Notes under the pieces: generated by a model | Databases searched by the model: none | Told to the model about the DNA's origin: nothing | What the model saw: the letters and a program-made list of their open reading frames with translations, nothing else | Position numbers and translations under genes: made by a program | Shown here: piece by piece, positions 1 through 64,000 of the stretch | How positions within the stretch are numbered: the stretch's first letter is position 1 | Layout: each line of letters begins with the position of its first letter | Source of the DNA: an uncultured Gammaproteobacteria bacterium | GTDB lineage: Bacteria; Patescibacteriota; Patescibacteriia; Patescibacteriales; UBA12465 | Direction of reading: 5' to 3' | DNA: 64,000 nt | NCBI GenBank assembly: GCA_964408775.1 | Contig: CAYPAP010000001.1 | Location: 21,404-85,403, forward strand

Positions 1-87
1 TTAATTTCAATTATAGAACTTTCCCAAAAAACTTGAGAGTTTCTAAAAAATCTATTAAATATTTATTTTGAAAAATACTTGTTTATT

Positions 88-441
88 TTAATCCATTTTT
101 ATCTCTAAGTCAACCCCTGCAGGCAAACTTAGACTAGTAAGATCTTCGATGGTTTTAGCGGACGGTTCAAAAATATCAATTAGCCTCTTGTGAGTTCTAA
201 TCTCATATTGGTCTCGGGCATTTTTATGAACAAAAGTAGAACGGTTGACAGTATACTTCCTTTTTTCAATTGGAAGTGGAACTGGACCAGAAATCTGAGC
301 ATCATTTCTTTGAGCTGTTTCCATTATAGTCTTAGCGGCCTGATCAATAATCTTATGATCAAAAGACTTAATTTTAATTCTAATTTTACTCTTGAAATCT
401 CCGCTATCATTCTTAACGGATTTGTTTTTACTTTCAGCCAT
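88..441 (-). CDS. rpsJ: 30S ribosomal protein S10
   Basis: 117 aa; 'IRIKIKSFDHKIID...ISGPVPLP...RSTFVHKNARDQYEIRTHKRLIDI' is the S10 signature; lies distal in the str operon. Confidence 0.9.
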   Translation of the reverse strand: MAESKNKSVKNDSGDFKSKIRIKIKSFDHKIIDQAAKTIMETAQRNDAQISGPVPLPIEKRKYTVNRSTFVHKNARDQYEIRTHKRLIDIFEPSAKTIEDLTSLSLPAGVDLEIKMD

Positions 442-527
442 ACGTTAATTGATAAAATATCTCTTAATGAGAATTAATTTTTAAATAAACATTATAAGCT
501 CGCTAATTAATTAGCGAGCTTAAATAT

Positions 528-1757
<1,230 letters not shown>

Positions 1758-1864
1758 AAAGGCAACCAGCCGTTTAAATTAATTATAAATAAACTTATAA
1801 ACAACTAAAAATAGCTAAATCATTAACTATTTTTATTTTTTAATTAAACTCAATTAAAATAATC

Positions 1865-2158
1865 CTATTCTTCTGATTCCTGCTTAATCTGTGGCGGAAT
1901 TTGCCAATTATTGTTTCTAAAATTACGGTTAGAAGAATTATTTTGTTCATTGTTTTCCGTGCTTCCTATTTTATCAATTATTTTTTTTTCTGTCAAGGGC
2001 TGAACCTCTTCTTTTTTTAGGTCTTTTTCTATTAAATTCTCATACTGATCTAAGGTCATAACAACGAAGGAATTTTCGGGCTCGCTATTGTCAAAAACTA
2101 TAATTCGGTCGCCAGTTTTTTTGGATAAATTTATAACTTGTTTTAATTGCTTAGACAT
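1865..2158 (-). CDS. Small hypothetical protein, N-terminal half Phd/YefM antitoxin-like; inserted between tuf and fusA
   Basis: 97 aa; 'RIIVFDNSEPENSFVVMTLDQYENLIE' resembles the YefM core '[25 protein letters not shown]'; C-terminal N/Q-rich tail; no toxin partner ORF adjacent. Confidence 0.35.
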   Translation of the reverse strand: MSKQLKQVINLSKKTGDRIIVFDNSEPENSFVVMTLDQYENLIEKDLKKEEVQPLTEKKIIDKIGSTENNEQNNSSNRNFRNNNWQIPPQIKQESEE

Positions 2159-2228
2159 ATAAAAATAAGATTAAATTATAAATTAAAAAACGACTTTTGA
2201 TTATAGCATATTAATTTAAAAAGGCAAG

Positions 2229-3368
2229 CTAATGCACATCCAATACAAGATTTTGAAGCATCTCCTCTACAGATGGCTCAGAACCATCAACAATATAAAT
2301 ACGAGGGTCAAAAAATTGGAGTCTAGGAGTAGAAATAGTTGAATAATAATGATAAGTGCGATGTATTGTATAATTATTATCAGCTTTCCACTTAAAATCA
2401 TTAGCGGCAAAAACCTTATTACCATCAACATCATAAACACCAGAATCAACGCTCGCTACTGTGGCAGCAGTGTTATGAGGATGAGTATGGCCAACTATTA
2501 AGTACCATTTATCTTTATCAAAGTCGCTTATATTTCTATAAAAGAAATAGGGATTGGTATTTGAAGCGCCAGTAGTTAAAATAAAAACACCGGTATTAGT
2601 GCTACCCGAATAACCCCTTAAGCCAAGGTAGACTCTCCCGCTAGAATCAACCGATGTTTTTTTAAACCAAACAGAAAAACGATACATTTTTGTGCTATCA
2701 ATAGGCATGTCGGTATAAACGCTATTCCAGCCACCATCAGCGTTATTATCACCAACGGGGCGAGTTTCCCAAACAACACTTTCTTGACCAAAGGGGTTTG
2801 TTCCTAAAACCCTTTCATTTTCAGAGGTTAACCCATTTTGTGTAAAACTAAAAGAGCCTCCATATGTAGTTTTAGAAAGAGTCCCACTGCCGACTGCCCA
2901 ATTAGAGGAGTCAAATACAGGACTCGTAGGACTGCTGATGCCAGCGGGGGTAACCTTTTTTAAACCAGCTGTGTAATTTTCTACTTTTTCTGCAAGACAA
3001 AAATACATAAAATAACTATCCCCATCATCGGAGGAGGAATAGTTATAACTGCTATCCCCGCAAGTCATATCAGTATCATTAAGATTGCTTGGGACTTGCG
3101 ACATAAAAGTAACACCAGTAGAACTGCCTATTAGGGATTGGCCGGAGACTATAGAATCTGGGTAAGTGCCCTCTACCCTTTTATAATTCTCTAAAGCAAT
3201 CTGTATCTGATTAATATTATTTATTTTTTTAATTTCCCTTCCTTTTTGACGAGAATTGGATATAGATAAAAAAACCGTAGTTGCTATTAATGTTATTATA
3301 AAAATTACTCCTAAGAGTTCAATTAACGTAAAAGCCTTCCTTTGATAAAAAATCTTTTTAATACCCAT
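2229..3368 (-). CDS. Type IV pilin-like (prepilin-type N-terminal cleavage/methylation) protein with large C-terminal domain
   Basis: 379 aa; basic leader MGIKKIFYQRKA followed by FTLIELLGVIFIITLIA (class III signal, E at +5); ~300 aa beta-rich C-terminal domain of unknown function. Confidence 0.7.
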   Translation of the reverse strand: MGIKKIFYQRKAFTLIELLGVIFIITLIATTVFLSISNSRQKGREIKKINNINQIQIALENYKRVEGTYPDSIVSGQSLIGSSTGVTFMSQVPSNLNDTDMTCGDSSYNYSSSDDGDSYFMYFCLAEKVENYTAGLKKVTPAGISSPTSPVFDSSNWAVGSGTLSKTTYGGSFSFTQNGLTSENERVLGTNPFGQESVVWETRPVGDNNADGGWNSVYTDMPIDSTKMYRFSVWFKKTSVDSSGRVYLGLRGYSGSTNTGVFILTTGASNTNPYFFYRNISDFDKDKWYLIVGHTHPHNTAATVASVDSGVYDVDGNKVFAANDFKWKADNNYTIHRTYHYYSTISTPRLQFFDPRIYIVDGSEPSVEEMLQNLVLDVH

Positions 3369-3489
3369 ATTTTTACTTATAATAAAAATATAAAACTAAT
3401 AATATAATAACATATTAGCATAAAAAAATATTTTCAACAATAAAAATAAGGGGCAAGAATCCCCTTATTTTTCGTACTATATTTTAAAA

Positions 3490-5571
3490 TTATTTTTTTC
3501 CGCTTTTCTCCCTAATTTGCTCTAGTATATTCCTTGGTACTTCATTGTAATGAGAAAACTCCATCACATAATTAGCTCGGCCTTGGCTCATGGAACGAAG
3601 TGAAGTAGCATAACCAAACATCTCAGCCAGTGGAACCTTGGATAAAACAACCTTAGCATTACCCCTTTCAGTCATTTCTTCAATTTGACCTCTCTTAGCA
3701 TTTAAATCACCAATAATACTGCCCATATATTCCTCGGGAGTAGTAACCTCAACTTTCATAACTGGTTCTAACATAATAGGAGTTCCCTTCTGACAAGCTT
3801 CTTTAAAGGCAAAAATAGCCGCCATTTTAAAGGCAATTTCAGAAGAATCAACCTCATGGTAAGATCCGTCATACACAGTGGTTTTAACATCCACCATTGG
3901 ATAACCAGCCAAAATACCACTTTGCATTGCCTCTTTAACTCCCTTTTCTACGGCTGGAATATATTCACGAGGGATAGCACCACCTTTAACCTCATCAACA
4001 AATTCGTAACCCTTACCAGCTTCTTGTGGCTCAACTCGTAAATAACAGTGTCCATATTGACCACGACCACCGGACTGTTTGGCATATTTATGTTCAGCTT
4101 CTGATTTTTGTTTAATAGTTTCACGATAAGAAACCTGGGGATTCCCAACATTAGCATCAACGCTAAACTCTCTTCGCATTCTATCAACGATAATATCTAA
4201 ATGTAATTCCCCCATACCTGAAATTAAAACCTGCCCAGTCTCCTCGTCACTCTCTACTCTAAAAGTAGGATCTTCTTCAGCTAGACGACTCAAGGCAATG
4301 CCCATTTTTTCTTGGTCGGCCTTGGTCTTTGGCTCTACGGCAATTTTAATAACTGGCTCTGGAAAAATAATTGATTCTAATAGTATTGGCCTTTTTTCGT
4401 CACATAAAGTATTTCCAGTAGTAGTATCTTTTAGTCCGATAACGGCAGCAATATCCCCAGCTTTAATTTCTTTAATTTCTTCACGATGGTTAGCATGCAT
4501 ACGAACTAAACGCCCCACTCTTTCTTTATTTCCAGTAGAAGAGTTAATAATATAAGAACCGGAACTTAGAACTCCGCTATATACACGGACAAAACAAAGT
4601 TTACCAACAAATGGATCAGTAGCAATTTTAAAAGCTAGACCGGCGAATGGTTCTTTTTCATCAGCCTTAATAACTGTTTTTTTGATCTCATCTTTAATAT
4701 CACTTCCTTCAATTTCAGGAACATCTAAAGGAGACGGTAAATATTCGCAAACAGCATCTAAGGCTAATTGAACTCCAATATTTTGCAAAGCTGTTCCACA
4801 CATTACCGGATAAATTTCATTAGCGATAACCCCTTTTCTTAAGGCCTTCTTTAAATCTTCTAAAGAAAGTTCTTCTCCGCCTAAATATTTTTCAGTCAAA
4901 GCATCATCAAATTCGGCTACTTTTTCCACCAAGTCAGCATAATATTTATTTAATTTTTCCTCCATATCAGCTGGAACTGGGATCTCGCTTATTTGCTCAC
5001 CAAAGCTTCCTTCAAATTTATAAGCTTTTTTTGTTAAAATATCAATTACTCCTGAAAAATTATTTTCTGACCCGATTGGTAACTGATAAGCAAAGGCCTT
5101 AGAATTTAATCTTTTCTTGATAGACTCCAAGCTCATATAAAAGTCAGCGCCAGTTTTATCCATTTTATTAATAAAACAAATTCTAGGGACTCGATATTTA
5201 TCAGCTTGACGCCAAACAGTTTCGGATTGAGGCTCTACTCCTTGAGAAGCATCAAAAACAGCAATAGCACCATCTAGAACACGGAGTGATCTTTCCACCT
5301 CTACAGTAAAATCAACGTGACCAGGAGTATCAATAATATTGATTTTGTTTTCTTTCCAATAACAAGTGGTAGCAGCTGAGGTGATAGTAATACCACGCTC
5401 TTTTTCTTGTTCCATCCAGTCCATATCGGCGGCTCCATCATGAGTTTCTCCGATCTTATGCTTTTTACCGGTGTAAAACAAAACTCGCTCAGTAAAAGTT
5501 GTTTTACCAGCGTCAATGTGGGCCATGATTCCGATGTTACGGAATTTATCTAGAGTATAATCTTGTGACAT
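3490..5571 (-). CDS. fusA: Elongation factor G
   Basis: 693 aa; [17 protein letters not shown] and NKMD GTPase motifs; EF-G domain order. Confidence 0.97.
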
Positions 5572-5580
5572 AGTTGTTTA

Positions 5581-5620
5581 ATAGAATCTTTGGGATCTTT
5601 AGAATCTTTGAGATCTTTAG
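5581..5620. repeat. Four tandem ~10-bp direct repeats (RRATCTTTR) upstream of fusA
   Basis: agaatctttg ggatcttta gaatctttga gatctttag; each unit contains a GATC or AATC core; iteron-like. Confidence 0.6.
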
Positions 5621-5648
5621 GATATTTTAATTAATTTATTATTTTTAT

Positions 5649-5890
5649 TTCTAAAAGTTTAAATTTTGTATTCCTAAAAGTTGATATTTTGTGGAAATTT
5701 TTAGGAAAAGGCGAGAAATGAAGCGAGTCTAAAAATTTCCAACCTAATTCTTAAAAGTTTAAATTTTGAGCGAAGTTTTAGGAAAAAGTGAAAAACAATT
5801 TCTAATTAGAAAAATTTAAATTTTAGATGAAGCTTTAGGAAGGGGCGAGAAATGAAGCGAGTCGTATTTTAATACGGCGAGCAAATTTCG
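5649..5890. repeat. Degenerate tandem repeat array (~55-100 bp units) in the rpsG-fusA spacer
   Basis: 'ttctaaaagtttaaattttg' occurs 3 times and 'ttaggaa(a/g)ggcgagaaatgaagcgagtc' twice; GC-rich words in an AT-rich background; rpsG and fusA are normally adjacent. Confidence 0.7.
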
Positions 5891-5931
5891 ATGTCCCTGA
5901 CGACAAGCTTCGCTAAAATTTAGATTTTTCC

Positions 5932-6399
5932 CTACCGGGAGAAATGGGCAAAGGCCTTGTTAGACTCCGCCATTTTATGCACAGTCTCCCTCTTTCTAAC
6001 TGCCGCACCCTCACCATTGGAAGCATCTAAAATTTCAGCGGCTAACTTTTCGGCCATTGATTTTCCCTTTCTAGCCTTAGCTGCATCAATAATCCAATGA
6101 CAACCCAAGTAAAATCTTCTCTCTCCTCTAACTTGAAAAGGAACCTGATAGTTGGCTCCACCAACTCTCTTACCACGAACCTCTAATAAAGGCGAAACCT
6201 TTTTTAGGGCTTTATTAAAAATGTGACGAGGATCATGCTTGGTCTCTTGTCTAATAATATCAAAAGCATCATAAACAATAGATTGGGCAGTTGATCTCTT
6301 GCCGTGAACCATTATATAATTTATAAACTTAGCGATATTTTTATCACCATATTTTAAATCATTTTCTATATCTCTTTTTGGAGCTTGTTTACCTCTCAT
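5932..6399 (-). CDS. rpsG: 30S ribosomal protein S7
   Basis: 155 aa; S7 signature 'KRSTAQSIVYDAFD...VEVRGKRVGGANYQVP'. Confidence 0.93.
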   Translation of the reverse strand: MRGKQAPKRDIENDLKYGDKNIAKFINYIMVHGKRSTAQSIVYDAFDIIRQETKHDPRHIFNKALKKVSPLLEVRGKRVGGANYQVPFQVRGERRFYLGCHWIIDAAKARKGKSMAEKLAAEILDASNGEGAAVRKRETVHKMAESNKAFAHFSR

Positions 6400-6469
6400 A
6401 GTTTTTTCAAGTTACCAGCTATAGCAACTTATTATATTATTTATATTATTTGTACTGCAAATTTATTAA

Positions 6470-6889
6470 TTATTCCTTCGGTTTCTTCGCGCCATAACGA
6501 CTACGACTCTTACGACGCTTATCAACACCCTGGGCATCATAAACACCTCGAACAACCTTATATCTAACACCTGGTAAATCTTTAGTTTTTCCACCCTTAA
6601 GTAAAACAATAGAGTGTTCTTGTAAGTTATGCCCCATTCCTGGAATATAAGCAGTCACCTCCATGCCATTAGATAAACGAACACGAGCTATTTTACGCAA
6701 GGCTGAGTTTGGTTTTTTTGGAGTCATAGTGGTAACCTTAAGACAAACCCCCTGTTTAAAAGGAGCCCCTTTTTTGGTTACTTTTTTCTTACGATGCAAA
6801 GAATCTAAAGTAGTTCTAAGAGCTAAATTTTTCTTTCTCTTACTAGATGATTGACGTCCTTTTCTAACTAATTGATTGATAGTTGGCAT
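6470..6889 (-). CDS. rpsL: 30S ribosomal protein S12
   Basis: '[12 protein letters not shown]...' S12 N-terminus at the internal Met; the ORF-track call has a spurious 15-aa upstream extension. Confidence 0.93.
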
Positions 6890-7012
6890 AAATAAAAAAA
6901 TTAAATAAAAATTAAAATATAACAAAAACAACAAACCCTCCGTAAAAGGTTCTCATTTGTATATAAAATTTAACAAATTAATAAAAATAAGTCAATAACC
7001 AGAAATAAAAAA

Positions 7013-7459
7013 CTAAAATATAAAAAAAACTAAAAATAATACTAAACTAAAAAGCAACTCTTGCTTGGAATAATAAGGAATAAAACCCTTAATATTTAAC
7101 TTAGTTAAAGGATAAAAGGGCATGAAATCAGAATTATCCAGAGCGTCTAAAAGAAAATGGCCCAAATAAGCAATTGCAAAAATGATGGCAAAACGAGGAT
7201 CAAATAAATATAAAATTCCCGAGAAAAAAACTAAAGCAAAAATACCATGAAAATAACTTCGATTGCTATCCTTGTAGCTACGAGATCTTCTCCAATATTC
7301 TTTAATATTGAAAAGTCTTCTTTCTTTAATTGCTGGAAATAAATGATCGACATCAATAGCCAAAGATCCAATTAAGGCAGCAGAGTAATCCCCCGACAGC
7401 TTACCGATTATCAAACCCAAGGCCAAGTGAGTAGTAATGTACATATTCTTTAAAGCCAC
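7013..7459 (-). CDS. Membrane-bound metal-dependent hydrolase-like protein (YdjM/DUF457-like)
   Basis: 148 aa; multiple TM segments; His/Asp-rich motifs 'LAIDVDHLF' and 'GHFLLDALDN'. Confidence 0.35.
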   Translation of the reverse strand: MALKNMYITTHLALGLIIGKLSGDYSAALIGSLAIDVDHLFPAIKERRLFNIKEYWRRSRSYKDSNRSYFHGIFALVFFSGILYLFDPRFAIIFAIAYLGHFLLDALDNSDFMPFYPLTKLNIKGFIPYYSKQELLFSLVLFLVFFIF

Positions 7460-8145
7460 TAAATCCCCGTTAGAAAAGACAAGGAATAAAGTATAGGATA
7501 AAATATTAATCTAAAAAATCCAAACATTATCAAAAACAAAATAATAAACAAACCGTAGCGCTCAATAGATAAAACTTTGTATTTCAATCTACCGGGCAGA
7601 AAATTAACTAGTATCTTAGACCCATCTAAGGGAGGAATCGGAATTAAATTAAATATAGCTAATAATAAATTTAAAAAACAAAAAAGAATGGCCATTAAAA
7701 AAATGACATTAACAATATTGCCAGATATAGCTGAACCAATAAATGAGAAGTCGGCCCTAAAATAGGCGGTCAATATATTGGCCTTTAAGCTGGAAGCAAC
7801 TGGCAAAAATCGAGCTAGTAATCCAAAAAAAACAGCTAAAATAATATTAGATCCGGGTCCAGCAATCGCTACTTTTAAATCTCCATATTTTTTATCCCTA
7901 ATATTAAAGGGATTATAAGGCACCGGTTTAGCCCAGGCTAGTAAAAAACTTGATCCGGACAAAACAAAAAACAGGGGCAATAAAATAGACCCGAATAAAT
8001 CAATATGCGGAATGGGATTCAGTGTTAGGCGACCCAAATCTTTGGCCGTGCTATCTCCCAACCTATTAGCCATCCAAGCGTGCCCATATTCATGAACAAT
8101 TATGGAAAATATTAAAATGGCGATCGATAAAATTATTATTGACAT
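7459..8145 (-). CDS. Site-2 protease family (peptidase M50) zinc metalloprotease
   Basis: 228 aa; HEYGHAWMA (HExxH) in a TM helix plus 'NLIPIPPLDGSKIL' (LDG zinc-ligand motif); polytopic membrane protein. Confidence 0.75.
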   Translation of the reverse strand: MSIIILSIAILIFSIIVHEYGHAWMANRLGDSTAKDLGRLTLNPIPHIDLFGSILLPLFFVLSGSSFLLAWAKPVPYNPFNIRDKKYGDLKVAIAGPGSNIILAVFFGLLARFLPVASSLKANILTAYFRADFSFIGSAISGNIVNVIFLMAILFCFLNLLLAIFNLIPIPPLDGSKILVNFLPGRLKYKVLSIERYGLFIILFLIMFGFFRLIFYPILYSLSFLTGI

Positions 8146-8290
8146 AAGTAAAAATAAAAATTATCTTTAGTATAGCAAATTATTTTTTTATTGGCAAAAA
8201 TATTAAGTGAAAATACCAAGTATTGATTATTTTAAAAATTGTGCTACAATAAAACACATTAAGATAAAAATTAATTTTAAAAATAAAAAT

Positions 8291-8473
8291 ATGGGAAAAA
8301 GATGCGATGTTTGCAAACGAAGCTCAACTAAAGGGGTCAGCCGATCACACTCTAATATTAAAACTCTAAAAAGACAAGGTATAAATTTGCAAACCAAAAA
8401 CATCATGGGGATAAAAGCCAAGGTTTGCGTTAAATGCCTTAGAACCATGAAAAAGAACGAAGAGGAAAAATAA
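8291..8473 (+). CDS. rpmB: 50S ribosomal protein L28
   Basis: 'MGKRCDVCKRSSTKGVSRSHSNIKTLKRQGINLQ...KAKVCVKCLRTMKK' matches the L28 pattern; start at internal Met; only convincing plus-strand gene in the first 19 kb. Confidence 0.8.
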   Translation: MGKRCDVCKRSSTKGVSRSHSNIKTLKRQGINLQTKNIMGIKAKVCVKCLRTMKKNEEEK

Positions 8474-8520
8474 ATATTCAAAAAAAGAAAATAAATAAAA
8501 ACGAGATGAAAATCTTGTTT

Positions 8521-10008
8521 TTATTTTTTGTATTTTTTCATTAAATAAAATAAAATTAAATAATAAATAATAGATAAATAAATTGACCAATTATTAATAT
8601 TAACAAAAGCTCCTGGAATATTATTAACAGAGCCCCCAACAAATAGAATATATTTGATAATTAAATCGATTAATGAATAAAGCAATTGCCCTAAAAATGG
8701 AATAATAGAAGATAATAAAATCGCTACAATGGAAAGAGAAATAATAAATGGCAATAACCACACCACCAATAAATTACTAATGGGAGCAATTAGGGAAAAT
8801 TGTTTAAAGCTGGAAATTAAAATTGGCCCAGCAATTAATTGAACAGAAATTGTAATACTTAAAATATCGATGATAGCCTCGTTTATCCTTATTATTTTAA
8901 AAATTCTCAAACTTAAAAACTCTTTAACTACGGGGTGTATATAAATTATTCCTAAAACTGCCAAAAAAGATAATTGAAATCCCAAATCACCAAAAAGTAA
9001 TAAGGGATTTAAAAGTAATAAAAAAATTCCGGCAAAAAATAAAACATTAACCAGGTTTCCTGCCCTGCCCATATAAACAGCCAGAAATGATAGAAATCCC
9101 ATTAATGAGGCCCGCGAAGCTGAGGCTGGCGCTCCGATTAAGATTAAATAAAAGGCTAAAAATAAAATACTACCATAAAAAGATTGTCGGCGCGATAGAC
9201 CAGAAAATAATAAAAAGCTTAAAAACAAAGAGCTTAGCAAGCTAATATGCATGCCAGAAATAGCAATAATATGACTAAGTCCGGCCCGAGAAAATTTTTC
9301 TCGTAATTCTAGGGACAGAAAAGTTTTATCCCCCAGAAGCATCGCCCTTAAAATCGCCGAAGACTCTAGGCTTAAATAAAAATCAAATTGATTGGCTACT
9401 TTGGATTTTAAATTATTAATAGCAATGAAAAAATTTTTAGCAAAAAAAGATTTTTCTGGAATGCTTATTTTTTTAATATTGGGATAATAGGATACAGCTG
9501 TTATCCCATATCTCTTTAAATAAAGTCCATAATCGAAATCTTCAATAATTCCAGGTTTCTGCCACTTCCCCGAAACTTGCAAAAAATCTCCCAAATTATA
9601 TCGCGGATATGAAACAGAGCTAACTAAGACCCCCCCTTTTAATTTAAACTTGTTATCAAGCTCATCTAGTCCATAGATTATTTTTATTTTAATTCTTTGT
9701 CTTATGTCATTTGATTCCGGCTCAGAAATAATTTGCCCAACCAAGATTAATTCTTGGTTATTATAATTTTCAATTCTTCCTAAAGTGCTTTCAGGAAATA
9801 TTAATAGATAGCGCCAAATGGCTAAAAATAAAAAGAATAAAATTATTAAAAAAATTTTCTTGAATTTTAATAATAAAAGGAGAGATGAGAAAGTAAAAAT
9901 AAAAAATAAGAAAGCGGAAAAATTTCTTAGGAAATAAAAATAATGAGCCAAAAATAAACCGACCACAAAGGATGAGGCTGATATTAACCAAAAATGTTTT
10001 TTAAACAT
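8521..10008 (-). CDS. comEC: ComEC/Rec2-family DNA internalization channel (competence domain only)
   Basis: 495 aa polytopic membrane protein; 'LRAMLLGDKTFLSLELREKFSRAGLSHIIAISGMHISLL' matches the ComEC motif; no C-terminal metallo-beta-lactamase domain. Confidence 0.75.
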   Translation of the reverse strand: MFKKHFWLISASSFVVGLFLAHYFYFLRNFSAFLFFIFTFSSLLLLLKFKKIFLIILFFLFLAIWRYLLIFPESTLGRIENYNNQELILVGQIISEPESNDIRQRIKIKIIYGLDELDNKFKLKGGVLVSSVSYPRYNLGDFLQVSGKWQKPGIIEDFDYGLYLKRYGITAVSYYPNIKKISIPEKSFFAKNFFIAINNLKSKVANQFDFYLSLESSAILRAMLLGDKTFLSLELREKFSRAGLSHIIAISGMHISLLSSLFLSFLLFSGLSRRQSFYGSILFLAFYLILIGAPASASRASLMGFLSFLAVYMGRAGNLVNVLFFAGIFLLLLNPLLLFGDLGFQLSFLAVLGIIYIHPVVKEFLSLRIFKIIRINEAIIDILSITISVQLIAGPILISSFKQFSLIAPISNLLVVWLLPFIISLSIVAILLSSIIPFLGQLLYSLIDLIIKYILFVGGSVNNIPGAFVNINNWSIYLSIIYYLILFYLMKKYKK

Positions 10009-10115
10009 AAAATACCAATAAATTAATATTGGTATTTTATATAAAGCGTTTTAAAGATTGTTTAAATTTTTGATAAATTATAAATATATCAATCAGAGAG
10101 GTTTAAATTAAATAA

Positions 10116-11180
10116 TTAATTTTTAATACAGCGCACAGCATAACCGCTCGCACGAGCATTAGTTCCGGCATAAGCTTCAACACCGCCAAAGAAAAAAAGA
10201 CGCGCATAACCACTTTCTATATTACTGGACCAATAATAGCCATAAAGTCCAGCATTATAAAGAGATCCACCAAAGCCACGATTTCCATTTAAGGTTAATT
10301 TTAAAGACGAGGCAAAAGCTCCAGCTGAATCACTTGAACTCCAAGTTGCCATTTCGGCAGTCCACTCTGCTTCGGTTGGTATTCTAAAGCTGTCTGGACA
10401 GGGATTATTAATTCCATCCAATCCTTGCCATAAATTATTGTTAGAAGGGTTTCGCCAATCGTAAGGATCAGCTGCGGAAATAATAAAATTAGCGTGACCC
10501 GGGGTATCGGAGGTGGCCAATGTCGCTGTCGTGGCCGAGGTTCTGATTTGATGACCATCGTCTAATCTCCCCCACTGGAAAAGGTCGCCATAAGCGTTAG
10601 TGTCAGTAGATGAAATAGCTACCTGGGAAGCTCCAAGGTTGCGATCCAACCAGCATTCGCCAGTAACAGGGTTTAATGCCGTCCCATAAGTTACAGGAGA
10701 TCCGTTATATGTAAAACTCACATTATAACCACCACATTGAGGAGTGCTTATCCCGTTAGGGCTGGCTATTTTTAATCCAGCTGATAAATCAGAAATATTA
10801 CCTCCAACACAAAAACCTATAGTATAAGTTGAGCCATCAGCAGAGGTGTAAGTATAAGCATTATCGCTCTCTTCACAATCTCCGTCTGCTGGAGTAGGGG
10901 CTAAGGGAACTCTGGCCATATAGGTTGATCCTCCGGTAGCTATAGCTGTGTCTATTTCTCCAGTTAAAGGATATACTCCGGTGTCATTATAATATAGCTC
11001 TAGTGCTGTTTGCATCTGCCTGACATCAGCGATTCTTTTGGCGTCTCGAGCATTCTTCCTGGCATTTTGTAGGGACACTACGGCCAGAGTTGATAAAATA
11101 CCTATTATGGCTATCACTACTAACAGTTCAATTAGAGTAAAAGCCGGCTTGGTGGATTTATTATTCTTTATTTTAAACAT
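10116..11180 (-). CDS. Type IV pilin-like N-terminus fused to a Fibrobacter-succinogenes-major-paralogous-like C-terminal domain
   Basis: 354 aa; leader MFKIKNNKSTKPA + FTLIELLVVIAIIGILSTLAV; C-terminus 'FQWGRLDDGH...YGYYWSSN...SGYAVRCIKN' resembles the TIGR02145 Fib_succ_major ending '...GFSVRCVKD'. Confidence 0.6.
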   Translation of the reverse strand: MFKIKNNKSTKPAFTLIELLVVIAIIGILSTLAVVSLQNARKNARDAKRIADVRQMQTALELYYNDTGVYPLTGEIDTAIATGGSTYMARVPLAPTPADGDCEESDNAYTYTSADGSTYTIGFCVGGNISDLSAGLKIASPNGISTPQCGGYNVSFTYNGSPVTYGTALNPVTGECWLDRNLGASQVAISSTDTNAYGDLFQWGRLDDGHQIRTSATTATLATSDTPGHANFIISAADPYDWRNPSNNNLWQGLDGINNPCPDSFRIPTEAEWTAEMATWSSSDSAGAFASSLKLTLNGNRGFGGSLYNAGLYGYYWSSNIESGYARLFFFGGVEAYAGTNARASGYAVRCIKN

Positions 11181-11285
11181 ATTTTTTATTTTATTTATAT
11201 TTTTTAGAATGTTTAGGAGGTTTGAGAGAATTAGGATAATTTTTTTTCTCTGCCAGCGTTTAAAAATTTCAGAATAGATGAGAGC

Positions 11286-11450
11286 GTAAAAACCGTGTAA
11301 AATTTTATTGTTTGAGCGAAGCCGCGTGAGCGCGAAGCGCTTTTACGTGGCGAGCGAGTTTAAAATTTTACTAGGTTTTATAGCGAGCATCCTGAAATTT
11401 TTATCTGCTGGCGATTTTTGCGCCACTTTTTCTAAAAAAGTGGCATTGAA
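11286..11450. other. GC-rich structured intergenic island (prfB 3' region / pilin-gene 5' region)
   Basis: Local GC far above background; inverted repeats gtaaaatttta/taaaattttac, agcgc-gaa-gcgct, tggcg-atttttg-cgcca and gccacttttt/aaaaagtggc; candidate terminator or ncRNA. Confidence 0.4.
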
Positions 11451-11501
11451 TTAATACTTCCATTATAGCAAAAAAAAATAAATTAACAATAACAAAGAAA
11501 A

Positions 11502-12608
11502 TTATTTATTTTTATTTTTTAGAACAAAACTCAAATACGCTTCAATAAATTCATCCAAGTATCCATCCATCACCTCATCTATTTTATTAGTCGAAAAATT
11601 GGTTCGATGATCCTTGACCATTTGATAGGGCTGAAAAACATAGGAGCGAATTTGTTTTCCCCAAGTTCCCTGTCCAGCATCGCCTTTTATTTTCTTGATA
11701 TTACTATCTATTTCCTCCTGTTGATTTTGGTATAATTTGGCTCGTAATATATCCATCGCCTTATCCTTATTTTGATGTTGCGATCTCTCGCTCTGACAAG
11801 CAACAGAAATTCCCGTAGGAACATGGACAATTCTAACGGCCGAATCCGTGGTATTTACACCTTGCCCACCGGGACCTGAAGATTTATAAGTATCAATTTT
11901 TAATTCGTTATCATTAATTTCTATTAAATTTTCATCTTTTATCTCGGGAATAACCTCCACTCCAGCAAAAGAGGTGTGGCGCATTGACTCAGCATCAAAG
12001 GGAGATATTCGCACCAAACGATGCACTCCATTTTCACTTTTTAAATAACCATAAGCATAGAGACCACTAATTTTTAAAACTGAGCTTTTTATACCAGCTT
12101 CATTCGCCGTACTTCTGTCTAATATTTCCACTTTAAAATTTTTCTTTTCAGCAAAACGCAGATACATTCGCTCCAATATTTCCGCCCAATCACAAGCATC
12201 TACTCCACCACTACCAGCATGAATTGATAAAATGGCCCCACTATCATCGTCCTTGCCAGAAAACATTAATAAAAATTCCAAATCTTTAAATTTGACCTCT
12301 AACTCTTCTAATTTATTAGAAACATCGCTATAAACAGAGTCATCATTATACTGTCCAGCTAAAGCCGCTAACTCTTCGGCAGATCTAACCTCGTCTTCGA
12401 TCTCCTCAAAACGACTTATTTCTGATTTTAAATTCTCTGCTTTCTGACTTATTTTTACAGCCCCCTCTCGATCATCCCAAAAATTATTTTGAGAAATCAA
12501 AAAATTTAACTCATTCCACTGGGCTTTTTTCTTTTCAATATTCAGGGTTTCTTTAACTTTAATAATATCCTCCCTTAAATCATTCAATTTTTTTACTAAA
12601 TTATCCAT
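11502..12608 (-). CDS. prfB: Peptide chain release factor 2
   Basis: 368 aa; GGQ motif (SGPGGQGVNTTDSAVRIVHVPTGI) and SPF tripeptide (RISPFDA) identify RF2; single intact ORF, no +1 frameshift site needed. Confidence 0.9.
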   Translation of the reverse strand: MDNLVKKLNDLREDIIKVKETLNIEKKKAQWNELNFLISQNNFWDDREGAVKISQKAENLKSEISRFEEIEDEVRSAEELAALAGQYNDDSVYSDVSNKLEELEVKFKDLEFLLMFSGKDDDSGAILSIHAGSGGVDACDWAEILERMYLRFAEKKNFKVEILDRSTANEAGIKSSVLKISGLYAYGYLKSENGVHRLVRISPFDAESMRHTSFAGVEVIPEIKDENLIEINDNELKIDTYKSSGPGGQGVNTTDSAVRIVHVPTGISVACQSERSQHQNKDKAMDILRAKLYQNQQEEIDSNIKKIKGDAGQGTWGKQIRSYVFQPYQMVKDHRTNFSTNKIDEVMDGYLDEFIEAYLSFVLKNKNK

Positions 12609-13848
12609 TTAAACTTTTTTTTAATTTTTCCACTAACTTGTCTAATCCTATCCCCCTAGAGGCCTTCACTAAAACAACGTCTCTTTCTGATATTTTTTCA
12701 TTTACTAGGTCAAAAACACCTTCGATATTATCAAAACTAAAAACATTCTTCTCAGAAAGCCCAGTATCAATAGCTCCCCTGGCTGTTTCCAGGCTCTCTT
12801 CTCCTATGGTTATTAGAATATCAACACCGGCCTCTCTTGCTCTCTCTCCGACCAAGTAATGCCCCTCCTTAGAATAATCCCCCAGCTCTAACATGTCACC
12901 AAGTACAAAAATCTTTTTAGCAAAATTATTTTTCATCTCCTTCATTGTTTTCAAGGCACTAAAAGCTGACTCAGGTGAAGCATTATAAGCATCATTAATA
13001 ATTACACTATTTTTTATACCTGACAAAACCTCCATTCTCCCTGGGACAGGTGGAATCTCTTTAAGATGATTAGACACTTCTAATAAATTTAAATTAAAAT
13101 ATGAAGATATCGCTAGAGAAACTAAAACCGAATAAACCATGTGATAACTAACAACCACCGGTAAAAAAACAGGGACGACAGAGCCTTGATAAAAAAGCTT
13201 GAAACTAATACCAAAGGTGTCTCTTGAGGATAAATTGTCCGGCAAGGACAAGGAAATATCCTTAGCCCAAAAATCAGCCCCCTCCTCCAGACCATAAGTA
13301 AGACATTTACTTTTTATCTCTTTAGGTAATTCTTTTAAATATTTATTATCAAAATTTAATATTGCTAAACCATCTTTTTTTAAATTTTTAACTAACTTGG
13401 ATTTTTCATTTTTAATTTTTTCTAGAGTTCCAAAATATTCCAAATGGGAGTGAGAAATATTCGTCAAAATTCCAATATTAGGCTTAACAATGGATAATAA
13501 ATAGTCCATATCACCCTCTCTATCAATCCCCATCTCTAAAATTAAAATTTCAGGATAATTTTTATCTTTAAGTAATAATAATTTTTTAGCTCTCCAAAAA
13601 ACCTTTATCCATCCCCAGGGATTCTTCCCGGGAGATTCTACACCAATAATTGAAAGTGGAAGACCGAACTCGTTATTATAATTTTTCATACTAGATCTAA
13701 CTCTAAAATTGTTAGACAAAACAAAATTAAGCACCTCCTTGGTGCTGGTTTTACCCACACTACCCGTTATGCCAATAACCTGAGGTTGATACTTCTTTAT
13801 AATTAACCTAGAAAACAAGGCTAATATTTTCATTATAATTTTTTTCAT
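12601..13848 (-). CDS. murF: UDP-N-acetylmuramoyl-tripeptide--D-alanyl-D-alanine ligase
   Basis: 415 aa; Mur ligase P-loop 'IGITGSVGKTSTKE'; position after ftsI in the dcw cluster. Confidence 0.75.
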   Translation of the reverse strand: MKKIIMKILALFSRLIIKKYQPQVIGITGSVGKTSTKEVLNFVLSNNFRVRSSMKNYNNEFGLPLSIIGVESPGKNPWGWIKVFWRAKKLLLLKDKNYPEILILEMGIDREGDMDYLLSIVKPNIGILTNISHSHLEYFGTLEKIKNEKSKLVKNLKKDGLAILNFDNKYLKELPKEIKSKCLTYGLEEGADFWAKDISLSLPDNLSSRDTFGISFKLFYQGSVVPVFLPVVVSYHMVYSVLVSLAISSYFNLNLLEVSNHLKEIPPVPGRMEVLSGIKNSVIINDAYNASPESAFSALKTMKEMKNNFAKKIFVLGDMLELGDYSKEGHYLVGERAREAGVDILITIGEESLETARGAIDTGLSEKNVFSFDNIEGVFDLVNEKISERDVVLVKASRGIGLDKLVEKLKKSLNG

Positions 13849-13880
13849 ATTTATTATCTAATATTATATATTACTCAATA

Positions 13881-15974
13881 TTATCTAGTTTTTGGAATCT
13901 GATAATATTTTAACAGAAAATCGGTAATTTCACCAAATACTGAAACAACCGTTCCCTCGGCAAAAACTGAAGTATTAGGATTATCAAATTTAACCAATAA
14001 AACAAATTCGGGGTCTTCAATGGGGCCGTAACCCAGAAAATTATGGACGTATTGACCGCTTAAATAGCCTCCCCGGGGTGAAGGAATCTGAGCTGTTCCA
14101 GTTTTTCCCCCAATATAATAACCTTCAATTTGGGATCTCTTAGCGTGACCATTTTCTACCACGTTAACCAGCATAGCAGAAACGGTCTCGGCTGTTTCCT
14201 CTGAAATAACGCGACGAACAATCTGTGGCTCAGTCTTTTTGATAACATTACCTTGATCGTCTGTTATCTCATCTACTATATAGGGCTTCATCAAAACACC
14301 CTTATTAGCAATAGCCGAATAGGCCGAAATCATCTGTAATGGAGTAACGGCTATCCCCTGCCCAAAAGAAGCCGTAGTAAAGTCAATATCCTTAACATTA
14401 TTAACTAGTAAGTTTTTAATATTGCCCGAAACTTCTCCGCTCAACTCAATTCCAGTTCTATCATTAAAACCAAACTTTTTTAAATAATCAGAAAACATCT
14501 GAGGTCCAACCTGATTGGCCGCAAAAATAGCTCCTGTATTTAAAGAATTTTCTAAAACATAATTCATATCCACCAAACCATGACCGCCCTTAGTGCTAAA
14601 ATCAGAATTACTAATTGGCTTTGGCCAACCCTTAATATTAATTTGTCCATAATCAGTATATAGAGTTTTAGGGGTTATTTTACCCTGATCAATAGCAATA
14701 GCCATGGTTATAGTTTTAAAAACCGACCCAGGCTCATATTGATGTGAAATAGCAGTATTATCAAATAAACTTGACTCTTCAACTTCCTGATAATTATTAG
14801 GATCGAATCCAGGCCACAAACACATTGCAACTATCTGACCATTTTTAGGATTCATTACTATAATACTACCACTGCTAAATTGATGTTTCTTTTGAGCCTC
14901 TTCTAACTTCTGGCAAACACTAGTCTGAACTCCGTAATCAATGGTCAAGACTAAATTGTTACCATTAACCGGAGCCTGATACTCTCTTTTATCAATAATT
15001 ATCTTTTCGCCTCGATAACTACCCTTATCACCTAATAAAAAACCATCTTGACCCTGTAAGTAACTATTGAAGTATCCCTCCAATCCATAGTTTCCGACAT
15101 TTTCCATATTAGAAAAACCTAAAACATTGGACAGCATAGTTTTTTCTGGATAATAGCGAAAAACCTCCCACTCAAGATGAAAACCTCTAATTTCCAAGCT
15201 AATATCGCGACCATCTGGTAAAAAAATATGTCCCTTTTTCACACTCAAATCCGCGGGTGATTCTATGGAAAATTTATCTTTTAAGACTGAAAAGTAAAAT
15301 TTAATCAAATCTTCTCGCTCCACTTTTCTTTTCAGTAAACGTGAATATTTTTCCTTAACATTAACTCTATTAAAATAATCACTAATAATAATTTGCTTTC
15401 TCTCATTTATTTCTAACTCCCTTTTAACAGTTCGAAATTCCAGCCACTCTTCATTTCTCTTTAGCACATCATGTCGAACGGCCACCTCTTGCTTTTTTAG
15501 GGCCCTCTCTTCCTCCGACAAAGAAAGACTGTCGACATATTTTAATTCATCCTCTAATTCTTTTTTATCTTGTTCTTCTAAAATTTTATCCACCTCCCGC
15601 TCAACCTCGTCTTTATGAAAAACAATATAGACATGCTCTAAAATATCTAAAATCTCCTCTTCATATAAAGCTCTAGGATTTATATACATAGCAGCATATT
15701 CTTTATTAACAGCCAATGGATGAAGACTGGAATCATTTTGTTTTAAATAAATTTCTCCTCTTCGTGCTAATAATTCACTATAAATATTGTGTTGCTGCTC
15801 CGCCCTAGCTACATATTTTTCACCATTGATAATTTGAATAGAATAAAGTTTGTAGATTAAGGAGGCGAAAATTAAAAAAATAATCGCTAATAAATAATTG
15901 AGGCGATTATTATTGAAACCCTTTTTATTAATATTTCTAGCCCTATCCTTTCTTTTCGAAAAATCGGAGGTCAT
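13881..15974 (-). CDS. ftsI: Penicillin-binding protein 2/FtsI-type transpeptidase
   Basis: 697 aa; N-terminal TM anchor; SVFK (SxxK) active-site motif; unusual ~150-aa charged coiled-coil insertion in the N-terminal module. Confidence 0.85.
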   Translation of the reverse strand: MTSDFSKRKDRARNINKKGFNNNRLNYLLAIIFLIFASLIYKLYSIQIINGEKYVARAEQQHNIYSELLARRGEIYLKQNDSSLHPLAVNKEYAAMYINPRALYEEEILDILEHVYIVFHKDEVEREVDKILEEQDKKELEDELKYVDSLSLSEEERALKKQEVAVRHDVLKRNEEWLEFRTVKRELEINERKQIIISDYFNRVNVKEKYSRLLKRKVEREDLIKFYFSVLKDKFSIESPADLSVKKGHIFLPDGRDISLEIRGFHLEWEVFRYYPEKTMLSNVLGFSNMENVGNYGLEGYFNSYLQGQDGFLLGDKGSYRGEKIIIDKREYQAPVNGNNLVLTIDYGVQTSVCQKLEEAQKKHQFSSGSIIVMNPKNGQIVAMCLWPGFDPNNYQEVEESSLFDNTAISHQYEPGSVFKTITMAIAIDQGKITPKTLYTDYGQINIKGWPKPISNSDFSTKGGHGLVDMNYVLENSLNTGAIFAANQVGPQMFSDYLKKFGFNDRTGIELSGEVSGNIKNLLVNNVKDIDFTTASFGQGIAVTPLQMISAYSAIANKGVLMKPYIVDEITDDQGNVIKKTEPQIVRRVISEETAETVSAMLVNVVENGHAKRSQIEGYYIGGKTGTAQIPSPRGGYLSGQYVHNFLGYGPIEDPEFVLLVKFDNPNTSVFAEGTVVSVFGEITDFLLKYYQIPKTR

Positions 15975-15997
15975 CTTTAATAAATTTAATTCTAATT

Positions 15998-16303
15998 TTA
16001 TTTTTTAGCCAAAGAATCGTCACCTGCACTGATATAATCAATTTCAGAAACCTTAACCATACTCAAATCCTTGAGACGAGAACTAACATTCTCATAGGAT
16101 TCTAAGGAATTCTTTTTCAACTCCATATCACGCCTTTCTTCATTTAATAGGTTTAGCCTAGCCTTTGATTGCTCTAATTCTAAATTCTTTATCATCACAT
16201 CGTCCATACTCTTTAGAAAGAAAAATCCACCGACCAAAAGAAGCAGAACTAAACACAGATTAAAGGCTCCAAACAAACTATTTTTTCTTTTTCCTGTTTT
16301 CAT
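15998..16303 (-). CDS. ftsL: Cell division protein FtsL-like (single TM + coiled coil)
   Basis: 101 aa; N-terminal TM then leucine-zipper-like coiled coil; lies between rsmH and ftsI. Confidence 0.55.
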   Translation of the reverse strand: MKTGKRKNSLFGAFNLCLVLLLLVGGFFFLKSMDDVMIKNLELEQSKARLNLLNEERRDMELKKNSLESYENVSSRLKDLSMVKVSEIDYISAGDDSLAKK

Positions 16304-16351
16304 ATTTTTATTGAATTAACTTAATTATTTCAATAATCAAGTTAACTTTAT

Positions 16352-17245
16352 TTATAATTTTTCAATAGCTCTTAATTTGGCGCTACGTGAGCGAGGGTTG
16401 CTGCTTAATTCTTCATTTCCAGGAGTTAAAGGTTTGTTGGTTAATATTTTTAAAATTGGTTTTTCTTGTCTCGCTAGATCTTTAAAAAAATTTTTTACGA
16501 TCCTATCTTCTAGGCTATGAAAGGACACTACTACTAAGCGACCACCTTTTTTTAATAATTTGATACTAGCTGGGAGAAATTTTTCTAAACTTTCTAACTC
16601 TTTGTTAGTCTCCATTCTCAGGGCCTGGAAAGTTTTGGTGGCTGGATGTATTTTTCTGGGCCAAAATTTTCTAGGGATAGAGGCTTTTACAATCTCAACT
16701 AAGTCTTGAGTGGTTTTTATTTTATTCTTTCTGCGATGAAGAACAATATTATGAGCGATTCTCCTGGCCCAAGGCTCTTGACCGTACTCTTTTATAACTC
16801 TTTCTAAATCTTTTATATTATAATTACTAACAATAAATCTAGTGTCTGTTAAAATTTGGGGGCCGAACGACATATCCAAGTCGCTATCGTTTAAAAATGA
16901 GAACCCCCTGCTATCATCATCCAATTGAGCTGAGGATAGGCCCAGGTCAACCACAATTCCATCAAATTTCATCCCCTTTTTATTTTTAAGAACAATTTCC
17001 TCTAGATTAGAAAAATTATCATTAACAACAATTACATTTTTATATTCATTTTTTAAAAAATTATCTACAGCTAGGGGGTCTAGATCTATGGAAATTAGAG
17101 TACCCTTGTCCCCTATCTTTTCGGAGATTATCTTTGAATAACCTCCTCCACCCAAAGTTCCGTCAATATAATTGCCTGAGGCCTTAATGTCCAAAAAGTC
17201 GAGCGCTTCTTTGAGCATAACTGGGATGTGAGAATAATTACTCAT
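16352..17245 (-). CDS. rsmH: 16S rRNA (cytosine1402-N4)-methyltransferase
   Basis: 'HIPVMLKEALDFL' N-terminus and SAM-methyltransferase motifs; start trimmed to the internal Met to remove overlap with mraZ. Confidence 0.85.
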   Translation of the reverse strand: MSNYSHIPVMLKEALDFLDIKASGNYIDGTLGGGGYSKIISEKIGDKGTLISIDLDPLAVDNFLKNEYKNVIVVNDNFSNLEEIVLKNKKGMKFDGIVVDLGLSSAQLDDDSRGFSFLNDSDLDMSFGPQILTDTRFIVSNYNIKDLERVIKEYGQEPWARRIAHNIVLHRRKNKIKTTQDLVEIVKASIPRKFWPRKIHPATKTFQALRMETNKELESLEKFLPASIKLLKKGGRLVVVSFHSLEDRIVKNFFKDLARQEKPILKILTNKPLTPGNEELSSNPRSRSAKLRAIEKL

Positions 17246-17255
17246 ATATCCCAAA

Positions 17256-17687
17256 TTAAATTCCCAACTCTCCCAACTCCTCGGCAATGGCATTACTATT
17301 TTTTTCTGATTCCTTCTTATAATCGCTCCATCTATCTTTATCCCAAATTTCTAAATGATTGTACAAACCAGCAACAATTACGCTTTTTTTTAAATTAGAA
17401 AAATCACGCAAGTATTCTGGTAGAGTCACTCTTCCCTGACTATCAAATTCTAACTCCATAGCTCCAGCTAACAAGTGACGAGCAAAAGCCCTGGCCTTAG
17501 CCTGGCTAATAGGAAGAGTCGCTAATTTCTGAGCAATCTTCTCCCATTGATCTTTTGTGTATAAAAATAAACAATTATCCAAACCCTTAGTAACGACCCC
17601 GCCTTTCTTTAGCAAAGCCCTAAACTTAGCCGGAATAGCCAATCTACCCTTTTCATCTAAGTTGTGATTGTATTCTCCGATAAACAT
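17256..17687 (-). CDS. mraZ: Transcriptional regulator MraZ
   Basis: 143 aa; duplicated 'DEKGRLAIPAKFR / DSQGRVTLPEYLR' MraZ motifs. Confidence 0.9.
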   Translation of the reverse strand: MFIGEYNHNLDEKGRLAIPAKFRALLKKGGVVTKGLDNCLFLYTKDQWEKIAQKLATLPISQAKARAFARHLLAGAMELEFDSQGRVTLPEYLRDFSNLKKSVIVAGLYNHLEIWDKDRWSDYKKESEKNSNAIAEELGELGI

Positions 17688-17842
17688 AAAGGTTAAAATA
17701 ATTGTTTATTTTTTATATTTTGTATATTTTGCTAGGGTTTCAATTTTTCCTTTTTAATATCTAAATGGAATTCCCCACTATTCCCCCTACAACTATAATT
17801 ATACACCACTTTTCCCCCTGGGTCAACACTAAGTTATAACAA

Positions 17843-17868
17843 AAAAGCCTAGCAAAAATAGGCTTTAG
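17843..17868. terminator. Hairpin (aagccta-gcaaaaa-taggctt) between sodA and mraZ
   Basis: 7-bp stem, 7-nt loop, flanked by A/T runs. Confidence 0.4.
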
Positions 17869-17885
17869 AGCAATTATAAATAAAA

Positions 17886-17919
17886 ACAGGCTAACTTATT
17901 CACAGTTAGCCTGTTTTTC
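17886..17919. terminator. Bidirectional intrinsic terminator downstream of sodA
   Basis: acaggctaac-ttattcaca-gttagcctgt (10-bp perfect stem) flanked by AAAAA upstream and TTTTT downstream. Confidence 0.7.
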
Positions 17920-17978
17920 ACAAAAAACTATCTAAATCTTATCAACAAATTATAAACAGTTAATCCCCAGTTAAGGAT

Positions 17979-18581
17979 TTAGACGCTAAAAGCGTTTTTA
18001 AAATTAACCTCCATAAAATCCCAATCTAATAATTCATTTATAACAACATCCAAATACTCGGCCCTTCTATTTCTATAGTCTACATAATAAGCGTGCTCCC
18101 AAACATCTATTGTTAAGAGGGGTGTTTGCCCCTGATTTAGGGGATTGATCGCGTTAGAGGTTGAAACTATTTTCATATCCTGATTATCTAAGACGACCCA
18201 AGCCCAGCCACTGCCAAATTGAGACAGGGCAACCTTTTTTAATTCTTCCTTGAACTCAAGCAAGGAAGAAAAATGCTCTTCTATTTTTCCTAATAAAAAT
18301 TTAGAGGGCTCTTTTCTTTTTGGACTTAAACTCTGCCAATAAAAATCATGATTAAAAACTTGAGCGGCATTATTATAAACAACTTTTAAGTTTTCCTGAT
18401 TAAAAGATTTTTTTATTATTTCTATCAGGCTTTTATCTTCTAAATCAGTTCCGGAAATTAATTTTAATAGATTATCGAAATAAGATCGATGATGCTTGCC
18501 ATGATGCAGATCAAAGGTCTCATTAGAGATTCTATTAGAGAAATTAGATGGGCTATAAGGTAGTTCAAAAAGATTTAGCAT
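17979..18581 (-). CDS. sodA: Fe/Mn superoxide dismutase
   Basis: 200 aa; 'DVWEHAYYVDYRNRRAEYL' C-terminal metal-binding signature. Confidence 0.9.
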   Translation of the reverse strand: MLNLFELPYSPSNFSNRISNETFDLHHGKHHRSYFDNLLKLISGTDLEDKSLIEIIKKSFNQENLKVVYNNAAQVFNHDFYWQSLSPKRKEPSKFLLGKIEEHFSSLLEFKEELKKVALSQFGSGWAWVVLDNQDMKIVSTSNAINPLNQGQTPLLTIDVWEHAYYVDYRNRRAEYLDVVINELLDWDFMEVNFKNAFSV

Positions 18582-18616
18582 ACTTTTAAAAATTAATTAT
18601 TATCTATTTTTATAAA

Positions 18617-19540
18617 TTATTTATATCTTATATAATTGTCCTCCGATAAAACATCTAGCTCAGGAATAATCTCTACTCGACTGACTGAGCTGATAGAGTT
18701 AACCCAAGAGATATTAATAGCTCTCTCCTCCATTGACATTAATTCATAAACCATATATTTATTCACGCCAATAATACTATTTTGATTAAATAACACTATA
18801 GACAATGGTACTTCCCAATAATTATAGGGGCTATTGTTTTTAATCTTAAAGCTTAGACTGTTACTATTACCGGGCTCAACCTGAGAGCCACTAATAGACT
18901 CAAATTTTTCATCTAAAATGTAAAAATTAGATCTATCTTTATAATAATTTTCCCAAGCTCCATAGCGCTTAACATCTACTCTTTGCCAATTAATATTTTT
19001 AATTACAAATTTTAAATTACTAATACGACCGCTAAAATCAACTGCTAAGTTTATTAGATATTTTTCCTCTTCGGGTAAAATTGTGGACCTACCGCAAGAA
19101 ACTTCAACATCCTCACTAAGAAAGCAATAGTTAACAAAAGAGATAAAATTATCGTTGGGATTTTTTATCCTATTAACAAAATCGTACTTACCATTATGAA
19201 GAAAACTCTGTGGAGAACCAACGCTCAGTGACTCGGCTGAACGAGTGGCACCAAAATTGACCGTGATAGTTGAAAGCTCTCTTAATATTCTTAACTCTTC
19301 TGGTCTGTTTTTTATATAAGAATAAAGATTTAAAAAAACCCTAGAATACAAAAAGATGGATAGTAAAATAAGGGCTAAAATTAAGATTATAACAAAAGAC
19401 CTTCGATTTCTTATAAACCATAAACCAAAGTTTAGGCGGCGCAAAGACTCCCCCTTATCACTATTATATTTACTAAGATCTATTTCTTTTTCCGTGTCAC
19501 CACGAAAGTCTTTTTCTAAATTATTTTTTTCATTGTCCAT
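18617..19540 (-). CDS. Hypothetical membrane-anchored extracytoplasmic protein
   Basis: 307 aa; charged N-terminus, one TM (FVIILILALILLSIFLY), large C-terminal domain with no recognisable motifs. Confidence 0.5.
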   Translation of the reverse strand: MDNEKNNLEKDFRGDTEKEIDLSKYNSDKGESLRRLNFGLWFIRNRRSFVIILILALILLSIFLYSRVFLNLYSYIKNRPEELRILRELSTITVNFGATRSAESLSVGSPQSFLHNGKYDFVNRIKNPNDNFISFVNYCFLSEDVEVSCGRSTILPEEEKYLINLAVDFSGRISNLKFVIKNINWQRVDVKRYGAWENYYKDRSNFYILDEKFESISGSQVEPGNSNSLSFKIKNNSPYNYWEVPLSIVLFNQNSIIGVNKYMVYELMSMEERAINISWVNSISSVSRVEIIPELDVLSEDNYIRYK

Positions 19541-19611
19541 ATTCTTGAAAAATGTTATAATTTAATCATGCTAATATTATAACATAATTTTATAATTTTA
19601 AAAACAATTAT

Positions 19612-20457
19612 ATGAAAACCAACGTCCCCCTTAATGTCCCTAAAAAAATAAGGAAAGTTTATGAAAAAAACTTTCGACATGCAACAATGAACACTGGCAA
19701 ACTATTTTTATTTGCTGGCGATCAAAAAATTGAACACCTAAACGAAGACTTTTCTGATAAATTTAAAAACTCTGATCCCGAACATCTATTTAAAATTGCC
19801 TCGCAGGCCAAGGTTGGGGTTTTTGCTGCCCATCTAGGATTAATATCTCGTTATGGTGAAAAATATAAAAAAATCCCCTATTTGATAAAATTAAACGGAA
19901 AAAGTAATTTAGTAAAAACACAAGACCCCTTAAGTCTTTCTTTATGGTCAATCGATGATGTAATCAATTTTAAAAAACAAAGTAACTTAAATATTCTAGG
20001 TGTTGGCTATACTTTATATCTGGGAAGTGAATACGAAAATGAAATGATGGTAGAGGCAGCCAAAATCATAAACCAAGCTCACGAAAATGGGCTACTGGCT
20101 GTTTTATGGATATACCCCAGAGGAAAAAATATTAAAAATGAAAAATCTCTAGACTTGCTAGCTGGTGCGGCTGGGGTAGGCTTATGCTTGGGTGCTGATT
20201 TTATTAAACTTAACTATCCCCTGGGAGAAAGTGAAAAAGAAGCCAAAAAATTCAATAAAGTTATAATAGCTGGAGGAAATACTGGCATAATATGCTCTGG
20301 CGGATCAAAAATCAGCGAAACCAAATTGCTCAAAACTATCAAAAATCAAATAAAAATTTCAGGGGCTCGAGGATGTGCTCTTGGACGAAACATTCATCAA
20401 AACGATTTAAAAACAGCGGTTTCCCTGGCTAATAAAATCAGCAAATTAATGAAATAA
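19612..20457 (+). CDS. Class I fructose-bisphosphate aldolase, archaeal/DhnA type (DeoC/LacD-like TIM barrel)
   Basis: 281 aa; 'GADFIKLNYP' Schiff-base lysine motif as in DhnA/FbaB; size fits the archaeal-type class I FBA. Confidence 0.55.
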   Translation: MKTNVPLNVPKKIRKVYEKNFRHATMNTGKLFLFAGDQKIEHLNEDFSDKFKNSDPEHLFKIASQAKVGVFAAHLGLISRYGEKYKKIPYLIKLNGKSNLVKTQDPLSLSLWSIDDVINFKKQSNLNILGVGYTLYLGSEYENEMMVEAAKIINQAHENGLLAVLWIYPRGKNIKNEKSLDLLAGAAGVGLCLGADFIKLNYPLGESEKEAKKFNKVIIAGGNTGIICSGGSKISETKLLKTIKNQIKISGARGCALGRNIHQNDLKTAVSLANKISKLMK

Positions 20458-20520
20458 AAAAACATAGTCAGGTAAAATTTTCCTAGTCTTAACCAATAAA
20501 TATAATATTCCCTAGCTAAT

Positions 20521-20550
20521 AAAAAAGTAGATCTAAAAATCTACTTTTTT
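20521..20550. terminator. Bidirectional terminator between convergent aldolase and thrS
   Basis: aaaaaa-AAGTAGAT-ctaaaa-ATCTACTT-tttttt; 8-bp stem with A and T runs on both sides. Confidence 0.7.
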
Positions 20551-20575
20551 GTATACATAAAATTTAAAATACTAA

Positions 20576-22330
20576 TTACAAAGATTTACTGGAAACCTCA
20601 TTCAACAATGACTTAAAAAATTTATCTTTTTTAATTTCTTCTATTTTTTGTTCGCCTCTCTTTCTAACAGCCAAAACTTTGCCCTTAGACTCTTTATCTC
20701 CAACAACGATGATATAAGGTGATTTTTCGGCCACTGCTTTTCTAATTTTATTAGCCACTGTCTCATTGTCAATATCTAATTCTGGGCGTAGATCTAAATC
20801 TAAAAATTCTTGTTTTAATTTTTGACAATATTCAATATGCTTTTCACCGACGGAAATAATTTTTACTTGGACTGGAGATAACCACAACGGGAAGGCCCCG
20901 CCATAGTGCTCAATAATAAGAGCTAAGAAGCGCTCATAAGAACCAAGAATCGCACGGTGTATCATTACTGGATTTTTTTCGCTACCATCTTTGTCGGTAT
21001 AAACCAAGTTAAACCTCTTAGGGGTGGCAAAGTCAAGTTGCACGGTTGGGATTTGAATTTCTTTACCTAGGGAGTCACGGAACATAAAGTCTAGCTTAGG
21101 ACCATACAAGGCAGCCTCTCCCTCTATCCTCTTGGCATCAAGACCCATCTCATTAGAGACATCTTCTAATATAGACTCACAAACATCCCAGTCCTTTGGA
21201 TCACCAATATATTTTTCCGGATTATCATAGTCTCTAACAGACAAAGACACCCAATGTTTACCCCAAAGACCAAGAGCACTATAAAAATCCTTGATAATAT
21301 TAACTAGGCTTTTAATTTCATCTTTTGTTTGCTCAAGACTACAAAAAGTATGCCCATCTTCGACAGTAATAGCATAAACCCTGGACAAACCCCCGACCTC
21401 CCCACTCTTTTCAGCTCGATACTGTTTCTCGGACTCCATATATTTAATTGGTAAATCACGATAAGACCGAGCCTTGGAGGAATAAATCTGAGTTTGGTGA
21501 GGACATTGAACCGGCTTAATGACAAAATCATGCCCCTTGTCAGAGGAAACATGAAAAAGCTCTTCACTAAATTTTTTAGCATGACCAGACACTTCATAGA
21601 GAGAAATTTTTGCCAAATGAGGAGTCATAACCTTTTCAAAACCATAACGACGACAAACTTTCTCTATATGATTTCTCAGAGCATCAATAATTATCATCCC
21701 CTTGGGAGTAAATAAAGGAAGTCCTGGTCCAACTAAATCAGAAAAACAAAACAAATCCAATTCTTTTCCTAGCTTGCGATGATCTCTCTTCTTAGCTTCT
21801 TCCACTTTTTCTAAGTAATCTTTTAGTTCTTCCGCACTATCAAAGGATAATCCGTAAATACGAGTTAACATTTTGTTTTTTTCATCTCCTCGCCAATAAG
21901 CACCAGCCACCTTATCCAATTTAAAAGAACCGACTTTAATTTTTCCGCTGGACTCCAAGTGAGGTCCTCGACAAAGATCGGAAAACTCACCCAGCTCATA
22001 AAAACTAACCTGAGACTCACCTTCTTTTTTTAAATCTTCCAGTATTTCTAATTTATAAACATCATTAATATCTCGAGCTTCTTTAATGGCCTCGTCAATA
22101 TTTTTTTCTGATTTATTAAACTTCAAATTTTGCTTAATAATATGTTTCATTTTTTTCTCAATTTCAACCAGGTCAGTATCACTAATTTTCTTATCACCGA
22201 AATCAATATCATAATAAAAGCCATTATCAACATCAGGGCCAATAGCGAATTTTACCTCCGGATAAGTTCGAAGCACTGCCAAAGCCAAAACATGAGCCAG
22301 GGAGTGTCGCATTATTTCTAAATTTTCCAT
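20576..22330 (-). CDS. thrS: Threonyl-tRNA synthetase (lacks N-terminal TGS domain)
   Basis: 584 aa; starts at the 'MRHSLAHVLALAV' editing-domain motif; class II catalytic core and C-terminal anticodon-binding domain. Confidence 0.9.
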   Translation of the reverse strand: MENLEIMRHSLAHVLALAVLRTYPEVKFAIGPDVDNGFYYDIDFGDKKISDTDLVEIEKKMKHIIKQNLKFNKSEKNIDEAIKEARDINDVYKLEILEDLKKEGESQVSFYELGEFSDLCRGPHLESSGKIKVGSFKLDKVAGAYWRGDEKNKMLTRIYGLSFDSAEELKDYLEKVEEAKKRDHRKLGKELDLFCFSDLVGPGLPLFTPKGMIIIDALRNHIEKVCRRYGFEKVMTPHLAKISLYEVSGHAKKFSEELFHVSSDKGHDFVIKPVQCPHQTQIYSSKARSYRDLPIKYMESEKQYRAEKSGEVGGLSRVYAITVEDGHTFCSLEQTKDEIKSLVNIIKDFYSALGLWGKHWVSLSVRDYDNPEKYIGDPKDWDVCESILEDVSNEMGLDAKRIEGEAALYGPKLDFMFRDSLGKEIQIPTVQLDFATPKRFNLVYTDKDGSEKNPVMIHRAILGSYERFLALIIEHYGGAFPLWLSPVQVKIISVGEKHIEYCQKLKQEFLDLDLRPELDIDNETVANKIRKAVAEKSPYIIVVGDKESKGKVLAVRKRGEQKIEEIKKDKFFKSLLNEVSSKSL

Positions 22331-22343
22331 ATTTTCGTTTTAT

Positions 22344-23354
22344 TTAAAAATTTAAATTTTGTCGGTTAGCCTTTAAGTCTAAGATGGTCTTCTTTAGACC
22401 GTTTTCCAACGTAACAACCGGCATCCAACCCAATTCATTTCTAATTTTATAAGTATCAGGGATGTTTAATTGAGTCATAAAAACCTTACTATCATCAAAA
22501 ACTATCTTTGATTTAGAGTCTGTCAACTTAATAACCTTTTGTGCTACATCATATAATTTAACGTCTTCTTCGGACCCGACATTAAAGGGCCCCTTTACAT
22601 CAGAGGAGATCACTTTAATAGCAGCGTCGATAATATCATCAACATAACATAGAGAAGATGAGAACTCTTTATCACCATAGATAATAAGGTCATCACCATT
22701 TAAAGCATCACTAATAAAATCTGACAACATTTGCTCATCGCCCAATGTCATTCTAGGGCCATAAACTCGAAACGTCCTAATAATTTTGGCATCTAAATTA
22801 AATATCTGATTGTAAGTATTAATAAAAACCTCAGCAAAACGTTTACCCTCATCATAGCAGGATCTTTCACTGGAAATATCAATTTGGCCCAAATTGTCCT
22901 CACGAACTTTAATAATCTTGTCAGAAGTGGGTCTAGCACCATAAACAACCGAAGAAGAAAAGTGTAATAATTTAGAGCTATATTTTAAGGTAATATCTAA
23001 AACATTTTTTACAACATAAGAATTAGCTAGAAGAATACTCTCCCTATTTTTCAAAAAATTTTTAGATGACATTGGACAAGCTAAATTATAAACCTCCTGA
23101 ATTCCTTGAAAAGGAATTTTAAACTTGTCCAACTCGTCTAATGACTCTAAATCAAGCGGTTGACTCATATCATGATTTATTAAAACAAAATTAGGGTCAG
23201 ACAATAAATGATCGATGTTTTTAGGAGTGCTACTAGAAAAATTATCAACACAAATAACTTTACTTTCTTTTATAAGCTCATCGCATAGATTAGAGCCAAT
23301 AAACCCAGCCCCTCCAATAACTAAAATGTTTTTTTTATCAAAAATTACAGACAT
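22344..23354 (-). CDS. NAD-dependent epimerase/dehydratase, UDP-glucuronate decarboxylase (UXS)-like
   Basis: 336 aa; GGAGFIGS Rossmann motif; catalytic 'YDEGKR' (YxxxK) typical of UXS/ArnA-type decarboxylases. Confidence 0.6.
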   Translation of the reverse strand: MSVIFDKKNILVIGGAGFIGSNLCDELIKESKVICVDNFSSSTPKNIDHLLSDPNFVLINHDMSQPLDLESLDELDKFKIPFQGIQEVYNLACPMSSKNFLKNRESILLANSYVVKNVLDITLKYSSKLLHFSSSVVYGARPTSDKIIKVREDNLGQIDISSERSCYDEGKRFAEVFINTYNQIFNLDAKIIRTFRVYGPRMTLGDEQMLSDFISDALNGDDLIIYGDKEFSSSLCYVDDIIDAAIKVISSDVKGPFNVGSEEDVKLYDVAQKVIKLTDSKSKIVFDDSKVFMTQLNIPDTYKIRNELGWMPVVTLENGLKKTILDLKANRQNLNF

Positions 23355-23380
23355 ATTATTAACAAGATCTTTAAGATGTT

Positions 23381-23527
23381 TACCCGCTCGGATAGCTTCG
23401 CTATCGAACGGGTCCGCTCAATTGCTCGAAGAGCAATCTGAGCGGAGGATCTTTACCCGCTCGGATAGCTTCGCTATCGAACGGGTCCGCTCAATTGCTC
23501 GAAGAGCAATCTGAGCGGAGGATCTTT
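23381..23527 (+). repeat. Two perfect tandem copies of a 73-bp GC-rich element with two predicted hairpins (candidate structured RNA)
   Basis: Unit 'tacccgctcggatagcttcgctatcgaacgggtccgctcaattgctcgaagagcaatctgagcggaggatctt' repeated head-to-tail with period 73; hairpin 1 acccg..(gatagc-ttc-gctatc)..cgggt; hairpin 2 ccgctcaattgc-tcgaaga-gcaatctgagcgg; flanked both sides by gatcttta. Confidence 0.85.
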
Positions 23528-23548
23528 AGGATATTATTAATTAATTAA
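23521..23548. promoter_or_regulatory. Conserved 'gatctttaggatatt(t/a)ttaattaat' motif, second copy of the motif upstream of fusA (5611-5640)
   Basis: 24 of 25 nt identical between 5613-5637 and 23521-23546; both lie 5' of minus-strand genes (fusA, UXS-like). Confidence 0.5.
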
Positions 23549-23625
23549 ATTATTATTTCTAGCTATATAATAGCATAAAAGGGTGGTTTTTCCAAAATAC
23601 TCACTTAAAATATACCTGAGCTGGA

Positions 23626-25689
23626 TTAATTTCCTATTTCAACAAATTCTACTACTACTCCCCCTTTGTATTCATCTTCTAGCCCATAAAATGAAGCCAT
23701 CAATTCGCCCTTACTATTGAAAGCTCTAACATGGGGGGTCCCCCCTGGTCCAGCACCAGCTATTATTTCATCTAATCCGTCCTTGTCTAAGTCACCCAAA
23801 GCCAAATTAACCCCTCCTTTAAATTTTTCTGCATAGGCTAAGAAGCTTTTAATTTTTTCACCGGAATTATTAAAAACCACAATTTCTGGTTTACGACCTG
23901 GTCCTGGAGAAATAACTATATCAGTTTTTCCTCTGCTATCCTTACCATAGACATTCCCCAGTCGAATTCTAGCTCCACCGAAAAAATCTTCTTCATAAGC
24001 AAAAAAATGACTTGTGAGCTTCCCTTGACCATTAAAAATTTTAACATGAGATCCCCCTTTAGAAAATGGGACCACCGCAATTTCGCTTTTTCCATCTCCA
24101 TCAATATCACCCACTGAAATACTAACTCCTCCGGTAAAATTTTCGTTATAAGCAAAAAATTGACCTTTTAATTTTCCTTGTTGATCAAAAATTCTAATAT
24201 GTGGTCCTCCTCCTGGTCCCGCAGCGGTAACAATCTCGTTTTTACCATCACCATCAACATCTCCCACTGCTACATTAACCCCGCCCCTAAATTTGGGATC
24301 ATAGGCGAAAAATTGTCCCTTAATATTACCAGAATTATCAAAAATTCTAACATGTGGACCACCTCCTAATCCCGCCCCGGTTATTATTTCTGAGGTGCCA
24401 TCTTTATCCAGGTCTGCTACAACCATATTTATGCTACCATTAAACTTTGGATCATAAGCAAAAAAACGACTTTCCTCTTCACCCTTACTGCTAGTGACTC
24501 TGACTGAGTTAAACATCTCCAACTCGTCTTTAAAATCTATAATATCAACCTGAGGAAAAAGCAAGAATCGCCCGGTAAGATTTTCCCATTTTTCCAAAGC
24601 CCAATTAACAGAGCTGGCTAAATTAACCCTTCCACTGCCAAGCTCATTAAGGTTTTCTGGATTTAAGGAATTAATATCATCTGAACTCCTAATTAATATA
24701 TCCAAAACCTGCTTATTGCTTAATTTCGGATTAGCCTCTTTAATAAGAGCCAATGATCCGCTAACAACTGCTGCGGACATGGAGGTACCAGACCAATAAC
24801 CATTGTAATAACTATTTTTTTTATCTTCGGTATCATAAAAAGATGACGAAAAAAAACTTATTCCTGGAGCGGAAATATCTACACAGTTTTTACCATAGGA
24901 AGAAAAAAACGCCTTCTGATCTAAAGTATCAGTTGCTCCAACAGAAATAATAATATTATTGTTATTAGATCCACCGAAACAAGCTGGATAAAGAGGTTCT
25001 TGATCTAAGTCAGAATTATTATTACCAGCAGCTGCAACAACAAGAATACCAGCTCGATAAGCCCTTTCAACAGCCTCTTCAAACCCCTGATTATATCCTA
25101 GCCCCGAAAAACTAAGGTTGATTATATCAGCTCCATTGTTAATAGCATAATCTATAGCCCTGACCACATCATTAATTTTGCCCTCACCACCTTCGTCTAG
25201 AGCTTTAAGCGGCATTATCTTCACATTAGAGGCAATACCACTTATTCCTATAGAATTATTAGTCTTGGCCCCAATAATTCCAGCTATCATAGTCCCGTGG
25301 TTCAAACCATCGTCGCTCCCTCCAAGGTCAAGTCTAGGGCGAGGATCTGGAACATTGTTAACAAAATCCCACCCATTTACATCGTCGATAAATCCGTTGC
25401 CATCATCGTCTTTGCCATTTTCAAAAATCTCAAATTTATTGCGCCAAATATTATCTCTTAAATCGGGATGGTCAATATAAATTCCAGAATCAATCACAGC
25501 CACAATAACATTTTTACCAATAAAATTTTTATTCCATATAGAGCTAAATCCAATACGGCTTAAATACCACTGATTATTAAAATAAGGATCGTTCGGTAAT
25601 TGCCCAAAATAAGCCCGAGAAGGAGGGATTAAAAAAGCAAAACTCACCAATAAAAAAAATGCTAAAATTATAATTACTCTTATTTTCAT
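23626..25689 (-). CDS. Secreted subtilisin-like serine protease (S8) with C-terminal FG-GAP/beta-propeller repeats
   Basis: Start set at 'MKIRVIIILAFFLLVSFAFL' signal peptide (the ORF-track N-extension overlaps rplY); catalytic triad context VAVIDSGI (Asp), HGTMIAG (His), GTSMSAAVVSG (Ser); five repeats of 'FFAYDPKF.GG...GD.DGDG..EI.TGAGPGGGPHVRIF'. Confidence 0.85.
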   Translation of the reverse strand: MKIRVIIILAFFLLVSFAFLIPPSRAYFGQLPNDPYFNNQWYLSRIGFSSIWNKNFIGKNVIVAVIDSGIYIDHPDLRDNIWRNKFEIFENGKDDDGNGFIDDVNGWDFVNNVPDPRPRLDLGGSDDGLNHGTMIAGIIGAKTNNSIGISGIASNVKIMPLKALDEGGEGKINDVVRAIDYAINNGADIINLSFSGLGYNQGFEEAVERAYRAGILVVAAAGNNNSDLDQEPLYPACFGGSNNNNIIISVGATDTLDQKAFFSSYGKNCVDISAPGISFFSSSFYDTEDKKNSYYNGYWSGTSMSAAVVSGSLALIKEANPKLSNKQVLDILIRSSDDINSLNPENLNELGSGRVNLASSVNWALEKWENLTGRFLLFPQVDIIDFKDELEMFNSVRVTSSKGEEESRFFAYDPKFNGSINMVVADLDKDGTSEIITGAGLGGGPHVRIFDNSGNIKGQFFAYDPKFRGGVNVAVGDVDGDGKNEIVTAAGPGGGPHIRIFDQQGKLKGQFFAYNENFTGGVSISVGDIDGDGKSEIAVVPFSKGGSHVKIFNGQGKLTSHFFAYEEDFFGGARIRLGNVYGKDSRGKTDIVISPGPGRKPEIVVFNNSGEKIKSFLAYAEKFKGGVNLALGDLDKDGLDEIIAGAGPGGTPHVRAFNSKGELMASFYGLEDEYKGGVVVEFVEIGN

Positions 25690-25735
25690 ATTAGTAAATT
25701 TTAGCATATTTTTTAGAAAAACAAAAATTGTAAAA

Positions 25736-26389
25736 CTAGCTTTTATTCTCTCCTGTTTTGTCACTTTTTGATTTGTCATCCTTGGCTTCGCTAGCTTCGT
25801 CACCGCTAGTTGCCTCTGGAACATCGGTTTTAGGAAGCTCTTCTTTTTCTTTTTTAGGCTCAACCACAGAAACAACAGCATCATCCGGATTATTTAAAAC
25901 TTTTAGATCGCTACTAACTTTAATATCTTTCACTAAAATAATATCACCGAAGGAAAGAAGAGATGAAATGTCCACATCAATATGGTCTACCAAGTCTTTT
26001 GGCAAGCACTCAACCTCTATAGAATCAATATTTTTCATTAATAAAGCACCTAGCTCCTTCACTGCCCGAGATTCGCCAACAAAGCTTAGTGGAATTTCAG
26101 CGGTTACCTTTTTACTCATATCAACCTGGTAAAAATCAACATGACTAAAAAAATCTTTGATCGGGTCTCTCTGAAAATCCTTAATTAGAACTGGAATCTT
26201 GCCAGATCCATCAATCTCTAATTCTATTAAATTAGATTCACCAGCCTCATCATAAACCTTGGTAAAATCATTGGTTTTAATCTTTATTAAAACATTTTCC
26301 GACCCTGGACCATAGATTATTCCAGGAAAAAAATCTTTGTTTAATTTTTCTTTTTTACTTCTAATTTCAGCTTTTAACTTAATGTTCAT
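25736..26389 (-). CDS. rplY: 50S ribosomal protein L25 / general stress protein Ctc
   Basis: 217 aa; L25 N-domain plus Ctc-type C-domain, ending in an acidic/Lys-rich low-complexity tail. Confidence 0.75.
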   Translation of the reverse strand: MNIKLKAEIRSKKEKLNKDFFPGIIYGPGSENVLIKIKTNDFTKVYDEAGESNLIELEIDGSGKIPVLIKDFQRDPIKDFFSHVDFYQVDMSKKVTAEIPLSFVGESRAVKELGALLMKNIDSIEVECLPKDLVDHIDVDISSLLSFGDIILVKDIKVSSDLKVLNNPDDAVVSVVEPKKEKEELPKTDVPEATSGDEASEAKDDKSKSDKTGENKS

Positions 26390-26434
26390 AATTTTAAAAT
26401 TAACTTAATAATATTTATAAAAATAATTAATAAA

Positions 26435-27535
26435 TTAGCTTTTTGCTTTAATTATAATATTTTGGATAATTCCTATTAGAATAAAATTAGCAATGGTAGC
26501 ACTACCGCCATAACTAATAAAGGGCAAGGATATGCCCATAACCGGAACCAGTCCGATGTTCATACCAATATTAATAAACATTTCAATAAAAATCAAGACC
26601 ACAGCTCCTAATATCACAAAAACAGCGAAATCATTGTTTATTTTACGACTAACAACTAGTAAGCGCCAAAAGAGAACAAAAAACAAAAATAGAACCAAGG
26701 TCGCCCCCAAAAAACCTAATTCCTCGGCAATAACTGAAAAAATAAAGTCGTTTTGCGCCTCAGGTAAGAATTTTAATTGTGACTGTGAGCCAAATCCGAC
26801 TCCACGCCCTGTTAGTCCGCCCGAACCAACGGCAATCAAAGCCTGAGAAACATTATAGCCCTCGCTCAAGGAACTGGCCCCAGGATTTAATAAGGTTAGT
26901 ATTCTCCCCTTCTGGTATTCCTTAAAATAAAAATTCCAGAGAAAAAAGGATATTAAAATAAATGGGATTATTATCATTAAAAGATATTTCTTTTTAAAAC
27001 CGTTTAAAATCAAGAAGCAGAACCACAAACCCATTATTATTACCACTGGACCAAAATCGGGTTGAAGTATTATTAAAAAAACAAAAACAGCTATACCCAA
27101 TAAAGATAGGAGCAATGATTTTAATGGCCTCATCTTAAAAGCCGTATTAGAAAAAAATTTGGCTAAAAATATTATTGCTATAACCTTAACAAACTCTACT
27201 GGCTGAAGACTAAAACCGAAAATCTCGAACCAACCGGTTGTGCCACGGACTGTTTTACCAAATATTAAAACTAATATTAAAATAAAAACACCAAACCCGT
27301 AAATGTAATTGCTAAAACTTCTAATAAAACTAAAATCCACAAAAGAAAAAACAAAAAGAGCTATTATTCCCAAAATTATAGCGATTGTTTGTTTTTCTAG
27401 GTTTAATAAGCTTAAATTTTCTTGCCCTAGGGCAATACTATAGATTTCAATTAATCCAAAAAGTGATAATAACAATACTACTGAAAAAATAATCCAATCA
27501 AAACTTAAAAAATGATGTTTTAATCTGTTCAACAT
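26435..27535 (-). CDS. ftsW: SEDS-family peptidoglycan polymerase (FtsW/RodA)
   Basis: 366 aa; ~10 TM segments; conserved 'LPEAQNDFIFSVIAEELGFLGA' SEDS motif. Confidence 0.85.
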   Translation of the reverse strand: MLNRLKHHFLSFDWIIFSVVLLLSLFGLIEIYSIALGQENLSLLNLEKQTIAIILGIIALFVFSFVDFSFIRSFSNYIYGFGVFILILVLIFGKTVRGTTGWFEIFGFSLQPVEFVKVIAIIFLAKFFSNTAFKMRPLKSLLLSLLGIAVFVFLIILQPDFGPVVIIMGLWFCFLILNGFKKKYLLMIIIPFILISFFLWNFYFKEYQKGRILTLLNPGASSLSEGYNVSQALIAVGSGGLTGRGVGFGSQSQLKFLPEAQNDFIFSVIAEELGFLGATLVLFLFFVLFWRLLVVSRKINNDFAVFVILGAVVLIFIEMFINIGMNIGLVPVMGISLPFISYGGSATIANFILIGIIQNIIIKAKS

Positions 27536-27550
27536 TTTTATCTAATAAAT

Positions 27551-28312
27551 TTAATGAATATGTAAAAGCAAATTTGTTGCCACCATCACCCCAAGACCAA
27601 GAAATATTCCTAGTAATTGCTTGAGGCTCTTGCTAATTTTAATTTCCTTTTTAAGCTCGGGAATCAAATCAGATGAAGCAATATAAATAAAGCCACCAGC
27701 AGTTATAGGGATAATGAATTCTATAAAGCCATCTAAATAAGTGCCCAATAGAATAACAATAAGGGCGCCCAAAATGGAGAAAGAAGCCGAAATAAAATTA
27801 TAAAAAAGGGCTTTTTTAACGGAATAACCAGCATGAATTAATACTCCAAAATCCCCTATTTCTTGAGGGACCTCGTGACTAATAACAGCAACGGTTGTTA
27901 AGACCCCTAAGCGAACATCCACTAAAAAAGCACCGGCGATTATCATACCATCTATTAAATTATGCAGACCGTCGCCTATTAAATTCATGGGACCAACCGG
28001 ATGAGGATGATCGTCGCAGGTTGGCTCATGGCAATGGCGCCAATGAATTATTTTTTCTAATATAAAAAATAAAATAATTCCCCCTAAAATTCCAAACCAC
28101 ACAGTGCTATCATGATGGTCAGACATTTCCACTGCTTCAGGAATAAGATGCAAAAAAGCACTCCCTAATAATGCCCCGGCTGACAAGCTGACTAAAAACA
28201 TTATTATTTTCTTAAGTCTTTTGATTGAAAAACTTAAAAAGAAAATCCCGATCAAGGAAACTAACGAGGTTATAACTGAAGCCCCTAAAATATAAAGATA
28301 AATCTGATTCAT
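27551..28312 (-). CDS. zupT: ZIP-family divalent metal transporter (ZupT-like)
   Basis: 253 aa; 'HEVPQEIGDFGVL' ZIP signature; His-rich loop HWRHCHEPTCDDHPHP. Confidence 0.8.
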   Translation of the reverse strand: MNQIYLYILGASVITSLVSLIGIFFLSFSIKRLKKIIMFLVSLSAGALLGSAFLHLIPEAVEMSDHHDSTVWFGILGGIILFFILEKIIHWRHCHEPTCDDHPHPVGPMNLIGDGLHNLIDGMIIAGAFLVDVRLGVLTTVAVISHEVPQEIGDFGVLIHAGYSVKKALFYNFISASFSILGALIVILLGTYLDGFIEFIIPITAGGFIYIASSDLIPELKKEIKISKSLKQLLGIFLGLGVMVATNLLLHIH

Positions 28313-28321
28313 ATTATTTTT

Positions 28322-28768
28322 TTATTTTTTAACCTTAGGGTTGATATCTTTTTTAGTCTTAGATTTTTTGGCCTTGGTTTTAGCAAATATTTCTGGATGA
28401 TTTTTATTATAAGAAGAGATAACCTCCCGTAATCCTTCCACCGCTAAAACCGAGCAATGAACTTTTTGTTGAGGCAAACCGTCTAACTTTCTAACAATTT
28501 CATTCCAATCAAACTTTTGAGCTTCCTCGAGGGACATTCCCTTGACCATCTCTGTCATAACAGAGGCAGTAGCAATATTAGAGGCGCAACCAAAGGAAAG
28601 GAATTTAATATCCTTAATTTTTCCGTCTTTAACCTTAATAGAGAAAGATAATTGATCCCCACAAACCATATTACCAACCTCAGCTGTAGCATCAGGATTC
28701 TTTATTTCCCCAATGTTTTTAGGGTGAAGAAAGTGCTTCATGGTCTTTTTACTATAATTTAATGCCAT
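28322..28768 (-). CDS. iscU: Fe-S cluster assembly scaffold IscU/NifU N-terminal-like
   Basis: 148 aa; conserved Cys residues in 'GNMVCGDQLSF...SFGCASNIATAS...HCSVLAVEGL'; Lys-rich C-terminal tail. Confidence 0.8.
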   Translation of the reverse strand: MALNYSKKTMKHFLHPKNIGEIKNPDATAEVGNMVCGDQLSFSIKVKDGKIKDIKFLSFGCASNIATASVMTEMVKGMSLEEAQKFDWNEIVRKLDGLPQQKVHCSVLAVEGLREVISSYNKNHPEIFAKTKAKKSKTKKDINPKVKK

Positions 28769-28855
28769 ATATTTAGAGCTAAATTAATTAATAAAAACAT
28801 AATTAATTAGCTAATTAATTTTAATGGTTATATTATACCTTCTTTTATGAAAAAA

Positions 28856-28887
28856 ATAAACCCTAGGAATCCAGGGGTTTATTTTTT
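28856..28887. terminator. Hairpin followed by T-run, downstream of the large acidic protein gene
   Basis: ataaaccct-aggaatcc-aggggtttat then tttttt; preceded by aaaaaa. Confidence 0.55.
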
Positions 28888-28979
28888 AAGATAATAACTC
28901 AAGTATCAAGTAGTAATAATTTAAGAAACTAAAACAATATTAATTTAAAAAGAGAAAATTATATTTAAGAAATTCGCGT

Positions 28980-31076
28980 CTAACCCTCTAATTCTTCAGC
29001 CCTCTTTTGAATCAAGATTCTTAAATCATCTTTTCCGTTATTGTTTTTAATTATTTCCATTAATTCCTGTGCTGCTATTTTTGCCCAAACGACTTTTTTC
29101 TCATCGTGTCTATAATCTAGAGTTGTCTCCGGGTTGAAATTACTGACGCCGGCATCTCTTCGAACAGATCTGTCGTATTTTTGCCACATATAAAGCAACT
29201 CTCTAGCCATCTCTGTTTTTAGTTCTTCCTCAGTATTATACCTCTCTCGATTATCATTAAAATAATTAATCAGATCTCTATAATCTAGACCATGCTCAAT
29301 AGATATTTCGTCATCAATAAATCTACTAAGCTCTTCACTTATAAAGTGTTGCTTAATTTTCTCCTGATCCCTATACTCAACACTCTTATCGGCTTCCTTG
29401 TATAAATCATAATAATTAAATTCCCCTTCAGCAACGTCTTCTCTATTTAAATCTTTATCACTAAATATTTGTCGATGCCCAATATTTTGCTCATCCTCGT
29501 CTCCATCATCGTCGCCTCCCTCATTATCTTCATCATCATTTTCTTCTCCACCTTCATCTTCCTCTTCCCTTCTTCTCCACCATACAAAATTTGATGGTCT
29601 TTTTAATAATAAAAGAAGTAATAATAAAGGCAAAGGAAGAACTACTTGGGTTTTTTTACCTCCCTCAACTTCAATTTCAATATTTACTCCTCTCTTCGAT
29701 CCAACAATTTTATCCAGGGAATCTTTAACTGAAGATTCTAAATTATATTCACCAGAATTATATGCTGCAATTAAAGAAATGATCTTTTCCTCGTCGGAAC
29801 CACCACCAATTTCCAGACTATCAGCCAATTCTAACAACTCCTTCCATTCAGTATCAGAAAATTGAACTTCTTCGTAATTAATACTTTCTATAATTGAGGT
29901 GTCAATATTTCCCTCTTCCAATATTTCTCTTATTATATCCTCGGCCAATTCTCCTCTTTCTTTAGCTAGGCTAACATTTTCTTCCTCTACATTACCTGGC
30001 TTTACTGATTCAGGGTCATTTTTGCGTCCCTCTGGAGAGGAAAATCCCGTTATTTTGATTGCTTTCACTTCATTTTTGGAAAAAACATCTTTAAGCAAGT
30101 TATCTTTTTCTCCTCTAGTAGCCTCATAAACAGACTTTTTTTCACCAATTCTGACCAATTTATTAGCAAAAGCTGTTCTAATCTGATCCTTAAAATACTC
30201 CTCCATTTTGTCTTTGTCAGTTTCATTTGTTAGCTCTGATCCCTCAAATTTAGGAGCATAAGTATAGGGGACATTGATACTCTCACTTCCCTTTATTTCT
30301 CTATTAACCCCCAACTCTAAAGAGACAGGAGAAATTATCCCTCCCCAATTAAAAACAGTATCACTTTCTGAATTAACTTTATTAAAACGATGGTTTATAT
30401 CGAAAGAATAGGTTCTCTCTCCATATTCTGAGCTTGACTCCCTATCAATACCTCTAGTGTCCTCTAATTTATTTTTATCTTTTTCTAGATTAACATCAGA
30501 ACCCTCGTTACTAGTTAAAGAAGATGGTAATGATGTAAACATTAGAGCCAAAGCATAATATTTTATTGGCTTAATAGCAACAGAAAATTTATTTTTAAAA
30601 GATTCGTATTTTTCGTCAAAAAACTTTTTGAACGTAGAGGATTCATACTTATCAACCTCCTCTAAGACATTTTCTTCATTTAATGCAAAATTATCACTTT
30701 CAACTAGCTCTTTTTTAGATTCTTCACCATACTTATGAAAAATGGCTATTTTGCGACGTAACATTTCTATGTTCCTTAAGTGCATCTCCATAGTTTCCTG
30801 GTCAATATCTTCGCCCTTAGCAGACTCTTCTTTTAGAAAATTATACTCCTCTTCCAAATCTTTTTTGTGTAATTCAATCAAGTGCCCTGAAGGGTCTTTT
30901 TTGAATTCTTCATAATTATAGAAACTCTTTGTTCCTTCTTTCTCAGCTCCTCTTTGGGATTTAAGAAAATTTTCTCTCTTTAATAACTCAGAATCATACT
31001 TGTCTTTTTCGGTATCACTCTGTTTTTCTGGCTCTTTTTTTGAGCCTGGTTTAATAATTTTTTCAAAAAAATTCAT
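28980..31076 (-). CDS. Large hypothetical charged/acidic membrane protein
   Basis: 698 aa; Glu/Lys-rich coiled-coil-like N-terminal two-thirds; poly-Leu TM (VVLPLPLLLLLLLLKRP); D/E-rich block (EEEDEGGEENDDEDNEGGDDDGDEDE); possible OmpA-like segment 'ITGFSSPEGRKND'. Confidence 0.5.
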   Translation of the reverse strand: MNFFEKIIKPGSKKEPEKQSDTEKDKYDSELLKRENFLKSQRGAEKEGTKSFYNYEEFKKDPSGHLIELHKKDLEEEYNFLKEESAKGEDIDQETMEMHLRNIEMLRRKIAIFHKYGEESKKELVESDNFALNEENVLEEVDKYESSTFKKFFDEKYESFKNKFSVAIKPIKYYALALMFTSLPSSLTSNEGSDVNLEKDKNKLEDTRGIDRESSSEYGERTYSFDINHRFNKVNSESDTVFNWGGIISPVSLELGVNREIKGSESINVPYTYAPKFEGSELTNETDKDKMEEYFKDQIRTAFANKLVRIGEKKSVYEATRGEKDNLLKDVFSKNEVKAIKITGFSSPEGRKNDPESVKPGNVEEENVSLAKERGELAEDIIREILEEGNIDTSIIESINYEEVQFSDTEWKELLELADSLEIGGGSDEEKIISLIAAYNSGEYNLESSVKDSLDKIVGSKRGVNIEIEVEGGKKTQVVLPLPLLLLLLLLKRPSNFVWWRRREEEDEGGEENDDEDNEGGDDDGDEDEQNIGHRQIFSDKDLNREDVAEGEFNYYDLYKEADKSVEYRDQEKIKQHFISEELSRFIDDEISIEHGLDYRDLINYFNDNRERYNTEEELKTEMARELLYMWQKYDRSVRRDAGVSNFNPETTLDYRHDEKKVVWAKIAAQELMEIIKNNNGKDDLRILIQKRAEELEG

Positions 31077-31283
31077 ATTTTTTTGTTTTAATATTAAAAA
31101 ACTAAAATAATATTAATTAGATTACTTAGTTTATATAAAAATACTAACATAAAAATAATTTTTTGTAAAGTAAAAGTCACCTTACTCACATTTCGGACAA
31201 AAAATGTTCTCTAAAATAGAAAAGGGTGGTAAAATTTAGTGCAACATCCCAAAGAAAAACTTCAGAGTTAATTTAGAATGGGC

Positions 31284-31802
31284 TTACTCTAATTTTATAT
31301 CAAAAACATCTAGCAATCCAATTACTTCTGGAATTGAAAACTTCGTTTTTTTAAGAATATTTTGATTTGGATCTATACTATAATTTCTGGAACTTTTGAA
31401 AGATGCAAAACTCAAATTTGAATTTTGAAAACGGCTACTCTTCAAATCGGAATTTTCAAAATTTGCTCTTGTTAAATTAGTTTCTATAAAATCACATTCA
31501 AATATTTGGCAACTTTTAAAAATAGTATTTTTCAAGTCCAAATCAAAAAATACAGACATGGAAATAAAACAACTTTCAAAAGCAAAACTAATAATTAATT
31601 TATTACATTGAGAAAAATTTAACCCCATGATTTTACAACTTTTGAAAATAGTATCTTGAATTCGAGTGTTTTCTAAGTTTACATTAGATAAATTACAATT
31701 TTCAAAAACACAATTGGTAAAACCTGAATCCTTAAAAGACTTATCTGTAAAATTTACATTCTTAAAAGTTCTCGATTCAAATTCATTATTCTGATATTCC
31801 AT
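31284..31802 (-). CDS. Pentapeptide-repeat protein
   Basis: 172 aa; consecutive A(D/N)LxF-type pentapeptide repeats (NVNFTDKSFKDSGFTNCVFENCNLSNVNLENT...). Confidence 0.8.
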   Translation of the reverse strand: MEYQNNEFESRTFKNVNFTDKSFKDSGFTNCVFENCNLSNVNLENTRIQDTIFKSCKIMGLNFSQCNKLIISFAFESCFISMSVFFDLDLKNTIFKSCQIFECDFIETNLTRANFENSDLKSSRFQNSNLSFASFKSSRNYSIDPNQNILKKTKFSIPEVIGLLDVFDIKLE

Positions 31803-31859
31803 AAAAAATAGATATTTTTAATTCTTTATAATTTTTATCCACCTTAAATTAATCAATCA

Positions 31860-31990
31860 TAACATCGGAATTTAACGAAGTCATCGAGGGCGATTTGGGA
31901 AAAATGCGAGCTGAGCATTTTTTCGTTACCCCGAGCCGATAGGCGGAGCTCAGCGTGGTCGAGGTGAAGCCGAAGAAGTCGACAAGTGGC
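31860..31990. other. GC-rich structured intergenic island
   Basis: Inverted repeat gctgagc...gctcagc, repeated word cgaagtcatcg(a/g), gtcgacaag; shares TGACAAG/CGAAG words with other islands. Confidence 0.4.
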
Positions 31991-31993
31991 AAT

Positions 31994-32146
31994 TACTTTT
32001 GCATGAACTTATAGATTCCGTACAACACTAGCGCAGCAATAGAGACTATAACCGAAGTCATCGGATTCCACATCGCAGAAAATAATACTATTAAAGCAGC
32101 TATTATTGCAAAGCCCCCTTCTTTTTTTGAGTCTAGTTTTTTCATG
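31994..32146 (-). CDS. Small hydrophobic peptide (50 aa), possible membrane micro-protein
   Basis: MKKLDSKKEGGFAIIAALIVLFSAMWNPMTSVIVSIAALVLYGIYKFMQK; below the ORF-track size cut-off; start codon overlaps the recombinase ORF start on the opposite strand. Confidence 0.3.
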
Positions 32147-32176
32147 GTGATTTACATTAAATTAATAAAGAAAAAT

Positions 32177-32970
32177 ATGCAAACTCAATTAAATCTCTTA
32201 AAAAGAGAGTTAAAAATAAGGAATTATAGCCCCAAAACTATTGCGTCCTATCTTTATGGGTTAAAAGAATATCTAACATTTAAAAAAGAAAAATTAGGTA
32301 CTTTCGATGAAAATATTATTAAAAATTTTCTTTTAAGTTCTAAAAGCAAAATATCTCCACAAAGTCAAAACATATATCTCGGAGCTATTAAGTTTTATTA
32401 CTATAATATTATTAAAATTAACAAAAAAATAGAAATAAAATCAGTTAAAAAAATCAAAAAACTTCCCGTGGTTCTCTCGCGCCAAGAAATAGAAAAAATA
32501 TTAAATTCAATTTCTAATAAAAAACATAAATTATTAATAGCAGTCTCTTATGGAGCGGGGTTGAGAGTAAGCGAAATTATTTCTCTAAAAGTTAAAGATG
32601 TTGATTTAGAAGAACTAACAATACATATCAAAAACGCCAAAGGAAGAAAAGATCGAATTAGCATATTACCAGAAAAAATAGTAAAAGACCTGAGAGAAAT
32701 AATTGAATCTAAAAATTTAAATAACTATATTTTTGGGAGCAACAGAGGCGGAAAATTGAATTCTAGAACTGCTCAAAAAGTTTTTGAAAAGGCCTTGAAA
32801 AAGACGCCACCTTCCACAGCTTGCGTCATAGCTTCGCTACTCACCTATTAGAAAACGGGGTTGATGTTCGCTATGTTCAGGAATTATTAGGTCATCAAAA
32901 CATTAGAACAACTCAAATCTATGTCCAGGTTACTAATCCTAAATTAAAAAATATAAAAAGTCCCTTATGA
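32177..32970 (+). pseudogene. XerC/XerD-like tyrosine recombinase disrupted by a 1-nt frameshift in an A-run (~32797-32803)
   Basis: N-terminal SAM-like domain (MQTQLNLLKRELKIRNYSPKTIASYLYGL...); the annotated frame ends '...[17 protein letters not shown]', while the +1 frame continues '[40 protein letters not shown]' (catalytic HxxR...Y region) to TGA at 32968-32970. Confidence 0.75.
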
Positions 32971-32973
32971 CAA

Positions 32974-34125
32974 TCATCTTATCGGGCTAAACTTCCTCAA
33001 CCTCTCCACCGTCTTAGCTAATTTAGCTACAACATAATCAACCTCTTTCTTGTTATTGTATCTCCCCCAAGAAAACCTAACATTACTATTCATATATTTT
33101 TTATCAATTCCCATAGCAGTGATTACCGAAGAAACCTTAAGATTCTGAGCTGAACAAGCCGAACCAGTAGAAACATAAATTCCAGAAACAGATAAGTCAA
33201 TCAAAATCGCCTCCCCTTCTATACCCTCGAACATAATATTCAAATTATTTGGCACTCTATTTTTTAAATCACCATTAAGCCGAATATTTTTTATTTTTTT
33301 AGCTACTTCCTTCCAAAAATAATCACGTAATTCTTTTACTTTTTTTAAATATTCGCTTCTTTCAGCGTAAGCCAACTTCAAAGCCTCGGTCATACCAACA
33401 ATTCCAGCCATATTATAGGTTCCGGCCCTTAGCCCATTCTCCTGCCCCCCACCAACAATTATTGGCCTTATTTTCACATCTTTGTTCACATAAGCCAAAC
33501 CAACCCCCTGAGGTCCATAAAATTTATGAGCCGACAAAGATAAAAAATCAACTCCCCATTTTTTAATATTAATTTTTAAATATGGCACGGCCTGGACAGC
33601 ATCGGTGTGAAAATACACCCCCTTAGACCGAGCAATTTTTCCAATCTCCTCCATCGGTTGAATACTGCCGACTTCATTATTGACCGCCATAACTGAAATT
33701 AAAACTGTATCTGGTTTTATCTTTTTCTTCAGCTCCTCTAAAAGAACTACTCCGTTTTTATCTACTGGAATATAATCAAATCTAAAACCTTCATCCAATA
33801 ACTCTCTAGCTGAAGCCAAAACACAGGGGTGCTCAATAGCGGAAATTAAAAAATGTTTACCCTTATCAGAATTAGCGCGCATTACTCCTTTAATAATCAG
33901 GTTATTAGCCTCAGTGGCAGTGGAGGTAAAAATAATATTATCAGCTTGACCATGCAAAATTTTAGCAATATCTTTTTTACATTGATTAATTTTAATATCA
34001 TTTTCCTGACCCATAAAATGAATGGAGGAGGCATTGCCATATTTAGTATCAAAATATGGCATCATTTTTTTTAATACCCTTTTGTCAATCTTGGTAGTGG
34101 CGGCGTTATCTAAATATATTTGCAT
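32974..34125 (-). CDS. iscS: Cysteine desulfurase (IscS/NifS)
   Basis: 383 aa; 'MQIYLDNAATTK' start and PLP lysine motif 'SLSAHKFYGPQG'. Confidence 0.9.
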   Translation of the reverse strand: MQIYLDNAATTKIDKRVLKKMMPYFDTKYGNASSIHFMGQENDIKINQCKKDIAKILHGQADNIIFTSTATEANNLIIKGVMRANSDKGKHFLISAIEHPCVLASARELLDEGFRFDYIPVDKNGVVLLEELKKKIKPDTVLISVMAVNNEVGSIQPMEEIGKIARSKGVYFHTDAVQAVPYLKINIKKWGVDFLSLSAHKFYGPQGVGLAYVNKDVKIRPIIVGGGQENGLRAGTYNMAGIVGMTEALKLAYAERSEYLKKVKELRDYFWKEVAKKIKNIRLNGDLKNRVPNNLNIMFEGIEGEAILIDLSVSGIYVSTGSACSAQNLKVSSVITAMGIDKKYMNSNVRFSWGRYNNKKEVDYVVAKLAKTVERLRKFSPIR

Positions 34126-34128
34126 AAA

Positions 34129-34860
34129 TTATTTTAAATTAACTTTTTTAATTACTACTGGAGTTTCTGGTCTGTCTAGCGACCCAGGCATGATAGTTTT
34201 AACCTCCGATATTTTCTCAATTACATCCATTCCTTCAACAACCTTACCAAAAACTGGATGTTTACTAGCTAAAGGAGCCTTATCGAAGTCTAAAAAGGTA
34301 TTATCAGCAACGTTAATAAAAAACTGTGATCCACCAGAATTAGGTCCGGAATTAGCCATGGAAATTGTACCAATAACATTACTTAATTCTGGATCAGCTA
34401 CATGCTCGTCAGAAATAGCATAACCGGGGCCACCTGTTCCCCATAAACCTTGTTGACTATCATCTTTGGTCAAAGGATCACCACCTTGAATCATAAAGTC
34501 TTTAATAACACGATGAAATTTGATTCCATCAAAATAACCATCTTCAGCTAAAGTTAAAAAATTGGCTACAGTAATCGGCATTTTGTCATTGAAAAATTCA
34601 ATAGTGAAATTTCCTAAACTAGTTTCAAACTCAGCTTGAGAATATTTTTCTAAAATTTCTTTATTCATATTATTATTTAAATTATTATCAACTTCAACCA
34701 GATTTTCATCGGCGGAAGAATTATTAGTTAAATTATTATTAATATTATTTTGCCCGCCCAAGTCTTCGGAATAATCAAAAGTCATTCTTTTAGAAGAGCA
34801 AGCTGAAAAAACTAAAGTTAAGGACAAAATTAGAAATGAAAATATTATTTTTTTGTTCAT
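34129..34860 (-). CDS. Cyclophilin-type peptidyl-prolyl cis-trans isomerase, lipoprotein
   Basis: 243 aa; lipobox LTLVFSAC; 'FHRVIKDFMIQGGDP' cyclophilin signature. Confidence 0.85.
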   Translation of the reverse strand: MNKKIIFSFLILSLTLVFSACSSKRMTFDYSEDLGGQNNINNNLTNNSSADENLVEVDNNLNNNMNKEILEKYSQAEFETSLGNFTIEFFNDKMPITVANFLTLAEDGYFDGIKFHRVIKDFMIQGGDPLTKDDSQQGLWGTGGPGYAISDEHVADPELSNVIGTISMANSGPNSGGSQFFINVADNTFLDFDKAPLASKHPVFGKVVEGMDVIEKISEVKTIMPGSLDRPETPVVIKKVNLK

Positions 34861-34883
34861 ATTTTTATTAATTATTAATTATT

Positions 34884-35159
34884 TTACTCCTTAATATGAA
34901 TAAATATTCTACTATAAGTATCTGCCTTGTCATGATCCGTATGATAAATATCACATTTTTTGCCATCAAGCACAACATCGACCAATATCGGCTCTCTATA
35001 GCCCGATTCGGAATGAGGCGGTTTCTTCTCTACTATAACATCATTAAAGAATCTTAATTCTTTAAAAACACCAGCCTTCTTAATTTCTTCTTCCCAAAAA
35101 TGAGTTCCTTTCCAAACTCTTTCATTATCATTATTTATTTCAAACTTATTGTTTTCCAT
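34884..35159 (-). CDS. Hypothetical small protein
   Basis: 91 aa; no recognisable motif; tightly packed between ppiase and cca. Confidence 0.4.
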   Translation of the reverse strand: MENNKFEINNDNERVWKGTHFWEEEIKKAGVFKELRFFNDVIVEKKPPHSESGYREPILVDVVLDGKKCDIYHTDHDKADTYSRIFIHIKE

Positions 35160-35196
35160 ATTTTTTAATTAATTACGAATTAATAAGCGAATAACC

Positions 35197-35216
35197 CTGG
35201 ATTCCAGCCTTCGCTG
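35197..35216. other. Perfect 8-bp hairpin (attccagc-cttc-gctggaat) just 3' of cca
   Basis: Perfect inverted repeat seen directly in sequence; no adjacent T-run; followed by 'gaatgacaag', a word shared with the 39.9-kb repeat copy. Confidence 0.5.
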
Positions 35217-35233
35217 GAATGACAAGACAGACG

Positions 35234-36739
35234 TTATACTTTAAATTTTTTCTTAATATCCTTATCCTCCTCTTCCCTTTTTTCCTCAATAACCTCCTTA
35301 GCCTGAGCTCGCAATTCTTCTAGATTCAGTTTATCTAATTCCTTGGCTCTTTTCAAGAGAATTTTTTTATCATTTAATTCTGGGTTTTCCAAAACCTCAG
35401 CCAATAACACATCCAAGATAGCTCCCATTTTTGGCCCAGCCTCCATTTTTAACTCTGAAATTAGGACGTCACCATTAACTTCTAGCATTTTCACAGAAAC
35501 CGGATCATTTTGCACCTTTTCCATCATATACTGTAAGTGACGAAGCTTATATGGCATAGCCTTGGGTGTACCCGAGCCTAAACGATCTGCCACACGCAAA
35601 TGAATTAAATCTTGCAAATTATCTCGACCAGTTTTAGCAATCAATCGTCGAACTGAAGCTGCAGTTACCTCACCAACATTATAATAAAACATATGGTTTC
35701 TAACCAAATTAGTCACCATATCAATATCGGAATTAGAAAATTTTAAACGAGTCATAATTTTCCGTGTCATCCTAGCTCCAATGTATTCATGATTATAAAA
35801 AGTTCTTTGACCTTCAATAATTTTCATAGACTGAGGCTTACCCACGTCATGCAAAAGTGAAGCTAGTCTAACTTGCCACTTAGGACTAGGACAATTTTTC
35901 AGAGATAAAAAATTATGTTTCAAAACCGTGTAAACATGATGATGATTTTGCTCCATATCAGCTCCCACTAATAACTCTGGTAATATATATTGTAATAATT
36001 TAGTTTTCTGTAAATAAAGAAAACCTTTATAAGCTGGCTCGCCTGAATTAGTGCTACTGCCGGCTTGCAGAATCTTAATCAACTCATCCTTGATTCTCTC
36101 TTTGGCAATAAATTTTAAACTTCCGGCCATTTTTAAAATAGCCCTTTCCGTCTTTGGCTCTAACTCAAAATTAAGCTGAGCTGAAAAACGAACAGCTCGC
36201 ATCATGCGCAAAGCATCTTCCTTAAATCTATCAACTGGCTCACCTACGGCTCTGATTATTTTAAGATTAATATCTTTTAATCCCCCAAAAATATCAACCA
36301 AATAAAAACTTTTATCACCAATCTTAACCTCTAGGGATTTGTATTTGTCACTTTTTTTACTATCAGCCGGGCGCAGCGCCATGGCATTAATAGTAAAATC
36401 TCTTCTCATTAAATCTTTCTCTAAATCCTTCTCAAAAATAACACTATCTGGTCGACGATGATCACGATAAGTGCTTTCGCTGCGATAAGTTGTAATTTCT
36501 AAAACTGTTAGCACCTTCCCCTGCCTATCTTTAATAGCTAATATGACTGTGCCAAAATCATTTTCGTATTTAGCCTCGGGGAAAACCCGCAAAATCTCTT
36601 CTGGCAAGGCATCAGTAGTTATATCAAAATCAACTGGGATTTTTCCCATTAATAAATCACGTACGCTTCCGCCTACTAAATAAGCCTCAAATCCGGCTTT
36701 TTCTAAATCTTTAATTGTCTTTAAAGCAAATTCCAACAT
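35234..36739 (-). CDS. cca: CCA-adding tRNA nucleotidyltransferase with HD domain
   Basis: 501 aa; 'LVGGSVRDLLMGKIPVDFDITTDA' polymerase-beta head motif plus HD motif (LHDVGK). Confidence 0.85.
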   Translation of the reverse strand: MLEFALKTIKDLEKAGFEAYLVGGSVRDLLMGKIPVDFDITTDALPEEILRVFPEAKYENDFGTVILAIKDRQGKVLTVLEITTYRSESTYRDHRRPDSVIFEKDLEKDLMRRDFTINAMALRPADSKKSDKYKSLEVKIGDKSFYLVDIFGGLKDINLKIIRAVGEPVDRFKEDALRMMRAVRFSAQLNFELEPKTERAILKMAGSLKFIAKERIKDELIKILQAGSSTNSGEPAYKGFLYLQKTKLLQYILPELLVGADMEQNHHHVYTVLKHNFLSLKNCPSPKWQVRLASLLHDVGKPQSMKIIEGQRTFYNHEYIGARMTRKIMTRLKFSNSDIDMVTNLVRNHMFYYNVGEVTAASVRRLIAKTGRDNLQDLIHLRVADRLGSGTPKAMPYKLRHLQYMMEKVQNDPVSVKMLEVNGDVLISELKMEAGPKMGAILDVLLAEVLENPELNDKKILLKRAKELDKLNLEELRAQAKEVIEEKREEEDKDIKKKFKV

Positions 36740-36805
36740 ATTGACTTTTGTATAAAAATATGATATAATATAGCTGTTTATAACTAAAGAATAAAATTTT
36801 TGAAT

Positions 36806-36836
36806 AAAGAAGCTCTGAGGGCTTCTTTATTTTTTG
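36806..36836. terminator. Hairpin aaagaagc-tctgagg-gcttcttt followed by attttttg
   Basis: 8-bp perfect stem; T-run on the plus side, weaker on the minus side. Confidence 0.5.
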
Positions 36837-36858
36837 TCTAAAATTTTTATACAAAAAA

Positions 36859-37131
36859 TTATTTATCCTCAAACAAACAACTCTTAATCTCCAACCCCTC
36901 TATCTGCCCTAGTCCCAACATAAAAGAATCAATTTTCTCTTTATCAGCTTTAAGAACTAAAACTATTAAACCTGGGCAATTTTCGGTACAATTCTTAGAA
37001 ACATTAACCCCTAAACGAGACATAATTAAGTGTCCATTTTTAGTTAAAAAATCGTTTAACTGACTAGAAACCCTTTGCCTATTAGTTGTTAAAATTGAGA
37101 TACTGGCTAAATGTTCCATATTTTTGATCAA
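36859..37131 (-). CDS. Small hypothetical protein immediately 3' of hydA; possible NikR-C/ACT-like hydrogenase-system regulator
   Basis: 90 aa; alternating hydrophobic pattern suggests an ACT/NikR-C-like fold; the family assignment (iron-only hydrogenase system regulator) is inference from size and context only. Confidence 0.3.
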   Translation of the reverse strand: MIKNMEHLASISILTTNRQRVSSQLNDFLTKNGHLIMSRLGVNVSKNCTENCPGLIVLVLKADKEKIDSFMLGLGQIEGLEIKSCLFEDK

Positions 37132-37149
37132 ATTAATTTTAAATTATAA

Positions 37150-38883
37150 TTAAACTAAGTTAATTTTGTCTTTTTTCTTTTTGCTATATTTGGTATGAAG
37201 AACTCTATGATCCTGACTATTATTTTTTAACCATTTAACCACTTCTACGGCCCCCTTATTATCATGGGCTGTTCTTATTTTAATCTTTTTATCCCCTTGA
37301 TACAACCCGGCCGTTCTTTTTGATACAATTTCCATAGAACTAGGTATGGGTTGACCACCGCCACCAATACAACCACCTGGGCAAGCCATCACTTCAATAT
37401 AATCATATTTAGACAAATTGTCCAGCACTCCCTTAATATTACCTATACCATTAACTACTGCTACATTTAATTTTTTACCGGATAAATCAATTTTAGCCTC
37501 TTTTACACCCTCTAAGCCACGCACCTCTTTAAATTCTAGTCTAGAACGACATATTTTAGCTTTTTTAGGGTCACAGATAACATGATGCGCCGTCCTAAGA
37601 GCTGACTCCATAACACCGCCACTAGCCCCATAAATAATTCCGGCCCCACTGCCGTCATTTATTAAATCATTAGATTTTTCTGGTCTTAATTTCTTAAAGT
37701 CAATATTGTTCTTCTTTATCATAAAAGCTAACTCTCTGACCGTTAAAACCTTATCCACCGGTTTTAACTTACCAATTTTAAGCTCAGGCCGAGAAATTTC
37801 AAACTTCTTAGCCGTGCAAGGCATAATAGAAACAATAACAATATCCTCGGGTTTAATTTTTTTCTTTTTAGCCCAGTAGGTTTTAATAATTCCACCTAGA
37901 TGAATTTGCGGCGAACGAGAGCTTGTGAGATGCGGAATTAAATCAGGCCTATAAAACTCTAAGTATTTAACCCAAGCTGGACAACAAGAAGTCATTAAAG
38001 GTAACCCAGCCTTTTTATCATTCAATCTTTCTAATAATTCCTCGGCCTCAACTAAAGTAGTTACATCGGCGCCAAAAACCACATCCATAACCTGGTCAAA
38101 TCCTAATTTCTTTAAGGCTGCTACCATTTTTCCACTATTATTTTGCCCGTAAGGCAGGCCGAACTCCTCTCCAATAGAAACCCTGGTTGAAGGAGCAATC
38201 ATGGCTATTAAAGTTTTCTTACCTTTTTTAGCTAAAATGTCTTCCACTTCCCCCCAATTATATTGCTCCTGAGCTGAGGCCACTGGACAATGGAGAGCAC
38301 ATTGCCCACAATAAATACAATCGATATTGGGGTCTTGAGTAGGCACTATTTCCTGCGCAGCTCCCTTCCCTTTTATTTCTAAGTAATTTATTTTTTGAAT
38401 ATCAGAGCAAGCATCCACACAATTACGACAATCTATACACTGAGACCCATCAATTTCCACGGCATTAGCAAATTTATATGTTTTACGTTTTACTTTTCTG
38501 TCTTGAAAATTAGTAACTTTCAAATCATACTTTTTTGCTAGGTTTAATAAATCACAATTATATTTTAAAGTGCAACCAAAACATTTCTCAGTATGTTCGG
38601 CAAAAATTAATTTCAAATTAGTGTTACGAGCTTTTTTAACTTTAGGCGAATTTGTAAATATTTCTATTCCATTCTCGGCTAAAACTGAACAAGAGGTCAT
38701 TAATTTATCACAATCCTTCACCTCAACCACACAAACACGACAATTAGCCTTAATTTTTAGGTCTGGGTGATAACATAAAGAAGGAATAAATATTTTATTA
38801 TTCCGAGCTATTTCCAAGATAGTCTGACCTAAATAGCCCTGACATTTTTTACCATCTATTTTTATTTCTATTTTTTTTGGCAT
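37150..38883 (-). CDS. hydA: [FeFe]-hydrogenase catalytic subunit HydA (M3, CpI-like)
   Basis: 577 aa; N-terminal 2Fe-2S ferredoxin-like domain; 4Fe-4S motifs CIDCRNCVDAC and CIYCGQCALHCP; H-cluster motifs L1 'TSCCPAWV', L2 'MPCTAKKFE', L3 'ACPGGCIGGGGQP'. Confidence 0.9.
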   Translation of the reverse strand: MPKKIEIKIDGKKCQGYLGQTILEIARNNKIFIPSLCYHPDLKIKANCRVCVVEVKDCDKLMTSCSVLAENGIEIFTNSPKVKKARNTNLKLIFAEHTEKCFGCTLKYNCDLLNLAKKYDLKVTNFQDRKVKRKTYKFANAVEIDGSQCIDCRNCVDACSDIQKINYLEIKGKGAAQEIVPTQDPNIDCIYCGQCALHCPVASAQEQYNWGEVEDILAKKGKKTLIAMIAPSTRVSIGEEFGLPYGQNNSGKMVAALKKLGFDQVMDVVFGADVTTLVEAEELLERLNDKKAGLPLMTSCCPAWVKYLEFYRPDLIPHLTSSRSPQIHLGGIIKTYWAKKKKIKPEDIVIVSIMPCTAKKFEISRPELKIGKLKPVDKVLTVRELAFMIKKNNIDFKKLRPEKSNDLINDGSGAGIIYGASGGVMESALRTAHHVICDPKKAKICRSRLEFKEVRGLEGVKEAKIDLSGKKLNVAVVNGIGNIKGVLDNLSKYDYIEVMACPGGCIGGGGQPIPSSMEIVSKRTAGLYQGDKKIKIRTAHDNKGAVEVVKWLKNNSQDHRVLHTKYSKKKKDKINLV

Positions 38884-39884
38884 AAATTTGGATAAACATT
38901 TTTAAAATAACTTAAAATAGCGATAGGAGCACAGGCCCCCAAGGCGCAAAAAGAAGATGTTTCTAAATTTTTACATAAATCAACAAAATCACTAACATCT
39001 TTTAAATATGAACGTTTATTTTTAAATAACTCTAATAAACGATAAGTGCCCTCGCGGCAAGGAGTGCATTGACCGCAAGAATTATCGGCGAAAAAACTCA
39101 ACCAATAATTAACCAGCTTTTCAGGTCGATGATTAGAAAGTTTATAAATAGTGATAGACCCGGCACCGGGAACTTTTCTTCTTAATTGTTTCTGATTAAA
39201 TACTTCCCCGCTAGCATCTCCGCCCACTTGAACAAAAAAATCGTATTTAGGATAGTTTTTAGTTTTGATTAAAACATCTTTAATACTTAAATCATCTGGC
39301 AAACTATAAACACCCTTGTTTTTATTTTCTATATTAATAGAATAAAATCTCTCACCAGAAAATTTATTTATACTAACTAAATAAACGTCATATAAGGTCT
39401 CAATATTATTAATCAAAGTCGGTTGGCCAAAAAGTCCCTTTTCGGTTGGAAATGGGGGGCGTAATCGAGGTTCGGCTCTCCCGCCTTCAATGATATTTAA
39501 AATAGTACTTTCCTCCCCACCAATATATCCAGCCCCTTTTGGTTTTTTGATTATTTCAAATTTCCCCTTTAAACCAGCCTTATTAAATTCTTTTATTATC
39601 TTGTTCTTATAAATATCATAATATTTACCATTGAGATAAAAATAAATTTTGGTAGCCTTAATGGTGTCGGAGGCGATCTTAACACCAATAGAAAATTCTT
39701 TTAATAAATTTTTAATAATATAACCATCCTTATAAATACCAGGTTCTCCCTCGGCTCCATTTATTATTAAATATTTAGTTTTGCTTTTAGCCTTGGCTAC
39801 GGATTGCCACTTAATATGAGTTGGGAAACCAGCCCCACCTCGGCCAAGCAAACAAGCTTTTTCTATTTTTTTTATTATCGACAT
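38868..39884 (-). CDS. NuoF-like (51-kDa/HydB-type) NAD(P)H-binding flavoprotein, minimal form
   Basis: 338 aa; 'GRGGAGFPTHIKW' FMN/NADH motif very near the N-terminus; C-terminal 4Fe-4S motif 'SCGQCTPCREG'; overlaps the hydA start by 16 nt (operonic). Confidence 0.75.
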   Translation of the reverse strand: MSIIKKIEKACLLGRGGAGFPTHIKWQSVAKAKSKTKYLIINGAEGEPGIYKDGYIIKNLLKEFSIGVKIASDTIKATKIYFYLNGKYYDIYKNKIIKEFNKAGLKGKFEIIKKPKGAGYIGGEESTILNIIEGGRAEPRLRPPFPTEKGLFGQPTLINNIETLYDVYLVSINKFSGERFYSINIENKNKGVYSLPDDLSIKDVLIKTKNYPKYDFFVQVGGDASGEVFNQKQLRRKVPGAGSITIYKLSNHRPEKLVNYWLSFFADNSCGQCTPCREGTYRLLELFKNKRSYLKDVSDFVDLCKNLETSSFCALGACAPIAILSYFKNVYPNLCQKK

Positions 39885-39915
39885 ACTTTATGATTAATTT
39901 TTATATCATTTCCTT

Positions 39916-39988
39916 GTCATCCTCCGCTCAGATTATTCTTCGAGTAATTGAGCAAACCCACTCGATAGCAAGGCTATCCGAATGGGTA
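39916..39988 (-). repeat. Third, diverged (~84% identical) inverted copy of the 73-bp element, ~30 nt upstream of the NuoF-like start
   Basis: Minus-strand sequence 'tacccattcggatagccttgctatcgagtgggtttgctcaattactcgaagaataatctgagcggagg' aligns to the 23381 unit; both predicted stems kept via compensatory changes (G-C to A-U twice) and C-G to U-G wobbles. Confidence 0.8.
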
Positions 39989-40213
39989 AATTTATTAATT
40001 ATCCTAATTCTCCTAAATATCCCCCTTCCTGCCTTTGTGCTTATCCTTGCGACTATACTTCTTCTTATTCTTATGAGCCCCACCTTTAAGGCAAAAGGCT
40101 CCGGAGCCAGTTTCTAAATCAGCCTCTCGCCCTCCTTTTTTTAGGCCTTTTAATAAAACCCTTTTCTTATCTTCGTCTGATAAGTTAAAAGATAAATTTT
40201 CCTTCATAATAAG

Positions 40214-41224
40214 TTAGAATAAATATTTAATTAAATCAGCCAAGCGGTAAGAATAGCCCCATTCATTATCATACCAGGCGACAACTTTGACTAAATCGCC
40301 ATCCATTACCCTAGTTAGTGACAAATCAACTATAGCACTATGATCATTACCAATAATATCGGAAGAAACCAAGGGCTCGGAAGATGCTTCTATTATATTT
40401 TGATATTTTTTGTTTTTAGAAACTCTGATAAAATTATTATTTATTTCCTCAACTGTAGTTTTCTTTTTTAGTAAAAAAACAACATCACACATTGATCCGA
40501 CCACTACCGGCACTCTAACAGCCAACCCATCGAAAGACCCCTTTAGGGATGGAATTATTTTATTAATAGCGATAGCTGCTCCGGTCGTTGTTGGTACTAT
40601 ATTTATAGCTGCCGAACGAGCTCGACGCAAATCTTTATGGGGACCATCTACTAAATTCTGGTCAGCAGTATAAGCATGAATAGTCGTCATTAAAGCTTTT
40701 TTAATACCAAATTTTTGCCTAATAATATCGGTTACTGGGGCTAAACAATTAGTAGTACAAGAAGCGCAAGATAAAATTTGATCTTTCTTGCTAATTTTAT
40801 TTTCATTTACTCCTAAAACTATTGTTTTAACTCCTCCCTCACCCTTAGCCGGGGCGGAAAGAATAACCTTTTTGGCGCCAGCCTTAACATGCAACATTAG
40901 CCCCTCTTTATTAGTAAAGCGACCTGTGCACTCTAGAACTACATCGACTTTCATCTTTGCCCAAGGCAATAGGCTCGGATCTTTTTCTGATAAAACTGGA
41001 ATCTTCTTACCATTAACAATAATGTTTTTTTCATCATGAGAAACTTTCTTGCCATAAACTCCATAAGCTGAATCATATTTAAGCAGGTGGGACAGAGTTT
41101 TGGTATCAGTCAAATCATTAATAGCCACAATATTATAATGTGGATATTTTTCTGAAATAATTTTAAAAACAGCTCGGCCAATACGGCCAAAACCATTAAT
41201 AGCGACATTCAATTTTTTAGGCAT
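40214..41224 (-). CDS. gap: Glyceraldehyde-3-phosphate dehydrogenase
   Basis: 336 aa; 'INGFGRIGR' NAD motif and 'SCASCTTNCLAP' active-site Cys motif. Confidence 0.95.
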   Translation of the reverse strand: MPKKLNVAINGFGRIGRAVFKIISEKYPHYNIVAINDLTDTKTLSHLLKYDSAYGVYGKKVSHDEKNIIVNGKKIPVLSEKDPSLLPWAKMKVDVVLECTGRFTNKEGLMLHVKAGAKKVILSAPAKGEGGVKTIVLGVNENKISKKDQILSCASCTTNCLAPVTDIIRQKFGIKKALMTTIHAYTADQNLVDGPHKDLRRARSAAINIVPTTTGAAIAINKIIPSLKGSFDGLAVRVPVVVGSMCDVVFLLKKKTTVEEINNNFIRVSKNKKYQNIIEASSEPLVSSDIIGNDHSAIVDLSLTRVMDGDLVKVVAWYDNEWGYSYRLADLIKYLF

Positions 41225-41285
41225 ACTTTTTAAATTTAAGTTTATAAATACAAGAAGATTATAACATATTTTTTAAAAATAAAAA

Positions 41286-41305
41286 AACGCTCTAGGCGTT
41301 CTTTT
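41286..41305. terminator. Short GC hairpin (aacgc-tctag-gcgtt) flanked by A7 and a T-run, 3' of ricT
   Basis: Read as RNA on the minus strand, the hairpin is followed by UUUUUUU. Confidence 0.5.
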
Positions 41306-41330
41306 ATTTATCTGAAAAGTTAAACTTGAA

Positions 41331-42146
41331 TTATTTCTTATGACGATTTAAATCTACCTCAACCACCACTCCTCTATCATCGTTTTTATCTCCCTTGAAA
41401 TAAACATCAACTGACTGTTTTAGGACGTGATGACCGACCACTTCTCCTCTGCGACCATCAACATTTACTTTAGTTCCAATAGGCGGAAGTTTTTTTGATA
41501 ATTCTAAATAACCTTCATACTCATAATTTAGGCAGCACATTAACTTACCACAAATCCCTGAGACCCTATCACTGCCACGATGAACAACCTGCTGGGTCTC
41601 AGCCATCTCTGAAGTAATGGAAGAAAATTCCCTAATATTGCCCTTGCAACACAAACCTCTGCCACAATGACCAAAATCACCGCAAAAACGGGCCTCATCA
41701 CGACTACCAATCTGGGTTAGGCGGATAATCCCCTTAAAATGGCTCGACAAATCTTTAACTAAATCTCTAAAATCAACTCTGCCCTCAGAAAAAAAAGCAA
41801 AATTTATTCTATTCTTATCTAAGGAAAAACGGACATCAATTAATTTCATCGGTAAATCATACTTCTCTATTATTTGGCTACAATAATCTAGAGCTGTTTT
41901 CCTCTCCTCCTCACTTACCACTCTACTTAAGTCATCTTCACTGGCCAAGCGCAAAACTGGTTTAATACTATTCCTATCCTCCTCATCTTTAATCTCGGAG
42001 ATATCTTTAAATCCAAAAACAGTACCAATTTCTTGACCAAACTCAGTCTCGACTATAACCATATCGTCAATCTTTAGGTCTAAGTCATTAACACTAAAAT
42101 TATATTTTTTATCCCAAGAGACAAATTGTATTTGTGCTATTTTCAT
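41331..42146 (-). CDS. ricT: RicT/YaaT (PSP1 C-terminal domain) protein
   Basis: 271 aa; 'VDFRDLVKDLSSHFKGIIRLTQIGSRDEARFCGDFGHCGRGLCC' and 'SGICGKLMCCLNYE' match the Bacillus YaaT Cys-cluster motifs. Confidence 0.75.
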   Translation of the reverse strand: MKIAQIQFVSWDKKYNFSVNDLDLKIDDMVIVETEFGQEIGTVFGFKDISEIKDEEDRNSIKPVLRLASEDDLSRVVSEEERKTALDYCSQIIEKYDLPMKLIDVRFSLDKNRINFAFFSEGRVDFRDLVKDLSSHFKGIIRLTQIGSRDEARFCGDFGHCGRGLCCKGNIREFSSITSEMAETQQVVHRGSDRVSGICGKLMCCLNYEYEGYLELSKKLPPIGTKVNVDGRRGEVVGHHVLKQSVDVYFKGDKNDDRGVVVEVDLNRHKK

Positions 42147-42165
42147 TATTTAATATATCAATTTA

Positions 42166-42960
42166 TTACAAAGAGTACCTAATAAATTTCAGGATATTAA
42201 CCTCACCTAAAATATCTTTAACTGATTTTTTATCGTCCTTTATATACTCTTGATCTAATAAACAAACCTCTGAATAATATTTCTTAATTTTACCCTGCAT
42301 AATATTATCGATCATGTTTTCTGGCTTTCCCTCTTTTAATAATTGTTCTTTATAAATATCCTTTTCTTTTTCTAGTTCTTCACTGGGAACTTCAGAGCTG
42401 TCTAAATATCTGGGATTAGCAGCAGCAATATGCATAGCAATGTCTCCAGCTAATTCCTCTTTATTAGCTTGATCTAAAGCTACTAGAACACCAATTTTCC
42501 CGCCTAAATGAGAGTAAGCCTCGACTGTTTGCCCGGATACAAAAGCTGTTCTTCCTAGGGCTAATTTTTCCCCAATAACACCGCTAAGGTTGCTTATTTG
42601 GTCTTCAACCGTAGAGCCATCTAAATCCATCTTTAATAATTCCTCGCTACTAGCAGGCTTATTATTTTTTACAACCTCTAGAATATTTTGGGCTAATTCT
42701 TGAAATTTTTCGTTTCTGGCGACAAAATCTGTTTCTGAATTAAGTTCTACGACATAACCCTCACTTTTATCATCATTAACTCCGACAATAATAATTCCCT
42801 CGCTAGCATCTCGCTCACTTCTTTTAGCGGCCTTGGCTATTCCCTTTCTACGCAAAATCTCTACTGCCTTTTCTAAATCTCCACCAGCCTCATCCAGGGC
42901 CTTTTTACAATCAACCATCCCGGCACCAGTTCTATCTCTTAACTCTTTTATATTTTCCAT
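42166..42960 (-). CDS. tsf: Elongation factor Ts
   Basis: 264 aa; 'LRDRTGAGMVDCKKAL' UBA-like N-terminus. Confidence 0.9.
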   Translation of the reverse strand: MENIKELRDRTGAGMVDCKKALDEAGGDLEKAVEILRRKGIAKAAKRSERDASEGIIIVGVNDDKSEGYVVELNSETDFVARNEKFQELAQNILEVVKNNKPASSEELLKMDLDGSTVEDQISNLSGVIGEKLALGRTAFVSGQTVEAYSHLGGKIGVLVALDQANKEELAGDIAMHIAAANPRYLDSSEVPSEELEKEKDIYKEQLLKEGKPENMIDNIMQGKIKKYYSEVCLLDQEYIKDDKKSVKDILGEVNILKFIRYSL

Positions 42961-42986
42961 ATTTTTAAAATTAATTATAAATAAAA

Positions 42987-43679
42987 TTAACTCAACTTAA
43001 CGCTTTTAGCATCATTTAAATTTTCCTTAATACAGTTTAAAATTAAATCAACTGTTTTAGTAGCGTCATCATTACCAGGGATTGGATAGTCTACTAAACT
43101 AGGATCAACATTAGTATCACACATAGCAACAATTGGGATTTTTTTACTTCTGGCTTCTGTCAGAGCTGTTTTTTCTTCTTTAATATCCCAAATAAAAATA
43201 GCATCTGGTAACTTAGTCAAGCCCACTAAACCGCCCACTCTTTCCTCTAGGCGCTTAATATCTCTATCAAAATCTAATTTTTCTTTTTTGGTATACTTAT
43301 TTAATTTACCACTTTCCCTATCATTTAATAAATCTTGGTATTTTTTAATAGATTTTTTAATAACAGAAAAATTAGTTAAAAGCCCTCCTAACCACTTACC
43401 AACAATATAGGGAGATTTTACTTCCTCTGCCATTTTTTTCATAGAACCCTTCACCTGTTTTTTAGTCCCAACAAAAAGAATAACCTTGTCTTCTTTTTTT
43501 AACTTAACCATAAAATCTAAAGCCTCCCGAAGTTTTTCTTGGGATTTCTCTAGATCAACAATGTAAACACCATTTTTTTTAGTGAAAATAAATGGTTCCA
43601 TTTTGGGATGCCAACGGTTTGTCCTATGACCGAAATGCATACCCGCTTTCATCATTTCTTCTAACTTAGGAATTTTCAT
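42987..43679 (-). CDS. rpsB: 30S ribosomal protein S2
   Basis: 230 aa; 'LEEMMKAGMHFGHRTNRWHPKM' S2 N-terminal signature. Confidence 0.93.
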   Translation of the reverse strand: MKIPKLEEMMKAGMHFGHRTNRWHPKMEPFIFTKKNGVYIVDLEKSQEKLREALDFMVKLKKEDKVILFVGTKKQVKGSMKKMAEEVKSPYIVGKWLGGLLTNFSVIKKSIKKYQDLLNDRESGKLNKYTKKEKLDFDRDIKRLEERVGGLVGLTKLPDAIFIWDIKEEKTALTEARSKKIPIVAMCDTNVDPSLVDYPIPGNDDATKTVDLILNCIKENLNDAKSVKLS

Positions 43680-43696
43680 ATTTTTTTCTTTTATCC

Positions 43697-43710
43697 CGCC
43701 TATATAGGCG
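43697..43710. promoter_or_regulatory. Perfect 14-bp palindrome cgcctatataggcg in the rpsB 5' leader
   Basis: Seen directly; sits ~18 nt upstream of the rpsB ATG. A position consistent with an S2 autoregulatory leader is inference. Confidence 0.4.
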
Positions 43711-43860
43711 AGCTGCTGCCCACAAAATTTATATGTTTAATATAAACAAGAAATTGGAATGAGCATGTTTTTTAAAATTAATAAAAAGCTCAAATATTTA
43801 TACTATTTAAGCTTACTATATAATATACACTTTTCATTAAAAAGTCAATCCCCAAAAAGC

Positions 43861-45711
43861 CTAATTTTGGTAGAAATCTTTAACCATTTTATTAAATAAA
43901 CTAATGTCATTATTATAAGACTCGGCCTTCAACTGATAATTATTTAGAACATTATTATAGTTAGACACCTTGGTATTATACTCATTAACAGAAATATTAT
44001 AATTACTAGTATCTCCGGTGGCCTGATATTCATCTATTTTTACAAGTAAAGCATCTAATTCTGCCCTGAGAACGCTTAATTGCGCGACTATAGAATCTAA
44101 TTCTAATTTTTTATTTTTAATAGAGGCGTTCATATCCGATATAGCACTGACTTGGCTGGTAATACTACTCATGCCCGTAAAAAGCCTTCCCACTGTTTTA
44201 TTATAAATTTCAACTACACCCAAGCTACTTCCACTAAATATTTCTGACCAATTAACATCTCCTACCCTGGCCTGCCCCGAAGATAAGCCTGTTGGGAAAA
44301 CACCTACTGGAAAATAATTTGTTGTTTCTATAAAACAAAATCCCGAATTATAGGAAGACTGACCCGAACAGGCTACGGCTACAGCTGAGTGATTGTCATT
44401 GGGATAGTCAAAAATAGTAGCCCCGTAACCCAAGCCATTTAACAACGAATGAGCCAAGAAAGCCTTATCCGAACAAACCCCCGAATTTTTATATAAAGTT
44501 TCATAAGGAAAGTTTTGTGGGCTAGCGCTAGTCTTAGTATTATCATAGGGAATAAATTGAACTAACGCCATCGCAAATTCCACTAATTCATTATCATTAA
44601 ATCCCTCACTAGCCGCTATTTTTTTTAAACCGGCCACCAGATTATCGATAGAGTCATCTCCGTTTTTTAAAGTTAAAAATATTTCATAATAACTCTCCCG
44701 AGGATTAGAAGGAGGATTGGAAGAAGAATACTGCAAGGATTTATTGGATTTTTTATAGCTATTATACAAATCGTCTCTAAAAATCTGATCTAAATAATAA
44801 TCTTTATTTTTATATCTAAAATTGAACCTAACTGTTTTCTGACCCGGCTCAATAGAAGGGGCCTCTCCATTATTAATAACCAAGGCTTGCAAGCTTATTT
44901 GCCCTAAATTAGTATTAGATATTCCCAAGCCTAAATTACGCATGATATTAAAAGCATCAGCTGGTCGACCCAAATAATAAAGGCGATTATTTTCGGGATT
45001 AACATAGTAAGCCTGACCCTTGTCCTCAACCTGAAGTAAAATTCTTCCGGACAAATTAGCCCGAGCCCCATTTTTAATAAAATTATTTACGTCACTATTT
45101 GATACACCTAAACCAAAATGACGCATAATATTAAAAGCGTCATTTGGTCGACCTAAATAATAACCCTTCAAATCTAACGGGTTAACATAATAAGCCTCGC
45201 CATTTTTTTCTACCTGTAATATTATTTTTCCTGACAACCGATTAGCCAAAGCAGATGTTTCGGCTCTGGACACAAAGGGAATAAAAAACAAAGAAAGCAG
45301 AAACAGGGTCAATAATATTTTATTCTTAAAAATCTTCATTTTTTTTATTTTAATATCAGGGTCCCTATCATATTTGGGAATAACTATATTAAAATTATTA
45401 ATTCTCTTAATATTTTCTTTATCGGAAACAAAAGTCTCCACGGGGATGCCCAGGGCATAGGCCAAGGCATTGGCAGTTAGAACCCCGATACGTAAAGAAG
45501 TAAAGCTACTTCCTCGATTCTCAACTTTTATTTTTTTGATAAGCTTTAATTCTATTTTAGCGCCAAGCATCATTTTTTCAATAGCCGGCAAAAGCTTTTC
45601 AGCCTGAGAACGATGGGCTTTGATTTTTTTCTTTTTTATAATAACTCCCCTTCTCTCTAGAGATAATTCTATTATTTCATTGTCAGAAGTGTTTATATTT
45701 AAAGTTAACAT
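43861..45711 (-). CDS. Fusion ORF: TsaB/YeaZ N-terminal-like domain (~120 aa) in frame with a secreted repeat + transglutaminase-like cysteine-protease-like protein (alternative start at 45339)
   Basis: N-terminus 'MLTLNINTSDNEIIELSLE...AEKLLPAIEKMM...SFTSLRIGVLTANALAYALGIPVE' resembles the TsaB N-domain; internal 'MKIFKNKILLTLFLLSLFFIPFVSRA|E' is a clean signal peptide; two ~55-aa repeats (LSGKIILQVE.NGEAYYVNP...YYLGRP.DAFNIMR..GLG.SN); Cys/His motif 'GVCSDKAFLAHSLLNGLGYGATIF...HSAVAV'; C-terminal coiled coil. Confidence 0.55.
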   Translation of the reverse strand: MLTLNINTSDNEIIELSLERRGVIIKKKKIKAHRSQAEKLLPAIEKMMLGAKIELKLIKKIKVENRGSSFTSLRIGVLTANALAYALGIPVETFVSDKENIKRINNFNIVIPKYDRDPDIKIKKMKIFKNKILLTLFLLSLFFIPFVSRAETSALANRLSGKIILQVEKNGEAYYVNPLDLKGYYLGRPNDAFNIMRHFGLGVSNSDVNNFIKNGARANLSGRILLQVEDKGQAYYVNPENNRLYYLGRPADAFNIMRNLGLGISNTNLGQISLQALVINNGEAPSIEPGQKTVRFNFRYKNKDYYLDQIFRDDLYNSYKKSNKSLQYSSSNPPSNPRESYYEIFLTLKNGDDSIDNLVAGLKKIAASEGFNDNELVEFAMALVQFIPYDNTKTSASPQNFPYETLYKNSGVCSDKAFLAHSLLNGLGYGATIFDYPNDNHSAVAVACSGQSSYNSGFCFIETTNYFPVGVFPTGLSSGQARVGDVNWSEIFSGSSLGVVEIYNKTVGRLFTGMSSITSQVSAISDMNASIKNKKLELDSIVAQLSVLRAELDALLVKIDEYQATGDTSNYNISVNEYNTKVSNYNNVLNNYQLKAESYNNDISLFNKMVKDFYQN

Positions 45712-45826
45712 AAATCATTTATAAAATTTACTATAAGTAAATTATAGCATATTTTTTTATTTTCAAGAAGAAAGGAGAGATAATATTTGATATATCAAAC
45801 AAAAATAGATCTAATTTTATTACCAC

Positions 45827-46771
45827 TTAAGCCGATAATAAAAATACCTTTATATCCTCGTAAGACTTAGACTTCATAACCTTATCTCTTAAATTAGAAG
45901 CTCCTGGAAAATCTTTCAAGTACCAAGCTAAGTGTCCCTTAAATTCATTAAAACTAATATCACCCCTATTTTTATTTATTAATTCCAAATGTCTTAAGGC
46001 GATTTCAATTATTAATATCTTTTTATTATCTCCATCAATATCCTGAAAGTCTTTAGAAAAAACCCAGGGACGGCCAAGAGCTCCCCGACCGAAGGCAACA
46101 CCGTCTACTCCCGTTTTTTTAAAAACATCGTAGGCCTCGGATAAATCATTTATCCCTCCATTGGCTAAAATTACTCCTGAAAAATAATTGCGACTTTCTT
46201 TTATTAAATCTAAATCAATCGGACCAGAAAAAAGTTGCTTTAAGCTACGTCCGTGTATCATCAAAGCTGAAACAGGTAAATCAGAAATATTTTTTAAAAA
46301 ATCCAATAAGCCCACTGAGAAAGCCTCGGTGCGAACCTTTATAGATAAAGGAATTTTTGTGTTTTCTAAAACAGCTTCTATTATTTCTCGTGATAATTTT
46401 AAGTCCCCCATTAATTTAGACCCCGCTCCTTGTTTTAAAACTTTTTTAACTGGACAGCCAAAATTTATATCAATACCGTCAGGTTTAATGTTTTTTTCCA
46501 AAAATTTTACAGCCTCAATAAAGTGGTTTTTGTTTGATCCAAAAATTTGTACAACATAGGGTTTTTCTTTTTTATCAAATTTTAGCATCTCCAGGGTCTT
46601 CTTAGGTTTATACTTTAGGGCTGAAACAGAGGCCATTTCGCTATAAACAACATCAGCCCCAAACTCCTTACAAATAAAGCGAAAAGCCGAATCTGTAAAT
46701 CCGGCCAGTGGAGCTAGAGCCAAAATGGGCTCGTCTTTTTTATCTTTTTTTAATTTATGCCAAAAATTCAT
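45827..46771 (-). CDS. dus: tRNA-dihydrouridine synthase
   Basis: 314 aa; 'LAPLAGFTDSAFRFICKEFGADVVYSEM' Dus N-terminal motif; FMN TIM barrel. Confidence 0.85.
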   Translation of the reverse strand: MNFWHKLKKDKKDEPILALAPLAGFTDSAFRFICKEFGADVVYSEMASVSALKYKPKKTLEMLKFDKKEKPYVVQIFGSNKNHFIEAVKFLEKNIKPDGIDINFGCPVKKVLKQGAGSKLMGDLKLSREIIEAVLENTKIPLSIKVRTEAFSVGLLDFLKNISDLPVSALMIHGRSLKQLFSGPIDLDLIKESRNYFSGVILANGGINDLSEAYDVFKKTGVDGVAFGRGALGRPWVFSKDFQDIDGDNKKILIIEIALRHLELINKNRGDISFNEFKGHLAWYLKDFPGASNLRDKVMKSKSYEDIKVFLLSA

Positions 46772-46785
46772 TTTTAAAAATTACA

Positions 46786-48228
46786 TTACTTTTTAGTTAA
46801 CTCTGTTTTATTTCCTGCTAAATCTTGAACCTCATAACCCATTCCCTCTAGTTTTAACCTAAGCTCATCTGATTTAGCAAAATCTTTATTCTTCCGAGCA
46901 ATAATTCTCTCGTTTAAAATTTTCTTAACATCCTCCGGCAAATTCTCCTCTATATTTCTGGAAGCATCTTTTTCTTCGTCGCCCTCTAATACCTTTCCCA
47001 AATTTAAACCCCAAATCAAATCAAAATCTAAAATAGTAGCCAATTTATCCTCATTTGACAATTCTGATTTTAAAATATCAGAAATTAAAGACAAACTTCT
47101 AGAGGCATTAAAATCATCCAATAAATAATCTAAAAACTTATTCTTAAATTCTTCATTAACAACACCTATATTATTACCTAATTTTTCAACTTTAGATAAA
47201 AGATTAGTTAGTCCTTTTTGTGAGGCTTTTAAGGCTTCAAAGGTAAAGTTTTGTTTAGATCGATAATGAGCCTGCAAGAAAAAATACCTCAATGCTAAAG
47301 CCGAAAAACCTTTAGAGATGATATCTGACAGACTAAAGCTATTGCCCTCTGATTTAGCCATTTTACCATCATTCAACAGTAAGTGCTCATTATGGAGCCA
47401 ATAATTAGCTAGCCTATCTCCAGTAGCAGCCTCGCTCTGAGCTATTTCATTGCTATGGTGGACACTGACATGCTCAATACCTCCCATATGAATATCAATA
47501 GTGTCTCCTAAAAATTGCCTTATCATTGCTGAGCATTCTAGATGCCAACCGGGAAAACCTCGGCCACCCTCTACTAAAGAGGAGTTAAAAGGCGATTCCC
47601 ATGTTTGCAGGGCATTCTTGTGCTTCCCTGCTTTAAAGAACCATAAAGCAAAATCATAATGATTTTTTTTATTAATATCACTAACATCTCCCTGCCCAGC
47701 GCCACTAATATTTTTTTCTAATTTACGCCCCGATAATTTACTGTAATCCTTAAACTTGTCCACCTCAAAGTAGATCGCTAAGTCCGTTGCATAAGCGTAT
47801 CCCTTGGCAATTAATAACTGAATAATCTCTATCATTTCATTAATACTTTCCGTAGCCCTTGGTTTAAACTTTGGTTCTAATATATTAAGTTTATTAACAT
47901 CCTCTTCGTAAATTTTTATAAACTTACTAGCAACCTCATCGGGACTTAGCTTTTCTTGACGAGCGGTCTTTTCTATTTTATCCTCGCCCTCATCCTCATC
48001 CGAAACCAAATGACCAACATCAGTATAATTCCTAACCATGGAAACATTGTAATTCAAGTATTTAAAGGTCCTATGAATAATATCGGCGCAATAAGATCCT
48101 CGCAAATTGCCAATATGCTGGGTCCAATAAACTGTCGGACCACAATAATAAAAAGAAACCTCGCCTGGCTGGAGGGGCTCAAACTCTTCTTTTTTCCTAC
48201 TTAAAGTGTTATATAAATAAACCTTCAT
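46786..48228 (-). CDS. cysS: Cysteinyl-tRNA synthetase
   Basis: 480 aa; HIGN (HIGH-class) and 'KMAKSEGN' (KMSKS) motifs; zinc-binding Cys residues. Confidence 0.92.
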   Translation of the reverse strand: MKVYLYNTLSRKKEEFEPLQPGEVSFYYCGPTVYWTQHIGNLRGSYCADIIHRTFKYLNYNVSMVRNYTDVGHLVSDEDEGEDKIEKTARQEKLSPDEVASKFIKIYEEDVNKLNILEPKFKPRATESINEMIEIIQLLIAKGYAYATDLAIYFEVDKFKDYSKLSGRKLEKNISGAGQGDVSDINKKNHYDFALWFFKAGKHKNALQTWESPFNSSLVEGGRGFPGWHLECSAMIRQFLGDTIDIHMGGIEHVSVHHSNEIAQSEAATGDRLANYWLHNEHLLLNDGKMAKSEGNSFSLSDIISKGFSALALRYFFLQAHYRSKQNFTFEALKASQKGLTNLLSKVEKLGNNIGVVNEEFKNKFLDYLLDDFNASRSLSLISDILKSELSNEDKLATILDFDLIWGLNLGKVLEGDEEKDASRNIEENLPEDVKKILNERIIARKNKDFAKSDELRLKLEGMGYEVQDLAGNKTELTKK

Positions 48229-48243
48229 AAAATTAGATTAAAT

Positions 48244-49356
48244 TTAATCTTTTCTTAATTTTTCCATTAGTTTGGCATAAAATTCCAAATTATTCAAGCT
48301 GGCCATTTTTTGCCCTAAGGACTCGTTAACTTTAAACAAATGATGCAAATAAGACATGGAATTTTCCTGCAATATTTTCAGTTCTGAGTCTTTATTAATT
48401 TTTTTAAAATTACTAATATTAGATGAATTTTTAATATTAATTTCATTATAGAAATTAATCGATTTTATATCCTTATTTTTGAATTGATAGAGTTTCCCAT
48501 GACGCCCCTCTCTAGTCGGGATAACACAATCAAACATATTCCACCCCATTTTACGGCAACGATAAATATCGGCTGGACTACCAATTCCTAAGGCAAATTT
48601 AATTTTATCGTCGGGAATAATTTTGGCAGTATACTCTAAAATATCAAATAAAAAATTGCCGTTTTCATCTACCGGCCGAGCTCCAAAACCATATCCAGCA
48701 AAGGGAATCTTTTCTTTTAAAAAAACACTATTAGATACATCCAATAATCCGTCTAAACATCTTTTTCTTAGTTCACGACTATTACCTCCTTGAATTACTG
48801 CAATTAATTTAGGGATTTTTTCACCTTTTAGTTTTCTTTTTTTTATTTGCCTAATATATTCTTGGTGGCAACGGCGAGCCCAAGAAATAGTTCGGTCAAC
48901 TGCTAAGGAAATTTTTTTATCAGAAAAATTATAGGGAGGGCAATCGTCTAAACAAACCATAAAATCAGTTCCTAAATCAAACTGAATTTGGATTGATTTT
49001 TCAGGACTTATTTCATGAGTAGACCCATCTATAGGAGACTTAAAAACAGCTCCCTCTTCATTAATTTTTCCCATTTTGGGATTTTGATGAATAAGGGAAA
49101 AAATCTGGAAACCACCACTATCGGATAATAATGGCCCAGACCAATTCATAAAATTATGAATTCCACCAGATTTTTTTATAACTTTAACACCGGGCTGAAG
49201 GTACAAGTGAAAAGTATTAACTACCAAGGCTGATATTCCTGACATTAACAACTCCTTGTTCTCACACATTTTTATAAAACCACGAGTAGCATCGGGCATA
49301 AAAATTGGTAGATTCAATGATCCGTGATGTGTTTTTATTTTATTATTTTTAACCAT
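48244..49356 (-). CDS. tgt: Queuine tRNA-ribosyltransferase
   Basis: 370 aa; 'LLSDSGGFQIFSL' catalytic-Asp motif; C-terminal zinc-site region followed by an extra ~60-aa tail. Confidence 0.85.
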   Translation of the reverse strand: MVKNNKIKTHHGSLNLPIFMPDATRGFIKMCENKELLMSGISALVVNTFHLYLQPGVKVIKKSGGIHNFMNWSGPLLSDSGGFQIFSLIHQNPKMGKINEEGAVFKSPIDGSTHEISPEKSIQIQFDLGTDFMVCLDDCPPYNFSDKKISLAVDRTISWARRCHQEYIRQIKKRKLKGEKIPKLIAVIQGGNSRELRKRCLDGLLDVSNSVFLKEKIPFAGYGFGARPVDENGNFLFDILEYTAKIIPDDKIKFALGIGSPADIYRCRKMGWNMFDCVIPTREGRHGKLYQFKNKDIKSINFYNEINIKNSSNISNFKKINKDSELKILQENSMSYLHHLFKVNESLGQKMASLNNLEFYAKLMEKLRKD

Positions 49357-49364
49357 ACAAAAAT

Positions 49365-51347
49365 TTATTGCACCCGACCATCATTACTAAATGAAGCGAT
49401 GATATCATCTTCCAATTTACTAGTCTTAACATCGGTTTGTTTATTAATAATTCCCTCTGTTTCAACATCAAACGCTGTAAGATTTGAACCTGATGATAAA
49501 ATTATTATTTTATTATACTCACTTTCGGTAGGAATTATGCCTATATCAAATTCGGCTTTAATTTCATAAATTCCTACTGGCCAACGATTTATAGTCCAGA
49601 CAACATTGTTATTTTCTATATCAAAACTCAGATTTCCAGCATTAACATTAAAATTATTTTCCCAAACAACATACTTTGGCAAAGGAATCTCAATCTTAAC
49701 ATCCCTAAGTTCATGCAAACTATTTTTTATAGTCCAATAATATCTAAATGTAGTTTTTTCACCCACAACCGGAGGAAGCGGGCCAGAACCAACAGGAATA
49801 TTGTCCTCATCAAAATAGAGGACCTTTTCTTCTAAAGAAAGATTGCTGTTTAATTTATTAATAATAATATTGCTGCGATTATCTGTTAAACGTCCGCTGT
49901 CATCGACAAAATCATCTATATTACCAACACTAAATTGAGCATAACTCTTTACTTCTAACTTCTGACCAACTTCGAATCTTTTGAAATCAGCCACTTTGAT
50001 TGAAAAGCTGATTTCACCCCCCTGCCCTGGCTCTAATTCTTTTAATTCTGGCACCTCACGAAAAGTCCAATTAATAGTTTTTCGACTAACATCTCCTTTT
50101 CTTGGGTCATCTAAGCTGGTCCAATCCAAGAAATCACTTTCTAATACTGCCATAATAACCAAATCCTTCATATCCTTATCACCCTTATTGGAATAACTAA
50201 TAACATACTCTAATTCCTGACCAAAATTAACAGGAAAATCGCTAGAGTTATCATTAACAGAAATATTCAAATGCAAATCACTCTTTATAGACTCTAGAAA
50301 TAATTTCCTATCTAAAAAAACAAAATCCTTTTTATTTTCATCGACATATTTCATTCCCCAGGAGATAAACTCTTCCCCTGCTTTTTTAGAGTTAGCCTTA
50401 TACTTAAACTCTAAAGAAGTGCTAACACCGTTTAACGGTCTAACTTTAAAATTATTATTATCAATTTTTTCGATTTCAAAACTATCATTAGATTTTTCCA
50501 AATCAATACTCTCGATAGAAATATTATCTAAATCATTAAAACTAATAATAAACTCATTAATATTGACAATATTAAAATTATTTATATTTATTTTTAAAGG
50601 ATATTCCTCTCCTACCAAGACAGTATAAAAATAATCCTCAGAAATAGAAAAAGGTAATGAACTAACTGCAATTGAATTAAAATTTTCCTTACTAAAACTA
50701 GAAGATAGGCCGCTAATTTCATAGCCGGTCTTAACTGATAATAAATTATTTAACCCTTCTTGATTGATAATAATCCCCCTTATCTTTATTTTTCCACCGA
50801 CCTTAGAACCTAGAGTTTCTATATTCCAGAGATGATCATCACTAAAAGATTCAATGGAATAAATCTCTGATAAAATAAAGTTCTCGGGATAAGTAACATC
50901 CAAGACAACGTTATTTAAAGTGTAATTACTATTATTTTTATAATCAATTTCATAAAAAAACTCCTCTCCCAGGACAACGCGCTCCGGAGCAGTAATATTA
51001 ATCTCTAAAACCGAAGAAAAATCCTTAGAGCTTCTCATATAATTCAAACCCCAATAAATAAGGCCAGCTAAAATAGCTAGGAATAAAAAGGCATAAAAAA
51101 TAGAGAACCAAAAACTTCTTTTCTTTTTAATTTTAATGGTTTTGAAATCAGGCATATCACCATCATCACTGTAAATATCCATCAAATTATCATTGACCTC
51201 ATCCTTAGAAAGCCTATTTTTCCCAGATGGAGTAAGTTGCTCGTCAGGATTATTTTTTTCATCAACAACAACGCTTGGGTCTGGTGAACTCTCCTCTATT
51301 TTATGCTTTCTGAAAACTAGTTTACTAGATCTCTTTTTGATTTTCAT
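49365..51347 (-). CDS. Hypothetical large membrane-anchored extracytoplasmic protein
   Basis: 660 aa; ~85-aa charged cytoplasmic N-terminus, single TM (FWFSIFYAFLFLAILAGLIYW), ~550-aa beta-rich ectodomain. Confidence 0.5.
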   Translation of the reverse strand: MKIKKRSSKLVFRKHKIEESSPDPSVVVDEKNNPDEQLTPSGKNRLSKDEVNDNLMDIYSDDGDMPDFKTIKIKKKRSFWFSIFYAFLFLAILAGLIYWGLNYMRSSKDFSSVLEINITAPERVVLGEEFFYEIDYKNNSNYTLNNVVLDVTYPENFILSEIYSIESFSDDHLWNIETLGSKVGGKIKIRGIIINQEGLNNLLSVKTGYEISGLSSSFSKENFNSIAVSSLPFSISEDYFYTVLVGEEYPLKININNFNIVNINEFIISFNDLDNISIESIDLEKSNDSFEIEKIDNNNFKVRPLNGVSTSLEFKYKANSKKAGEEFISWGMKYVDENKKDFVFLDRKLFLESIKSDLHLNISVNDNSSDFPVNFGQELEYVISYSNKGDKDMKDLVIMAVLESDFLDWTSLDDPRKGDVSRKTINWTFREVPELKELEPGQGGEISFSIKVADFKRFEVGQKLEVKSYAQFSVGNIDDFVDDSGRLTDNRSNIIINKLNSNLSLEEKVLYFDEDNIPVGSGPLPPVVGEKTTFRYYWTIKNSLHELRDVKIEIPLPKYVVWENNFNVNAGNLSFDIENNNVVWTINRWPVGIYEIKAEFDIGIIPTESEYNKIIILSSGSNLTAFDVETEGIINKQTDVKTSKLEDDIIASFSNDGRVQ

Positions 51348-51417
51348 ATTCTTTAATTAAACAATTTAAATTAAAATTAGGAAAAATAATATAAATTGAT
51401 CTTATTAATTATTTTAA

Positions 51418-54066
51418 TTATTTTAACATAATAACAAAATATCTATCCTTGTCCAAAATATTATTCAACTCTATCTGCCTCAAATTACCACTAATGTTAT
51501 CGGGATAAGTCCAAGCTGGATCCAGATTTAAGTCAGAGGAAAATGATACATCCAGAGAGGAGTCTCTAGATCCTGGTTGCTTCTGCCATAAAAGAGAATA
51601 ATTTTGACTAGGATCTTTAGGAAAAATTTTATTCAAAATACTATAATCATCCTCCAATAATAAAGAGTGAAAATTATAGGGTAACTTGTAAATAATTTCG
51701 ATAACAGCATCGTCTCCTGGGTCAGTAATATTCCAATTAGCAAAAACTGTTTTGCCATTCTCTTGGTAAATTTTGGTTCCGCTTAAAGGGTCGATCTCAG
51801 CGCGATACTCTGTTTTCTCTAAAGTGCTATTTTTTTCGGTTTCCACATCCAAGGTTTTAAAATATTTATCCTCCAAAGAAGAGAAGCCTTTGGCACTTAC
51901 TAAAGAGCTACCCAGTGGAACATAGGTTCTTAGCCAGTTAACATTTCTAGCTCCTGAGAACAAGTCTCCCCTAACCCCCTGATGGCTTCTTTGAATAGTT
52001 AATTTATTTAAAATATTACCAGCCTCATCAATTTCAACCTCTAGACTAAAATTATTTTTAATAAAATAATCTGTTTTTCCACCAGCCACACTAGAGTTTA
52101 CAACCAATAGATAATCTAAGGGTGAGTCCTTAACTCGACCAGCCCAAGATCTCTTTTCAATCTCTGCCTGCATTTTATCATTAACAAAATAAAGTAAAAT
52201 ATTCTTATTACTCAAATTTTCCTCCATTACCTTCAAACTCCCAATTAATAAATTCTGACTAAAATTACCAGAAAATTTTTCTAAAATCTCGGCAATTAAA
52301 TCGCCAATTATTTGTTTAGGTTCATTTCTTAAAAACAATTCTTCCTGCTCACCCTCTTCAGTCTCTTCAATCTCTTTAATATTTTCAGTCTCCCCCAACT
52401 CATCCTCTTTGACTTCAGTAGTAGTTGATTGCGAAGTCGTGGAAACTCTTTCTAAAATATCTGTTTTTAAATTTTTATCCTGATAAACCTCTGGCTGACC
52501 AATAACCTCAACTATTTCCTGAATAATTTCCCAGAAATTTTCCGAATCAACTACCACTCCATATTTTTCGTTTAAATCAACCGGGCCAATAATTTTTAGC
52601 ACATCGGCTAAAACATCTGGGGTCAGACTTATAACTCCATCAACGCTAGGACCTCCGCTTCTCTCATAAAACCACATTAAATTCTGTGCTGACATTTTCC
52701 AATCGGGCCACCAATTAGCATCCCAAAAATACCAAATTGGTTTAACCAGGTGAAGTGGCTTAGGAGATTCTACTAAAACCCTCATACCGCCTTCAGTATC
52801 ATAAGATCCTCCTGGAGGAACCTCAATATTTTTTATTTTACCCCTCTTTAAATCAACTAAAGCATAGCTACCAATAAATCCTCCAGTAGCTCTAATTTCA
52901 GCATTATTCTGAAAAACAACTAAATATCTCTTATCGCTATCAATAGCTAAAAAATCTTTTAGTCCTGGTAGCATCTTTCTAAAATCAGACAAGTTTTTCT
53001 CTAAAACCGCAGAGGCCTCTTTTATGGAAGTAAACTGATCCAAGTACTCAACTGGTATAGATTTGTCCCTAATTTTATTTAAATATTTATTAACATTTTT
53101 AAAGTCATCTTCAACTTTCTCAAAATAATATTCAAAGTCAGAAAACTTACCAGAAACATCGGTTTCTCCCTCAGAAAAAGCCAGGATGAGACTATTCATA
53201 GCCAGGGAGAAATTATCTCCAGCCGATGACAAATGTATACCAATTTGAGCTATTTTTTTAGACTCTGATGCCAACCTCACTTTTTCGTCTCCAGAAAAAG
53301 ATGCTAGAGCGACCATAAATTCATCCATCTTTTTTAACTCCTGATCTAATAATAAAAAATTTTCTCCGGCCTGAAAAAAACTTCTCTGAGCCAAACCTAA
53401 GTCTAGCTGAGAAATTTTATCTGACGCGACCATAAAATCATTTAACGCCGAAGATGATAAGCCCCATAAACTATTTTGAAATTTTTCCTCCACAACAAGC
53501 TGGTAATAACTAAAAATCTTAAAAGGCACAACTAATAAAAAAAGTATTAATACAAAGAGCCATAAAGGTCTTTTTTTCTTGGTTATAATAGCCTTGCTTC
53601 GAACCTTCATGGAAATACGATTTTTTCTAAAACCTCCCTTTACTCCGGCATCGCCGCTCCCTCTTCCTTTTAAGAAAAAAATGTTTTTTTCTAAGAAATA
53701 CTGAATATCTAATAACCAGTCAACAAAAAACCAAACAAAATTTATAAGAAATTTAAAAATTAAAAAAAACAAAGAAAAAATAGATGTTTTTTTAATATTT
53801 TTAAATAGCCTTCCCTTATTACTATCTATTTCTTTTTCAAAAAACAAGTATTTTTTAATATTGCTTTTGAAATTCTTAGGGCTGGAAGGGCTTTTAACTG
53901 CCCTTTTAAGATTGAAGGATGGGATTTTATTTTTTTTAGATAATTTTTTAGGAGTGTGACGATAAGCACTAGTTTCAGGAGTATTGTCATCCGGTCTCAA
54001 ATCCAAAACAAAGCCCGAAGTCTCCAGCTCAGATGATATTTTTATTTTATGCTTTTTTGTTTTCAT
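51418..54066 (-). CDS. Large membrane protein, possibly DUF4012-family (envelope-associated)
   Basis: 882 aa; two TM segments near the N-terminus; 'RYLVVFQNNAEIRATGGFIGSYALVDL' resembles the DUF4012 core motif as recalled; adjacent glycosyltransferases. Confidence 0.35.
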   Translation of the reverse strand: MKTKKHKIKISSELETSGFVLDLRPDDNTPETSAYRHTPKKLSKKNKIPSFNLKRAVKSPSSPKNFKSNIKKYLFFEKEIDSNKGRLFKNIKKTSIFSLFFLIFKFLINFVWFFVDWLLDIQYFLEKNIFFLKGRGSGDAGVKGGFRKNRISMKVRSKAIITKKKRPLWLFVLILFLLVVPFKIFSYYQLVVEEKFQNSLWGLSSSALNDFMVASDKISQLDLGLAQRSFFQAGENFLLLDQELKKMDEFMVALASFSGDEKVRLASESKKIAQIGIHLSSAGDNFSLAMNSLILAFSEGETDVSGKFSDFEYYFEKVEDDFKNVNKYLNKIRDKSIPVEYLDQFTSIKEASAVLEKNLSDFRKMLPGLKDFLAIDSDKRYLVVFQNNAEIRATGGFIGSYALVDLKRGKIKNIEVPPGGSYDTEGGMRVLVESPKPLHLVKPIWYFWDANWWPDWKMSAQNLMWFYERSGGPSVDGVISLTPDVLADVLKIIGPVDLNEKYGVVVDSENFWEIIQEIVEVIGQPEVYQDKNLKTDILERVSTTSQSTTTEVKEDELGETENIKEIEETEEGEQEELFLRNEPKQIIGDLIAEILEKFSGNFSQNLLIGSLKVMEENLSNKNILLYFVNDKMQAEIEKRSWAGRVKDSPLDYLLVVNSSVAGGKTDYFIKNNFSLEVEIDEAGNILNKLTIQRSHQGVRGDLFSGARNVNWLRTYVPLGSSLVSAKGFSSLEDKYFKTLDVETEKNSTLEKTEYRAEIDPLSGTKIYQENGKTVFANWNITDPGDDAVIEIIYKLPYNFHSLLLEDDYSILNKIFPKDPSQNYSLLWQKQPGSRDSSLDVSFSSDLNLDPAWTYPDNISGNLRQIELNNILDKDRYFVIMLK

Positions 54067-54071
54067 TAAAA

Positions 54072-55235
54072 TTAACTTAAATAAATTTTATGAGTTGCAA
54101 AAGCACATTCCCACCAATTATACTTTTTTTGCTGATCATGGCCAAGAGATATTAACTTTTCCCTTAAGCTTGTATCGGAAAATATTTTTTCAATTTTATT
54201 CAAAAAGTCTTCCTTATCCCTTGGGTTAAAATAAATAGCAGCCTCTCCCAAAATTTCAGGCATACTACCGGCATTAGAACTTAAAACTGGGCAACCTTTA
54301 GCCATGGCTTCAAGCGGTGGCAATCCAAATCCTTCATATAAGGAAGGAAAAACATAAACCAGAGCTTTTTTATAAAAAATTTCCAGCTTATTATCTGGTA
54401 CATAGCCAGCAAAAATAACTGGGTTTTCTGGAAAATCAGCAAAAACACTATCAGACAGATCCTTTAGCTCTTGGTAGAAATAATCTTCCCTCCCAACTAA
54501 AACCAGTTTTAATTTATTATTTCTTTTATGCAAATCTAAAAAACTAGTAATTAAAAAATCTAAGTTTTTATGAGGATAGGCATTACCGACATATAGAACA
54601 AAGGGATCCCTAATCTCATAATCCCGCAAAACATTGGAACTATTTAATTTAGCAACAAACAAAGAGTCCTGCCCTTTCGACAAATTAGAGACACCCTCAT
54701 ACACAACGGAAATTTTGTTTGAATCAATTTTAAACTGTTCAATTATGTCATTTTTAGTAAACTCTGAAACTGCTATAATATCCTTACTTTTCTTTAAAGC
54801 GTTTTTAATCACCAATCGATATCCCCAGTTTTTAATCCTGTAAATAATGGGATGGAGAGTTGTAGCTCTAATAGTCTTAAATTTAGTTAGAATTAGATCG
54901 TGGATAGTAACAACAAATTTAGTTGGGACAAAAAAAGGAACATTAAAATGAGGAAAATGTATTAAATCTAGTTTCTGACGCCAAATAAAATAAGGCATCA
55001 AAAATTGCTCCTTTAAGGTATACCACCGAACTTCAGCTAAAACCTTTTTAACATTTTTATAATCATCAATTATCAGCTCATCGAAATTCTCCTTTCGCAA
55101 AAAAATGACATACTCATTAAAATCATCTAGTCTTAAAATATTATCAACGATCTCCTGAGTATACCGGCCCAGCCCTTTCCCGATAGGACCATAAAAACGA
55201 GCATCTATGCCTATTCTTTTTTTGTTATTTTTCAT
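54072..55235 (-). CDS. Glycosyltransferase family 4 (GT-B, group 1)
   Basis: '[30 protein letters not shown]' (E-x7-E GT4 motif); start trimmed to '[17 protein letters not shown]' to remove overlap with the upstream ORF. Confidence 0.8.
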
Positions 55236-56664
55236 TATTTTTTTCAACTTCAACATCTTCGCTATTATTATTATCTTTCCCTTTCTTATTTTTAGTGATG
55301 AGATCTTCTTTAAATAAATCATCCTCTAAAGAATCTGAGTCGCTAACATCATCCTCAAAGGCCAAATTGACCGGTGGTTTATATTTTTTAGCCGGGGTCT
55401 TTTGGACCAAGGGGGCATTAGATACTGATTCCACTGGAAAATGCCATAATGTCGCCAATTCTTCGATATTTAACAAAAAGGCAGTTCGACCAGCCCAATC
55501 GTTTCTGTCTATATAATTATTCATAATATTATTTTTTCTAGCTATCAATCTTGGCCCTTTATTAAAATAAGAAACCTTAGTTGCGGTTAGCTTTAAGTCT
55601 GGCTTAAGTCCATTTAAATCTAGAGCGGAAAACTGTTTAATGTAGCCAATAAATCCGTTAACCACTTTAGCCTTATTCATAACCTCTTTTTTGGATAAAT
55701 AAACCACTCTGACCTTGCATAAAAATGCTAATTTTGCAGACTTATTCTCAATGGCCTCTATTTTCTTTTTTTGCTTAGGGGTAAGTTCCATCATGGATAA
55801 CTTTTTAAAATCATCTTTTTCCTTATCACTATCAATATCGCCCCAAATAGAATAAACCATCTCGCTCAGCTCTCCCATAATATTAATAAAGCCATCTATC
55901 ACTTTGTTTAAAAAGGTTGTCTCTGGTTTTTTACCTAAAATCTTATCAATTTCGCCTTTGCCATCGTCAACCCAATCAAAGCCAGTAGGAATAACTATAA
56001 TCTGATATAATAAATTCTCACCCTGACGCAAACTACTGCACAACTCCATTAACTCAGCCATGGGATCCCTAAAAGTAAACTCCTCGTCCCCTAAACGGTG
56101 CTCAAACTCCTGATAAGTTTTTATAGGATACATATAATGAGCAGAGGGAATGAATTCTGCGCCCCAAACATCATAATCATCGTCAGGGAATTTTCTAGGA
56201 AAGCCATCGCAATAATCATCAACTTCCACAATTTCAGCCTCAGGATATTGAGAATAAACTGCTGACTCGACCAAGCTCCTAAACTTTTCTGGAGTTCTAA
56301 TTAAAAATTGTGTATAACCATCCAGACTAACTATTTCAAAACTAAAAGATAGTTGATACTCGCCTAGAAACCATTTTTCAAAAAAATTCTGAGTAGAATG
56401 AGCTCCACCAAAATAAGTAAATAGATTCTCCACTGCCTGAGGTGATTGCATATTTCCTCGAGGAATGTCAATGGCCAGTAAAATAAATTTTATATCCTTC
56501 CCCCACTTCCTCTTTACACTTTTGAGCCATAAAATACTAGCAGCCCATAAAAACATAATACCAAAAATAATCCAACCGAAATAGGCCATAAAACGCCAAA
56601 GCATTACATCTGGAGGCAGAGCAAAAAAAGCTTGAATAGGGGCAAAATCAACTACTATTTCCAT
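55225..56664 (-). CDS. Hypothetical membrane protein (2 N-terminal TM + soluble domain, acidic tail)
   Basis: 479 aa; no recognisable catalytic motif; sits in the envelope gene cluster. Confidence 0.45.
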   Translation of the reverse strand: MEIVVDFAPIQAFFALPPDVMLWRFMAYFGWIIFGIMFLWAASILWLKSVKRKWGKDIKFILLAIDIPRGNMQSPQAVENLFTYFGGAHSTQNFFEKWFLGEYQLSFSFEIVSLDGYTQFLIRTPEKFRSLVESAVYSQYPEAEIVEVDDYCDGFPRKFPDDDYDVWGAEFIPSAHYMYPIKTYQEFEHRLGDEEFTFRDPMAELMELCSSLRQGENLLYQIIVIPTGFDWVDDGKGEIDKILGKKPETTFLNKVIDGFINIMGELSEMVYSIWGDIDSDKEKDDFKKLSMMELTPKQKKKIEAIENKSAKLAFLCKVRVVYLSKKEVMNKAKVVNGFIGYIKQFSALDLNGLKPDLKLTATKVSYFNKGPRLIARKNNIMNNYIDRNDWAGRTAFLLNIEELATLWHFPVESVSNAPLVQKTPAKKYKPPVNLAFEDDVSDSDSLEDDLFKEDLITKNKKGKDNNNSEDVEVEKNNEK

Positions 56665-56736
56665 AAAAAATAAATAATTATTAGCTTTCTACATTTTAGC
56701 ATATTTATTTTAAAAAACCAATAAGCAACAAAAAAA

Positions 56737-56764
56737 CAAAGACCATTCTGATAGTCTTTGTTTT
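56737..56764. terminator. Intrinsic terminator 3' of the sigma-region-4 gene
   Basis: aaaaaaa-CAAAGAC-cattctgata-GTCTTTG-tttt. Confidence 0.65.
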
Positions 56765-56786
56765 GTAAAATAATATTGTTTATTTT

Positions 56787-57818
56787 TTAACTAGCCATGC
56801 TCCAATCTTTTAAACCATAAACACCTCTGTCGGTCAACACATATCTATCATCTAAAATTAGCTCATTATGGACCGAGCCACTACTGACTTTCTTCTTGTC
56901 AAAACCAACTTCATTTATTTTGGTGGTTATATCAGTAAAATGAAGTGGTTTTTTTTCATTTTTTAAAACCAGAAATATCTTGTCGGCTATTCTTTTAGGC
57001 TTAATTTCAGACCAATCATCGTGCCCCCAAAATCCAAACTTATTAGGATTAACATCCTTAACTGCTTGCATAAAAGAATAGAATGGCTTATTTTTATTAA
57101 TTATATCGGCCCATTCTGGAAAAACATCATCTTTGAATATCGCTTTTAAATCTAGGTCACTTTTATCCTTAACAATCTTATCGCTATGCAAAGAAAATGA
57201 TTTTAAATTTTTCAAGACATTAACCAACTCTTCAAACTCTAAAACCTTTTTAGCTCCGTCTAGCTTGCTCTTAAGCTCATCAACAATATTATCAAAATAA
57301 TCAACTGTTTGATTTTTTAACTTGAAAAAGGGCGAAAATTTATTAGATTTATTAACTTTTTGGATATGATCATCTAATAACTCTGATAAAAGAAATTCTA
57401 AATAATTTTTATAAGACTCTCTGTCCAAAGAACCTCCATCTTGCTCGATCTTAACGGTCATAACTGTCAAGATGTCTAACATAAAATTCTTTTCCATGAT
57501 TCCACCATGCTCGTCCAACAGCTTACTAACAACCTCGCGAACTGATTCTAGACGTTTATCCAGGTCGTTAATGCTTTTAATTTTCTTTAAACTGGCTCTT
57601 TCAATTTGGCGAACCCTTTCTCTGGTTAGATTATAAGTTCGGCCAATTTCTTCTAAGGTTTGATAATTATCTCTTCCTAATGCAAAACGACGAGATATAA
57701 CATCCCTCTCACGATCTTGTAATTCATCTAAGATGCTATTTACAATATCAACAGCATTTAGTCTGATTAACTCCGCTTCTTTTTTCTCCTTTAACAAGGT
57801 TTTTAGTAAATTTTCCAT
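56787..57818 (-). CDS. Sigma-70 region-4 (HTH) domain protein with unknown C-terminal domain
   Basis: 343 aa; N-terminal 'DRERDVISRRFALGRDNYQTLEEIGRTYNLTRERVRQIERASLKKI' is a canonical sigma-70 region 4.2 HTH; no regions 2 or 3; ~250-aa C-terminal domain of unknown function. Confidence 0.6.
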   Translation of the reverse strand: MENLLKTLLKEKKEAELIRLNAVDIVNSILDELQDRERDVISRRFALGRDNYQTLEEIGRTYNLTRERVRQIERASLKKIKSINDLDKRLESVREVVSKLLDEHGGIMEKNFMLDILTVMTVKIEQDGGSLDRESYKNYLEFLLSELLDDHIQKVNKSNKFSPFFKLKNQTVDYFDNIVDELKSKLDGAKKVLEFEELVNVLKNLKSFSLHSDKIVKDKSDLDLKAIFKDDVFPEWADIINKNKPFYSFMQAVKDVNPNKFGFWGHDDWSEIKPKRIADKIFLVLKNEKKPLHFTDITTKINEVGFDKKKVSSGSVHNELILDDRYVLTDRGVYGLKDWSMAS

Positions 57819-57870
57819 ATATAAAAATTAAATATAACTACCTATATTAAAACATAAATTAAATAATAAG

Positions 57871-58923
57871 TCAAGACCTACTCATAAAACCCTCTATTCT
57901 AGCTGCCCCAGTCATATTATCCTTTAAATACAGGGATTTTCTTTCTATATTGGGTCTCAATAGCCTAAATTTTATTAACTGTTTATTTTGGAAAAAATAA
58001 CCATAAACAATAAGCGAAAAATACCTAACCCTTGTAAAAAATTTAACTTTACAAGAAAAGGGCAAATCTTCTATTTTATAAAATACTATCAATTGGTTTA
58101 AAAACGACCTACTTCGGCCCAGGTCAAGACTGGGCTTGAGTAAAATAGCTTTAATTTTGCCACCCAGAGAAGATAAGGTTCTGTGATGATACATTTTTAT
58201 TTCTGGAACGAATAATATTTTCATCTCAGCCAACTGCAAGCGATAAGAAAGCTCTACATCCTCTTTATACATAAACATTAATTCATCGAAGAATTCTAAA
58301 TAGCCATCCTCTCTCCCATAGGCTACTCGAGAAATTTTTTTCAGATCTAGAGCTGCTCCAGCTCCAGTAAATCCAAAAACCTTTTCCTCTTTAAAAATAT
58401 TTTCATTAAAAACTTTACCCTGGCCTCTATCAAAAAAATAATGACCCTTAGTTAACCCCAGGCCACAGCTATCGATAATATTTGTTTTTTTATTATCTTC
58501 AAAATCCCAATAAAAAATTAAAGGAGATAAAACAGCAACATCGGGATATTCTTTAAACTTAGAAATAAATCTTTCAAGAAAAAATTCATCTAATAAGACA
58601 TCTGGATTTATCATAATAATTTTATCAAATCCATTTTCCAAAGAATAGTTAAACATTATATTATAAGACTTAGCGAAACCCAGATTCCCCTGCCCTGACC
58701 ATATTTTATTTTCTATATTATTTTTATCAAAAAAATCTAATAATATTTTTTTATTATCAACAAAGGGTTCATCGCTATTATCAAAAGAAAAAACTGAAAA
58801 ATTTACTTCATCGCCAAAATTAGATTTGGCAACCTCAATGGCCCGATTCAAGCTCGGCAAAAAATAAGGCAAATATTGTAGAGAGGCCTGATTATAGGTA
58901 ATGAAGGCTACAGCTATTTTCAT
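57871..58923 (-). CDS. Glycosyltransferase family 2
   Basis: 350 aa; 'IAVAFITYNQ' start and DxD-containing GT-A fold region (MINPDVLLDE). Confidence 0.7.
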   Translation of the reverse strand: MKIAVAFITYNQASLQYLPYFLPSLNRAIEVAKSNFGDEVNFSVFSFDNSDEPFVDNKKILLDFFDKNNIENKIWSGQGNLGFAKSYNIMFNYSLENGFDKIIMINPDVLLDEFFLERFISKFKEYPDVAVLSPLIFYWDFEDNKKTNIIDSCGLGLTKGHYFFDRGQGKVFNENIFKEEKVFGFTGAGAALDLKKISRVAYGREDGYLEFFDELMFMYKEDVELSYRLQLAEMKILFVPEIKMYHHRTLSSLGGKIKAILLKPSLDLGRSRSFLNQLIVFYKIEDLPFSCKVKFFTRVRYFSLIVYGYFFQNKQLIKFRLLRPNIERKSLYLKDNMTGAARIEGFMSRS

Positions 58924-58948
58924 TTTTTTATAATTAGCACATAAACAA

Positions 58949-58973
58949 TAAAGCGCCGTAGCGCTTTATTTTT
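58949..58973. terminator. Hairpin taaagcgc-cgta-gcgcttta + T-run, 3' of rpsI
   Basis: 8-bp stem, tetraloop, flanked by A/T runs. Confidence 0.55.
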
Positions 58974-58986
58974 GTGTATATGAGTA

Positions 58987-59520
58987 TTAACGTTTTGACC
59001 ATTGTGGCGCCTTGCGAGCTTTTTTGAGACCAGGTTTTTTTCTCTCTTTTTTTCTGGGGTCTCTAGTAACATAGCCACTAGTTTTTAAAATTGACTTTAA
59101 TTCTGGATCTATCTTAATAAGAGCCCGAGCGATACCATGCCTAACAGCGTCTAATTGTCCTAAAATACCGCCACCCTTAACAATAACAGAAATATCGAAG
59201 TCTTTGATTTTAGAAACAGCTTTTAAGGGTTGCAGGGCAATATTAATATTATCTTCTTTTTTAAAATACTCTAATCCCTTTAAATCATTAACAACTAAAT
59301 CACCAGATCCCTTCTCATACAATCTAACCTGAGCCACAGAAGTTTTTCTCCTTCCAATAGCCTGAATGTATTTACCAGAAAACATTTTCTTGGTAGAATC
59401 CTTAGCTGTAGTCTCTTTCTTTTCAACCACCTTCTTAACCTCTTTTTTTTCAGCAGTCTTAGAATCTTTAGTAGTTTTAGTAGATTTTTTAGTTTCGCTC
59501 ATTTTATTTAATTTAATCAA
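58987..59520 (-). CDS. rpsI: 30S ribosomal protein S9 with ~45-aa Lys/Glu/Thr-rich N-terminal extension
   Basis: S9 core 'YIQAIGRRKTSVAQVRL...GGGILGQLDAVRHGIARALI...PGLKKARKAPQWSKR'; alternative start at 'MFSGKY' (59385) possible. Confidence 0.85.
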   Translation of the reverse strand: MIKLNKMSETKKSTKTTKDSKTAEKKEVKKVVEKKETTAKDSTKKMFSGKYIQAIGRRKTSVAQVRLYEKGSGDLVVNDLKGLEYFKKEDNINIALQPLKAVSKIKDFDISVIVKGGGILGQLDAVRHGIARALIKIDPELKSILKTSGYVTRDPRKKERKKPGLKKARKAPQWSKR

Positions 59521-59547
59521 ATAATTAATAAATAAATTATTTAATTA

Positions 59548-59904
59548 TTATCTAATAATTAATCTTTTTAAAATATCTTTTCTTAATCTGGTAGGAGGCA
59601 ACATCTCTCTAACAGCTCTCTTTAAAACATCTCCCGGATCCTTGGCAAAAACGTCTTTCATCTTTTTTTCCTTTAGACCACCTTGGTAACCAGAATAGCT
59701 ATAATATTTTTTTTGATCTATTTTTTTACCAGTAAATTTAACTTTATTAATATTAATAACCTCGACAATATCACCTAAATCTAAGTGGGGCTGAAATTCG
59801 GGTTTATTTTTACCACGTAAAATAGTGGCAACCTGAGTTGCTAAACGTCCAATTGTTTGTCCCTCAGCATCAATTTTATGTAGTTTTCTTTCAATATTTT
59901 TCAT
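59548..59904 (-). CDS. rplM: 50S ribosomal protein L13
   Basis: 118 aa; 'TIGRLATQVATILRGKNKPEFQPHLDLGDIVEVIN' matches the L13 pattern. Confidence 0.85.
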   Translation of the reverse strand: MKNIERKLHKIDAEGQTIGRLATQVATILRGKNKPEFQPHLDLGDIVEVININKVKFTGKKIDQKKYYSYSGYQGGLKEKKMKDVFAKDPGDVLKRAVREMLPPTRLRKDILKRLIIR

Positions 59905-59929
59905 ATTTATATTCTTTATTATTAAAAAA

Positions 59930-60280
59930 TTAAACTAATTCAATCTGGACCATTTTAGCTCCGTCTCCCTGCCTAGGGCCAATCTTAATAATACGACAAT
60001 AGCCACCCGGTCTCTCTTTATATCTATCACCTAGAACCTCCATTGCTTTTTTTATAGCTTGGGGTTGCAATAAAACCTTTAACAAATTTCTCCTAGAAGC
60101 TAAATCCCCTTTTTTAGCGGTTGTAATAATTTTTTCTAACATCGGTTTAACCGCCTTAGCCTTAGCTTCAGAAGTTTTTACTTTTTCGTAAATAATAATA
60201 CTAGAGGCTAGATTTCTCAACATTAACTCCCTAGCTTCCTTGGTTCGATCTAAAGTTTTTACCTTATTCTTATGTCTCAT
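59930..60280 (-). CDS. rplQ: 50S ribosomal protein L17
   Basis: 116 aa; 'MRHKNKVKTLDRTKEARELMLRNL' L17 N-terminus; lies downstream of rpoA as in the alpha operon. Confidence 0.85.
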   Translation of the reverse strand: MRHKNKVKTLDRTKEARELMLRNLASSIIIYEKVKTSEAKAKAVKPMLEKIITTAKKGDLASRRNLLKVLLQPQAIKKAMEVLGDRYKERPGGYCRIIKIGPRQGDGAKMVQIELV

Positions 60281-60298
60281 AATATTAATTAAATTAAA

Positions 60299-61111
60299 TT
60301 ATTCTTTATCTTTCTTAGCTTTTGATTTAGAGCTGCTTTTCTTGGGCTTTTCTTCCTTCACTTCTTCTACTTCCTCTACTATCACCTCTTCTGATTCATC
60401 TGAAGTGCTAGAGGATTCAGTGATACCAATTAAGGAATTAAATTGCTCAATAAGAATTTTAACTGAACTCTCGAAAGCTTCTTTAACTGAAATTGAGCCA
60501 TCGGTTTTAATATCTAAAATCAATTTATCCCAATTAGTCATTTTACCAACACGAACATTTTCAACTTTATAACTAACTCCAACTACTGGAGAAAAAATAG
60601 AATCAATATCAATATAATCAACCTCTTTAATTTCTTTTTTATTCTTTTCGGCTAAAACATAGCCCCGGCCATTAGTTACATAAATTTCCATAGCTAAGTT
60701 ACCAGTAGAGTCTGTTATAGTTGCTAAAACCAGGTCCTCATTAATTATCTGAACCTGACTATTCTTTTTAATATCTTTGGCAGTAACCTGCTTCTTACCT
60801 TGGGTATTTAATTCTAACTTAATAATATCATCGCTATCATTTAATATTTTTAAGCGAAGTTGTTTTAAGTTCAAAATAATATCGACCACATCTTCTTTAA
60901 TCCCGGTTAAGGCCATAAACTCATGTTTAGCCCCCTTAATCTTCGCCCCAATTACAGCTGATCCTGATAAAGATGAAAGCAAAACTCGACGCAAAGAATT
61001 ACCAATAGTATTCCCGTACCCTGGAAACAAAGGCTCAATAATAACTAATTCCTCATTAGCGCTTCCATTGTTTTTAAATTCAATTTTTTTAGGTAAGGCA
61101 ATTTTTTCCAT
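60299..61111 (-). CDS. rpoA: DNA-directed RNA polymerase alpha subunit, NTD only (no canonical alpha-CTD)
   Basis: 270 aa; 'GYGNTIGNSLRRVLLSSLSGSAV' alpha-NTD dimerisation motif; C-terminal 40 aa are an S/E/K low-complexity tail where the alpha-CTD would be. Confidence 0.85.
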   Translation of the reverse strand: MEKIALPKKIEFKNNGSANEELVIIEPLFPGYGNTIGNSLRRVLLSSLSGSAVIGAKIKGAKHEFMALTGIKEDVVDIILNLKQLRLKILNDSDDIIKLELNTQGKKQVTAKDIKKNSQVQIINEDLVLATITDSTGNLAMEIYVTNGRGYVLAEKNKKEIKEVDYIDIDSIFSPVVGVSYKVENVRVGKMTNWDKLILDIKTDGSISVKEAFESSVKILIEQFNSLIGITESSSTSDESEEVIVEEVEEVKEEKPKKSSSKSKAKKDKE

Positions 61112-61156
61112 ATTTTTTTTATTAATATTTAAATATTCTTTAAAAAATATTTAACT

Positions 61157-61792
61157 TTATTTAGAGTAAAACTCAATAATCATATGAGTTTTTATATTTA
61201 ATGGCAAATCTTGGGCTCGAGGTTCATGCAAAACCTTAACTGACAAATCTTTAACATCCAATGCTAACCAACTTTTTTGATCGGCCGCTAAACTTTTTAG
61301 TTTTTCTGGAAGGTCTCTAAAATGTTTATCATTTTTAGAGGTCTTTTTAACTCTAATAACCTGGCCTATTTTTACTTGATAAGAAGGGATATTAACTTTT
61401 CTGTCATTAACCATAAAATGTCCGTGATTCACTAATTGTCTGGCCTGGGATCGAGAAGAGGCTAGTCCAGAACGATAAATAACATTGTCCAAGCGCATTT
61501 CAAGATATCTAAGAAAATTTGAACCAACATCACCACCCTTTTTCTGAACCTTAGCAAAAGATATTCTAAATTGACTTTCATTTAAACCATAAGACTTACG
61601 AGCTTTTTGTTTTTCGTTTAGTTGTAAGCCGTAATCGCTTAATCTTTTTTTACCTTTAGGGCCATGAGGACCTGGAGCATAATTTCTTTTAACCATGGCG
61701 CACTTAGCAGAAAAACACCTCTCTCCTTTAAGAAAAAGCTTTTCTCCGATTCGACGACATTGCTTGCATTTTGCATCTAAATTTTTTCCCAT
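61157..61792 (-). CDS. rpsD: 30S ribosomal protein S4
   Basis: 211 aa; S4 N-terminal zinc-ribbon-like 'CKQCRRIGEKLFLKGERCFSAKC' and S4 RNA-binding domain. Confidence 0.9.
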   Translation of the reverse strand: MGKNLDAKCKQCRRIGEKLFLKGERCFSAKCAMVKRNYAPGPHGPKGKKRLSDYGLQLNEKQKARKSYGLNESQFRISFAKVQKKGGDVGSNFLRYLEMRLDNVIYRSGLASSRSQARQLVNHGHFMVNDRKVNIPSYQVKIGQVIRVKKTSKNDKHFRDLPEKLKSLAADQKSWLALDVKDLSVKVLHEPRAQDLPLNIKTHMIIEFYSK

Positions 61793-61816
61793 ATTTATAA
61801 TTATTAATAGATTATA

Positions 61817-62452
61817 TTAAACTCGACGTGGTTTTTTAGGTCGACATCCATTATGAGGAACGGCAGTGATATCTTTAATGCTAACAATTTCTAAACCATT
61901 GGCATTTAAAGCTCTAACAGCAGCTTCTCTACCAGTTCCAACTCCAGCCACATAAACCTTAACCTCTTCTAGGCCATATTCTTCCCTGGCCTTTAATGCC
62001 GCAATTTTAACTATAATCTGAGCAGCATAAGGTGTGGCCTTTTTAGCCCCCTTAAAACCGGCTACTCCCGCACTAGCCCAAGAAATAACATTACCACTTT
62101 TATCAGTTAAGGAAACTATAGTGTTGTTATAAGTAGCATTGATATAAACATGTCCTGATTTAACCTTAACGATATCCTTTTTCTTTCTTTTTTTGATTAA
62201 CTTCTTTTTGCTTCGAGCTTGTTTATTTTTCTCTAATTTTTGTTTTATTTCCTCCGGTAAATCCTCAACTTCATTTTTGTTTTCACTCTTTACTTCATCA
62301 TCAGAAAATAAATCATCGTCGACTGAATCAAAATCACCGACTGTAATATTTTCTTCTGCTTTTTTTCCTTCAGACTTTTTTTCGCTGGAAACTTCTTTTT
62401 CTACCTTTTCCGGCAAATCCTTATTGTCTTGATCTTTTTTTTCTTCACTCAT
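61817..62452 (-). CDS. rpsK: 30S ribosomal protein S11 with ~85-aa acidic N-terminal extension
   Basis: S11 core '[30 protein letters not shown]...'; no in-frame ATG between the first Met and the core. Confidence 0.85.
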
Positions 62453-62482
62453 ATTTATAAAATATTATATATTAATTTTAAA

Positions 62483-62878
62483 TTAAGTCTTTTGACTACC
62501 AGCCTTGTTTTTTCCTGATCCTAAGGTTGTTCTTCTGTTTCCACGAACAGTTCGACTATTAGTTTTAGTTCTTTGACCGTGAACTGGTAATTTCTTGGTG
62601 TGGCAAGTCCCTTTGCGAGAACCAACTTCTTTTAAGCGCTTAATATTACTAGCGACTTCGCGACGCAAATCACCTTCGGTAATATACTTTTTCTCTATTA
62701 TATCACGCAAAGTATTGATTTCTGATTCTTTTAAGTCCTTGACTCTAGTGTTTGGGTCTATTTTAGCACTAATTAAAATATCTTTAGAAAATTTTGGGCC
62801 GACTCCATAAACATAAGTCAGGGCGATCACAACTCTTTTGTCGGTAGGAATATTTATTCCAGCTATTCTTACTATCAT
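62483..62878 (-). CDS. rpsM: 30S ribosomal protein S13
   Basis: 131 aa; 'MIVRIAGINIPTDKRVVIALTYVYGVG' S13 N-terminus. Confidence 0.9.
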   Translation of the reverse strand: MIVRIAGINIPTDKRVVIALTYVYGVGPKFSKDILISAKIDPNTRVKDLKESEINTLRDIIEKKYITEGDLRREVASNIKRLKEVGSRKGTCHTKKLPVHGQRTKTNSRTVRGNRRTTLGSGKNKAGSQKT

Positions 62879-62913
62879 AATTTTTATTCTTAATAAGTTT
62901 AATAATAAATCAA

Positions 62914-63027
62914 TTAACCCTGACGTTGCTTGTGTTTCGGGGTTTTGCAGATAACATAAACTCGTCCCTTGCGACGAACTATTTTACAATCTTTACAAAT
63001 TTTCTTGGCGCTAGCTCTAACCTTCAT
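62914..63027 (-). CDS. rpmJ: 50S ribosomal protein L36
   Basis: Minus strand translated by hand: [37 protein letters not shown] (37 aa; zinc-ribbon CxxC...C...H); absent from the ORF track, below its size cut-off. Confidence 0.85.
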
Positions 63028-63090
63028 AAGCAATATATACAAAACAGTAAAAAATCAGATTTCAACTGCTTTTTAAATTAATAAAAAATT

Positions 63091-63336
63091 CTACAAGCGG
63101 AAAGTCACTCTTCCCTTGCTTAGGTCATAAGGACTCATTTGAACCTTAACCTTATCTCCGGGAAGAAGTCTAATTTTATTCATCCGCATTTTACCAGACA
63201 AATGACCTAAAATTTCATGACCATTTTCTAATTTGATCTTGAAACTAGCCGCTGGCATCAACTCCAAAACTTCACCTCTTAATTCGATAAAGTCTTTAGA
63301 ATCCATTGTTGGGTTGTCATTATTATTCATTAACAC
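63091..63336 (-). CDS. infA: Translation initiation factor IF-1
   Basis: '[61 protein letters not shown]' S1-like OB fold; true start may be the internal Met at 63306. Confidence 0.9.
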
Positions 63337-63424
63337 AAAAAACTTTGATAAAGAAAATCTTTATCAAAATTCTAAAAAATACAAAAATAAATATTTACGC
63401 AATATTTATAGAGTAATTATATAT

Positions 63425-64000
63425 TTATTTACTAATATTGTCAAGAGAGCTTAAAATAGCCTTAATTCGCCTAACTCCAGCACTAGAACTTTCCTCTTTT
63501 TGTATCTTAAAATCGCCCAAATCAGCCAAATTATCAACATGAGGACCACCGCAAATTTCTCTAGAAAAAATATCTCGACTTAAAGATGAAAAATCACCAA
63601 TAATATAAACTTTAACTTTTTCACCGTAACGAGCTTCAAAAACTCCGGTGGCTCCAATCTTTTTAGCCTCCTCTACGGTCATTTCCTCATATTTAACTTG
63701 ATATTTTTTAGAAATAGCTGAGTTAACAATATCTTCAACTTCTTTTTTTTGTTCATCAGTCATTTTCTCGCCATGAGAAAAATCAAATCTTAAGCGCTCG
63801 GCTGTGATGTTGCTCCCCCTCTGCTCAACATGAGGCCCTAAAACTTTTCTTAGAGCTTCTAATAATAAATGAGAGGCGGTGTGTAATTTGGTTGTAGCCT
63901 CACTTTGATCGGCTAATCCACCTTTAAATTTTCCGGCGCTGGCAGTTTTTGATAATTCTTGGTGCTTTGTCATCGCTAATTGATATTCACTTAGAAAATC
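63425..64000 (-). CDS. Alanyl-tRNA synthetase editing (second additional) domain protein; 5' end runs off the window (AlaRS C-terminal part or AlaX-like)
   Basis: HxxxH motif 'TASHLLLEALRKVLGPHVEQRG' and CxxxH motif 'CGGPHV'; the reading frame stays open upstream of the Met at 63973 to the window edge; no C-Ala domain. Confidence 0.6.
   Translation of the reverse strand, partial: DFLSEYQLAMTKHQELSKTASAGKFKGGLADQSEATTKLHTASHLLLEALRKVLGPHVEQRGSNITAERLRFDFSHGEKMTDEQKKEVEDIVNSAISKKYQVKYEEMTVEEAKKIGATGVFEARYGEKVKVYIIGDFSSLSRDIFSREICGGPHVDNLADLGDFKIQKEESSSAGVRRIKAILSSLDNISK

Follow-up and report, generated by a model that had tools for sequence, protein, structure and literature searches.

Whether the str region of this genome is an operon broken by recent insertions or an arrangement inherited in its present form is the question raised by the 64,000-nucleotide stretch of DNA analyzed here, hereafter the window. 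The source genome is a member of the Patescibacteria (CPR), and the minus strand of the window carries, in this order, rpsL, rpsG, a 360-nt spacer, fusA, a gene for a 379-aa pilin-like protein, a gene for a 97-aa protein, tuf and rpsJ (Table 1), with further ribosomal protein genes visible downstream of rpsJ in a related locus (L001). The interrupted gene order described in the initial annotation is real. A classical str operon is contiguous, with short gaps and no internal terminators; the window region includes two additional genes and two promoter-like sites, its rpsG-fusA spacer is structured, and fusA is followed by a terminator-like hairpin. The promoters and terminators reported here are sequence predictions, and AT-rich genomes yield many chance promoter-like matches (28 found against 26 expected).

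The former proposal that both extra genes are insertions mostly fails upon synteny comparison, since related genomes present the same gene order. Instead, rpsL-rpsG-fusA-tuf is probably built here as several separate units, in a layout that has been inherited and not recently disrupted, and this assessment extends to the readings of the spacer, the pilin slot and the small-gene family given below.

Table 1. Features of the str region in the window, in the order of the minus-strand genes.
Feature	Position	Strand	Evidence
rpsL (ribosomal protein S12), 139 aa by the gene call on identical metagenome contigs	6470..6889	-	Pfam Ribosom_S12_S23, E=4.5e-37
rpsG (ribosomal protein S7)	5932..6399	-	Pfam Ribosomal_S7, E=5.9e-57
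rpsG-fusA spacer, 360 nt	5931..5572	- (operon)	
Imperfect hairpin, ~125 nt, starting right after the rpsG stop codon	5807..5930	-	Covariation
Two degenerate tandem copies of the hairpin 3' half (5806..5742, 5729..5665)	5665..5806	-	Repeat search, 62-74% identity
9-nt periodic repeat (CTAAAGATC-like) right before the fusA ATG	5582..5627	-	TRF, period 9, 5.1 copies
fusA (EF-G), 693 aa	3490..5571	-	Pfam GTP_EFTU, EFG_III, EFG_IV, EFG_C
Intrinsic-terminator-like hairpin (UAAGGGG...CCCCUUA) and U-run after fusA	3440..3465	-	Terminator scan
Promoter-like TTGTTG-N17-(TGc)TAATAT before the pilin-like gene	3412..3440	-	By eye; prediction
Pilin-like protein, 379 aa	2229..3368	-	N_methyl PF07963, AF2, Foldseek
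Promoter-like TTGCCT-16-(TG)TATAAT before the 97-aa gene	2200..2227	-	Promoter scan, 10/12 with TG
97-aa small protein of a Patescibacteria-specific, tuf-linked family with divergent Phd/YefM-like N-domain	1865..2158	-	Profile and sequence comparison
AU-rich hairpin (AAAAUAGUUAA/UUAGCUAUUUU) and U-run after the 97-aa gene, weak terminator candidate	1807..1834	-	By eye
tuf-leader RNA motif 5'-CGGC UGG [P2] (A)AAC [P3] GCCG-3'	1725..1775	-	Covariation
tuf (EF-Tu), 395 aa, ATG at 1715	528..1715	-	Pfam; start by comparison with relatives
Hairpin in the tuf-rpsJ gap, perfect 12-bp palindrome	495..522	both	Terminator scan
rpsJ (S10), first gene of the S10 operon	88..441	-	Pfam Ribosomal_S10

The rpsG-fusA spacer

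The spacer consists of a conserved hairpin, a stretch in which the 3' half of this hairpin is duplicated in tandem, and a periodic A/U-rich leader. The structured hairpin had been missed by the initial annotation. The same fold is found in five distinct orthologous spacers, with 95.6% of cells paired across its 45 pairs and compensatory changes in 13 of them, and this covariation, in a sample of five distinct sequences from two subclades, was matched by none of 500 shuffles, slid controls reaching at most 3. The G-U pairs of the hairpin are consistent with the mRNA-sense strand, and the spacer RNA folds more stably than its shuffled counterparts (z = -3.4). A search of the hairpin against Rfam 15 (4227 families) returned no match, whether the gathering score or E≤1 served as the threshold. 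Two subclades possess the hairpin; their sister lineages lack it and have a spacer of 22-30 nt.

The direct repeats reported previously in the 360-bp spacer have proved to be real and non-random, and correspond to the tandem copies of the 3' half of the hairpin. In all, three ~65-nt and four 27-nt copies can be recognized, no coding remnant being found in the tandem hairpin-half copies, and the 20-mer GACTCGCTTCATTTCTCGCC has just two copies in the 64 kb, both within the spacer, against 0 expected by chance. The number of repeat units differs between the window and three relatives (L094, L098 and L103), and a periodic CT.AAAG pattern akin to the repeat preceding fusA is seen in all relatives with a long spacer. 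A mini-ORF had also been said to occur twice in identical form; the two copies in fact differ, one reading ATG AAG CGA GTC TAA (5718-5732) and the other ATG AAG CGA GTC GTA TTT TAA (5853-5873), and both lie on the antisense strand of the operon. These mini-ORFs are by-products of the duplicated repeat.

The hairpin may have a role in mRNA processing or stability, and the spacer might serve as an intercistronic processing, stability or attenuation element uncoupling fusA from rpsL-rpsG. Alternatively, the spacer might be a palindromic repeat of the MITE/REP type, selfish or neutral, that landed between the genes and grows or shrinks by slippage without any role in expression, as its long inverted-repeat architecture, its presence in some close relatives and absence from others within two separate subclades, and its variation in unit number, with partial duplications of either arm, would lead one to expect. 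This we consider rather unlikely, given that a covariance model of the hairpin (R1) gives no further match across the 64-kb window and ~820 kb of related loci, that the boundaries show no terminal duplication, that the hairpin begins right at the rpsG stop codon in every case and that the compensatory pairs, together with the sense-strand G-U pairs, preserve it across species.

The pilin-like gene and its slot

The annotation of the 379-aa product as type IV pilin-like is borne out by its score against N_methyl (21.6 bits, with a gathering cut-off of 21.2). The N-terminus bears a class III signal/N-methylation motif (...RKA/FTLIELL...) with Glu at +5; the -1 residue is Ala (KAFTLIELL) instead of the Gly expected of pilins, and Ala or Gly occupies this position in the slot pilins of relatives (e.g. 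NQGFTLIELL in L094), which score 22-33 bits against PF07963. The AF2 model comprises a long helix (residues 15-66) and a beta-sandwich (150-375) at pLDDT>90. This C-terminal domain is a jelly-roll (CBM/ConA-like), for which Foldseek returns CBM4/22/16 and MAM domains at E~3e-5, and it is common to LamG and Gly_rich_2 proteins. No pilus assembly gene was found among the ten large ORFs of the window that were scanned.

The slot occupied by this gene harbors one to three type-IV-pilin-like genes in all 11 sampled species of the near clade (EF-G 86-98% identical). Their products have a ~145-aa pilin module in common and exchange lectin-like C-terminal domains, jelly-roll/CBM-like in the window and Fib_succ_major, Laminin_G_3, Flg_new/Gly_rich_2 or He_PIG elsewhere. 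Found throughout the sampled near clade and lacking in more distant relatives, the pilin block is, as judged by sequence comparison, ancestral at about the genus level. Across lineages, the junction between fusA and the small gene contains one to three pilins, a repeat protein of 1241 aa, small unrelated genes or nothing, and the earlier suggestion of a tolerated integration hotspot is upheld for this particular junction because its cargo differs among lineages. The pilin-like gene thus occupies a slot that seems permissive, bounded by the predicted terminator of fusA on one side and the predicted promoter of the small gene on the other, and the slot pilins, as diversifying tip or minor pilins attaching to host-cell glycans, may serve host adhesion.

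A more direct connection with the neighboring genes can be envisaged, in which the pilin is placed for co-transcription with fusA and tuf and read-through confers high, growth-coupled pilin expression. The pilin genes do share the strand of fusA and tuf, both very highly expressed, and are closely packed between them in 11 of 11 near-clade species, and intrinsic terminators are often leaky. Nevertheless, a good terminator, with a GC stem and a U-run, follows fusA in every near-clade locus, the hairpin and T-run differing in sequence and keeping the same place in 11 of 11; each of the 11 loci keeps an extended -10 motif (TTTTTATGyTATAAT) ahead of its first pilin gene; and the small gene beyond the pilin has a putative promoter of its own. 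Co-regulation of the pilin with the translation factors is hence unsupported by these sequence signals, and we deem it unlikely.

The small gene and the leader of tuf

The gene for the 97-aa protein belongs to a family of 62 close and 429 wider homologs, the named ones being all Patescibacteria hypothetical proteins, and 987 representatives of 50%-identity clusters are recovered at E≤1e-10; it has no NCBIfam model and no sequence relative in the PDB. Members begin with a divergent N-domain, predicted to be alpha-beta-beta-alpha and Phd/YefM-like; a conserved helix (LTExELLDKINRDIAxWK) comes next, and a disordered, acidic linker leads to the short C-terminal motifs WxIPxxxK and EEDRYYFEPVE. The C-terminus is shortened in the subclade of the window, and the window copy is without the YYFEPVE motif.

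Wherever the family gene and tuf share a locus, the family gene immediately precedes tuf; such loci cover ~30 distinct lineages that include the clade of the window and many more distant Patescibacteria (EF-G identity to the window down to ~60%). The same position is kept in L091, where fusA is not nearby, and no other ORF of at least 50 aa separates the gene from tuf in any locus examined. Loci fetched with the family protein contain the family by construction, adjacency to tuf being their sole independent observation; the unbiased, fusA-based sample provides 12 family-positive loci. The family HMM yields no match in any non-CPR locus, nor in ~15 CPR loci of other lineages. Because the family lies directly upstream of tuf both in the clade of the window and in distant Patescibacteria, sequence comparison indicates that the 97-aa gene is ancestral and no recent insertion. 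The gene appears usually to have its own predicted sigma70-type promoter, which is kept in the near clade and has TTGACA...TATAAT equivalents in distant lineages. By inspection, the AU-rich hairpin following it is kept in near-clade loci with G-U and compensatory variation.

These results bear on the idea that recent, lineage-specific insertions of the pilin-like and Phd/YefM-like genes, acquired horizontally, broke a contiguous str operon. In most bacteria and in several sampled CPR lineages the fusA-tuf gap is indeed empty and spans 90-200 nt, GC content drops at the gene boundaries and the slot cargo varies between species. With the small gene at the same place in lineages as divergent as those above, and the pilin block throughout the near clade, a recent insertion is nonetheless improbable, and for the small gene it is largely refuted.

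The resemblance of the 97-aa protein to Phd/YefM antitoxins, noted initially, is present yet weak. PhdYeFM (PF02604) is matched at E≤0.01 by 37 of 53 family members (best E 1.1e-6), and the window protein itself (E=9e-6) attains 25.8 bits, below the gathering cut-off of 29.8, in an alignment that begins at model position 11 and leaves the N-terminal beta1/DNA-contact segment of YefM unmatched. The NCBIfam phd_fam model gives only E≥0.07, and comparison of the family with verified YefM sequences by hhalign gives a probability of 38% over 19 columns. Of the beta-alpha-alpha-beta-beta-alpha fold with which Phd/YefM antitoxins dimerize and bind DNA, the AF2 model (mean pLDDT 68) comprises only an alpha-beta-beta-alpha arrangement, and its best specific Foldseek match is a YefM structure (7v6w_D), with a probability of 0.77 but E=0.5; rmsd values are 2.6 A over 51 columns for 3d55_B and 2.2 A over 45 for 3oei_N. 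The reported lack of a toxin partner is confirmed, there being no toxin-like ORF adjoining the gene on either strand of the window and no Doc/YoeB/RelE-type toxin downstream of the family gene in any locus examined (~30 lineages), where tuf is found instead. That the protein is nonetheless a true type II antitoxin, orphan or paired in trans and only incidentally hitch-hiking with tuf, is very improbable: the Pfam matches are recurrent if weak, some sources label relatives as PHD/YefM family antitoxins, the C-terminal tail is disordered as in antitoxins and Doc, the partner toxin of Phd, phosphorylates EF-Tu, a coincidence that is suggestive at most, but toxin-antitoxin modules are mobile and patchy, while this family is fixed and vertically inherited across ~1000 50%-identity clusters, with tuf always its downstream neighbor and the DNA-contact segment of YefM unmatched. 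Its position ahead of tuf suggests that the family is a tuf-linked regulator and no toxin-antitoxin component. The protein may be small and dimeric, binding nucleic acids or acting as an adaptor, and devoted to the expression of tuf and the S10 operon or to EF-Tu itself.

The most likely start of tuf, as in relatives, is the ATG at 1715 and not the previously assigned TTG at 1757. The tuf leader is a conserved three-helix RNA, found in many lineages, whose alignment (A7; 15 sequences) comprises 15 pairs, 92% paired, with compensatory changes in 8, a covariation score reached by none of 500 shuffles. The corresponding covariance model (R2) matches once per locus in 22 loci and L111, the match falling each time after the small gene and before tuf; no match was found in Rfam 15, against which the region gives chance-level scores only (E 0.14-9). 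EF-Tu in the window reads GGRHKPFF in place of the near-universal GGRHTPFF, and this Thr-to-Lys replacement goes with the lineages that have the canonical module (26/29 against 0/32). Co-adaptation with the module fits this distribution; shared ancestry could equally account for it.

We tentatively put forward, as a possibility on the doubtful side, that the Phd/YefM-like protein and the tuf-leader RNA constitute an undescribed, Patescibacteria-specific module for the control of EF-Tu. The N-domain would bind tuf promoter DNA or the leader RNA, and the acidic aromatic tail (WxIP / YYFEPVE) EF-Tu or the ribosome, giving a feedback loop on the most abundant protein of the cell.

Comparison with known systems

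The pilin-like gene recalls the type IV pili of the Saccharibacteria TM7x, another CPR organism, whose lectin-like minor (tip) pilins PilX1 and PilX2 are implicated in host binding (PMC11623550) and likewise combine a type IV pilin N-helix with a large accessory C-domain predicted to bind glycans (PMC11623550). The window pilin, known from sequence alone, differs in lying between fusA and tuf, outside any pilus-assembly locus, in having Ala and not Gly before FTLIE, and in that C-domains swap between species at one fixed locus.

Like the Phd/YefM antitoxins (PF02604; E. coli YefM 2A6Q, M. tuberculosis YefM 3D55, phage P1 Phd), the proteins of the 97-aa family are small, have a predicted N-terminal alpha/beta domain marked by the strand-helix signature '...VVMSLxEYExL', and end in a disordered tail on which short motifs are conserved; their gene likewise comes first in a two-gene arrangement. 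The family lacks, however, the N-terminal beta1/helix segment bearing the invariant S/A-R-Q of YefM, is fixed in position and vertically inherited instead of mobile, and has in addition a conserved helix and a tail that is acidic and carries aromatic motifs.

Intercistronic RNase III-type processing hairpins occur in translation operons, as in the rplL-rpoB spacer, and in phage T7 (R1.1). These and the ribosomal protein leader RNAs of Rfam resemble the window RNAs in being long imperfect hairpins or small multi-helix leaders, conserved by covariation between or before translation genes. The window RNAs differ in matching none of the 4227 Rfam families, and the spacer hairpin, in being confined to two subclades and recognized purely from sequence.

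Finally, the E. coli str operon consists of rpsL-rpsG-fusA-tufA, with translational feedback by S7. The window has the same core in the same order, with the S10 operon next, but its unit appears to be split after rpsG by a hairpin, after fusA by a terminator and before tuf by a promoter, the small gene and the leader; it holds extra genes, and tuf has apparently been joined to the S10 side.

Layout and ancestry of the str region

Gene order in the minus-strand str region was taken from an ORF listing, Pfam scans and direct reading of the sequence (see the table below), and tuf most probably begins with the ATG at 1715 rather than the TTG at 1757. The features that the initial annotation described here are real, with small corrections; the functions of the small protein, the pilins and the spacer hairpin are those that we infer. 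Its picture of an interrupted str operon stands insofar as the extra genes and the spacer exist, but this arrangement is an inherited, lineage-specific architecture and not a recent disruption. The synteny comparison that it had proposed shows relatives sharing the small 97-aa gene before tuf, with pilins in the region separating the small gene from fusA (hereafter, the slot) throughout the near clade, i.e. the relatives whose EF-G is 86-98% identical to that of the window. For genome scans in general, an 'interrupted conserved operon' may thus be an old lineage-wide layout rather than an insertion event.

Features of the str region and their coordinates (positions in the window unless a related locus, L-number, is named)
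Feature	Position	Strand	Basis
rpsL	6889..6470	-	ORF listing, Pfam
rpsG	6399..5932	-	ORF listing, Pfam
Non-coding spacer, 360 nt	5931..5572	-	direct reading
Tandem copies of the hairpin 3' half (three)	5863..5799, 5806..5742, 5729..5665	-	
fusA	5571..3490	-	ORF listing, Pfam
379-aa ORF (pilin-like)	3368..2229	-	ORF listing, Pfam
97-aa ORF	2158..1865	-	ORF listing, Pfam
tuf-leader three-helix RNA, 5'-CGGC UGG [P2] (A)AAC [P3] GCCG-3'	1775..1725	-	covariation
tuf-leader motif in relatives	L005:6108-6158, L006:9437-9490, L007:11163-11217, L088:5508-5570, L111:2998-3065, others		
tuf	to 528	-	ORF listing, Pfam
EF-Tu GGRHKPFF variant (residue 322 of the 395-aa protein)	~750-752		
rpsJ	441..88	-	ORF listing, Pfam

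The window has a GC content of ~30-40%, and its str locus is present on 7 metagenome contigs. In a scan of one genome per species, its nearest relatives by EF-G are Patescibacteria/CPR, with identities of 89% to DAONEH01, 77-80% to three MAGs and ~66-74% to Parcubacteria, Magasanikbacteria and Falkowbacteria-type MAGs; a tRNA/tmRNA scan found none. CPR-type str regions, with EF-G 66-80% identical to the window's, also occur in five public MAGs titled 'uncultured Gammaproteobacteria bacterium' (loci L006, L011, L070, L008 and L015), the first three of which carry the CPR-only small gene while the last two lack it; these are probably mislabelled bins. Between tuf and rpsJ, a perfect 12-bp palindrome (TAAGCTCGCTAATTAATTAGCGAGCTTA, 495-522) scores as terminator-like on both strands, with a poor T-run. 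Elsewhere in the window, a [FeFe]-hydrogenase large subunit with a Nuo51-like partner (37150-39884) and a 752-aa subtilase with FG-GAP repeats (23626-25884) stand out as metabolic and surface functions in a CPR genome, with no relation to the str region.

A CPR protein family linked to tuf

The initial annotation took the 97-aa gene for an insertion, a reading that its distribution does not bear out. Homologues recovered by tblastn and ORF extraction lie between fusA and tuf in L005, L006, L007, L011, L013, L014, L017, L034, L058, L061 and L070 and, in every fetched locus in which an HMM of the family detects both genes, the family member immediately precedes tuf at a distance of 67-277 nt, in the same orientation. 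The same position was found by exact-protein look-up of nine members (P0091, P0063, P0122, P0002, P0011, P0100, P0067, P0078 and P0098). In L091 the small gene keeps its place before tuf although the genes upstream bear no relation to fusA, indicating that its linkage is to tuf. The family HMM had no match in any of the fetched non-CPR loci. A word search reached 429 clusters at 90% identity and, among 1.84 billion representatives, 987 belong to the family at E<=1e-10 and 1777 at E<=1e-3; all named members are from Patescibacteria, labelled 'hypothetical protein' or, automatically, 'PHD/YefM'. No NCBIfam model matches the family, a profile search of the PDB returned just a chance-level match to Bep (E=0.048) and no solved sequence relative, and our literature searches turned up nothing relevant, for Patescibacteria, on an antitoxin-like gene linked to tuf or on a leader of tuf. 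The small gene is therefore a member of an uncharacterised, strongly tuf-linked CPR family.

As defined by two alignments (A1 and A2) and motif counts over 262 members, the family combines an N-terminal domain of ~45 aa, a conserved helix (LTExELLDKINRDIAxWK, with its LT...KIN core in 203 members), an acidic linker (29% D+E) and two C-terminal motifs, WxIP (159 of the 262) and an EEDRYYFEPVE-like one. The subclade of the window retains NWQIPPQIK, has lost the EEDRYYFEPVE-like motif and shows a degraded helix. The similarity to Phd/YefM antitoxins noted initially is recurrent but weak. The 97-aa protein matches PhdYeFM_antitox at E=9e-6 with 25.8 bits, under the 29.8-bit Pfam cut-off; PF02604 is matched at E<=0.01 by 37 of 53 family members; and the AF2 model (pLDDT 68) predicts an alpha-beta-beta-alpha arrangement followed by disorder, for which YefM, Phd and RelJ are the best specific Foldseek matches, at weak significance. 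Against verified YefM sequences hhalign reaches a probability of just 38%, aligning only the strand-helix 'VVMSLxEYExL'. Because all these similarities are weak, we call the protein Phd/YefM-like in its predicted fold and reject filing it as a Phd/YefM member. As had been remarked, it lacks a toxin partner, and none was seen in any locus examined.

In most lineages a sigma70-type promoter is predicted to precede the small gene by 30-45 nt, as TTGCCT-16-TGcTATAAT in the near clade (2227..2200 in the window) and as TTGACA...TATAAT in L098, L102, L103, L106, L088, L011, L014, L017 and L091. Downstream of the gene, the near clade presents an AU-rich hairpin with a U-run (window ~1834..1807), and many lineages have a further promoter-like site before tuf. 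A near-consensus promoter-like sequence (TTGACA-17-TAAAAT with TG, 11/12) also lies inside the 97-aa ORF at 1968-1996 on the minus strand, ~250 nt upstream of tuf, where it overlaps the conserved Leu-Thr-Glu codons (TTG ACA GAA).

The tuf leader, a three-helix RNA motif, precedes the start codon of tuf by 9-30 nt and was seen only in lineages with the small gene. Over 15 sequences its 15 pairs are 92% paired, 8 of them with compensatory changes, and its covariation score was reached by none of 500 shuffles, with slid controls far lower. A covariance model gave exactly one match per locus, always in the same position, in 22 loci (five of them not used in building the model) and in L111, and none in CPR loci without the small gene. 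The EF-Tu of these lineages is itself distinctive, with GGRHKPFF in place of the near-universal GGRHTPFF in 26 of the 29 distinct sequences from family-positive loci vs 0 of 32 others; the three exceptions come from loci with divergent short family members, which also lack the leader. The variant residue neighbours G316, a position of kirromycin resistance, where domains 1 and 3 meet. The apparent co-variation of the lysine with the small gene and leader is confounded by shared ancestry and offers only a lead.

Patescibacteria account for much of bacterial diversity, and many of the genes in their tiny genomes are unannotated. Few such genes offer so strong a positional clue to function as this one, which keeps its position immediately ahead of the only EF-Tu gene in about a thousand sequence clusters. 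In vitro testing is feasible, given the small size of the protein, of the leader RNA and of EF-Tu, which can all be expressed.

A covarying hairpin between rpsG and fusA

Where the initial annotation described repeats and mini-ORFs, the spacer hides a covarying hairpin. Long homologous spacers (276-360 nt) are found in the window, L094, L098, L103, L104 and L106, and short ones of 22-30 AT-rich nt in L097, L100, L102, L105 and L108. Neighbor-joining trees of fusA and of EF-G+EF-Tu place the long form in two subclades, each with a short-spacer sister, which implies several losses or transfer. In all long spacers, the ~125 nt that follow the rpsG stop codon fold into the same long hairpin (45 pairs, 95.6% of cells paired, compensatory changes in 13 pairs); its covariation was matched by none of 500 shuffles, slid controls give at most 3, and several G-U pairs fit the mRNA-sense strand. 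The direct repeats reported previously are real and locally unique, and correspond to three tandem copies of the hairpin 3' half, a unit whose number varies among species.

Our best guess, from sequence comparison, is that the structure may act as an intercistronic processing, stability or attenuation hairpin. A serious rival is a locus-bound selfish palindrome. A dispersed mobile element is a weaker proposition, for neither the window nor ~820 kb of related loci yielded a second copy of the hairpin. We reject a decayed gene, given the stops filling all six frames and the lack of tblastn similarity to what occupies the rpsG-fusA junction as genes in other lineages. The mini-ORFs, thought to be one sequence occurring twice, are antisense, of 4 and 6 codons and unlike each other; we reject them as genes, since the duplicated hairpin arm explains them.

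All long-spacer relatives retain a 9-nt periodic CTAAAGATC-like repeat, which in the window occupies 5582-5627, immediately ahead of the fusA ATG. No recognisable Shine-Dalgarno sequence precedes fusA, the pilin gene, the small gene or tuf, where A/U-rich tracts are found instead. In other CPR, the rpsG-fusA junction holds a Flavin_Reduct gene (L088:2533-2826, L090:294-845), a 67-aa ORF (L107:1920-2405), a Cys-rich 52-aa ORF (L034:7696-8001) or gaps of 0.5-0.8 kb (L024, L033, L042).

Rfam gave no meaningful match, either for the whole window at gathering score or for the str region at E<=1 or E<=10, and no Rfam family matched the tuf leader or the spacer hairpin, which we regard as candidate motifs. 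To our knowledge, almost no cis-regulatory RNA elements are known for Patescibacteria, and these two covarying structures add candidates to the phylum; together with the tuf-linked protein family, they are the most valuable products of this analysis.

Variable pilin-like genes downstream of fusA

In the Pfam scan, the 379-aa protein scores 21.6 bits for the N-methylation (type IV pilin) motif, just above the 21.2-bit cut-off. Scanning metagenomes with the 97-aa protein provided 13 further loci, and the near clade comprises the window, L094/95, L096, L097, L098, L099, L100, L102, L103/104, L105, L106 and L108. In every near-clade species the slot holds one to three genes, all opening with a pilin motif, (K/G/A)(A/G)FT(L/F)xE, and having approximately the first 145 residues in common. 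Their C-terminal domains differ: Fib_succ_major (L094, L097, L100, L102, L105), in L105 together with He_PIG; Laminin_G_3 (L098, L103, L106); Flg_new with Gly_rich_2 (L102); and, in L096, a 1241-aa Flg_new_2 repeat protein. For the 379-aa protein of the window, a beta-sandwich resembling carbohydrate-binding modules CBM4/22/16 and MAM domains is predicted over residues 150-375 (pLDDT>90), and this domain is common to many LamG, Gly_rich_2 and T9SS-tail proteins at 40-47% identity.

The slot is empty in the more distant L006, L070, L011, L013, L014 and L034, and holds a 217-aa protein in L007 and other genes in L110, L112, L113, L017 and L109; this cargo includes 2.7-4 kb of miscellaneous ORFs, a 138-aa gene on the opposite strand and a group of three small genes. 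Since the cargo in distant lineages is unrelated, the slot is permissive well beyond the pilin-carrying clade. Of the two explanations offered initially, co-regulation of the pilin with translation factors is not favoured, given that in 11 of 11 near-clade loci fusA is followed by a predicted terminator (a GC-stem hairpin and T-run of species-specific sequence) and then by a conserved promoter-like 'TTTTTATGyTATAAT'. The alternative, a tolerated integration hotspot, fits the variable content of the junction, and we infer a permissive site for swappable lectin-pilins. Judging from their sequences, the slot pilins would be diversifying adhesin-type pilins with a promoter of their own.

A second pilin-like gene (354 aa, 10116-11180, minus strand) adjoins a comEC-like gene (8521-10008; ComEC/DUF4131 competence channel). 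Its product scores 29 bits for N_methyl and 30.9 bits for Fib_succ_major, just under the family cut-off, and shares 39% identity with the N-module of the fusA-tuf pilin.

The slot suggests a way in which these bacteria may vary the adhesins that bind their hosts, keeping the pilin module constant and exchanging its lectin domains at a single site in the chromosome. In Saccharibacteria, lectin-like minor pilins with large accessory domains have been implicated in host binding (PMC11623550), and the likeness to the proteins described here lies in the coupling of a pilin to a large lectin-like accessory domain.

Follow-up and report, generated by a model that had tools for sequence, protein, structure and literature searches.

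In our reading, the gene next to comEC in the window, by which we mean the whole 64-kb stretch of DNA that was analysed, probably encodes a modular adhesin of the pilus that carries an orphan variable region of the diversity-generating retroelement (DGR) type, and would be a self-promoted cassette whose adjacency to comEC is incidental. The source of the DNA is a Patescibacteria (CPR) bacterium. The gene occupies positions 10116-11180 of the minus strand and specifies a modular type IV pilin of 354 aa, as judged from the open reading frame, its matches to the N_methyl and Fib_succ_major families, an AF2 model and the architecture of its homologues. These data support the view that the product is truly of the type IV pilin kind and that its head is a FISUMP domain. 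The binding face of that head looks as though it was written by a mutagenic retroelement that is now not nearby, and this looks to be the sole unusual feature of the protein. The two genes that the initial annotation described are real: they are open reading frames on the same strand, comEC at 8521-10008 and the pilin gene with a product that ends in GYAVRCIKN.

The leader and the pilin module

In the protein the prepilin leader is followed by a pilin module (residues 14-147) and then by a FISUMP domain of 207 aa; the single domain of about 300 aa that was first described after the leader therefore resolves into two. The class III (prepilin) leader peptide, residues 1-13 (11142-11180, minus strand), reads MFKIKNNKSTKPA and is followed by FTLIE. 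It was detected by a motif scan, as KPA/FTLIELL with Glu at +5, and by PF07963 (N_methyl; 29.2 bits, cut-off 21.2) and TIGR02532 (30.7 bits, cut-off 16.3), both above cut-off, which bears out the earlier recognition of a class III (type IV pilin) signal peptide. The leader is short and basic, with a small residue at -1, Phe at +1 and Glu at +5, and cleavage is predicted before F14. Both F14 and E18 are invariant in 43 homologues, while the residue at -1 is Ala where Gly is canonical, a position at which the homologues show G, A or S.

The mature pilin module (10740-11141, minus strand) would have a long alpha-1 helix and a small beta head that contains Cys102 and Cys124. In the two-domain AF2 model (pLDDT 88.4) the helix spans residues 16-67 and the strands lie within residues 80-145. 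Sequence-profile matches in the PDB were to the N-termini of geopilin, GspG and PilA, and Foldseek matched the module to EpsG (prob 0.98). Its closest family and fold matches are thus the GspG/EpsG pseudopilins, with a TIGR01710 score of 41 bits that is far under the cut-off of 88.85. The module is also 85% identical to P0243, a stand-alone 165-aa pilin encoded on the same contig of 431,656 bp, and belongs to a family of Patescibacteria pilins of about 145 aa, a type that is abundant across the phylum.

The pseudopilin matches, together with the many pilin-like genes that are scattered over this genome and differ in their C-terminal domains, could be taken to mean that no extended pilus is made, and that the class III signal and the hydrophobic helix export and anchor the lectin head, or form a short pseudopilus, in the manner of type II secretion pseudopilins or archaeal bindosome proteins. 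We regard this as unlikely, given that the GspG score falls so far short of its cut-off, that the module is nearly that of a short stand-alone pilin type found throughout the phylum, and that pilins with extra domains work inside real pili in Saccharibacteria (PMC11623550). The genome also encodes, on one of its contigs, a type 4a pilus ATPase of the PilT/PilU family (TIGR01420 389 bits, cut-off 319), and the presence of this retraction ATPase indicates retractile type 4a pili. A pilus ATPase, the absence of which from the genome had been named as evidence against a pilus, is therefore present; genes for PilB, PilC and PilD were found neither within the window nor in the genome fragments examined.

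The fusion of a pilin to this kind of head had been thought unusual. We found the combination of N_methyl and Fib_succ_major in 48 of the 120 best homologues. We take IPR011871, an entry that the 2021 survey of modular pilins gives without a name, to be the Fib_succ_major entry. That survey already lists the pair IPR012902-IPR011871 (PMC8179133 Dataset S1), which with 40 proteins was its fifth commonest modular pilin architecture (PMC8179133). Modular pilins are considered to be adhesins that are located at the tip of the pilus (PMC8179133). The best comparison is with PilB and PilC of Streptococcus sanguinis (PMC8179133, PMC9934059), which likewise join a small class III pilin module, by way of a short linker, to a large module that binds a ligand. 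Their modules are of the vWA (PilB) and lectin (PilC) types, whereas the head of the window protein is of the FISUMP or CLec2 type and not vWA or concanavalin-like; the window protein differs also in that its own genome encodes a stand-alone pilin almost identical to its pilin module. In Saccharibacteria, binding to the host is the work of lectin-like minor pilins (PMC11623550), and PilX1 and PilX2 of the Saccharibacteria strain TM7x (PMC11623550) are, like the window protein, Patescibacteria pilins with C-terminal lectin-like domains and are proposed tip adhesins. Their heads have folds (beta-jelly-roll / L-type and PLL-type lectin-like) that differ from that of the FISUMP head, and their genes lie in pilus loci, whereas the window gene stands alone among housekeeping genes.

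The other pilins of the genome

Across the 64 kb a six-frame motif scan detected two prepilin leaders and no more. Besides the one described there is that of another modular pilin, of 379 aa (2229-3368, minus strand; N_methyl 21.6 bits), whose gene sits between fusA and tuf. Its leader, RKA/FTLIELL, is indeed like that of the first protein, as had been noted, and the likeness extends beyond the leader to the pilin module of 147 aa, which is homologous in the two proteins (37% identity across residues 4-147). Its 232-aa C-terminal domain is distinct and matched no Pfam family even at E<=10; a LamG-like fold is our guess. Elsewhere in the same genome a paralogue that is 72% identical to the pilin next to comEC lies among unrelated housekeeping genes, and the remaining pilins are singletons scattered among housekeeping genes, with diverse C-terminal domains. 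The raised GC content of the pilin gene (0.41-0.44 against 0.33) was considered as a sign of recent horizontal transfer; this was rejected on the grounds that GC3 is near the genome norm (0.30-0.32 against 0.25-0.29) and that all pilin genes of the genome have a similar GC content.

The FISUMP head

The head (residues 148-354; 10119-10739, minus strand) is assigned to the FISUMP (Fib_succ_major, 'CLec2'-type) class from PF09603, homology, the AF2 model and a fold match, and has four conserved cysteines. In the whole protein PF09603 aligns over profile positions 7-187 of 187 (E 3.9e-7), TIGR02145 also matches (E 9e-7), and the PF09603 match improves to E 5.8e-8 when the head is searched alone. 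The initial annotation had seen this C-terminal likeness; it stands as a match to the whole profile, but both curated cut-offs are narrowly missed: PF09603 scores 30.9 in the whole protein and 33.6 in the head by itself, where 33.9 is required, and TIGR02145 scores 29.7, where 41.65 is required. With the profile scores below cut-off, we place the head in the FISUMP family because it is 50-60% identical, over some 205 residues, to proteins from several phyla that are annotated as PF09603, 'FISUMP' or 'TIGR02145 family'.

Cysteines 149, 176, 261 and 351 are invariant in the 43 homologues, suggesting extracellular disulfides. A lipoprotein signal, which is frequent but not obligatory in FISUMP proteins, is missing from the N-terminus, where the prepilin leader stands instead. 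Modelling of the C-terminal domain, which had been proposed as a check, gave a confident AF2 structure (pLDDT 96.7 for the head alone). The top PDB fold match of the head in Foldseek was the C-terminal domain of Legionella Lcl (prob 0.90, E 0.08); neither the two-domain model nor the head alone had a match at E<=0.001, and the model weakly supports a C-type-lectin-like fold. A PDB sequence-profile search with the pilin returned only pilin N-termini, so that a solved FISUMP domain is undetectable by sequence.

The FISUMP head belongs to a ligand-binding, C-type-lectin-like class that is known as a target of DGRs, Fib_succ_major/DUF1566 variable regions being a recognised class of DGR target (PMC5758913, PMC11661182). 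The class includes DUF1566 or Fib_succ_major ('CLec2') proteins such as Legionella LdtA (Wu et al. 2018, PMC5758913) and FISUMP targets in MAGs (PMC11661182), and the best PDB fold match of the window head is itself a Legionella DUF1566-type domain. Unlike these DGR variable proteins, the window protein has a type IV pilin N-terminus and not a lipoprotein signal.

A DGR-type footprint in the head

The segment that is homologous to DGR variable regions (VRs) comprises residues 298-354 (10119-10289, minus strand) and was defined by gap-free alignment, by entropy and by NNY bias; a cognate template was not found. The last 57 residues of the pilin align without gaps to the peptides encoded by the template repeats (TRs) of real DGRs in three loci from relatives, L015, L022 and L027, in which the VR is the homologous segment. 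Identity extends to 21 of the 40 positions that are not Asn in the template, while only 3 of the 17 template-Asn positions are kept. The window segment and the three VRs have the same variable positions and the same conserved end motif, ...SVRC.

Variation in the pilin family falls on the same columns. The 17 template-Asn columns have an entropy of 3.04 bits, compared with values of 1.46 and 1.17 elsewhere (p about 1e-8), and Lys, Glu, Gln, Met and Trp are depleted there (5% against 14%, p 3e-12). At four-fold degenerate codons in 19 pilin genes, NNY accounts for 79% at template-Asn positions and 61% elsewhere (p 2e-4), a result that was obtained with a gapped mapping and that lost significance under a gap-free filter, which left four genes. 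The window pilin itself has NNY at 16 of its 17 mutable-position codons. A composition rich in Tyr, Asn, Ser, Gly and Asp is typical also of binding sites generally; the bias at synonymous sites argues for mutagenesis. The DGR-type footprint in the pilin-FISUMP family is new in this analysis.

These observations raise the prospect that the gene is the target of a live DGR, in which a remote reverse transcriptase (RT) and template repeat rewrite residues 298-354 and retarget the adhesin. The homology of the C-terminus to proven VRs, the NNY codons and the family-level footprint in entropy and codon use would all fit, some cellular DGRs have targets that are more than 100 kb from the RT (PMC5758913), and DGRs are abundant in Patescibacteria (PMC8144416, PMC11661182). 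Nevertheless, we consider a live system highly improbable. The search took in the window and pieces of the genome beyond it: no template repeat and no RT motif turned up in the window or in these further loci, and the window has no match to an RVT family and no Avd. A degenerate TR-compatible pattern (G->R, C->M, T->W, with A unchanged) matched poly-A tracts only in JGI metagenomes, since each of its codes admits A, and so carries no information on a remote template. The protein also differs from DGR variable proteins in having no population variation on record: it occurs in identical form on at least five contigs, its 90%-identity cluster has one member, and the VR is the same in L001 and L002 and in contigs from different samples. 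A template shared by the pilin and its paralogue was considered and rejected, since differences run through the whole of the 3' ends of the two genes and affect synonymous sites and sites other than adenines as well. An intact DGR adjoined none of the 19 pilin-FISUMP genes examined; a decayed RT adjoins a Paceibacterota pilin-FISUMP gene in L012. Because there is no TR or RT nearby and there are no variants on record, residues 298-354 of the window pilin are best read as a frozen, or orphan, DGR variable region.

An insertion between prfB and comEC

The pilin gene interrupts a conserved housekeeping backbone that comprises genes for a PBP, a Mur ligase, prfB, ComEC, L28, an M50 protein, S12, S7 and EF-G. 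The insert is present in relatives with ComEC proteins that are 68-91% identical to that of the window, while in relatives at 57% and 51% identity prfB is followed directly by comEC; the pilin is absent from L207 and L208, and the context in L210 is unrelated. Among 78 loci with FISUMP relatives, one has a ComEC gene within 10 kb. In L051, from a distant genome whose ComEC is 32% identical, a FISUMP gene lies directly upstream of comEC with tight spacing, and in L209 a gene for a 741-aa pilin-FISUMP protein lies just upstream of prfB-comEC, so there is some recurrent association with the comEC neighbourhood. The adjacency in the window is a lineage-specific insertion into a conserved gene order, and the pairing of the two genes that the initial annotation proposed is not a conserved one.

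The insert is predicted to have its own conserved promoter. A promoter-like site, TTGTTA-N16-TGCTATAAT (11462-11489, minus strand), follows immediately after the prfB stop codon; it matches at 10 of 12 positions, has an extended -10, and is kept in L005 and L206, which bear the insert, but is absent from L207 and L208, which lack it. Between this site and the pilin start lies a long leader, some 280 nt in length, in which there are GC-rich hairpins (11181-11461, minus strand). The leader and the region around the hairpin at the ComEC start had no match in Rfam, and a riboswitch or other known RNA, which had been considered for both, was set aside on that result. No kinship was found between the GC-rich hairpins of the leader and other GC-rich repeats of the window.

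That hairpin is a conserved 16-bp structure (10005-10042, minus strand) with the ComEC start codon inside its 3' arm, identified by fold energy (-21.4 kcal/mol, z -4.8) and by its presence in relatives both with and without the pilin insert; compensatory changes occur in 4 of 14 pairs among six sequences. From this comparison the hairpin is predicted to pre-date the insert. There is no promoter-like site between it and the ComEC start, and so comEC is presumably transcribed from upstream, possibly from the pilin promoter.

The comEC gene (8521-10008, minus strand) encodes a ComEC/Rec2-type channel protein of 495 aa, assigned from PF03772, PF13567 and 120 homologues. An N-terminal OB-fold DUF4131 (PF13567 47.7 bits, cut-off 31.6) precedes a Competence domain (PF03772 179.1 bits, profile positions 1-264 of 270), the same order as in ComEC/Rec2 of Bacillus subtilis and other transformable bacteria. 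Unlike the B. subtilis protein, it lacks the C-terminal metallo-beta-lactamase (nuclease) domain: no Lactamase_B match was found, and the TIGR00361 equivalog scored 90 against a cut-off of 190. The beta-lactamase domain is thus missing, as the description of a minimal ComEC implied, but nothing about this is atypical, as all 120 of the best homologues also lack it. The window ComEC is the ordinary Patescibacteria form.

The initial annotation had proposed DNA uptake as the role of the two genes, with the pilin as the tip or receptor subunit of a competence pilus that is co-expressed with the adjacent ComEC in DNA scavenging. In such pili, for example those with the DNA-binding minor pilins ComP of Neisseria and ComZ of Thermus, or the monoderm Com pilus (PMC12153270), subunits of type IV filaments act upstream of ComEC. 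The proposal can call on the common strand of the two genes and the 107 nt that separate them, on the persistence of their adjacency down to 68% ComEC identity and its echoes in L051 and L209, on the possible reading of comEC from the pilin promoter, and on PilT, many bacteria needing both type IV pili and ComEC for transformation (PMC12153270). We think it distinctly unlikely all the same. The pilin is missing before comEC in the relatives at 57% and 51% identity, ComEC is near a FISUMP relative at a single locus in 78, and the paralogue and the other pilins of the genome keep company with unrelated housekeeping genes. An older conserved hairpin that carries the ComEC start codon stands between the two genes, and the pilin gene could be linked to neither a com nor a pil operon. 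The head is of a ligand-binding, lectin-like class that DGRs diversify and, unlike the DNA-binding pilins, it is acidic (pI 4.7, and 4.8 for the whole pilin); DNA binding by such a head is unsupported, with nothing that points that way, and we found no evidence in favour of the proposed role for this protein.

A proposed pilus adhesin and its implications

The reading of the protein as a frozen pilus adhesin suggests the following course of events. A prepilin peptidase would remove the 13-residue leader, and the pilin module would then be taken into the cell's retractile type IV pilus, most likely at its tip; processing, filament assembly and tip location are here what we infer from the sequence. 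A short linker (around residues 143-148) would join the module to a disulfide-stabilised FISUMP or C-type-lectin-like head, which may be displayed as an adhesin that binds a glycan or a protein on the surface of another cell, be it host or partner. The last 57 or so residues, with their footprint of adenine-directed mutagenesis, would form the binding face, which in this copy appears to be frozen. The gene itself would be a self-promoted cassette that was inserted between prfB and comEC and has no functional pairing with the latter.

A bolder proposal, which we offer tentatively and hold to be possible but doubtful, is that Patescibacteria graft DGR-mutable, lectin-like CLec2/FISUMP heads on their ordinary pilin scaffold, their pili being hypervariable host-recognition organelles. 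The window head would then be frozen since the loss of its retroelement, or would still be served by a remote one, and its insertion before comEC could couple attachment to DNA uptake. If this were true, such pili would be to the cell what DGR-diversified tail fibres are to phages.

Taken by itself the locus is an ordinary one, consisting of a common modular pilin of a catalogued kind and a standard Patescibacteria ComEC that became neighbours by insertion. The useful by-product of its study is a family-wide DGR footprint, seen in amino acids and in synonymous codons, at exactly the template-Asn positions, and the 17 positions of the binding face offer a concrete set for experiments. If the footprint is confirmed, it would mean that ultrasmall episymbiotic bacteria have retargeted their pilus adhesins by means of retroelement hypermutation, with a bearing on how such bacteria find and switch hosts.

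The FISUMP-headed pilin is a modular type IV pilin

The window has a GC content of 33%, carries almost all of its genes on the minus strand and holds the str operon, the dcw cluster, ribosomal protein genes and aminoacyl-tRNA synthetase genes, a content typical of a Patescibacteria/CPR genome; the nearest database relatives are labelled 'Patescibacteria group bacterium'. The initial annotation drew attention to two adjoining genes, and both exist as described, on the minus strand: one encodes a 354-aa protein (10116-11180), the other a 495-aa ComEC (8521-10008). The leader of the first is indeed of the prepilin type (KPA/FTLIELL, with Glu at +5), and the N_methyl and TIGR02532 profiles both exceed their cut-offs. 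The single domain of about 300 aa that was thought to follow the leader proved instead to be a full pilin module (residues 14-147; a helix at 16-67 plus a small beta head in the structure model, pLDDT 88) and a 207-aa head (residues 148-354; pLDDT 96.7 when modelled alone). The proposed resemblance of the C-terminus to the Fib_succ_major (FISUMP) domain, the entry for which we take to be IPR011871, was borne out by an end-to-end profile match (E 3.9e-7), although the scores lie slightly under the curated cut-offs (PF09603, 30.9 against 33.9, or 33.6 for the head alone; TIGR02145, 29.7 against 41.65). Membership is secure despite these scores because the last 205 or so residues share 50-60% identity with numerous proteins that carry a FISUMP or TIGR02145 family annotation.

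Such a fusion is not the rarity it was taken for. Among the best 120 homologues of the whole pilin, 48, of about 340-400 aa and almost all from Patescibacteria, combine N_methyl with a FISUMP region. The survey of 'modular pilins' by Raynaud et al. lists IPR012902-IPR011871 as the fifth commonest architecture, with 40 proteins (Dataset S1; PMC8179133). The module resembles EpsG pseudopilins and type IV pilins in PDB profile and Foldseek searches. Foldseek gave no significant match between the head and solved structures; the top match for both models was the C-terminal domain of Legionella Lcl, a DUF1566-type domain with a C-type-lectin-like fold (probability 0.9, E 0.08), followed at low probability by snake-venom C-type-lectin-like proteins. 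The pilin and its head are predicted to be acidic (pI 4.8 and 4.7, respectively), unlike known DNA-binding pilins. The protein is one of a known, common and uncharacterised class, the modular type IV pilins with a FISUMP head, and its most likely role is that of an adhesin displayed on the pilus. The original observation was essentially right, and its interpretation only partly so.

The pilin is a variable insert beside comEC

ComEC consists of DUF4131 and Competence domains, and a profile search confirmed that it lacks a Lactamase_B domain. This 'minimal' form is not distinctive: it is the plain form used in the group, since all of the best 120 ComEC homologues (397-573 aa) have DUF4131 and Competence only.

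The gene order around comEC runs PBP, Mur ligase, prfB, ComEC, (L28 on the other strand), M50 peptidase, YdjM, S12, S7 and EF-G, and is kept in relatives whose ComEC is at least 51% identical; at 49% (locus L209) only the prfB-ComEC-L28-M50 core persists, and at 43% (L210) the context is unrelated. The pilin gene lies between prfB and comEC in the window and in two relatives, L005 and L206 (ComEC 91% and 68% identical). It is missing from L207 (57%) and L208 (51%), where comEC directly follows prfB, and in L209 a pilin-FISUMP gene of 741 aa stands upstream of prfB. The pilin is a variable insert within a conserved housekeeping backbone. A second variable slot follows EF-G, the fusA-tuf position in the str operon; L005 and L208 have pilin-FISUMP genes there, L206 has a giant 1241-aa Flg_new repeat protein, and the window has a second pilin. 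Of 78 loci encoding FISUMP relatives, drawn from GTDB species representatives, only L051 encodes a ComEC (32% identity) less than 10 kb away, directly adjoining the FISUMP ORF, a rate at about chance level given a few FISUMP copies per genome. In the genome of the window, a paralogue 72% identical to the pilin (P0002) lies near yidC/rnpA/dnaA, and three further pilins, of 147, 165 and 234 aa, stand singly among housekeeping genes. Thus the adjacency to comEC is real in this lineage and is weak evidence for shared function, because the insert is variable, the other pilins are scattered and the pairing occurs in one of 78 loci; the functional pairing that had been proposed gives way to a lineage-specific insertion into housekeeping gene order.

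The insert brings its own near-consensus promoter (TTGTTA-N16-TGCTATAAT) immediately past the prfB stop; all three genomes with the insert retain this promoter, and those without the insert lack it. Promoter and leader occupy 11181-11489 (minus strand); the leader, of about 280 nt, forms several GC-rich hairpins despite the 33% GC of the genome and has no Rfam match. Unlike the promoter, the leader varies among the insert-bearing relatives, that of L005 having tandem GGATCATTA-like 9-mers in place of the window sequence. An AT-rich hairpin of 16 bp (...AAUACC...GGUAUUUUAUG; 10005-10042, minus strand) holds the ComEC start codon in its 3' arm. It recurs upstream of ComEC in L005, L206, L207, L208 and L209, with or without the insert, and shows compensatory changes in 4 of 14 pairs across the six sequences compared, and is therefore part of the old prfB-comEC junction. 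The hairpin may terminate the upstream gene, occlude translation of comEC, or do both.

Other pilins and pilus machinery in the genome

The second pilin, encoded between fusA and tuf (2229-3368, minus strand), has the same type of leader as the first, as the initial annotation had noted, and also a homologous 147-aa module (37% identity). Its C-terminal domain (232 aa) is unrelated to the FISUMP head and has no family match. The module of the FISUMP pilin shares 85% identity with P0243, a stand-alone pilin of 165 aa, and is a member of a very large Patescibacteria family of pilins about 145 aa long, so the head is grafted onto what seems to be the cell's ordinary pilin scaffold. At least three short pilins occur elsewhere in the genome: 147 aa (L003, 5963-6406), 165 aa (L211, 10001-10498) and 234 aa (L213, 10001-10705). 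In the paralogue P0002 the FISUMP part (L003, 10433-11077) has a GC3 of 0.41, against 0.29 for its own pilin module and a genome norm of about 0.26, which may reflect more recent acquisition or rewriting of the head.

The proteins P0001, P0002 and P0243 are all encoded on one 431,656-bp contig, and P0002, P0243 and P0247 together on one 298-kb ENA contig. No pilus machinery gene lies in the 64-kb window. The genome does have some: the 298-kb contig also encodes a PilT/PilU-family ATPase of 396 aa (TIGR01420, 389 bits against a cut-off of 319; L213, 15778-16968), adjoining RNase III and a metallo-beta-lactamase gene; PilB, PilC and PilD were not located. Elsewhere in the genome, L211 19549-20498 covers the first part of a gene for a T4SS_pilin-domain protein of 1768 aa.

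Further features of the window

Between the second pilin and tuf, a 97-aa ORF (1865-2158, minus strand) has only a weak PhdYeFM antitoxin match and no evident partner toxin gene. The rpsG-fusA intergenic region (5665-5863) contains three degenerate copies of a repeat of about 65 nt. A GC-rich 73-nt unit, unrelated to the pilin leader, occurs as tandem copies 99% identical downstream of an epimerase gene (23375-23520) and as an inverted copy (85% identity; 39919-39990) 16 kb off, near NuoF-like/hydrogenase genes. These genes (37150-39884, minus strand) encode a 577-aa [FeFe]-hydrogenase large-subunit-type protein overlapping a NuoF-like FMN/4Fe-4S subunit, with GAPDH adjoining, and form a fermentative hydrogen-metabolism module. 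A 752-aa subtilase (23626-25884, minus strand) has FG-GAP repeats and three 153-nt tandem repeats within its gene (23925-24383). One of the very few plus-strand genes encodes a short phage-integrase-family protein (235 aa; 32144-32851); it lacks an obvious attachment site, as ARAGORN found no tRNA gene in the whole 64 kb. A cluster of large surface/envelope-related genes (49365-58923, minus strand) encodes a 660-aa DUF11/DUF7619 protein, an 882-aa DUF4012 protein, two glycosyltransferases and a 343-aa protein with sigma-70 region 4 and HARE-HTH domains.

Diversity-generating retroelements and the FISUMP head

A scan of related loci identified three intact diversity-generating retroelements (DGRs) that use the FISUMP C-terminal segment as their variable region (VR). 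The Saccharibacteria element (L015, 1-3247) has the order target, Avd-like (accessory protein) ORF, template repeat (TR) and 417-aa reverse transcriptase (RT), and 97% of its 35 TR/VR mismatches fall at TR adenines. One TR serves three VRs in tandem targets in a bin labelled Gammaproteobacteria (L022, 3623-7127), and an Omnitrophota contig has one TR and one VR (L027, 10432-11517). In a Paceibacterota MAG (L012, 1926-4007) a 191-aa RT ORF comes after a full-length pilin-FISUMP gene; this is a decayed DGR, since only the C-terminal half of the enzyme remains and there is no space for a TR.

In the family alignment the last 55 or so residues are hypervariable, bounded by conserved framework residues and an invariant ...VRC. 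The last 57 residues of the window pilin align without gaps to TR-encoded peptides; 21 of 40 non-Asn positions are identical, and Asn is retained at 3 of the 17 template-Asn positions. Across 43 pilin-type homologues entropy averages 3.04 bits at those 17 columns, compared with 1.46 at other VR columns (p about 1e-8) and 1.17 elsewhere in the head (p 3e-11). Their commonest residues are Y, N, S, G, D and F, and the residues unreachable by AAY-to-NNY mutagenesis (K/E/Q/M/W) account for 5%, whereas their share in control hypervariable columns is 14% (p 3e-12). Four-fold-degenerate codons in 19 pilin genes end in C/T in 79% of cases at those positions and 61% elsewhere in the domain (p 2e-4), and 65 non-pilin relatives, proven DGR targets among them, show the same bias (81% against 58%, p 3e-18). 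Together, the entropy, the residue depletion and the codon bias indicate that the putative binding face of the pilin family carries a signature of DGR mutagenesis. The literature agrees with this: Fib_succ_major/DUF1566 VRs make up the 'CLec2' class of DGR targets (PMC5758913), and 43 DGR targets from MAGs contain FISUMP domains (PMC11661182); in the DGR literature searched, no pilin-type target is described beyond a brief mention of a GspG-type pilin domain.

The window pilin shows no sign of a live DGR system. Neither the 64 kb nor the other fetched loci of the same genome contain a TR-compatible sequence, an RT motif or an RVT match. A DGR elsewhere in the genome that still serves this pilin is improbable: the VR of the window gene is identical across contigs from different samples, and the paralogue's VR differs from it at numerous sites that are synonymous or not adenines. 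At least five contigs encode the exact protein, yet its 90%-identity cluster has one member. The window gene appears to be a copy of a DGR-written head that is now orphaned. The FISUMP heads of the pilin family as a whole appear to be DGR-written, and it is this writing of heads at the level of the family, rather than the window locus, that makes the more interesting reading.

Follow-up and report, generated by a model that had tools for sequence, protein, structure and literature searches.

Two GC-rich double hairpins upstream of a UXS-like gene in a Patescibacteria genome are probably copies of a small palindromic insertion repeat

Does the perfect tandem of GC-rich hairpins between the genes for an S8 peptidase and a UXS-like epimerase/dehydratase represent a novel structured RNA, or is it a repeat that was inserted upstream of a gene? 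The original prediction put the first possibility forward, with the array, if transcribed, as an independent small RNA on the plus strand, and remarked that its perfect duplication would also fit an amplified mobile or MITE-like element. Our analysis of the window, i.e. the whole 64-kb stretch of DNA that holds the locus, and of orthologous loci in relatives suggests, with a probability of roughly 0.7, that the array consists of two copies of a 64-nt GC-rich double-hairpin insertional palindromic repeat and is not a dedicated RNA gene. On the best reading the element is low-copy and non-autonomous and of the kind represented by REP sequences, IS200-IS605 mini-elements and MITEs, while the full definition of neither REP nor IS200/IS605 applies to it.

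The gene coordinates agree with the location first given for the array, between the S8 protease and the UXS-like gene, and the features of this region are the following:

22344-23354, minus strand: gene for the UXS-like NAD-dependent epimerase/dehydratase (sugar-nucleotide); the array adjoins its ATG side
23355-23382, minus strand: host array and leader nearest the gene, TAAACATCT TAAAGATCT TGTTAATAAT then ATG
23383-23446, minus strand: element copy E1 (64 nt), the one closer to the UXS start codon, with limits taken from the empty site of the relative L016
23447-23455, minus strand: host 9-nt repeat unit between E1 and E2, TAAAGATCC, read from the sequence
23456-23519, minus strand: element copy E2, 64 nt, identical to E1
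23520-23566, minus strand: far host array and AT-rich leader downstream of the predicted promoter, ...ATATCC TAAAGATCC
23595-23567, minus strand: promoter-like site TTGGAA-17-TG-n-TATTAT for the UXS gene, from a consensus scan only
23626-25884, minus strand: S8 peptidase gene; the array adjoins its stop side

Tandem Repeats Finder gave a period of 73 with 2.1 copies, 98% matches and a score of 301 at 23375-23528, and the full 73-nt units (23382-23454 and 23455-23527) are identical and arranged head-to-tail. The 64-kb window contains each 32-nt half of the unit exactly two times and with 0 mismatches, the first at 23382-23413 and 23455-23486 and the second at 23414-23445 and 23487-23518, and in shuffled sequence the halves were matched in 0 of 100 shuffles; the claim of two perfect copies thus stands on both counts. 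So does that of a unit of about 55% GC in an AT-rich genome (40/73 = 55%, and 57.8% for the 64-nt core, vs 33.4% for the window). An assembly artefact as the source of the tandem could be ruled out, since the 271-nt S8-UXS spacer is 100% identical in three further contigs from independent assemblies, i.e. in four assemblies in total. Folding recovered the two helices predicted for each unit, with -36.9 kcal/mol (z = -5.0) for the two hairpins on the plus strand and -41.1 kcal/mol (z = -6.8) on the minus strand, such that the sense of the genes is at least as stable. Hairpin A comprises 14 bp with one bulged A (32 nt) and hairpin B 13 bp with one bulged C (30 nt), and they are separated by 1 nt.

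Relatives were found by a protein search with the UXS-like protein and are uncultured Patescibacteria, including GCA_028696995.1 ("Patescibacteria group bacterium"); more distant protein matches were to Falkowbacteria. The gene order S8, UXS, ThrRS is kept in the close relatives wherever the contigs reach far enough. In L016, whose UXS is 85% identical, the same spacer position carries uninterrupted 9-nt repeats, TAAAGATCY, and no element. Specifically, this empty site reads ...TTAAAGATC TTAAAGATC CTAAACATC TTAAAGATC TTGTTAATAGTATG, while its equivalent in the window, with E for one element copy, reads ...CTAAAGATC C[E]TAAAGATC C[E]TAAACATC TTAAAGATC TTGTTAATAATATG. Carried through to the start codon, the spacer of L016-L018 ends ...AATAATATC TTAAAGATC TTAAAGATC CTAAACATC TTAAAGATC TTGTTAATAGT-ATG and that of the window, on the minus strand, ...AATAATATC CTAAAGATC C[64 nt]TAAAGATC C[64 nt]TAAACATC TTAAAGATC TTGTTAATAAT-ATG. 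A similar 9-mer array without the element is present in L019/L020 (UXS 82%), and the leader at 23355-23382, with a period of 9 at 23364-23382 according to Tandem Repeats Finder, is nearly identical to that of the empty-site relatives.

Two neighbouring 9-mers carry the 64-nt inserts, each at its GATCC^TAAA junction; the minus-strand sequence of E1 is TCCGCTCAGATTGCTCTTCGAGCAATTGAGCGGACCCGTTCGATAGCGAAGCTATCCGAGCGGG, with boundaries that are ambiguous by 1 nt when set against the L016 empty site. Removal of both inserts leaves four 9-mers, equal to L016 and with the same flanks, and therefore the insertions caused no target duplication; at this well-conserved empty site nothing is duplicated beyond one ambiguous T. 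Two 64-nt inserts and one host 9-mer where the empty site has only 9-mers also imply that the 73-nt unit, although real as a repeat period, is a composite of the element and one 9-nt host repeat. The same comparison accounts for two details of the original prediction. The motif "gatcttta" (23366-23373 and 23521-23528), taken there as a possible target-site duplication, belongs to the 9-nt array that is already present, in four units, at the L016 empty site. The GGAGG at the end of the unit is present, but it arises where the element end GCGGA meets the host repeat GGATC; it was rejected as a ribosome-binding site, as no plus-strand ORF follows it and the GGAGG at the second locus described below lies about 35 nt from the NuoF ATG. 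As judged from the orthologous spacers, the element is shown to be an insertion relative to the close relatives.

In L015, the closest relative (UXS 89%), the element is present at the same site with two substitutions. The L015 contig starts inside the element, and such a break is expected where an assembler meets a repeat. L025 (UXS 87%) carries other inserts after the same ...TCC^ junctions, namely an insert of about 80 nt and a single hairpin with about 70% similarity to hairpin B, and these junctions point to a putative insertion hot spot. An unoccupied array of the same 9-nt repeat is found elsewhere in the window:

5582-5627, minus strand: host 9-mer array carrying no insert, immediately before the EF-G start codon

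This array has a ATCCTAAA site without an insert and is also conserved in the relative L030; altogether the window holds 5 unoccupied ATCCTAAA sites, and others are present in the relatives. Such empty targets, like the low copy number given below, count against the insertion reading. We also note that a module like the 23520-23566 leader stands upstream of EF-G, at 5582-5650.

A blastn search of the window with the unit, followed by alignment, identified a third copy at a second locus, and with it, and with the empty orthologous sites at both loci, the suggestion of a mobile, MITE-like amplified element gained support:

38868-39884, minus strand: NuoF-like gene of a [FeFe]-hydrogenase cluster, on one side of E3
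39923-39986, plus strand: element copy E3, 64 nt, 47% GC
39987-40022, plus strand: degenerate 9-nt repeats directly 3' of E3, TAAATTTAT TAATTATCC TAATTCTCC TAAATATCC
40013-40207, minus strand: conserved 64-aa ORF downstream of GAPDH, on the other side of E3

E3 is identical to E1 at 53 of 64 positions (83%), without indels and with all 11 differences being transitions, and relative to the genes, all of which are on the minus strand, its orientation is opposite to that of E1/E2. A period of 9 was detected by Tandem Repeats Finder at 39996-40022, and at the site equivalent to that of E3, L023 has 9-mers of the GGATCTTTG type. The orthologous NuoF spacer is without the element in L023/L024 and in L021/L022, where one empty site is too diverged for a nucleotide-exact comparison. 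L023 and L015 come from the same sample and sequencing run; if they represent one organism, the element is present at UXS and absent at NuoF in that organism. With 2-3 broken pairs on either strand, E3 looks like a copy in decay towards AT. The copies do not mark paralogous genes, since the downstream genes (epimerase/dehydratase and NuoF-like protein) are unrelated.

A covariance model, R1, was built from the element copies and run on the window with filters off, where it gave 96.1 bits for each of E1 and E2, 88.6 bits for E3 and no further copies. A further 18 kb or so that flanks the window in the same genome gave no more with R1, so about 82 kb of the source genome hold three full copies, divided between two loci. 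Over the 31 loci fetched R1 likewise found no new copies, and the roughly 130 kb searched from relatives gave nothing except part of a copy in L015 and one weak half-element, in L025. The marginal matches were to a different palindrome in the window (11292-11351, 17 bits) and to the diverged hairpin-B-like insert in L025 (3204-3239, 17.5 bits). Solo hairpins of the form CCGCTC-N10-30-GAGCGG were not seen besides the known copies, phage and plasmid collections gave no blastn match to the element, and in viral contigs the pattern CCGCTCAGATTNNTCTTCGAG had 0 matches. The pattern TCGATAGCNNNGCTATCCGANNGGG matched one GC-rich phage contig, at a short unrelated palindrome. Pattern scans of 185,579 species genomes gave 3 matches (Acidimicrobiales, Rikenellaceae and an actinobacterium), none of which extends into the hairpin, and those of JGI metagenomes 7 loci with two unrelated sequences; both sets were put down to chance. 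The JGI scan missed the JGI contig L003, a known carrier of the element, and absence from this apparently incomplete collection is thus weak evidence.

The three copies are flanked by GATCC^/^TAAAG, GATCC^/^TAAAC and CATCC^/^TAAAT, with ATCC^/^TAAA common to 3 of 3, and at either locus the element faces the same way with respect to the target motif and its 9-mer array; the apparent target specificity is drawn from only three insertions at two loci. The element may accordingly be pictured as one with hairpin ends that would have spread by site- and orientation-specific insertion, with a transposase presumably supplied in trans. Its two identical copies could reflect two insertions into adjacent equivalent targets or a duplication through the flanking 9-mers; the unchanged number of 9-mers favours two separate insertions over slippage that doubled the element and a later loss of one 9-mer.

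This last point also bears on the possibility that nothing was mobile, i.e. that a lineage-specific sequence originated a single time, in the UXS leader, doubled there by slippage between 9-mers and reached the NuoF spacer through one event of recombination or gene conversion between similar 9-mer arrays. The 9-mer arrays that flank every copy could mediate slippage or ectopic recombination, the copy number is very low, and presence and absence at the UXS site also fit a single old insertion that was inherited vertically by three close relatives. Against this, duplication of the element together with a 9-mer needs a further loss, the junctions are nucleotide-precise and have identical ATCC^/^TAAA flanks at the two loci, in L025 the same junctions hold other hairpin inserts, and such an origin gives no source for a double palindrome of 58% GC in a genome of 33% GC. 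We therefore consider an origin without transposition unlikely.

An insertion repeat of this size might instead be a MITE of the classical kind, with terminal inverted repeats and dependent on a DDE transposase for cut-and-paste movement. The termini TCCGCTCAGAT and CCCGCTCGGAT are inverted repeats that match at 9 of 11 positions, and the copies are small, AT-flanked, intergenic and dispersed, all of which a MITE would have. These "inverted repeats" are, however, the outer arms of two separate hairpins, the 5' arms of hairpins A and B being CCGCTCAGATTGC and CCCGTTCGATAGC, and a 2-10-bp duplication is not seen at the clean empty site, where only the single T is ambiguous. No transposase of any family, DDE transposases included, appears in the Pfam tables that cover about 82 kb of the source genome, where the only recombinase is a tyrosine recombinase of 235 aa (32144-32851). 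Cut-and-paste transposition of a MITE is to our minds improbable.

Returning to a palindromic repeat that inserts at a fixed motif, the enzyme that moved it may have been of the single-strand HUH/Y1 "peel-and-paste" type. This type is the most likely one, as hairpin ends, a short specific target and the lack of a target duplication are typical of the elements that it moves; we nevertheless offer the assignment tentatively and think of it as possible rather than probable. Both ends of the element are imperfect palindromes with the common motif CCGCTCRGATWGC, and they are related to each other over 14 nt at 86% (end-to-end inverted similarity). Folded as DNA, the two halves are strongly stable on either strand, at -24.8 kcal/mol for one and -23.2 kcal/mol for the other (z between about -6.5 and -7). 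The hairpin feet are 0-1 nt from the element boundaries, with no linker or guide tetranucleotide segment outside them. Furthermore, E1/E2 and E3 are oppositely oriented within one stretch of uniform GC skew, and a strict model of insertion into the lagging-strand template would not predict this, although two loci only make it weak evidence.

Whether the copies have a role as RNA was addressed first through known families. The covariance-model search proposed as a check was run with Rfam 15 and matched no known family: at gathering thresholds there was no match in the whole window, and for the local region at E <= 10 the best overlapping matches reached 16-21 bits vs gathering values of 60-79, these being microRNA and viral pseudoknot models with E >= 1.9. 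ARAGORN found no tRNA or tmRNA gene in the window. An integron attC site was rejected, as attC is a single hairpin and no R''/R' core motifs were seen by eye. The other proposed check, for covariation, gave a result that three sequences could not separate from chance. There are two double changes from G-C to A-U between E1 and E3, and the observed score was reached by 164 of 500 shuffles; three pairs are altered on both sides, for which P = 0.016 with changes placed anywhere, while for the two G-C pairs P = 0.19 with changes restricted to G/C sites. A novel conserved family of structured RNAs, as first envisaged, is not supported: there is no Rfam match, and the searches gave no homologue beyond two or three very close relatives.

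On the minus strand a promoter-like site, TTGGAA-17-TATTAT/TATAAT, is upstream of the tandem inserts and is kept in all four spacers with sequence there (including L016, L019 and L025), and therefore the tandem copies are predicted to lie within the leader of the UXS mRNA. This leader would gain four stable hairpins that end about 27-28 nt before the ATG, and these could alter the stability or translation of the UXS mRNA, as REP elements do. Terminator-like sites were detected on neither strand at either locus, and the consensus scan gave no plus-strand promoter-like site at the tandem.

Such a position raises the alternative that the copies were selected as a cis-acting RNA module in leaders and spacers, through which the UXS and hydrogenase-operon mRNAs would be controlled in their stability, processing or translation; how the copies were inserted would then be incidental. 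Both loci are 27-38 nt upstream of a start codon and inside predicted transcripts, the tandem is identical in four assemblies, and each copy folds slightly better in the local mRNA sense (-41.1 vs -36.9 kcal/mol for E1/E2 and -25.6 vs -24.1 kcal/mol for E3). In addition, 4 of 5 single-sided stem changes among E1, E3 and L015 are C-to-T on the coding strand, where a G-U pair is kept. The strong, uniform GC skew, however, indicates a C-to-T bias on the coding/leading strand, and such mutation bias alone predicts the same pattern. The element also has opposite senses in the two transcripts, upstream of unrelated genes; it is absent from the orthologous leaders of close relatives, and E3 is decaying towards AT (47% GC) with 2-3 of its pairs broken. 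We consequently see little likelihood of a selected module.

The empty sites in relatives, the inverted E3 and the lack of promoter- or terminator-like sites on the plus strand argue against a conserved cis-regulator and a plus-strand small RNA alike. The idea of an independent and recently tandem-duplicated plus-strand RNA gene, which could draw on folding far better than shuffled sequence (z = -5.0), high GC in an AT-rich genome and the two G-C to A-U double changes, is very improbable given that the minus strand folds better and has the promoter-like site that puts the copies in the UXS mRNA leader, that E3 is inverted relative to the genes and has lost pairs on either strand, that orthologous spacers of relatives at 82-85% identity are without the element, and that there is neither an Rfam match nor covariation above chance.

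What remains best supported is a small palindromic insertion repeat, and repeats of this general type are well known in proteobacteria and firmicutes. Described PATEs are much longer than the 64-nt element, and Correia and RUP elements, at 100-150 bp or more, create short duplications of their target, which for Correia is TA. Elements of the IS200/IS605 type are recognized by imperfect palindromes in sub-terminal position and insert on the 3' side of a tetra- or pentanucleotide without duplicating the target (PMC3597680, PMC10055086). PATEs, which are derivatives of IS200/IS605, resemble our element in having no coding capacity and no target-site duplication, in their hairpins of related sequence and the same strand sense at both ends, and, judging by three insertions at two loci, in inserting beside a short specific motif with an orientation that is fixed relative to it (PMC10055086, PMC3597680). 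In IS608 the ends need linker and guide tetranucleotides, and a shorter left-end linker blocks assembly of the active complex (PMC3597680); by contrast, the hairpins here are terminal and the IS608 linker and guide/cleavage geometry is missing. Unlike PATEs, moreover, the element has no tnpA or tnpB with it in the about 82 kb of available sequence, and its two loci are oppositely oriented in one replichore.

REP, BIME and REPIN sequences, associated with RAYT (TnpA-REP), are likewise imperfect palindromes, 30-35 nt long and with one base bulged or mismatched, and are GC-rich compared with their surroundings and strictly extragenic, between co-directional genes in either orientation; like the element they occur in clusters of two or more and are expected to form stable hairpins in mRNAs (PMC3479197). 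The hairpins of 32 and 30 nt in two spacers agree with an extragenic imperfect stem-loop of about 35-40 nt, by which REPs are recognized. In contrast to REPs, there is no GTAG or CTAC in the 64-nt element or its immediate flanks, the hairpins are direct and not inverted (the motif CCGCTCRGAT is on both 5' arms of the same strand), and three copies were seen in the about 82 kb available, where REPs number hundreds per genome, with no RAYT gene seen. Correia elements of Neisseria and RUP elements of Streptococcus share with it that they are short, non-coding, dispersed and intergenic, with inverted-repeat termini and insertion near genes whose transcripts can change (PMC3479197), and differ from it in that ours has 64 nt, no duplication and essentially two hairpins only. 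We thus file the tandem locus as a small palindromic insertion repeat that works like REP and IS200-IS605 elements and is a member of neither family. For Patescibacteria (CPR), the literature searched gave no description of REP-like or other small palindromic insertion repeats.

One could go further and propose an undescribed class of minimal, 64-nt site-specific hairpin transposons in Patescibacteria, with no target duplication and with cleavage sites that abut the hairpin feet, homing to the conserved 9-nt leader arrays (UXS, EF-G and NuoF), unlike IS608 and REP/RAYT. We regard this as rather unlikely. If true, it would mean that leader structure is being rewritten in genomes with very little regulatory capacity, and the hairpin inserts in L025 would be sister elements that share the target.

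The tandem locus should not go forward as a candidate novel RNA gene. If the element does represent a family, it would be a marker of recent genome change in Patescibacteria, a possible handle on an unrecognised single-strand transposase and a natural experiment on how strong leader hairpins affect expression. Finally, the conserved 9-nt arrays that are present in several gene leaders, and that appear to be an insertion hot spot, may be a more interesting feature than the element itself.

The hairpin elements are inserted at arrays of a 9-nt repeat, TAAAGATCY, which has the core palindrome AAGATCTT. These arrays are positioned directly upstream of the EF-G (fusA) and UXS (UXS-like epimerase/dehydratase) start codons, and an array is also present upstream of the NuoF start codon, but there it is degenerate or inverted. 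The arrays are kept in the relatives, as seen in L016, L019, L023 and L030.

TAAAGATCY arrays (window positions in plus-strand coordinates)
Window, 5582-5627: array
Window, 23355-23382 together with 23520-23535: array
Window, 39987-40022: array
Relative L016, about 9950-9990: array
Relative L019: array
Relative L023, 9910-9960: array
Relative L030, about 9950-9990: array

A similar AT-rich segment (GAAATAAtAAT..TTAATTAA..ATATCC) precedes the arrays at UXS and EF-G, and at UXS, the one array locus examined for such a site, a -35/-10-like site is conserved. The arrays may represent a leader or operator module. The spacer between rpsG and fusA (S7-EF-G) is unusually long (360 nt; window 5628-5931) and has segments repeated within it, each about 60-70 nt long (…GACTCGCTTCATTTCTCGCCyyTTCCTAAA…TTTAAA…), which are kept, though rearranged, at 9684-9950 in L030, the relative with a 901-kb contig.

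Comparison of the element copies revealed that all 11 differences between E1, in the UXS leader, and E3, upstream of the NuoF-like gene, are transitions, as are both substitutions in the partial copy carried by the relative locus L015. Of the five stem changes in these three copies that affect one side of a pair only, four are C-to-T when read on the minus (coding) strand, in agreement with the plus-strand GC skew, which is uniformly negative throughout the window. Such a C-to-T mutation bias can give the appearance that G-U pairs have been conserved in the mRNA sense. With respect to the distribution of the element, the metagenome pattern scan missed the JGI contig Ga0334884_1004840, although it holds two exact pattern matches, and hence the scanned collection is apparently short of some JGI samples that can be reached by protein look-up.

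Two other regions of the window were noted. In the spacer that separates a pilin-like gene (10116-11180) from the gene after it (11502-12608) there is a long imperfect palindrome of about 170 nt (11240-11415), whose arms, CTGCCAGCGTTTAAAAATTTCAGAAT... and ...ATCCTGAAATTTTTATCTGCTGGCG, enclose the GC-rich centre GAGCGAAGCCGCGTGAGCGCGAAGCGC. It matches the element model only weakly (17 bits) and seems to be a repeat or structured element of another kind. Moreover, an island (28980-32851; L001 504-4375) between the cysteine-desulfurase-like gene and NifU encodes a 698-aa protein without Pfam match, a pentapeptide-repeat protein and, on the opposite strand, a 235-aa tyrosine recombinase. L016 and L019 are without this island, and L023 has recombinase and toxin-antitoxin genes at the same position, which is probably a hot spot for integrative elements.

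Other small palindromic inserts were detected in the relative from run SRR29699985 (L025 3115-3245; L026 25-80). The UXS leader in L025 has an 80-nt structured insert (CACGTAAAAACTC...CACGTGGTAGG) beside a diverged version of hairpin B, and the region upstream of NuoF in L026 has a strong hairpin of its own (GCCGCGTTAACTATCTTTAGGCGGAGCATAAAGATAGTTTTTACGCGG; -28 kcal/mol, z = -5). The UXS-ThrRS spacer is 312 nt in L025 (4270-4581) compared to 13 nt in the window. Within it, a T run comes after a perfect hairpin (CTAGAACGGGATT...AATCCCGTTCTAG-like), which may be a terminator that was inserted or a further small element. As the differing inserts in the UXS leader and upstream of NuoF show, these leaders are populated by several small palindromic inserts that are unrelated to each other.

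Follow-up and report, generated by a model that had tools for sequence, protein, structure and literature searches.

Can a short NuoF-type flavoprotein pass electrons from NADH to an [FeFe] hydrogenase without the help of a NuoE-like subunit? This question is raised by three co-oriented genes found in a 64-kb stretch of DNA, which was analysed as a whole and is referred to here as the window. The genes probably encode a cytoplasmic two-subunit, NADH-linked and non-bifurcating [FeFe] hydrogenase of a Falkowbacteria-like host within the Patescibacteria (CPR).

Table 1. Features of the hydrogenase locus, with positions counted from the first letter of the window.
Feature	Position	Strand	Basis or context
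GAPDH, 336 aa	40214..41224	-	Pfam Gp_dh_N and Gp_dh_C
Lys/Gly-rich ORF, 64 aa, conserved, between GAPDH and the nuoF-like gene	40013..40207	-	Gene call on ENA contig
Short NuoF-type flavoprotein (HydB-like), 338 aa	38868..39884	-	Pfam and NCBIfam
HydA, catalytic subunit of a group A [FeFe] hydrogenase, 577 aa, M3 architecture	37150..38883	-	Pfam and NCBIfam, motifs
TM1266-family small protein, 90 aa from TTG	36859..37131	-	PF21699
Palindromic hairpin, 14-bp stem	36802..36832		Separates the TM1266-like stop from the CCA-adding-enzyme gene

An ORF check reproduced the coordinates that an earlier note had given for the NuoF-like, hydA and TM1266-like ORFs (Table 1), including the 16 nt shared by the nuoF-like stop and the hydA start (38868-38883). 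GAPDH, described in the same note as lying just upstream, is separated from the nuoF-like gene only by the 64-aa ORF. The latter gave no match in Pfam and NCBIfam searches and is also present in the loci L002-L004 with 65-73% identity. The genes of the locus are under purifying selection, with dN/dS values between 0.06 and 0.23 (GAPDH 0.06-0.08, 64-aa ORF 0.07-0.17, nuoF-like gene 0.12-0.16, hydA 0.06-0.10, TM1266-like gene 0.17-0.23). The hairpin is probably the terminator that ends the hydrogenase transcription unit, although the terminator scan matched no more than a consensus and the T-tail on the minus strand is weak.

HydA contains the three H-cluster motifs previously read from its translation, namely L1 (TSCCPxW) as TSCCPAW at residues 298-304, L2 (MPCxxKxxE) as MPCTAKKFE at residues 354-362, and L3 (ExMACxxGCxxGGGQP) as EVMACPGGCIGGGGQP at residues 497-512, with the proton-relay cysteine included. 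Pfam assigns Fer2_4, NADH-G_4Fe-4S_3, two 4Fe-4S domains (Fer4_7), Fe_hyd_lg_C (291 bits), and Fe_hyd_SSU. The M3-type F-domain thus outlined has sites for a [2Fe-2S] cluster (C37/48/51/65), a His-ligated [4Fe-4S] cluster (H97/C101/104/110), and two further [4Fe-4S] clusters (C149/152/155/159 and C189/192/195/199). The cluster ligands and the H-cluster motifs are kept in at least 52 of 53 CPR homologues. A sensory type of HydA is rejected in favour of catalytic group A, as the TIGR02512 ('group A') score of 442.8 exceeds its cutoff (405.95) and all motifs are present. The top NCBIfam model is NF040763 ('NADH-dependent [FeFe] hydrogenase, group A6'), which covers residues 5-569 end to end with 624.2 bits, its curated cutoff of 765 not being reached. 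The CpI-like accessory-cluster layout proposed in the earlier note holds for the M3 domains and the conserved ligands. In sequence, HydA is closer to its counterparts in multimeric NADH-linked enzymes, HydA1 of Acetobacterium woodii and Thermoanaerobacter kivui giving the highest PDB score (451 bits), than it is to CpI, which scores 386 bits.

The flavoprotein, rightly singled out before as unusually short, starts at the FMN domain, with GRGGAGFP beginning at G14, and stops after the N3 helix bundle. It aligns to residues 53-427 of Nqo1 and is matched by Complex1_51K (PF01512, 108 bits) and NADH_4Fe-4S (PF10589, 65 bits). An FMN/NADH-binding domain, a ubiquitin-like domain, and a four-helix [4Fe-4S] (N3-type) domain make up the entire protein; neither an N-terminal [2Fe-2S] domain nor a C-terminal 2x[4Fe-4S] domain was found by Pfam or by comparison with the bifurcating-type HydB of locus L079. 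The FMN-site motifs, on which the earlier call depended, are retained: the GRGGAGFP loop, EGEPG, and YIGGEE are all present, together with the four N3 cysteines. In an alignment of 81 sequences, G14, G17, K25, N42, E45, E47, P48, K52, D53, and Y120 are invariant, as are the N3 cysteines C270, C273, C276, and C313. E125, the second glutamate of GGEE, is nearly invariant; its counterpart in E. coli NuoF is E183, the residue responsible for selecting NADH rather than NADPH. Structure prediction, suggested earlier as a check, yielded an AlphaFold2 model with a pLDDT of 88.3 and a pTM of 0.88, which Foldseek matches to HydB, HoxF, NuoF, and FdsB with TMq values of 0.84-0.88. On this model, the flavoprotein is predicted to fold as a complete NuoF core. 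An assignment as true complex I NuoF is not supported at equivalog level, since TIGR01959 gives 203.8 bits, far under the cutoff of 558.65.

The locus was compared with 53 related CPR loci and 27 non-CPR loci. A short NuoF followed by HydA is encoded in all 53 CPR loci, with a median flavoprotein length of 341 aa (324-369 aa in complete ORFs). In 33 of these loci, the two genes overlap or are separated by under 150 nt, which suggests translational coupling. A NuoE HMM found nothing at E<1 in a six-frame search of the window or within 10 kb on either side in any of the CPR loci, whereas it detects NuoE next to NuoF in nearly all non-CPR loci (E 1e-11 to 1e-60). Pfam annotation, partly precomputed and partly direct, likewise revealed no NuoE, HydE, HydF, or HydG among nearly all larger ORFs of the window, in agreement with the gaps first reported. 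Over the ±10 kb covered, NuoE is missing near the genes throughout the clade; the gap is not due to the limits of the window. The gene for a NuoE-like or other partner could lie farther than 10 kb from the locus, and every structurally characterised NuoF-type flavoprotein has a NuoE-type partner. Both points count against a complex that is stable and active without NuoE.

The link to GAPDH is stronger than could be told from the window. In 37 of the 53 CPR loci, a GAPDH gene is located no more than 10 kb from the short nuoF, mostly directly upstream and on the same strand. The GAPDH of this locus has the aspartate of the 'INDL' motif, which is typical of NAD-dependent enzymes, and is a probable source of NADH for the hydrogenase.

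In the proposed mechanism, NADH from the adjacent GAPDH would donate a hydride to the FMN of the short subunit, from which electrons would pass singly to the lone N3-type [4Fe-4S] cluster. They would then enter the N-terminus of HydA and travel via its [2Fe-2S], His-ligated [4Fe-4S], and two [4Fe-4S] clusters to the H-cluster, where protons would be reduced to H2. This N-terminus is NuoG-like (Fer2_4, NADH-G_4Fe-4S_3). In complex I and HydABC, NuoF docks onto the NuoG-like domain, and the occurrence of such a domain in HydA supports a partnership with the short NuoF, as do the pairing of the two genes in all 53 CPR loci and the higher score of HydA against HydA of NADH-linked HydABC than against CpI. 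The complex would function without any NuoE/HydC-type [2Fe-2S] subunit and could also operate in reverse. Its purpose is probably the disposal of glycolytic NADH as H2. NADH-to-H2 electron transfer is endergonic under standard conditions, so net H2 evolution is to be expected only where the partial pressure of H2 is low, at tens of Pa, which calls for H2-consuming neighbours. A non-bifurcating NADH-dependent [FeFe] hydrogenase has been characterised biochemically and makes 2-40 Pa H2 (PMC7311640).

HydA could instead be a mainly ferredoxin-dependent, CpI-like fermentative enzyme, with the flavoprotein as a lateral port through which NAD(H) equilibrates with the cluster chain of HydA, in either direction, so that the module would be a hydrogenase and an NADH:ferredoxin link in one. 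The full CpI-type M3 layout would allow for this, and pyruvate:ferredoxin oxidoreductase (POR) adjoins HydA in some relatives, accompanied by ADP-forming acetyl-CoA synthetase in loci of the L040 type; ferredoxin may therefore also feed HydA. As the main route, this is nevertheless unlikely. Pfam found no ferredoxin or POR gene among nearly all larger ORFs of the window, the neighbour conserved best is GAPDH, which produces NADH, rather than POR, and HydA and the flavoprotein are strictly inherited together, often with overlapping ORFs.

An electron-bifurcating or confurcating enzyme of the group A3 type, which would co-oxidise NADH and reduced ferredoxin with a HydC-like or ferredoxin-binding partner encoded elsewhere, is rather unlikely as well. 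Bifurcating HydB is marked by A/E at position 232 of the Thermotoga maritima protein, Met at 234, Phe at 367, and GGPSG, while the non-bifurcating pattern consists of T/S at 232 and K/S/A at 234 (PMC7311640). The invariant K52 occupies the position of HydB 234 in its non-bifurcating state, where the bifurcation-associated Met would stand (PMC7311640). Together with the lack of all extra Fe-S domains of bifurcating HydB and the missing NuoE, it counts against bifurcation; NuoE/HydC occurs within 10 kb in 0 of 53 CPR loci, but adjacent to the pair in nearly every non-CPR locus. Two other features depart from the published non-bifurcating pattern: I/V, neither A/E nor T/S, is present at the equivalent of HydB 232, and the SLBB region reads GGDASG and resembles the GGPSG signature of bifurcating HydB (PMC7311640). 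The segment with the third diagnostic residue (HydB 367) is deleted. Bifurcation is favoured by the GGDASG motif, by the similarity of HydA to the HydA of bifurcating HydABC, and by POR beside HydA in Magasanikbacteria-type loci. Moreover, metagenomic surveys usually place a HydA with a NuoF-like neighbour in group A3 (PMC5520028), a rule that would misassign the CPR clade if the non-bifurcating reading is correct.

The physiological direction could also be H2 uptake, with environmental or host-derived H2 used to make NADH where other reducing power is scarce. The reaction is reversible, with S. aciditrophicus HydAB working both ways (PMC7311640), and many of the loci stem, according to record titles, from groundwater or subsurface metagenomes, where H2 can be elevated (PMC5520028). 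Uptake is still improbable as the main direction, because the conserved GAPDH linkage and other glycolytic context suggest a need to reoxidise rather than make NADH, and no obvious NADH-consuming respiratory genes were found in the window.

Maturation of the H-cluster may follow several routes in this clade. CPR relatives show three arrangements of maturase genes: within the hydrogenase cluster, as in L018, where HydG, HydE, and HydF are encoded between hydA and the TM1266-like gene; in separate hydGEF loci on other contigs (L092, L094, L095); and inside NiFe operons. A further possibility is that many CPR genomes mature the enzyme with a non-standard set, e.g., HydG and HypC-HydE fusion genes in NiFe-hydrogenase operons, without HydF. 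None of the best 120 matches among HydG or HydF homologues falls on a 431,656-bp contig, the longest one with this locus, and maturases are likewise missing from many DPANN and Asgard genomes that encode [FeFe] hydrogenases (PMC11216029). Although these observations and the window without HydE/F/G would fit a HydA that is never matured, in an organism devoid of HydEFG and with an inactive or non-catalytic module, this is highly improbable in view of the conserved H-cluster ligands and motifs, the low dN/dS of hydA, the maturase genes of CPR relatives, and the continued presence of a TM1266-family gene.

The small protein encoded downstream of HydA more likely starts at the ATG at 37119, which would yield 86 aa, than at TTG. 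The earlier suggestion of an ACT/NikR-C-like protein led to the TM1266 'iron-only hydrogenase system regulator' family, represented by PF21699 (37.5 bits, gathering score 27) and PDB 2nzc (E 2.6e-4). Homologues of the ORF are thus detectable, but the cutoff of the corresponding TIGR family is not reached (TIGR03959, 40.4 bits, cutoff 60.8), nor is that of NF052672 (42.5 bits, cutoff 85). The protein resembles the TM1266 family in its full-length alignment as a small ACT-like protein and in its location, as members of the family lie near genes for [FeFe] hydrogenases or maturases; it differs in scoring under the TIGR03959 equivalog cutoff, and the role of the family itself is putative. A TM1266-like gene follows HydA in 16 of 53 CPR loci. 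The protein is assigned an ACT/NikR-C-like fold and may have a regulatory or accessory role.

An active heterodimer would show how ultra-small CPR fermenters close their redox balance by venting glycolytic NADH as H2. The cells would then depend on H2-scavenging neighbours and add to the subsurface H2 flux. The role of cluster N1a has long been debated, and the clade would offer a natural test of whether NuoE and N1a are indispensable to a NuoF-type flavin site. For NADH-driven H2 production, the module would also provide a minimal scaffold of two genes. More tentatively, the CPR heterodimer may be simpler than any other NADH-linked hydrogenase known from nature, with a NuoF-type flavoprotein of 38 kDa that has no NuoE/N1a-type partner and wires NADH directly into a CpI-like HydA. 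Tied to GAPDH across much of the radiation, it might serve as the main means of NAD+ regeneration without ferredoxin, respiration, or organic electron sinks.

Among known systems, CpI of Clostridium pasteurianum, a monomeric, ferredoxin-dependent group A1 enzyme, shares the identical M3 layout and the H-cluster motifs with the CPR HydA. CpI has no flavoprotein partner, and the CPR protein is less similar to it than to HydA of HydABC.

The NuoEF or Nqo1-Nqo2 module of complex I (PDB 2fug, 6hl2) has the FMN loop, the N3 cysteines, and the overall fold in common with the flavoprotein (Nqo1 156 bits; TMq 0.84), as well as a NuoG-type [2Fe-2S]/[4Fe-4S] domain as downstream acceptor. The CPR module differs in lacking a NuoE/N1a partner and a membrane arm, in its TIGR01959 score, and in an alanine in place of Nqo1 D94 (NGAEGEPG, as in RnfC-type sites), a change that may bear on FMN binding and counts against the proposed function.

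Bifurcating HydABC of group A3, known from T. maritima, A. woodii, and T. kivui (PDB 7p5h, 7q4v, 8a6t), is similar in HydA sequence, in the flavoprotein core, which superposes on HydB with a TMq of ~0.86, and in gene order, with the flavoprotein beside hydA. In contrast, the CPR locus has no HydC, its HydA has no extra C-terminal domain, and the flavoprotein carries neither the N- and C-terminal Fe-S domains of HydB nor the bifurcation-associated Met, which is replaced by Lys.

The closest characterised enzymes are HydAB of Syntrophus aciditrophicus and Hyd1ABC of Syntrophomonas wolfei, which are non-bifurcating, NADH-dependent, and ferredoxin-independent (Losey et al. 2017, 2020; PMC5626996, PMC7311640). 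Like the CPR pair, they combine a group A HydA bearing NuoG-like N-terminal clusters with a NuoF-type FMN/[4Fe-4S] flavoprotein that lacks C-terminal ferredoxin-like clusters and has Lys at the equivalent of HydB 234. The predicted reaction, NADH + H+ <-> NAD+ + H2 at low pH2, is also the same. The NuoE-like [2Fe-2S] module is kept as the separate subunit Hyd1C in S. wolfei and as an N-terminal fusion to HydB (66 kDa) in S. aciditrophicus, whereas the CPR flavoprotein of ~38 kDa has no such module nearby in 53 of 53 loci. It also lacks ~50 N-terminal residues and an 11-residue 'GAxW[F/Y]' loop, and has I/V rather than T/S at the HydB 232 equivalent. The NADH-linked, non-bifurcating kind is already known, and the predicted CPR enzyme would differ from all its characterised relatives in having no NuoE-like module nearby.

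The [FeFe]-hydrogenase module reported in the earlier note is real and was well described there. It comprises three minus-strand ORFs for a short NuoF-type flavoprotein, HydA and a small protein, and their lengths and positions agree with the initial reading, as does the 16-nt overlap of hydA with the end of the nuoF-like gene. The GAPDH gene is likewise found upstream, separated from the nuoF-like gene by a 64-aa ORF. HydA lies above the NCBIfam cutoff for group A (TIGR02512, 442.8 vs 405.95). Its best NCBIfam model, 'NADH-dependent [FeFe] hydrogenase, group A6', scores 624 and thus stays under the cutoff of 765, and the flavoprotein reaches the cutoff of no NCBIfam model. The 90-aa protein, suspected to be a regulator, does have homologues: it matches TM1266-like PF21699 with 37.5 bits (gathering score 27) and, over its full length, the solved TM1266 structure (PDB 2nzc, E 2.6e-4). 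Counted from TTG this protein has 90 aa; with a start at the in-frame ATG (37119) it would have 86 aa.

Features of the window and of related database loci (L-handles, fetched for comparison)
Feature	Location	Strand	Remarks
nuoF-like gene, 338 aa	38868-39884	-	Pfam Complex1_51K, NADH_4Fe-4S
hydA, 577 aa	37150-38883	-	Pfam Fer2_4, NADH-G_4Fe-4S_3, two 4Fe-4S domains, Fe_hyd_lg_C, Fe_hyd_SSU
TM1266-like ORF, 90 aa	36859-37131	-	Pfam PF21699
GAPDH	40214-41224		upstream of nuoF-like gene
64-aa ORF	40013-40207	-	Lys/Gly-rich, no family match
Inverted repeat	39940-39985	-	imperfect
Hairpin	36802-36832		probable end of hydrogenase transcription unit
ZIP, IscU/NifU_N and NifS-like genes	27551-28768 and 32974-34125	-	3-9 kb downstream of hydrogenase genes
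Fe/Mn superoxide dismutase	17979-18581	-	
Phage-type integrase/recombinase	32144-32851	+	
ORF, 698 aa	28980-31076	-	no Pfam match
ORF, 307 aa	18617-19540	-	no Pfam match
ORF, 379 aa	2229-3368	-	no Pfam match
ECF-S-like protein	L014:13846-14385		
ECF-S-like protein	L040:10994-11536		
YciC/UPF0259-like protein	L015:1949-2707		
Magasanikbacteria-type locus	L040:10001-17833		short NuoF, ECF-S-like, HydA, pyruvate/2-oxoacid:ferredoxin oxidoreductase, ADP-forming acetyl-CoA synthetase
Locus with in-cluster maturases	L018:10001-17553		short NuoF, HydA, HydG, HydE, HydF, TM1266-like, ECF-S-like membrane protein, CCA enzyme
NiFe operons with HydG and HypC-HydE	L085:6865-14430, L088:6605-15402, L090:170-7099		

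The 64-aa ORF is kept in the three closest relatives with an approximate dN/dS of 0.07-0.17, and is therefore probably a real small protein. The spacer of 128 nt upstream of the flavoprotein gene holds an imperfect inverted repeat (ACCCATTCGGATAGC...CTATCGAGTGGGT) without an Rfam match, which could serve as a terminator for gap/orf64 or as a regulatory site, and the hairpin downstream probably terminates the transcription unit. No RNA elements were detected in the window by Rfam at the gathering threshold or by tRNA scan. The base composition is even across the whole window, giving no sign of recent insertion. GC skew is negative throughout, and the genes are almost wholly on the minus strand, the integrase/recombinase gene being one of only two sizeable exceptions. 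The organism, which relies on an [FeFe] hydrogenase sensitive to O2, also carries a superoxide dismutase gene in the window.

More than 120 database relatives of the short flavoprotein share at least 49% identity with it, with lengths of 326-376 aa among the matches listed. The named sources of these listed relatives are Patescibacteria (CPR) or Falkowbacteria, with one exception labelled Planctomycetes. A scan of species-representative genomes yielded 80 loci, 53 of them of CPR type, from Falkowbacteria, Magasanikbacteria, Gracilibacteria, Peribacteraceae, Berkelbacteria and MAGs with placeholder taxon labels. The flavoprotein is followed by HydA in each CPR locus with downstream sequence present, and in 33 loci the two either overlap or are separated by a spacer shorter than 150 nt. 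GAPDH, mostly directly upstream, accompanies the pair in 37 of the 53 CPR loci, a CCA-adding enzyme is encoded downstream in 26, and the TM1266-like gene occurs in 16.

The absence of NuoE/HydC, the [2Fe-2S] partner subunit, extends across these CPR loci. As the earlier note had stated, NuoE-, HydE-, HydF- and HydG-like ORFs are missing from the window: none was found among nearly all larger ORFs, using precomputed Pfam assignments for contigs identical to the window and a direct scan of the remaining stretch. In addition, an HMM for NuoE/HydC was built from 11 proteins of non-CPR loci whose genes immediately precede that of NuoF, and run against all six-frame segments of the loci and the window. 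It matches nearly all 27 non-CPR loci (E 1e-11 to 1e-60), nothing in the window at E<1, and no segment within 10 kb in any of the 53 CPR loci. A NuoE hidden in the 0.55-1.2 kb gaps between the nuoF-like gene and hydA, present in 17 loci, was ruled out, as these gaps encode membrane proteins, one YciC/UPF0259-like and one ECF-S-like.

The ECF-transporter S component-like protein (~180 aa) has its gene immediately next to that of the flavoprotein or of HydA in 27/53 CPR loci and is absent from the window. It matches PF12822 with 27-28 bits, under the gathering score of 30.7. This protein may correspond to 'hyd6TM', which Greening et al. 2024 (PMC11216029) observed alongside the group A [FeFe] hydrogenases of DPANN; that it imports riboflavin or a cofactor for the FMN enzyme is a guess. 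The second membrane protein, of ~255 aa and multi-pass with weak YciC/UPF0259-like matches, is encoded between the nuoF-like and hydA genes in loci of Falkowbacteria type (14/53). In the Magasanikbacteria type, the hydrogenase is found within a ferredoxin-generating fermentation cluster without an adjacent GAPDH. The window also encodes, downstream of the hydrogenase genes, a ZIP metal transporter together with an IscU/NifU_N scaffold and a NifS-like cysteine desulfurase. The scaffold and desulfurase genes keep this synteny in 13-16 of the CPR loci, and thus Fe-S assembly genes travel with the Fe-S-rich hydrogenase.

Despite its short length, the flavoprotein retains the residues expected of a NuoF core. 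Two family alignments, with 20 and 81 members, show no variation at G14, G17, K25, N42, E45, E47, P48, K52, D53, Y120, C270, C273, C276 and C313. These positions represent the phosphate loop for FMN, the motifs EGEPG and YIGGEE, and the four ligands of the N3-type cluster. The protein aligns with residues 53-427 of T. thermophilus Nqo1, and thus lacks ~50 N-terminal residues; an 11-residue 'GAxW[F/Y]' loop is also missing. Its AlphaFold2 model is confident (pLDDT 88.3, pTM 0.88) and superposes on HydB, HoxF, NuoF and FdsB with a TMq of 0.84-0.88. In HydA, all cluster ligands and the three H-cluster motifs noted initially are conserved in at least 52 of the 53 CPR homologues. Comparison with three close relatives gave dN/dS values, approximate owing to saturated dS, of 0.12-0.16 for the flavoprotein, 0.06-0.10 for HydA and 0.17-0.23 for the TM1266-like gene.

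Homologue look-ups for HydG and HydF in CPR revealed three arrangements of maturase genes. In L018, a CPR relative at 47% flavoprotein identity, HydG (557 bits), HydE (319 bits) and HydF (311 bits, just under cutoff) are encoded between hydA and the TM1266-like gene, so that the latter is physically linked with the maturases in this relative. At three further CPR loci, maturase genes lie away from any hydA: L092 is a stand-alone hydG/E/F locus, and the contigs behind L094 and L095 carry a radical-SAM gene adjoining hydF. Contigs from several CPR lineages encode HydG and a HypC-HydE fusion within a NiFe group-3b-like operon, which contains beta, gamma, small and large subunit genes and HypA, and adjoins PGK and enolase. 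This HydG is bona fide (TIGR03955, 599 bits), and the fusion exceeds the cutoffs for both HypC (56 bits, cutoff 48) and HydE (285 bits, cutoff 254.6). No HydF was found near these operons in L085, L088 and L090. The placement of [FeFe]-type maturases in a [NiFe] operon is odd, and only a 'hypC-like' family was noted in that context by Jaffe et al. 2020 (PMC7304191). HydG and HypC-HydE might act for both enzymes, or provide the NiFe site with CO/CN ligands. Since CPR relatives carry maturases in the hydrogenase cluster (L018), in NiFe operons and at other loci, it is plausible that those of the window organism are encoded elsewhere in its genome.

From the observed gene content, motifs, fold and synteny, we infer how the module may work. 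The N-terminus of HydA is homologous to that of NuoG, and the flavoprotein represents a NuoF core. As in complex I and HydABC, electrons would pass from NADH via FMN to the N3-type [4Fe-4S] cluster of the flavoprotein, and from there through the [2Fe-2S] cluster, the His-ligated [4Fe-4S] cluster and two [4Fe-4S] clusters of HydA to the H-cluster. Judged by sequence, a non-bifurcating NADH:H+ oxidoreductase is favoured, because the flavoprotein lacks all extra Fe-S domains of bifurcating HydB, no HydC is encoded nearby, and a Lys replaces the Met of bifurcating enzymes (criteria of PMC7311640). The published non-bifurcating signature is matched imperfectly: the residue corresponding to T. maritima HydB 232 is I/V, the third diagnostic position falls in a loop deleted from the CPR flavoprotein, and the SLBB motif reads GGDASG. 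Equating 'F367/Y' of Losey et al. with the GAGA[F/Y] tyrosine was rejected; by its distance from GGPSG (427-431), this residue belongs to the 'GAxW[F/Y]' loop deleted in the CPR family. L079 served as the bifurcating HydB reference. The NuoF of L063, an 'Acetobacterium woodii' MAG, was discarded for this purpose, since it has ~400 aa and the product of the gene downstream matches HydA weakly (26% identity over residues 5-408), so that it is not a HydABC HydB. Conservation of the neighbouring GAPDH gene suggests reoxidation of glycolytic NADH as the module's physiological role. Thermodynamically, NADH reoxidation to H2 needs H2 at tens of Pa (PMC7311640), which fits life among H2 consumers.

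Among known systems, HydA scores 451 bits against HydA1 from the HydABC complexes of A. woodii and T. kivui and 386 bits against CpI, and is thus nearer to the former. In function, the nearest counterparts of the module are two NADH-dependent, non-bifurcating enzymes, HydABC of S. wolfei and HydAB of S. aciditrophicus. Both keep a NuoE-like module, which in S. aciditrophicus is fused to the 66-kDa HydB (PMC7311640), whereas none is encoded near the CPR pair. The DPANN 'A3' enzymes are reported to have both nuoF-like and nuoE-like genes (PMC8421398, PMC11216029). The literature searched, which was covered incompletely, yielded no account of a HydA-NuoF pair lacking NuoE in CPR, so an earlier report is possible. 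The main added interest of the module lies in its clade-wide architecture, NuoE-less and linked to GAPDH.
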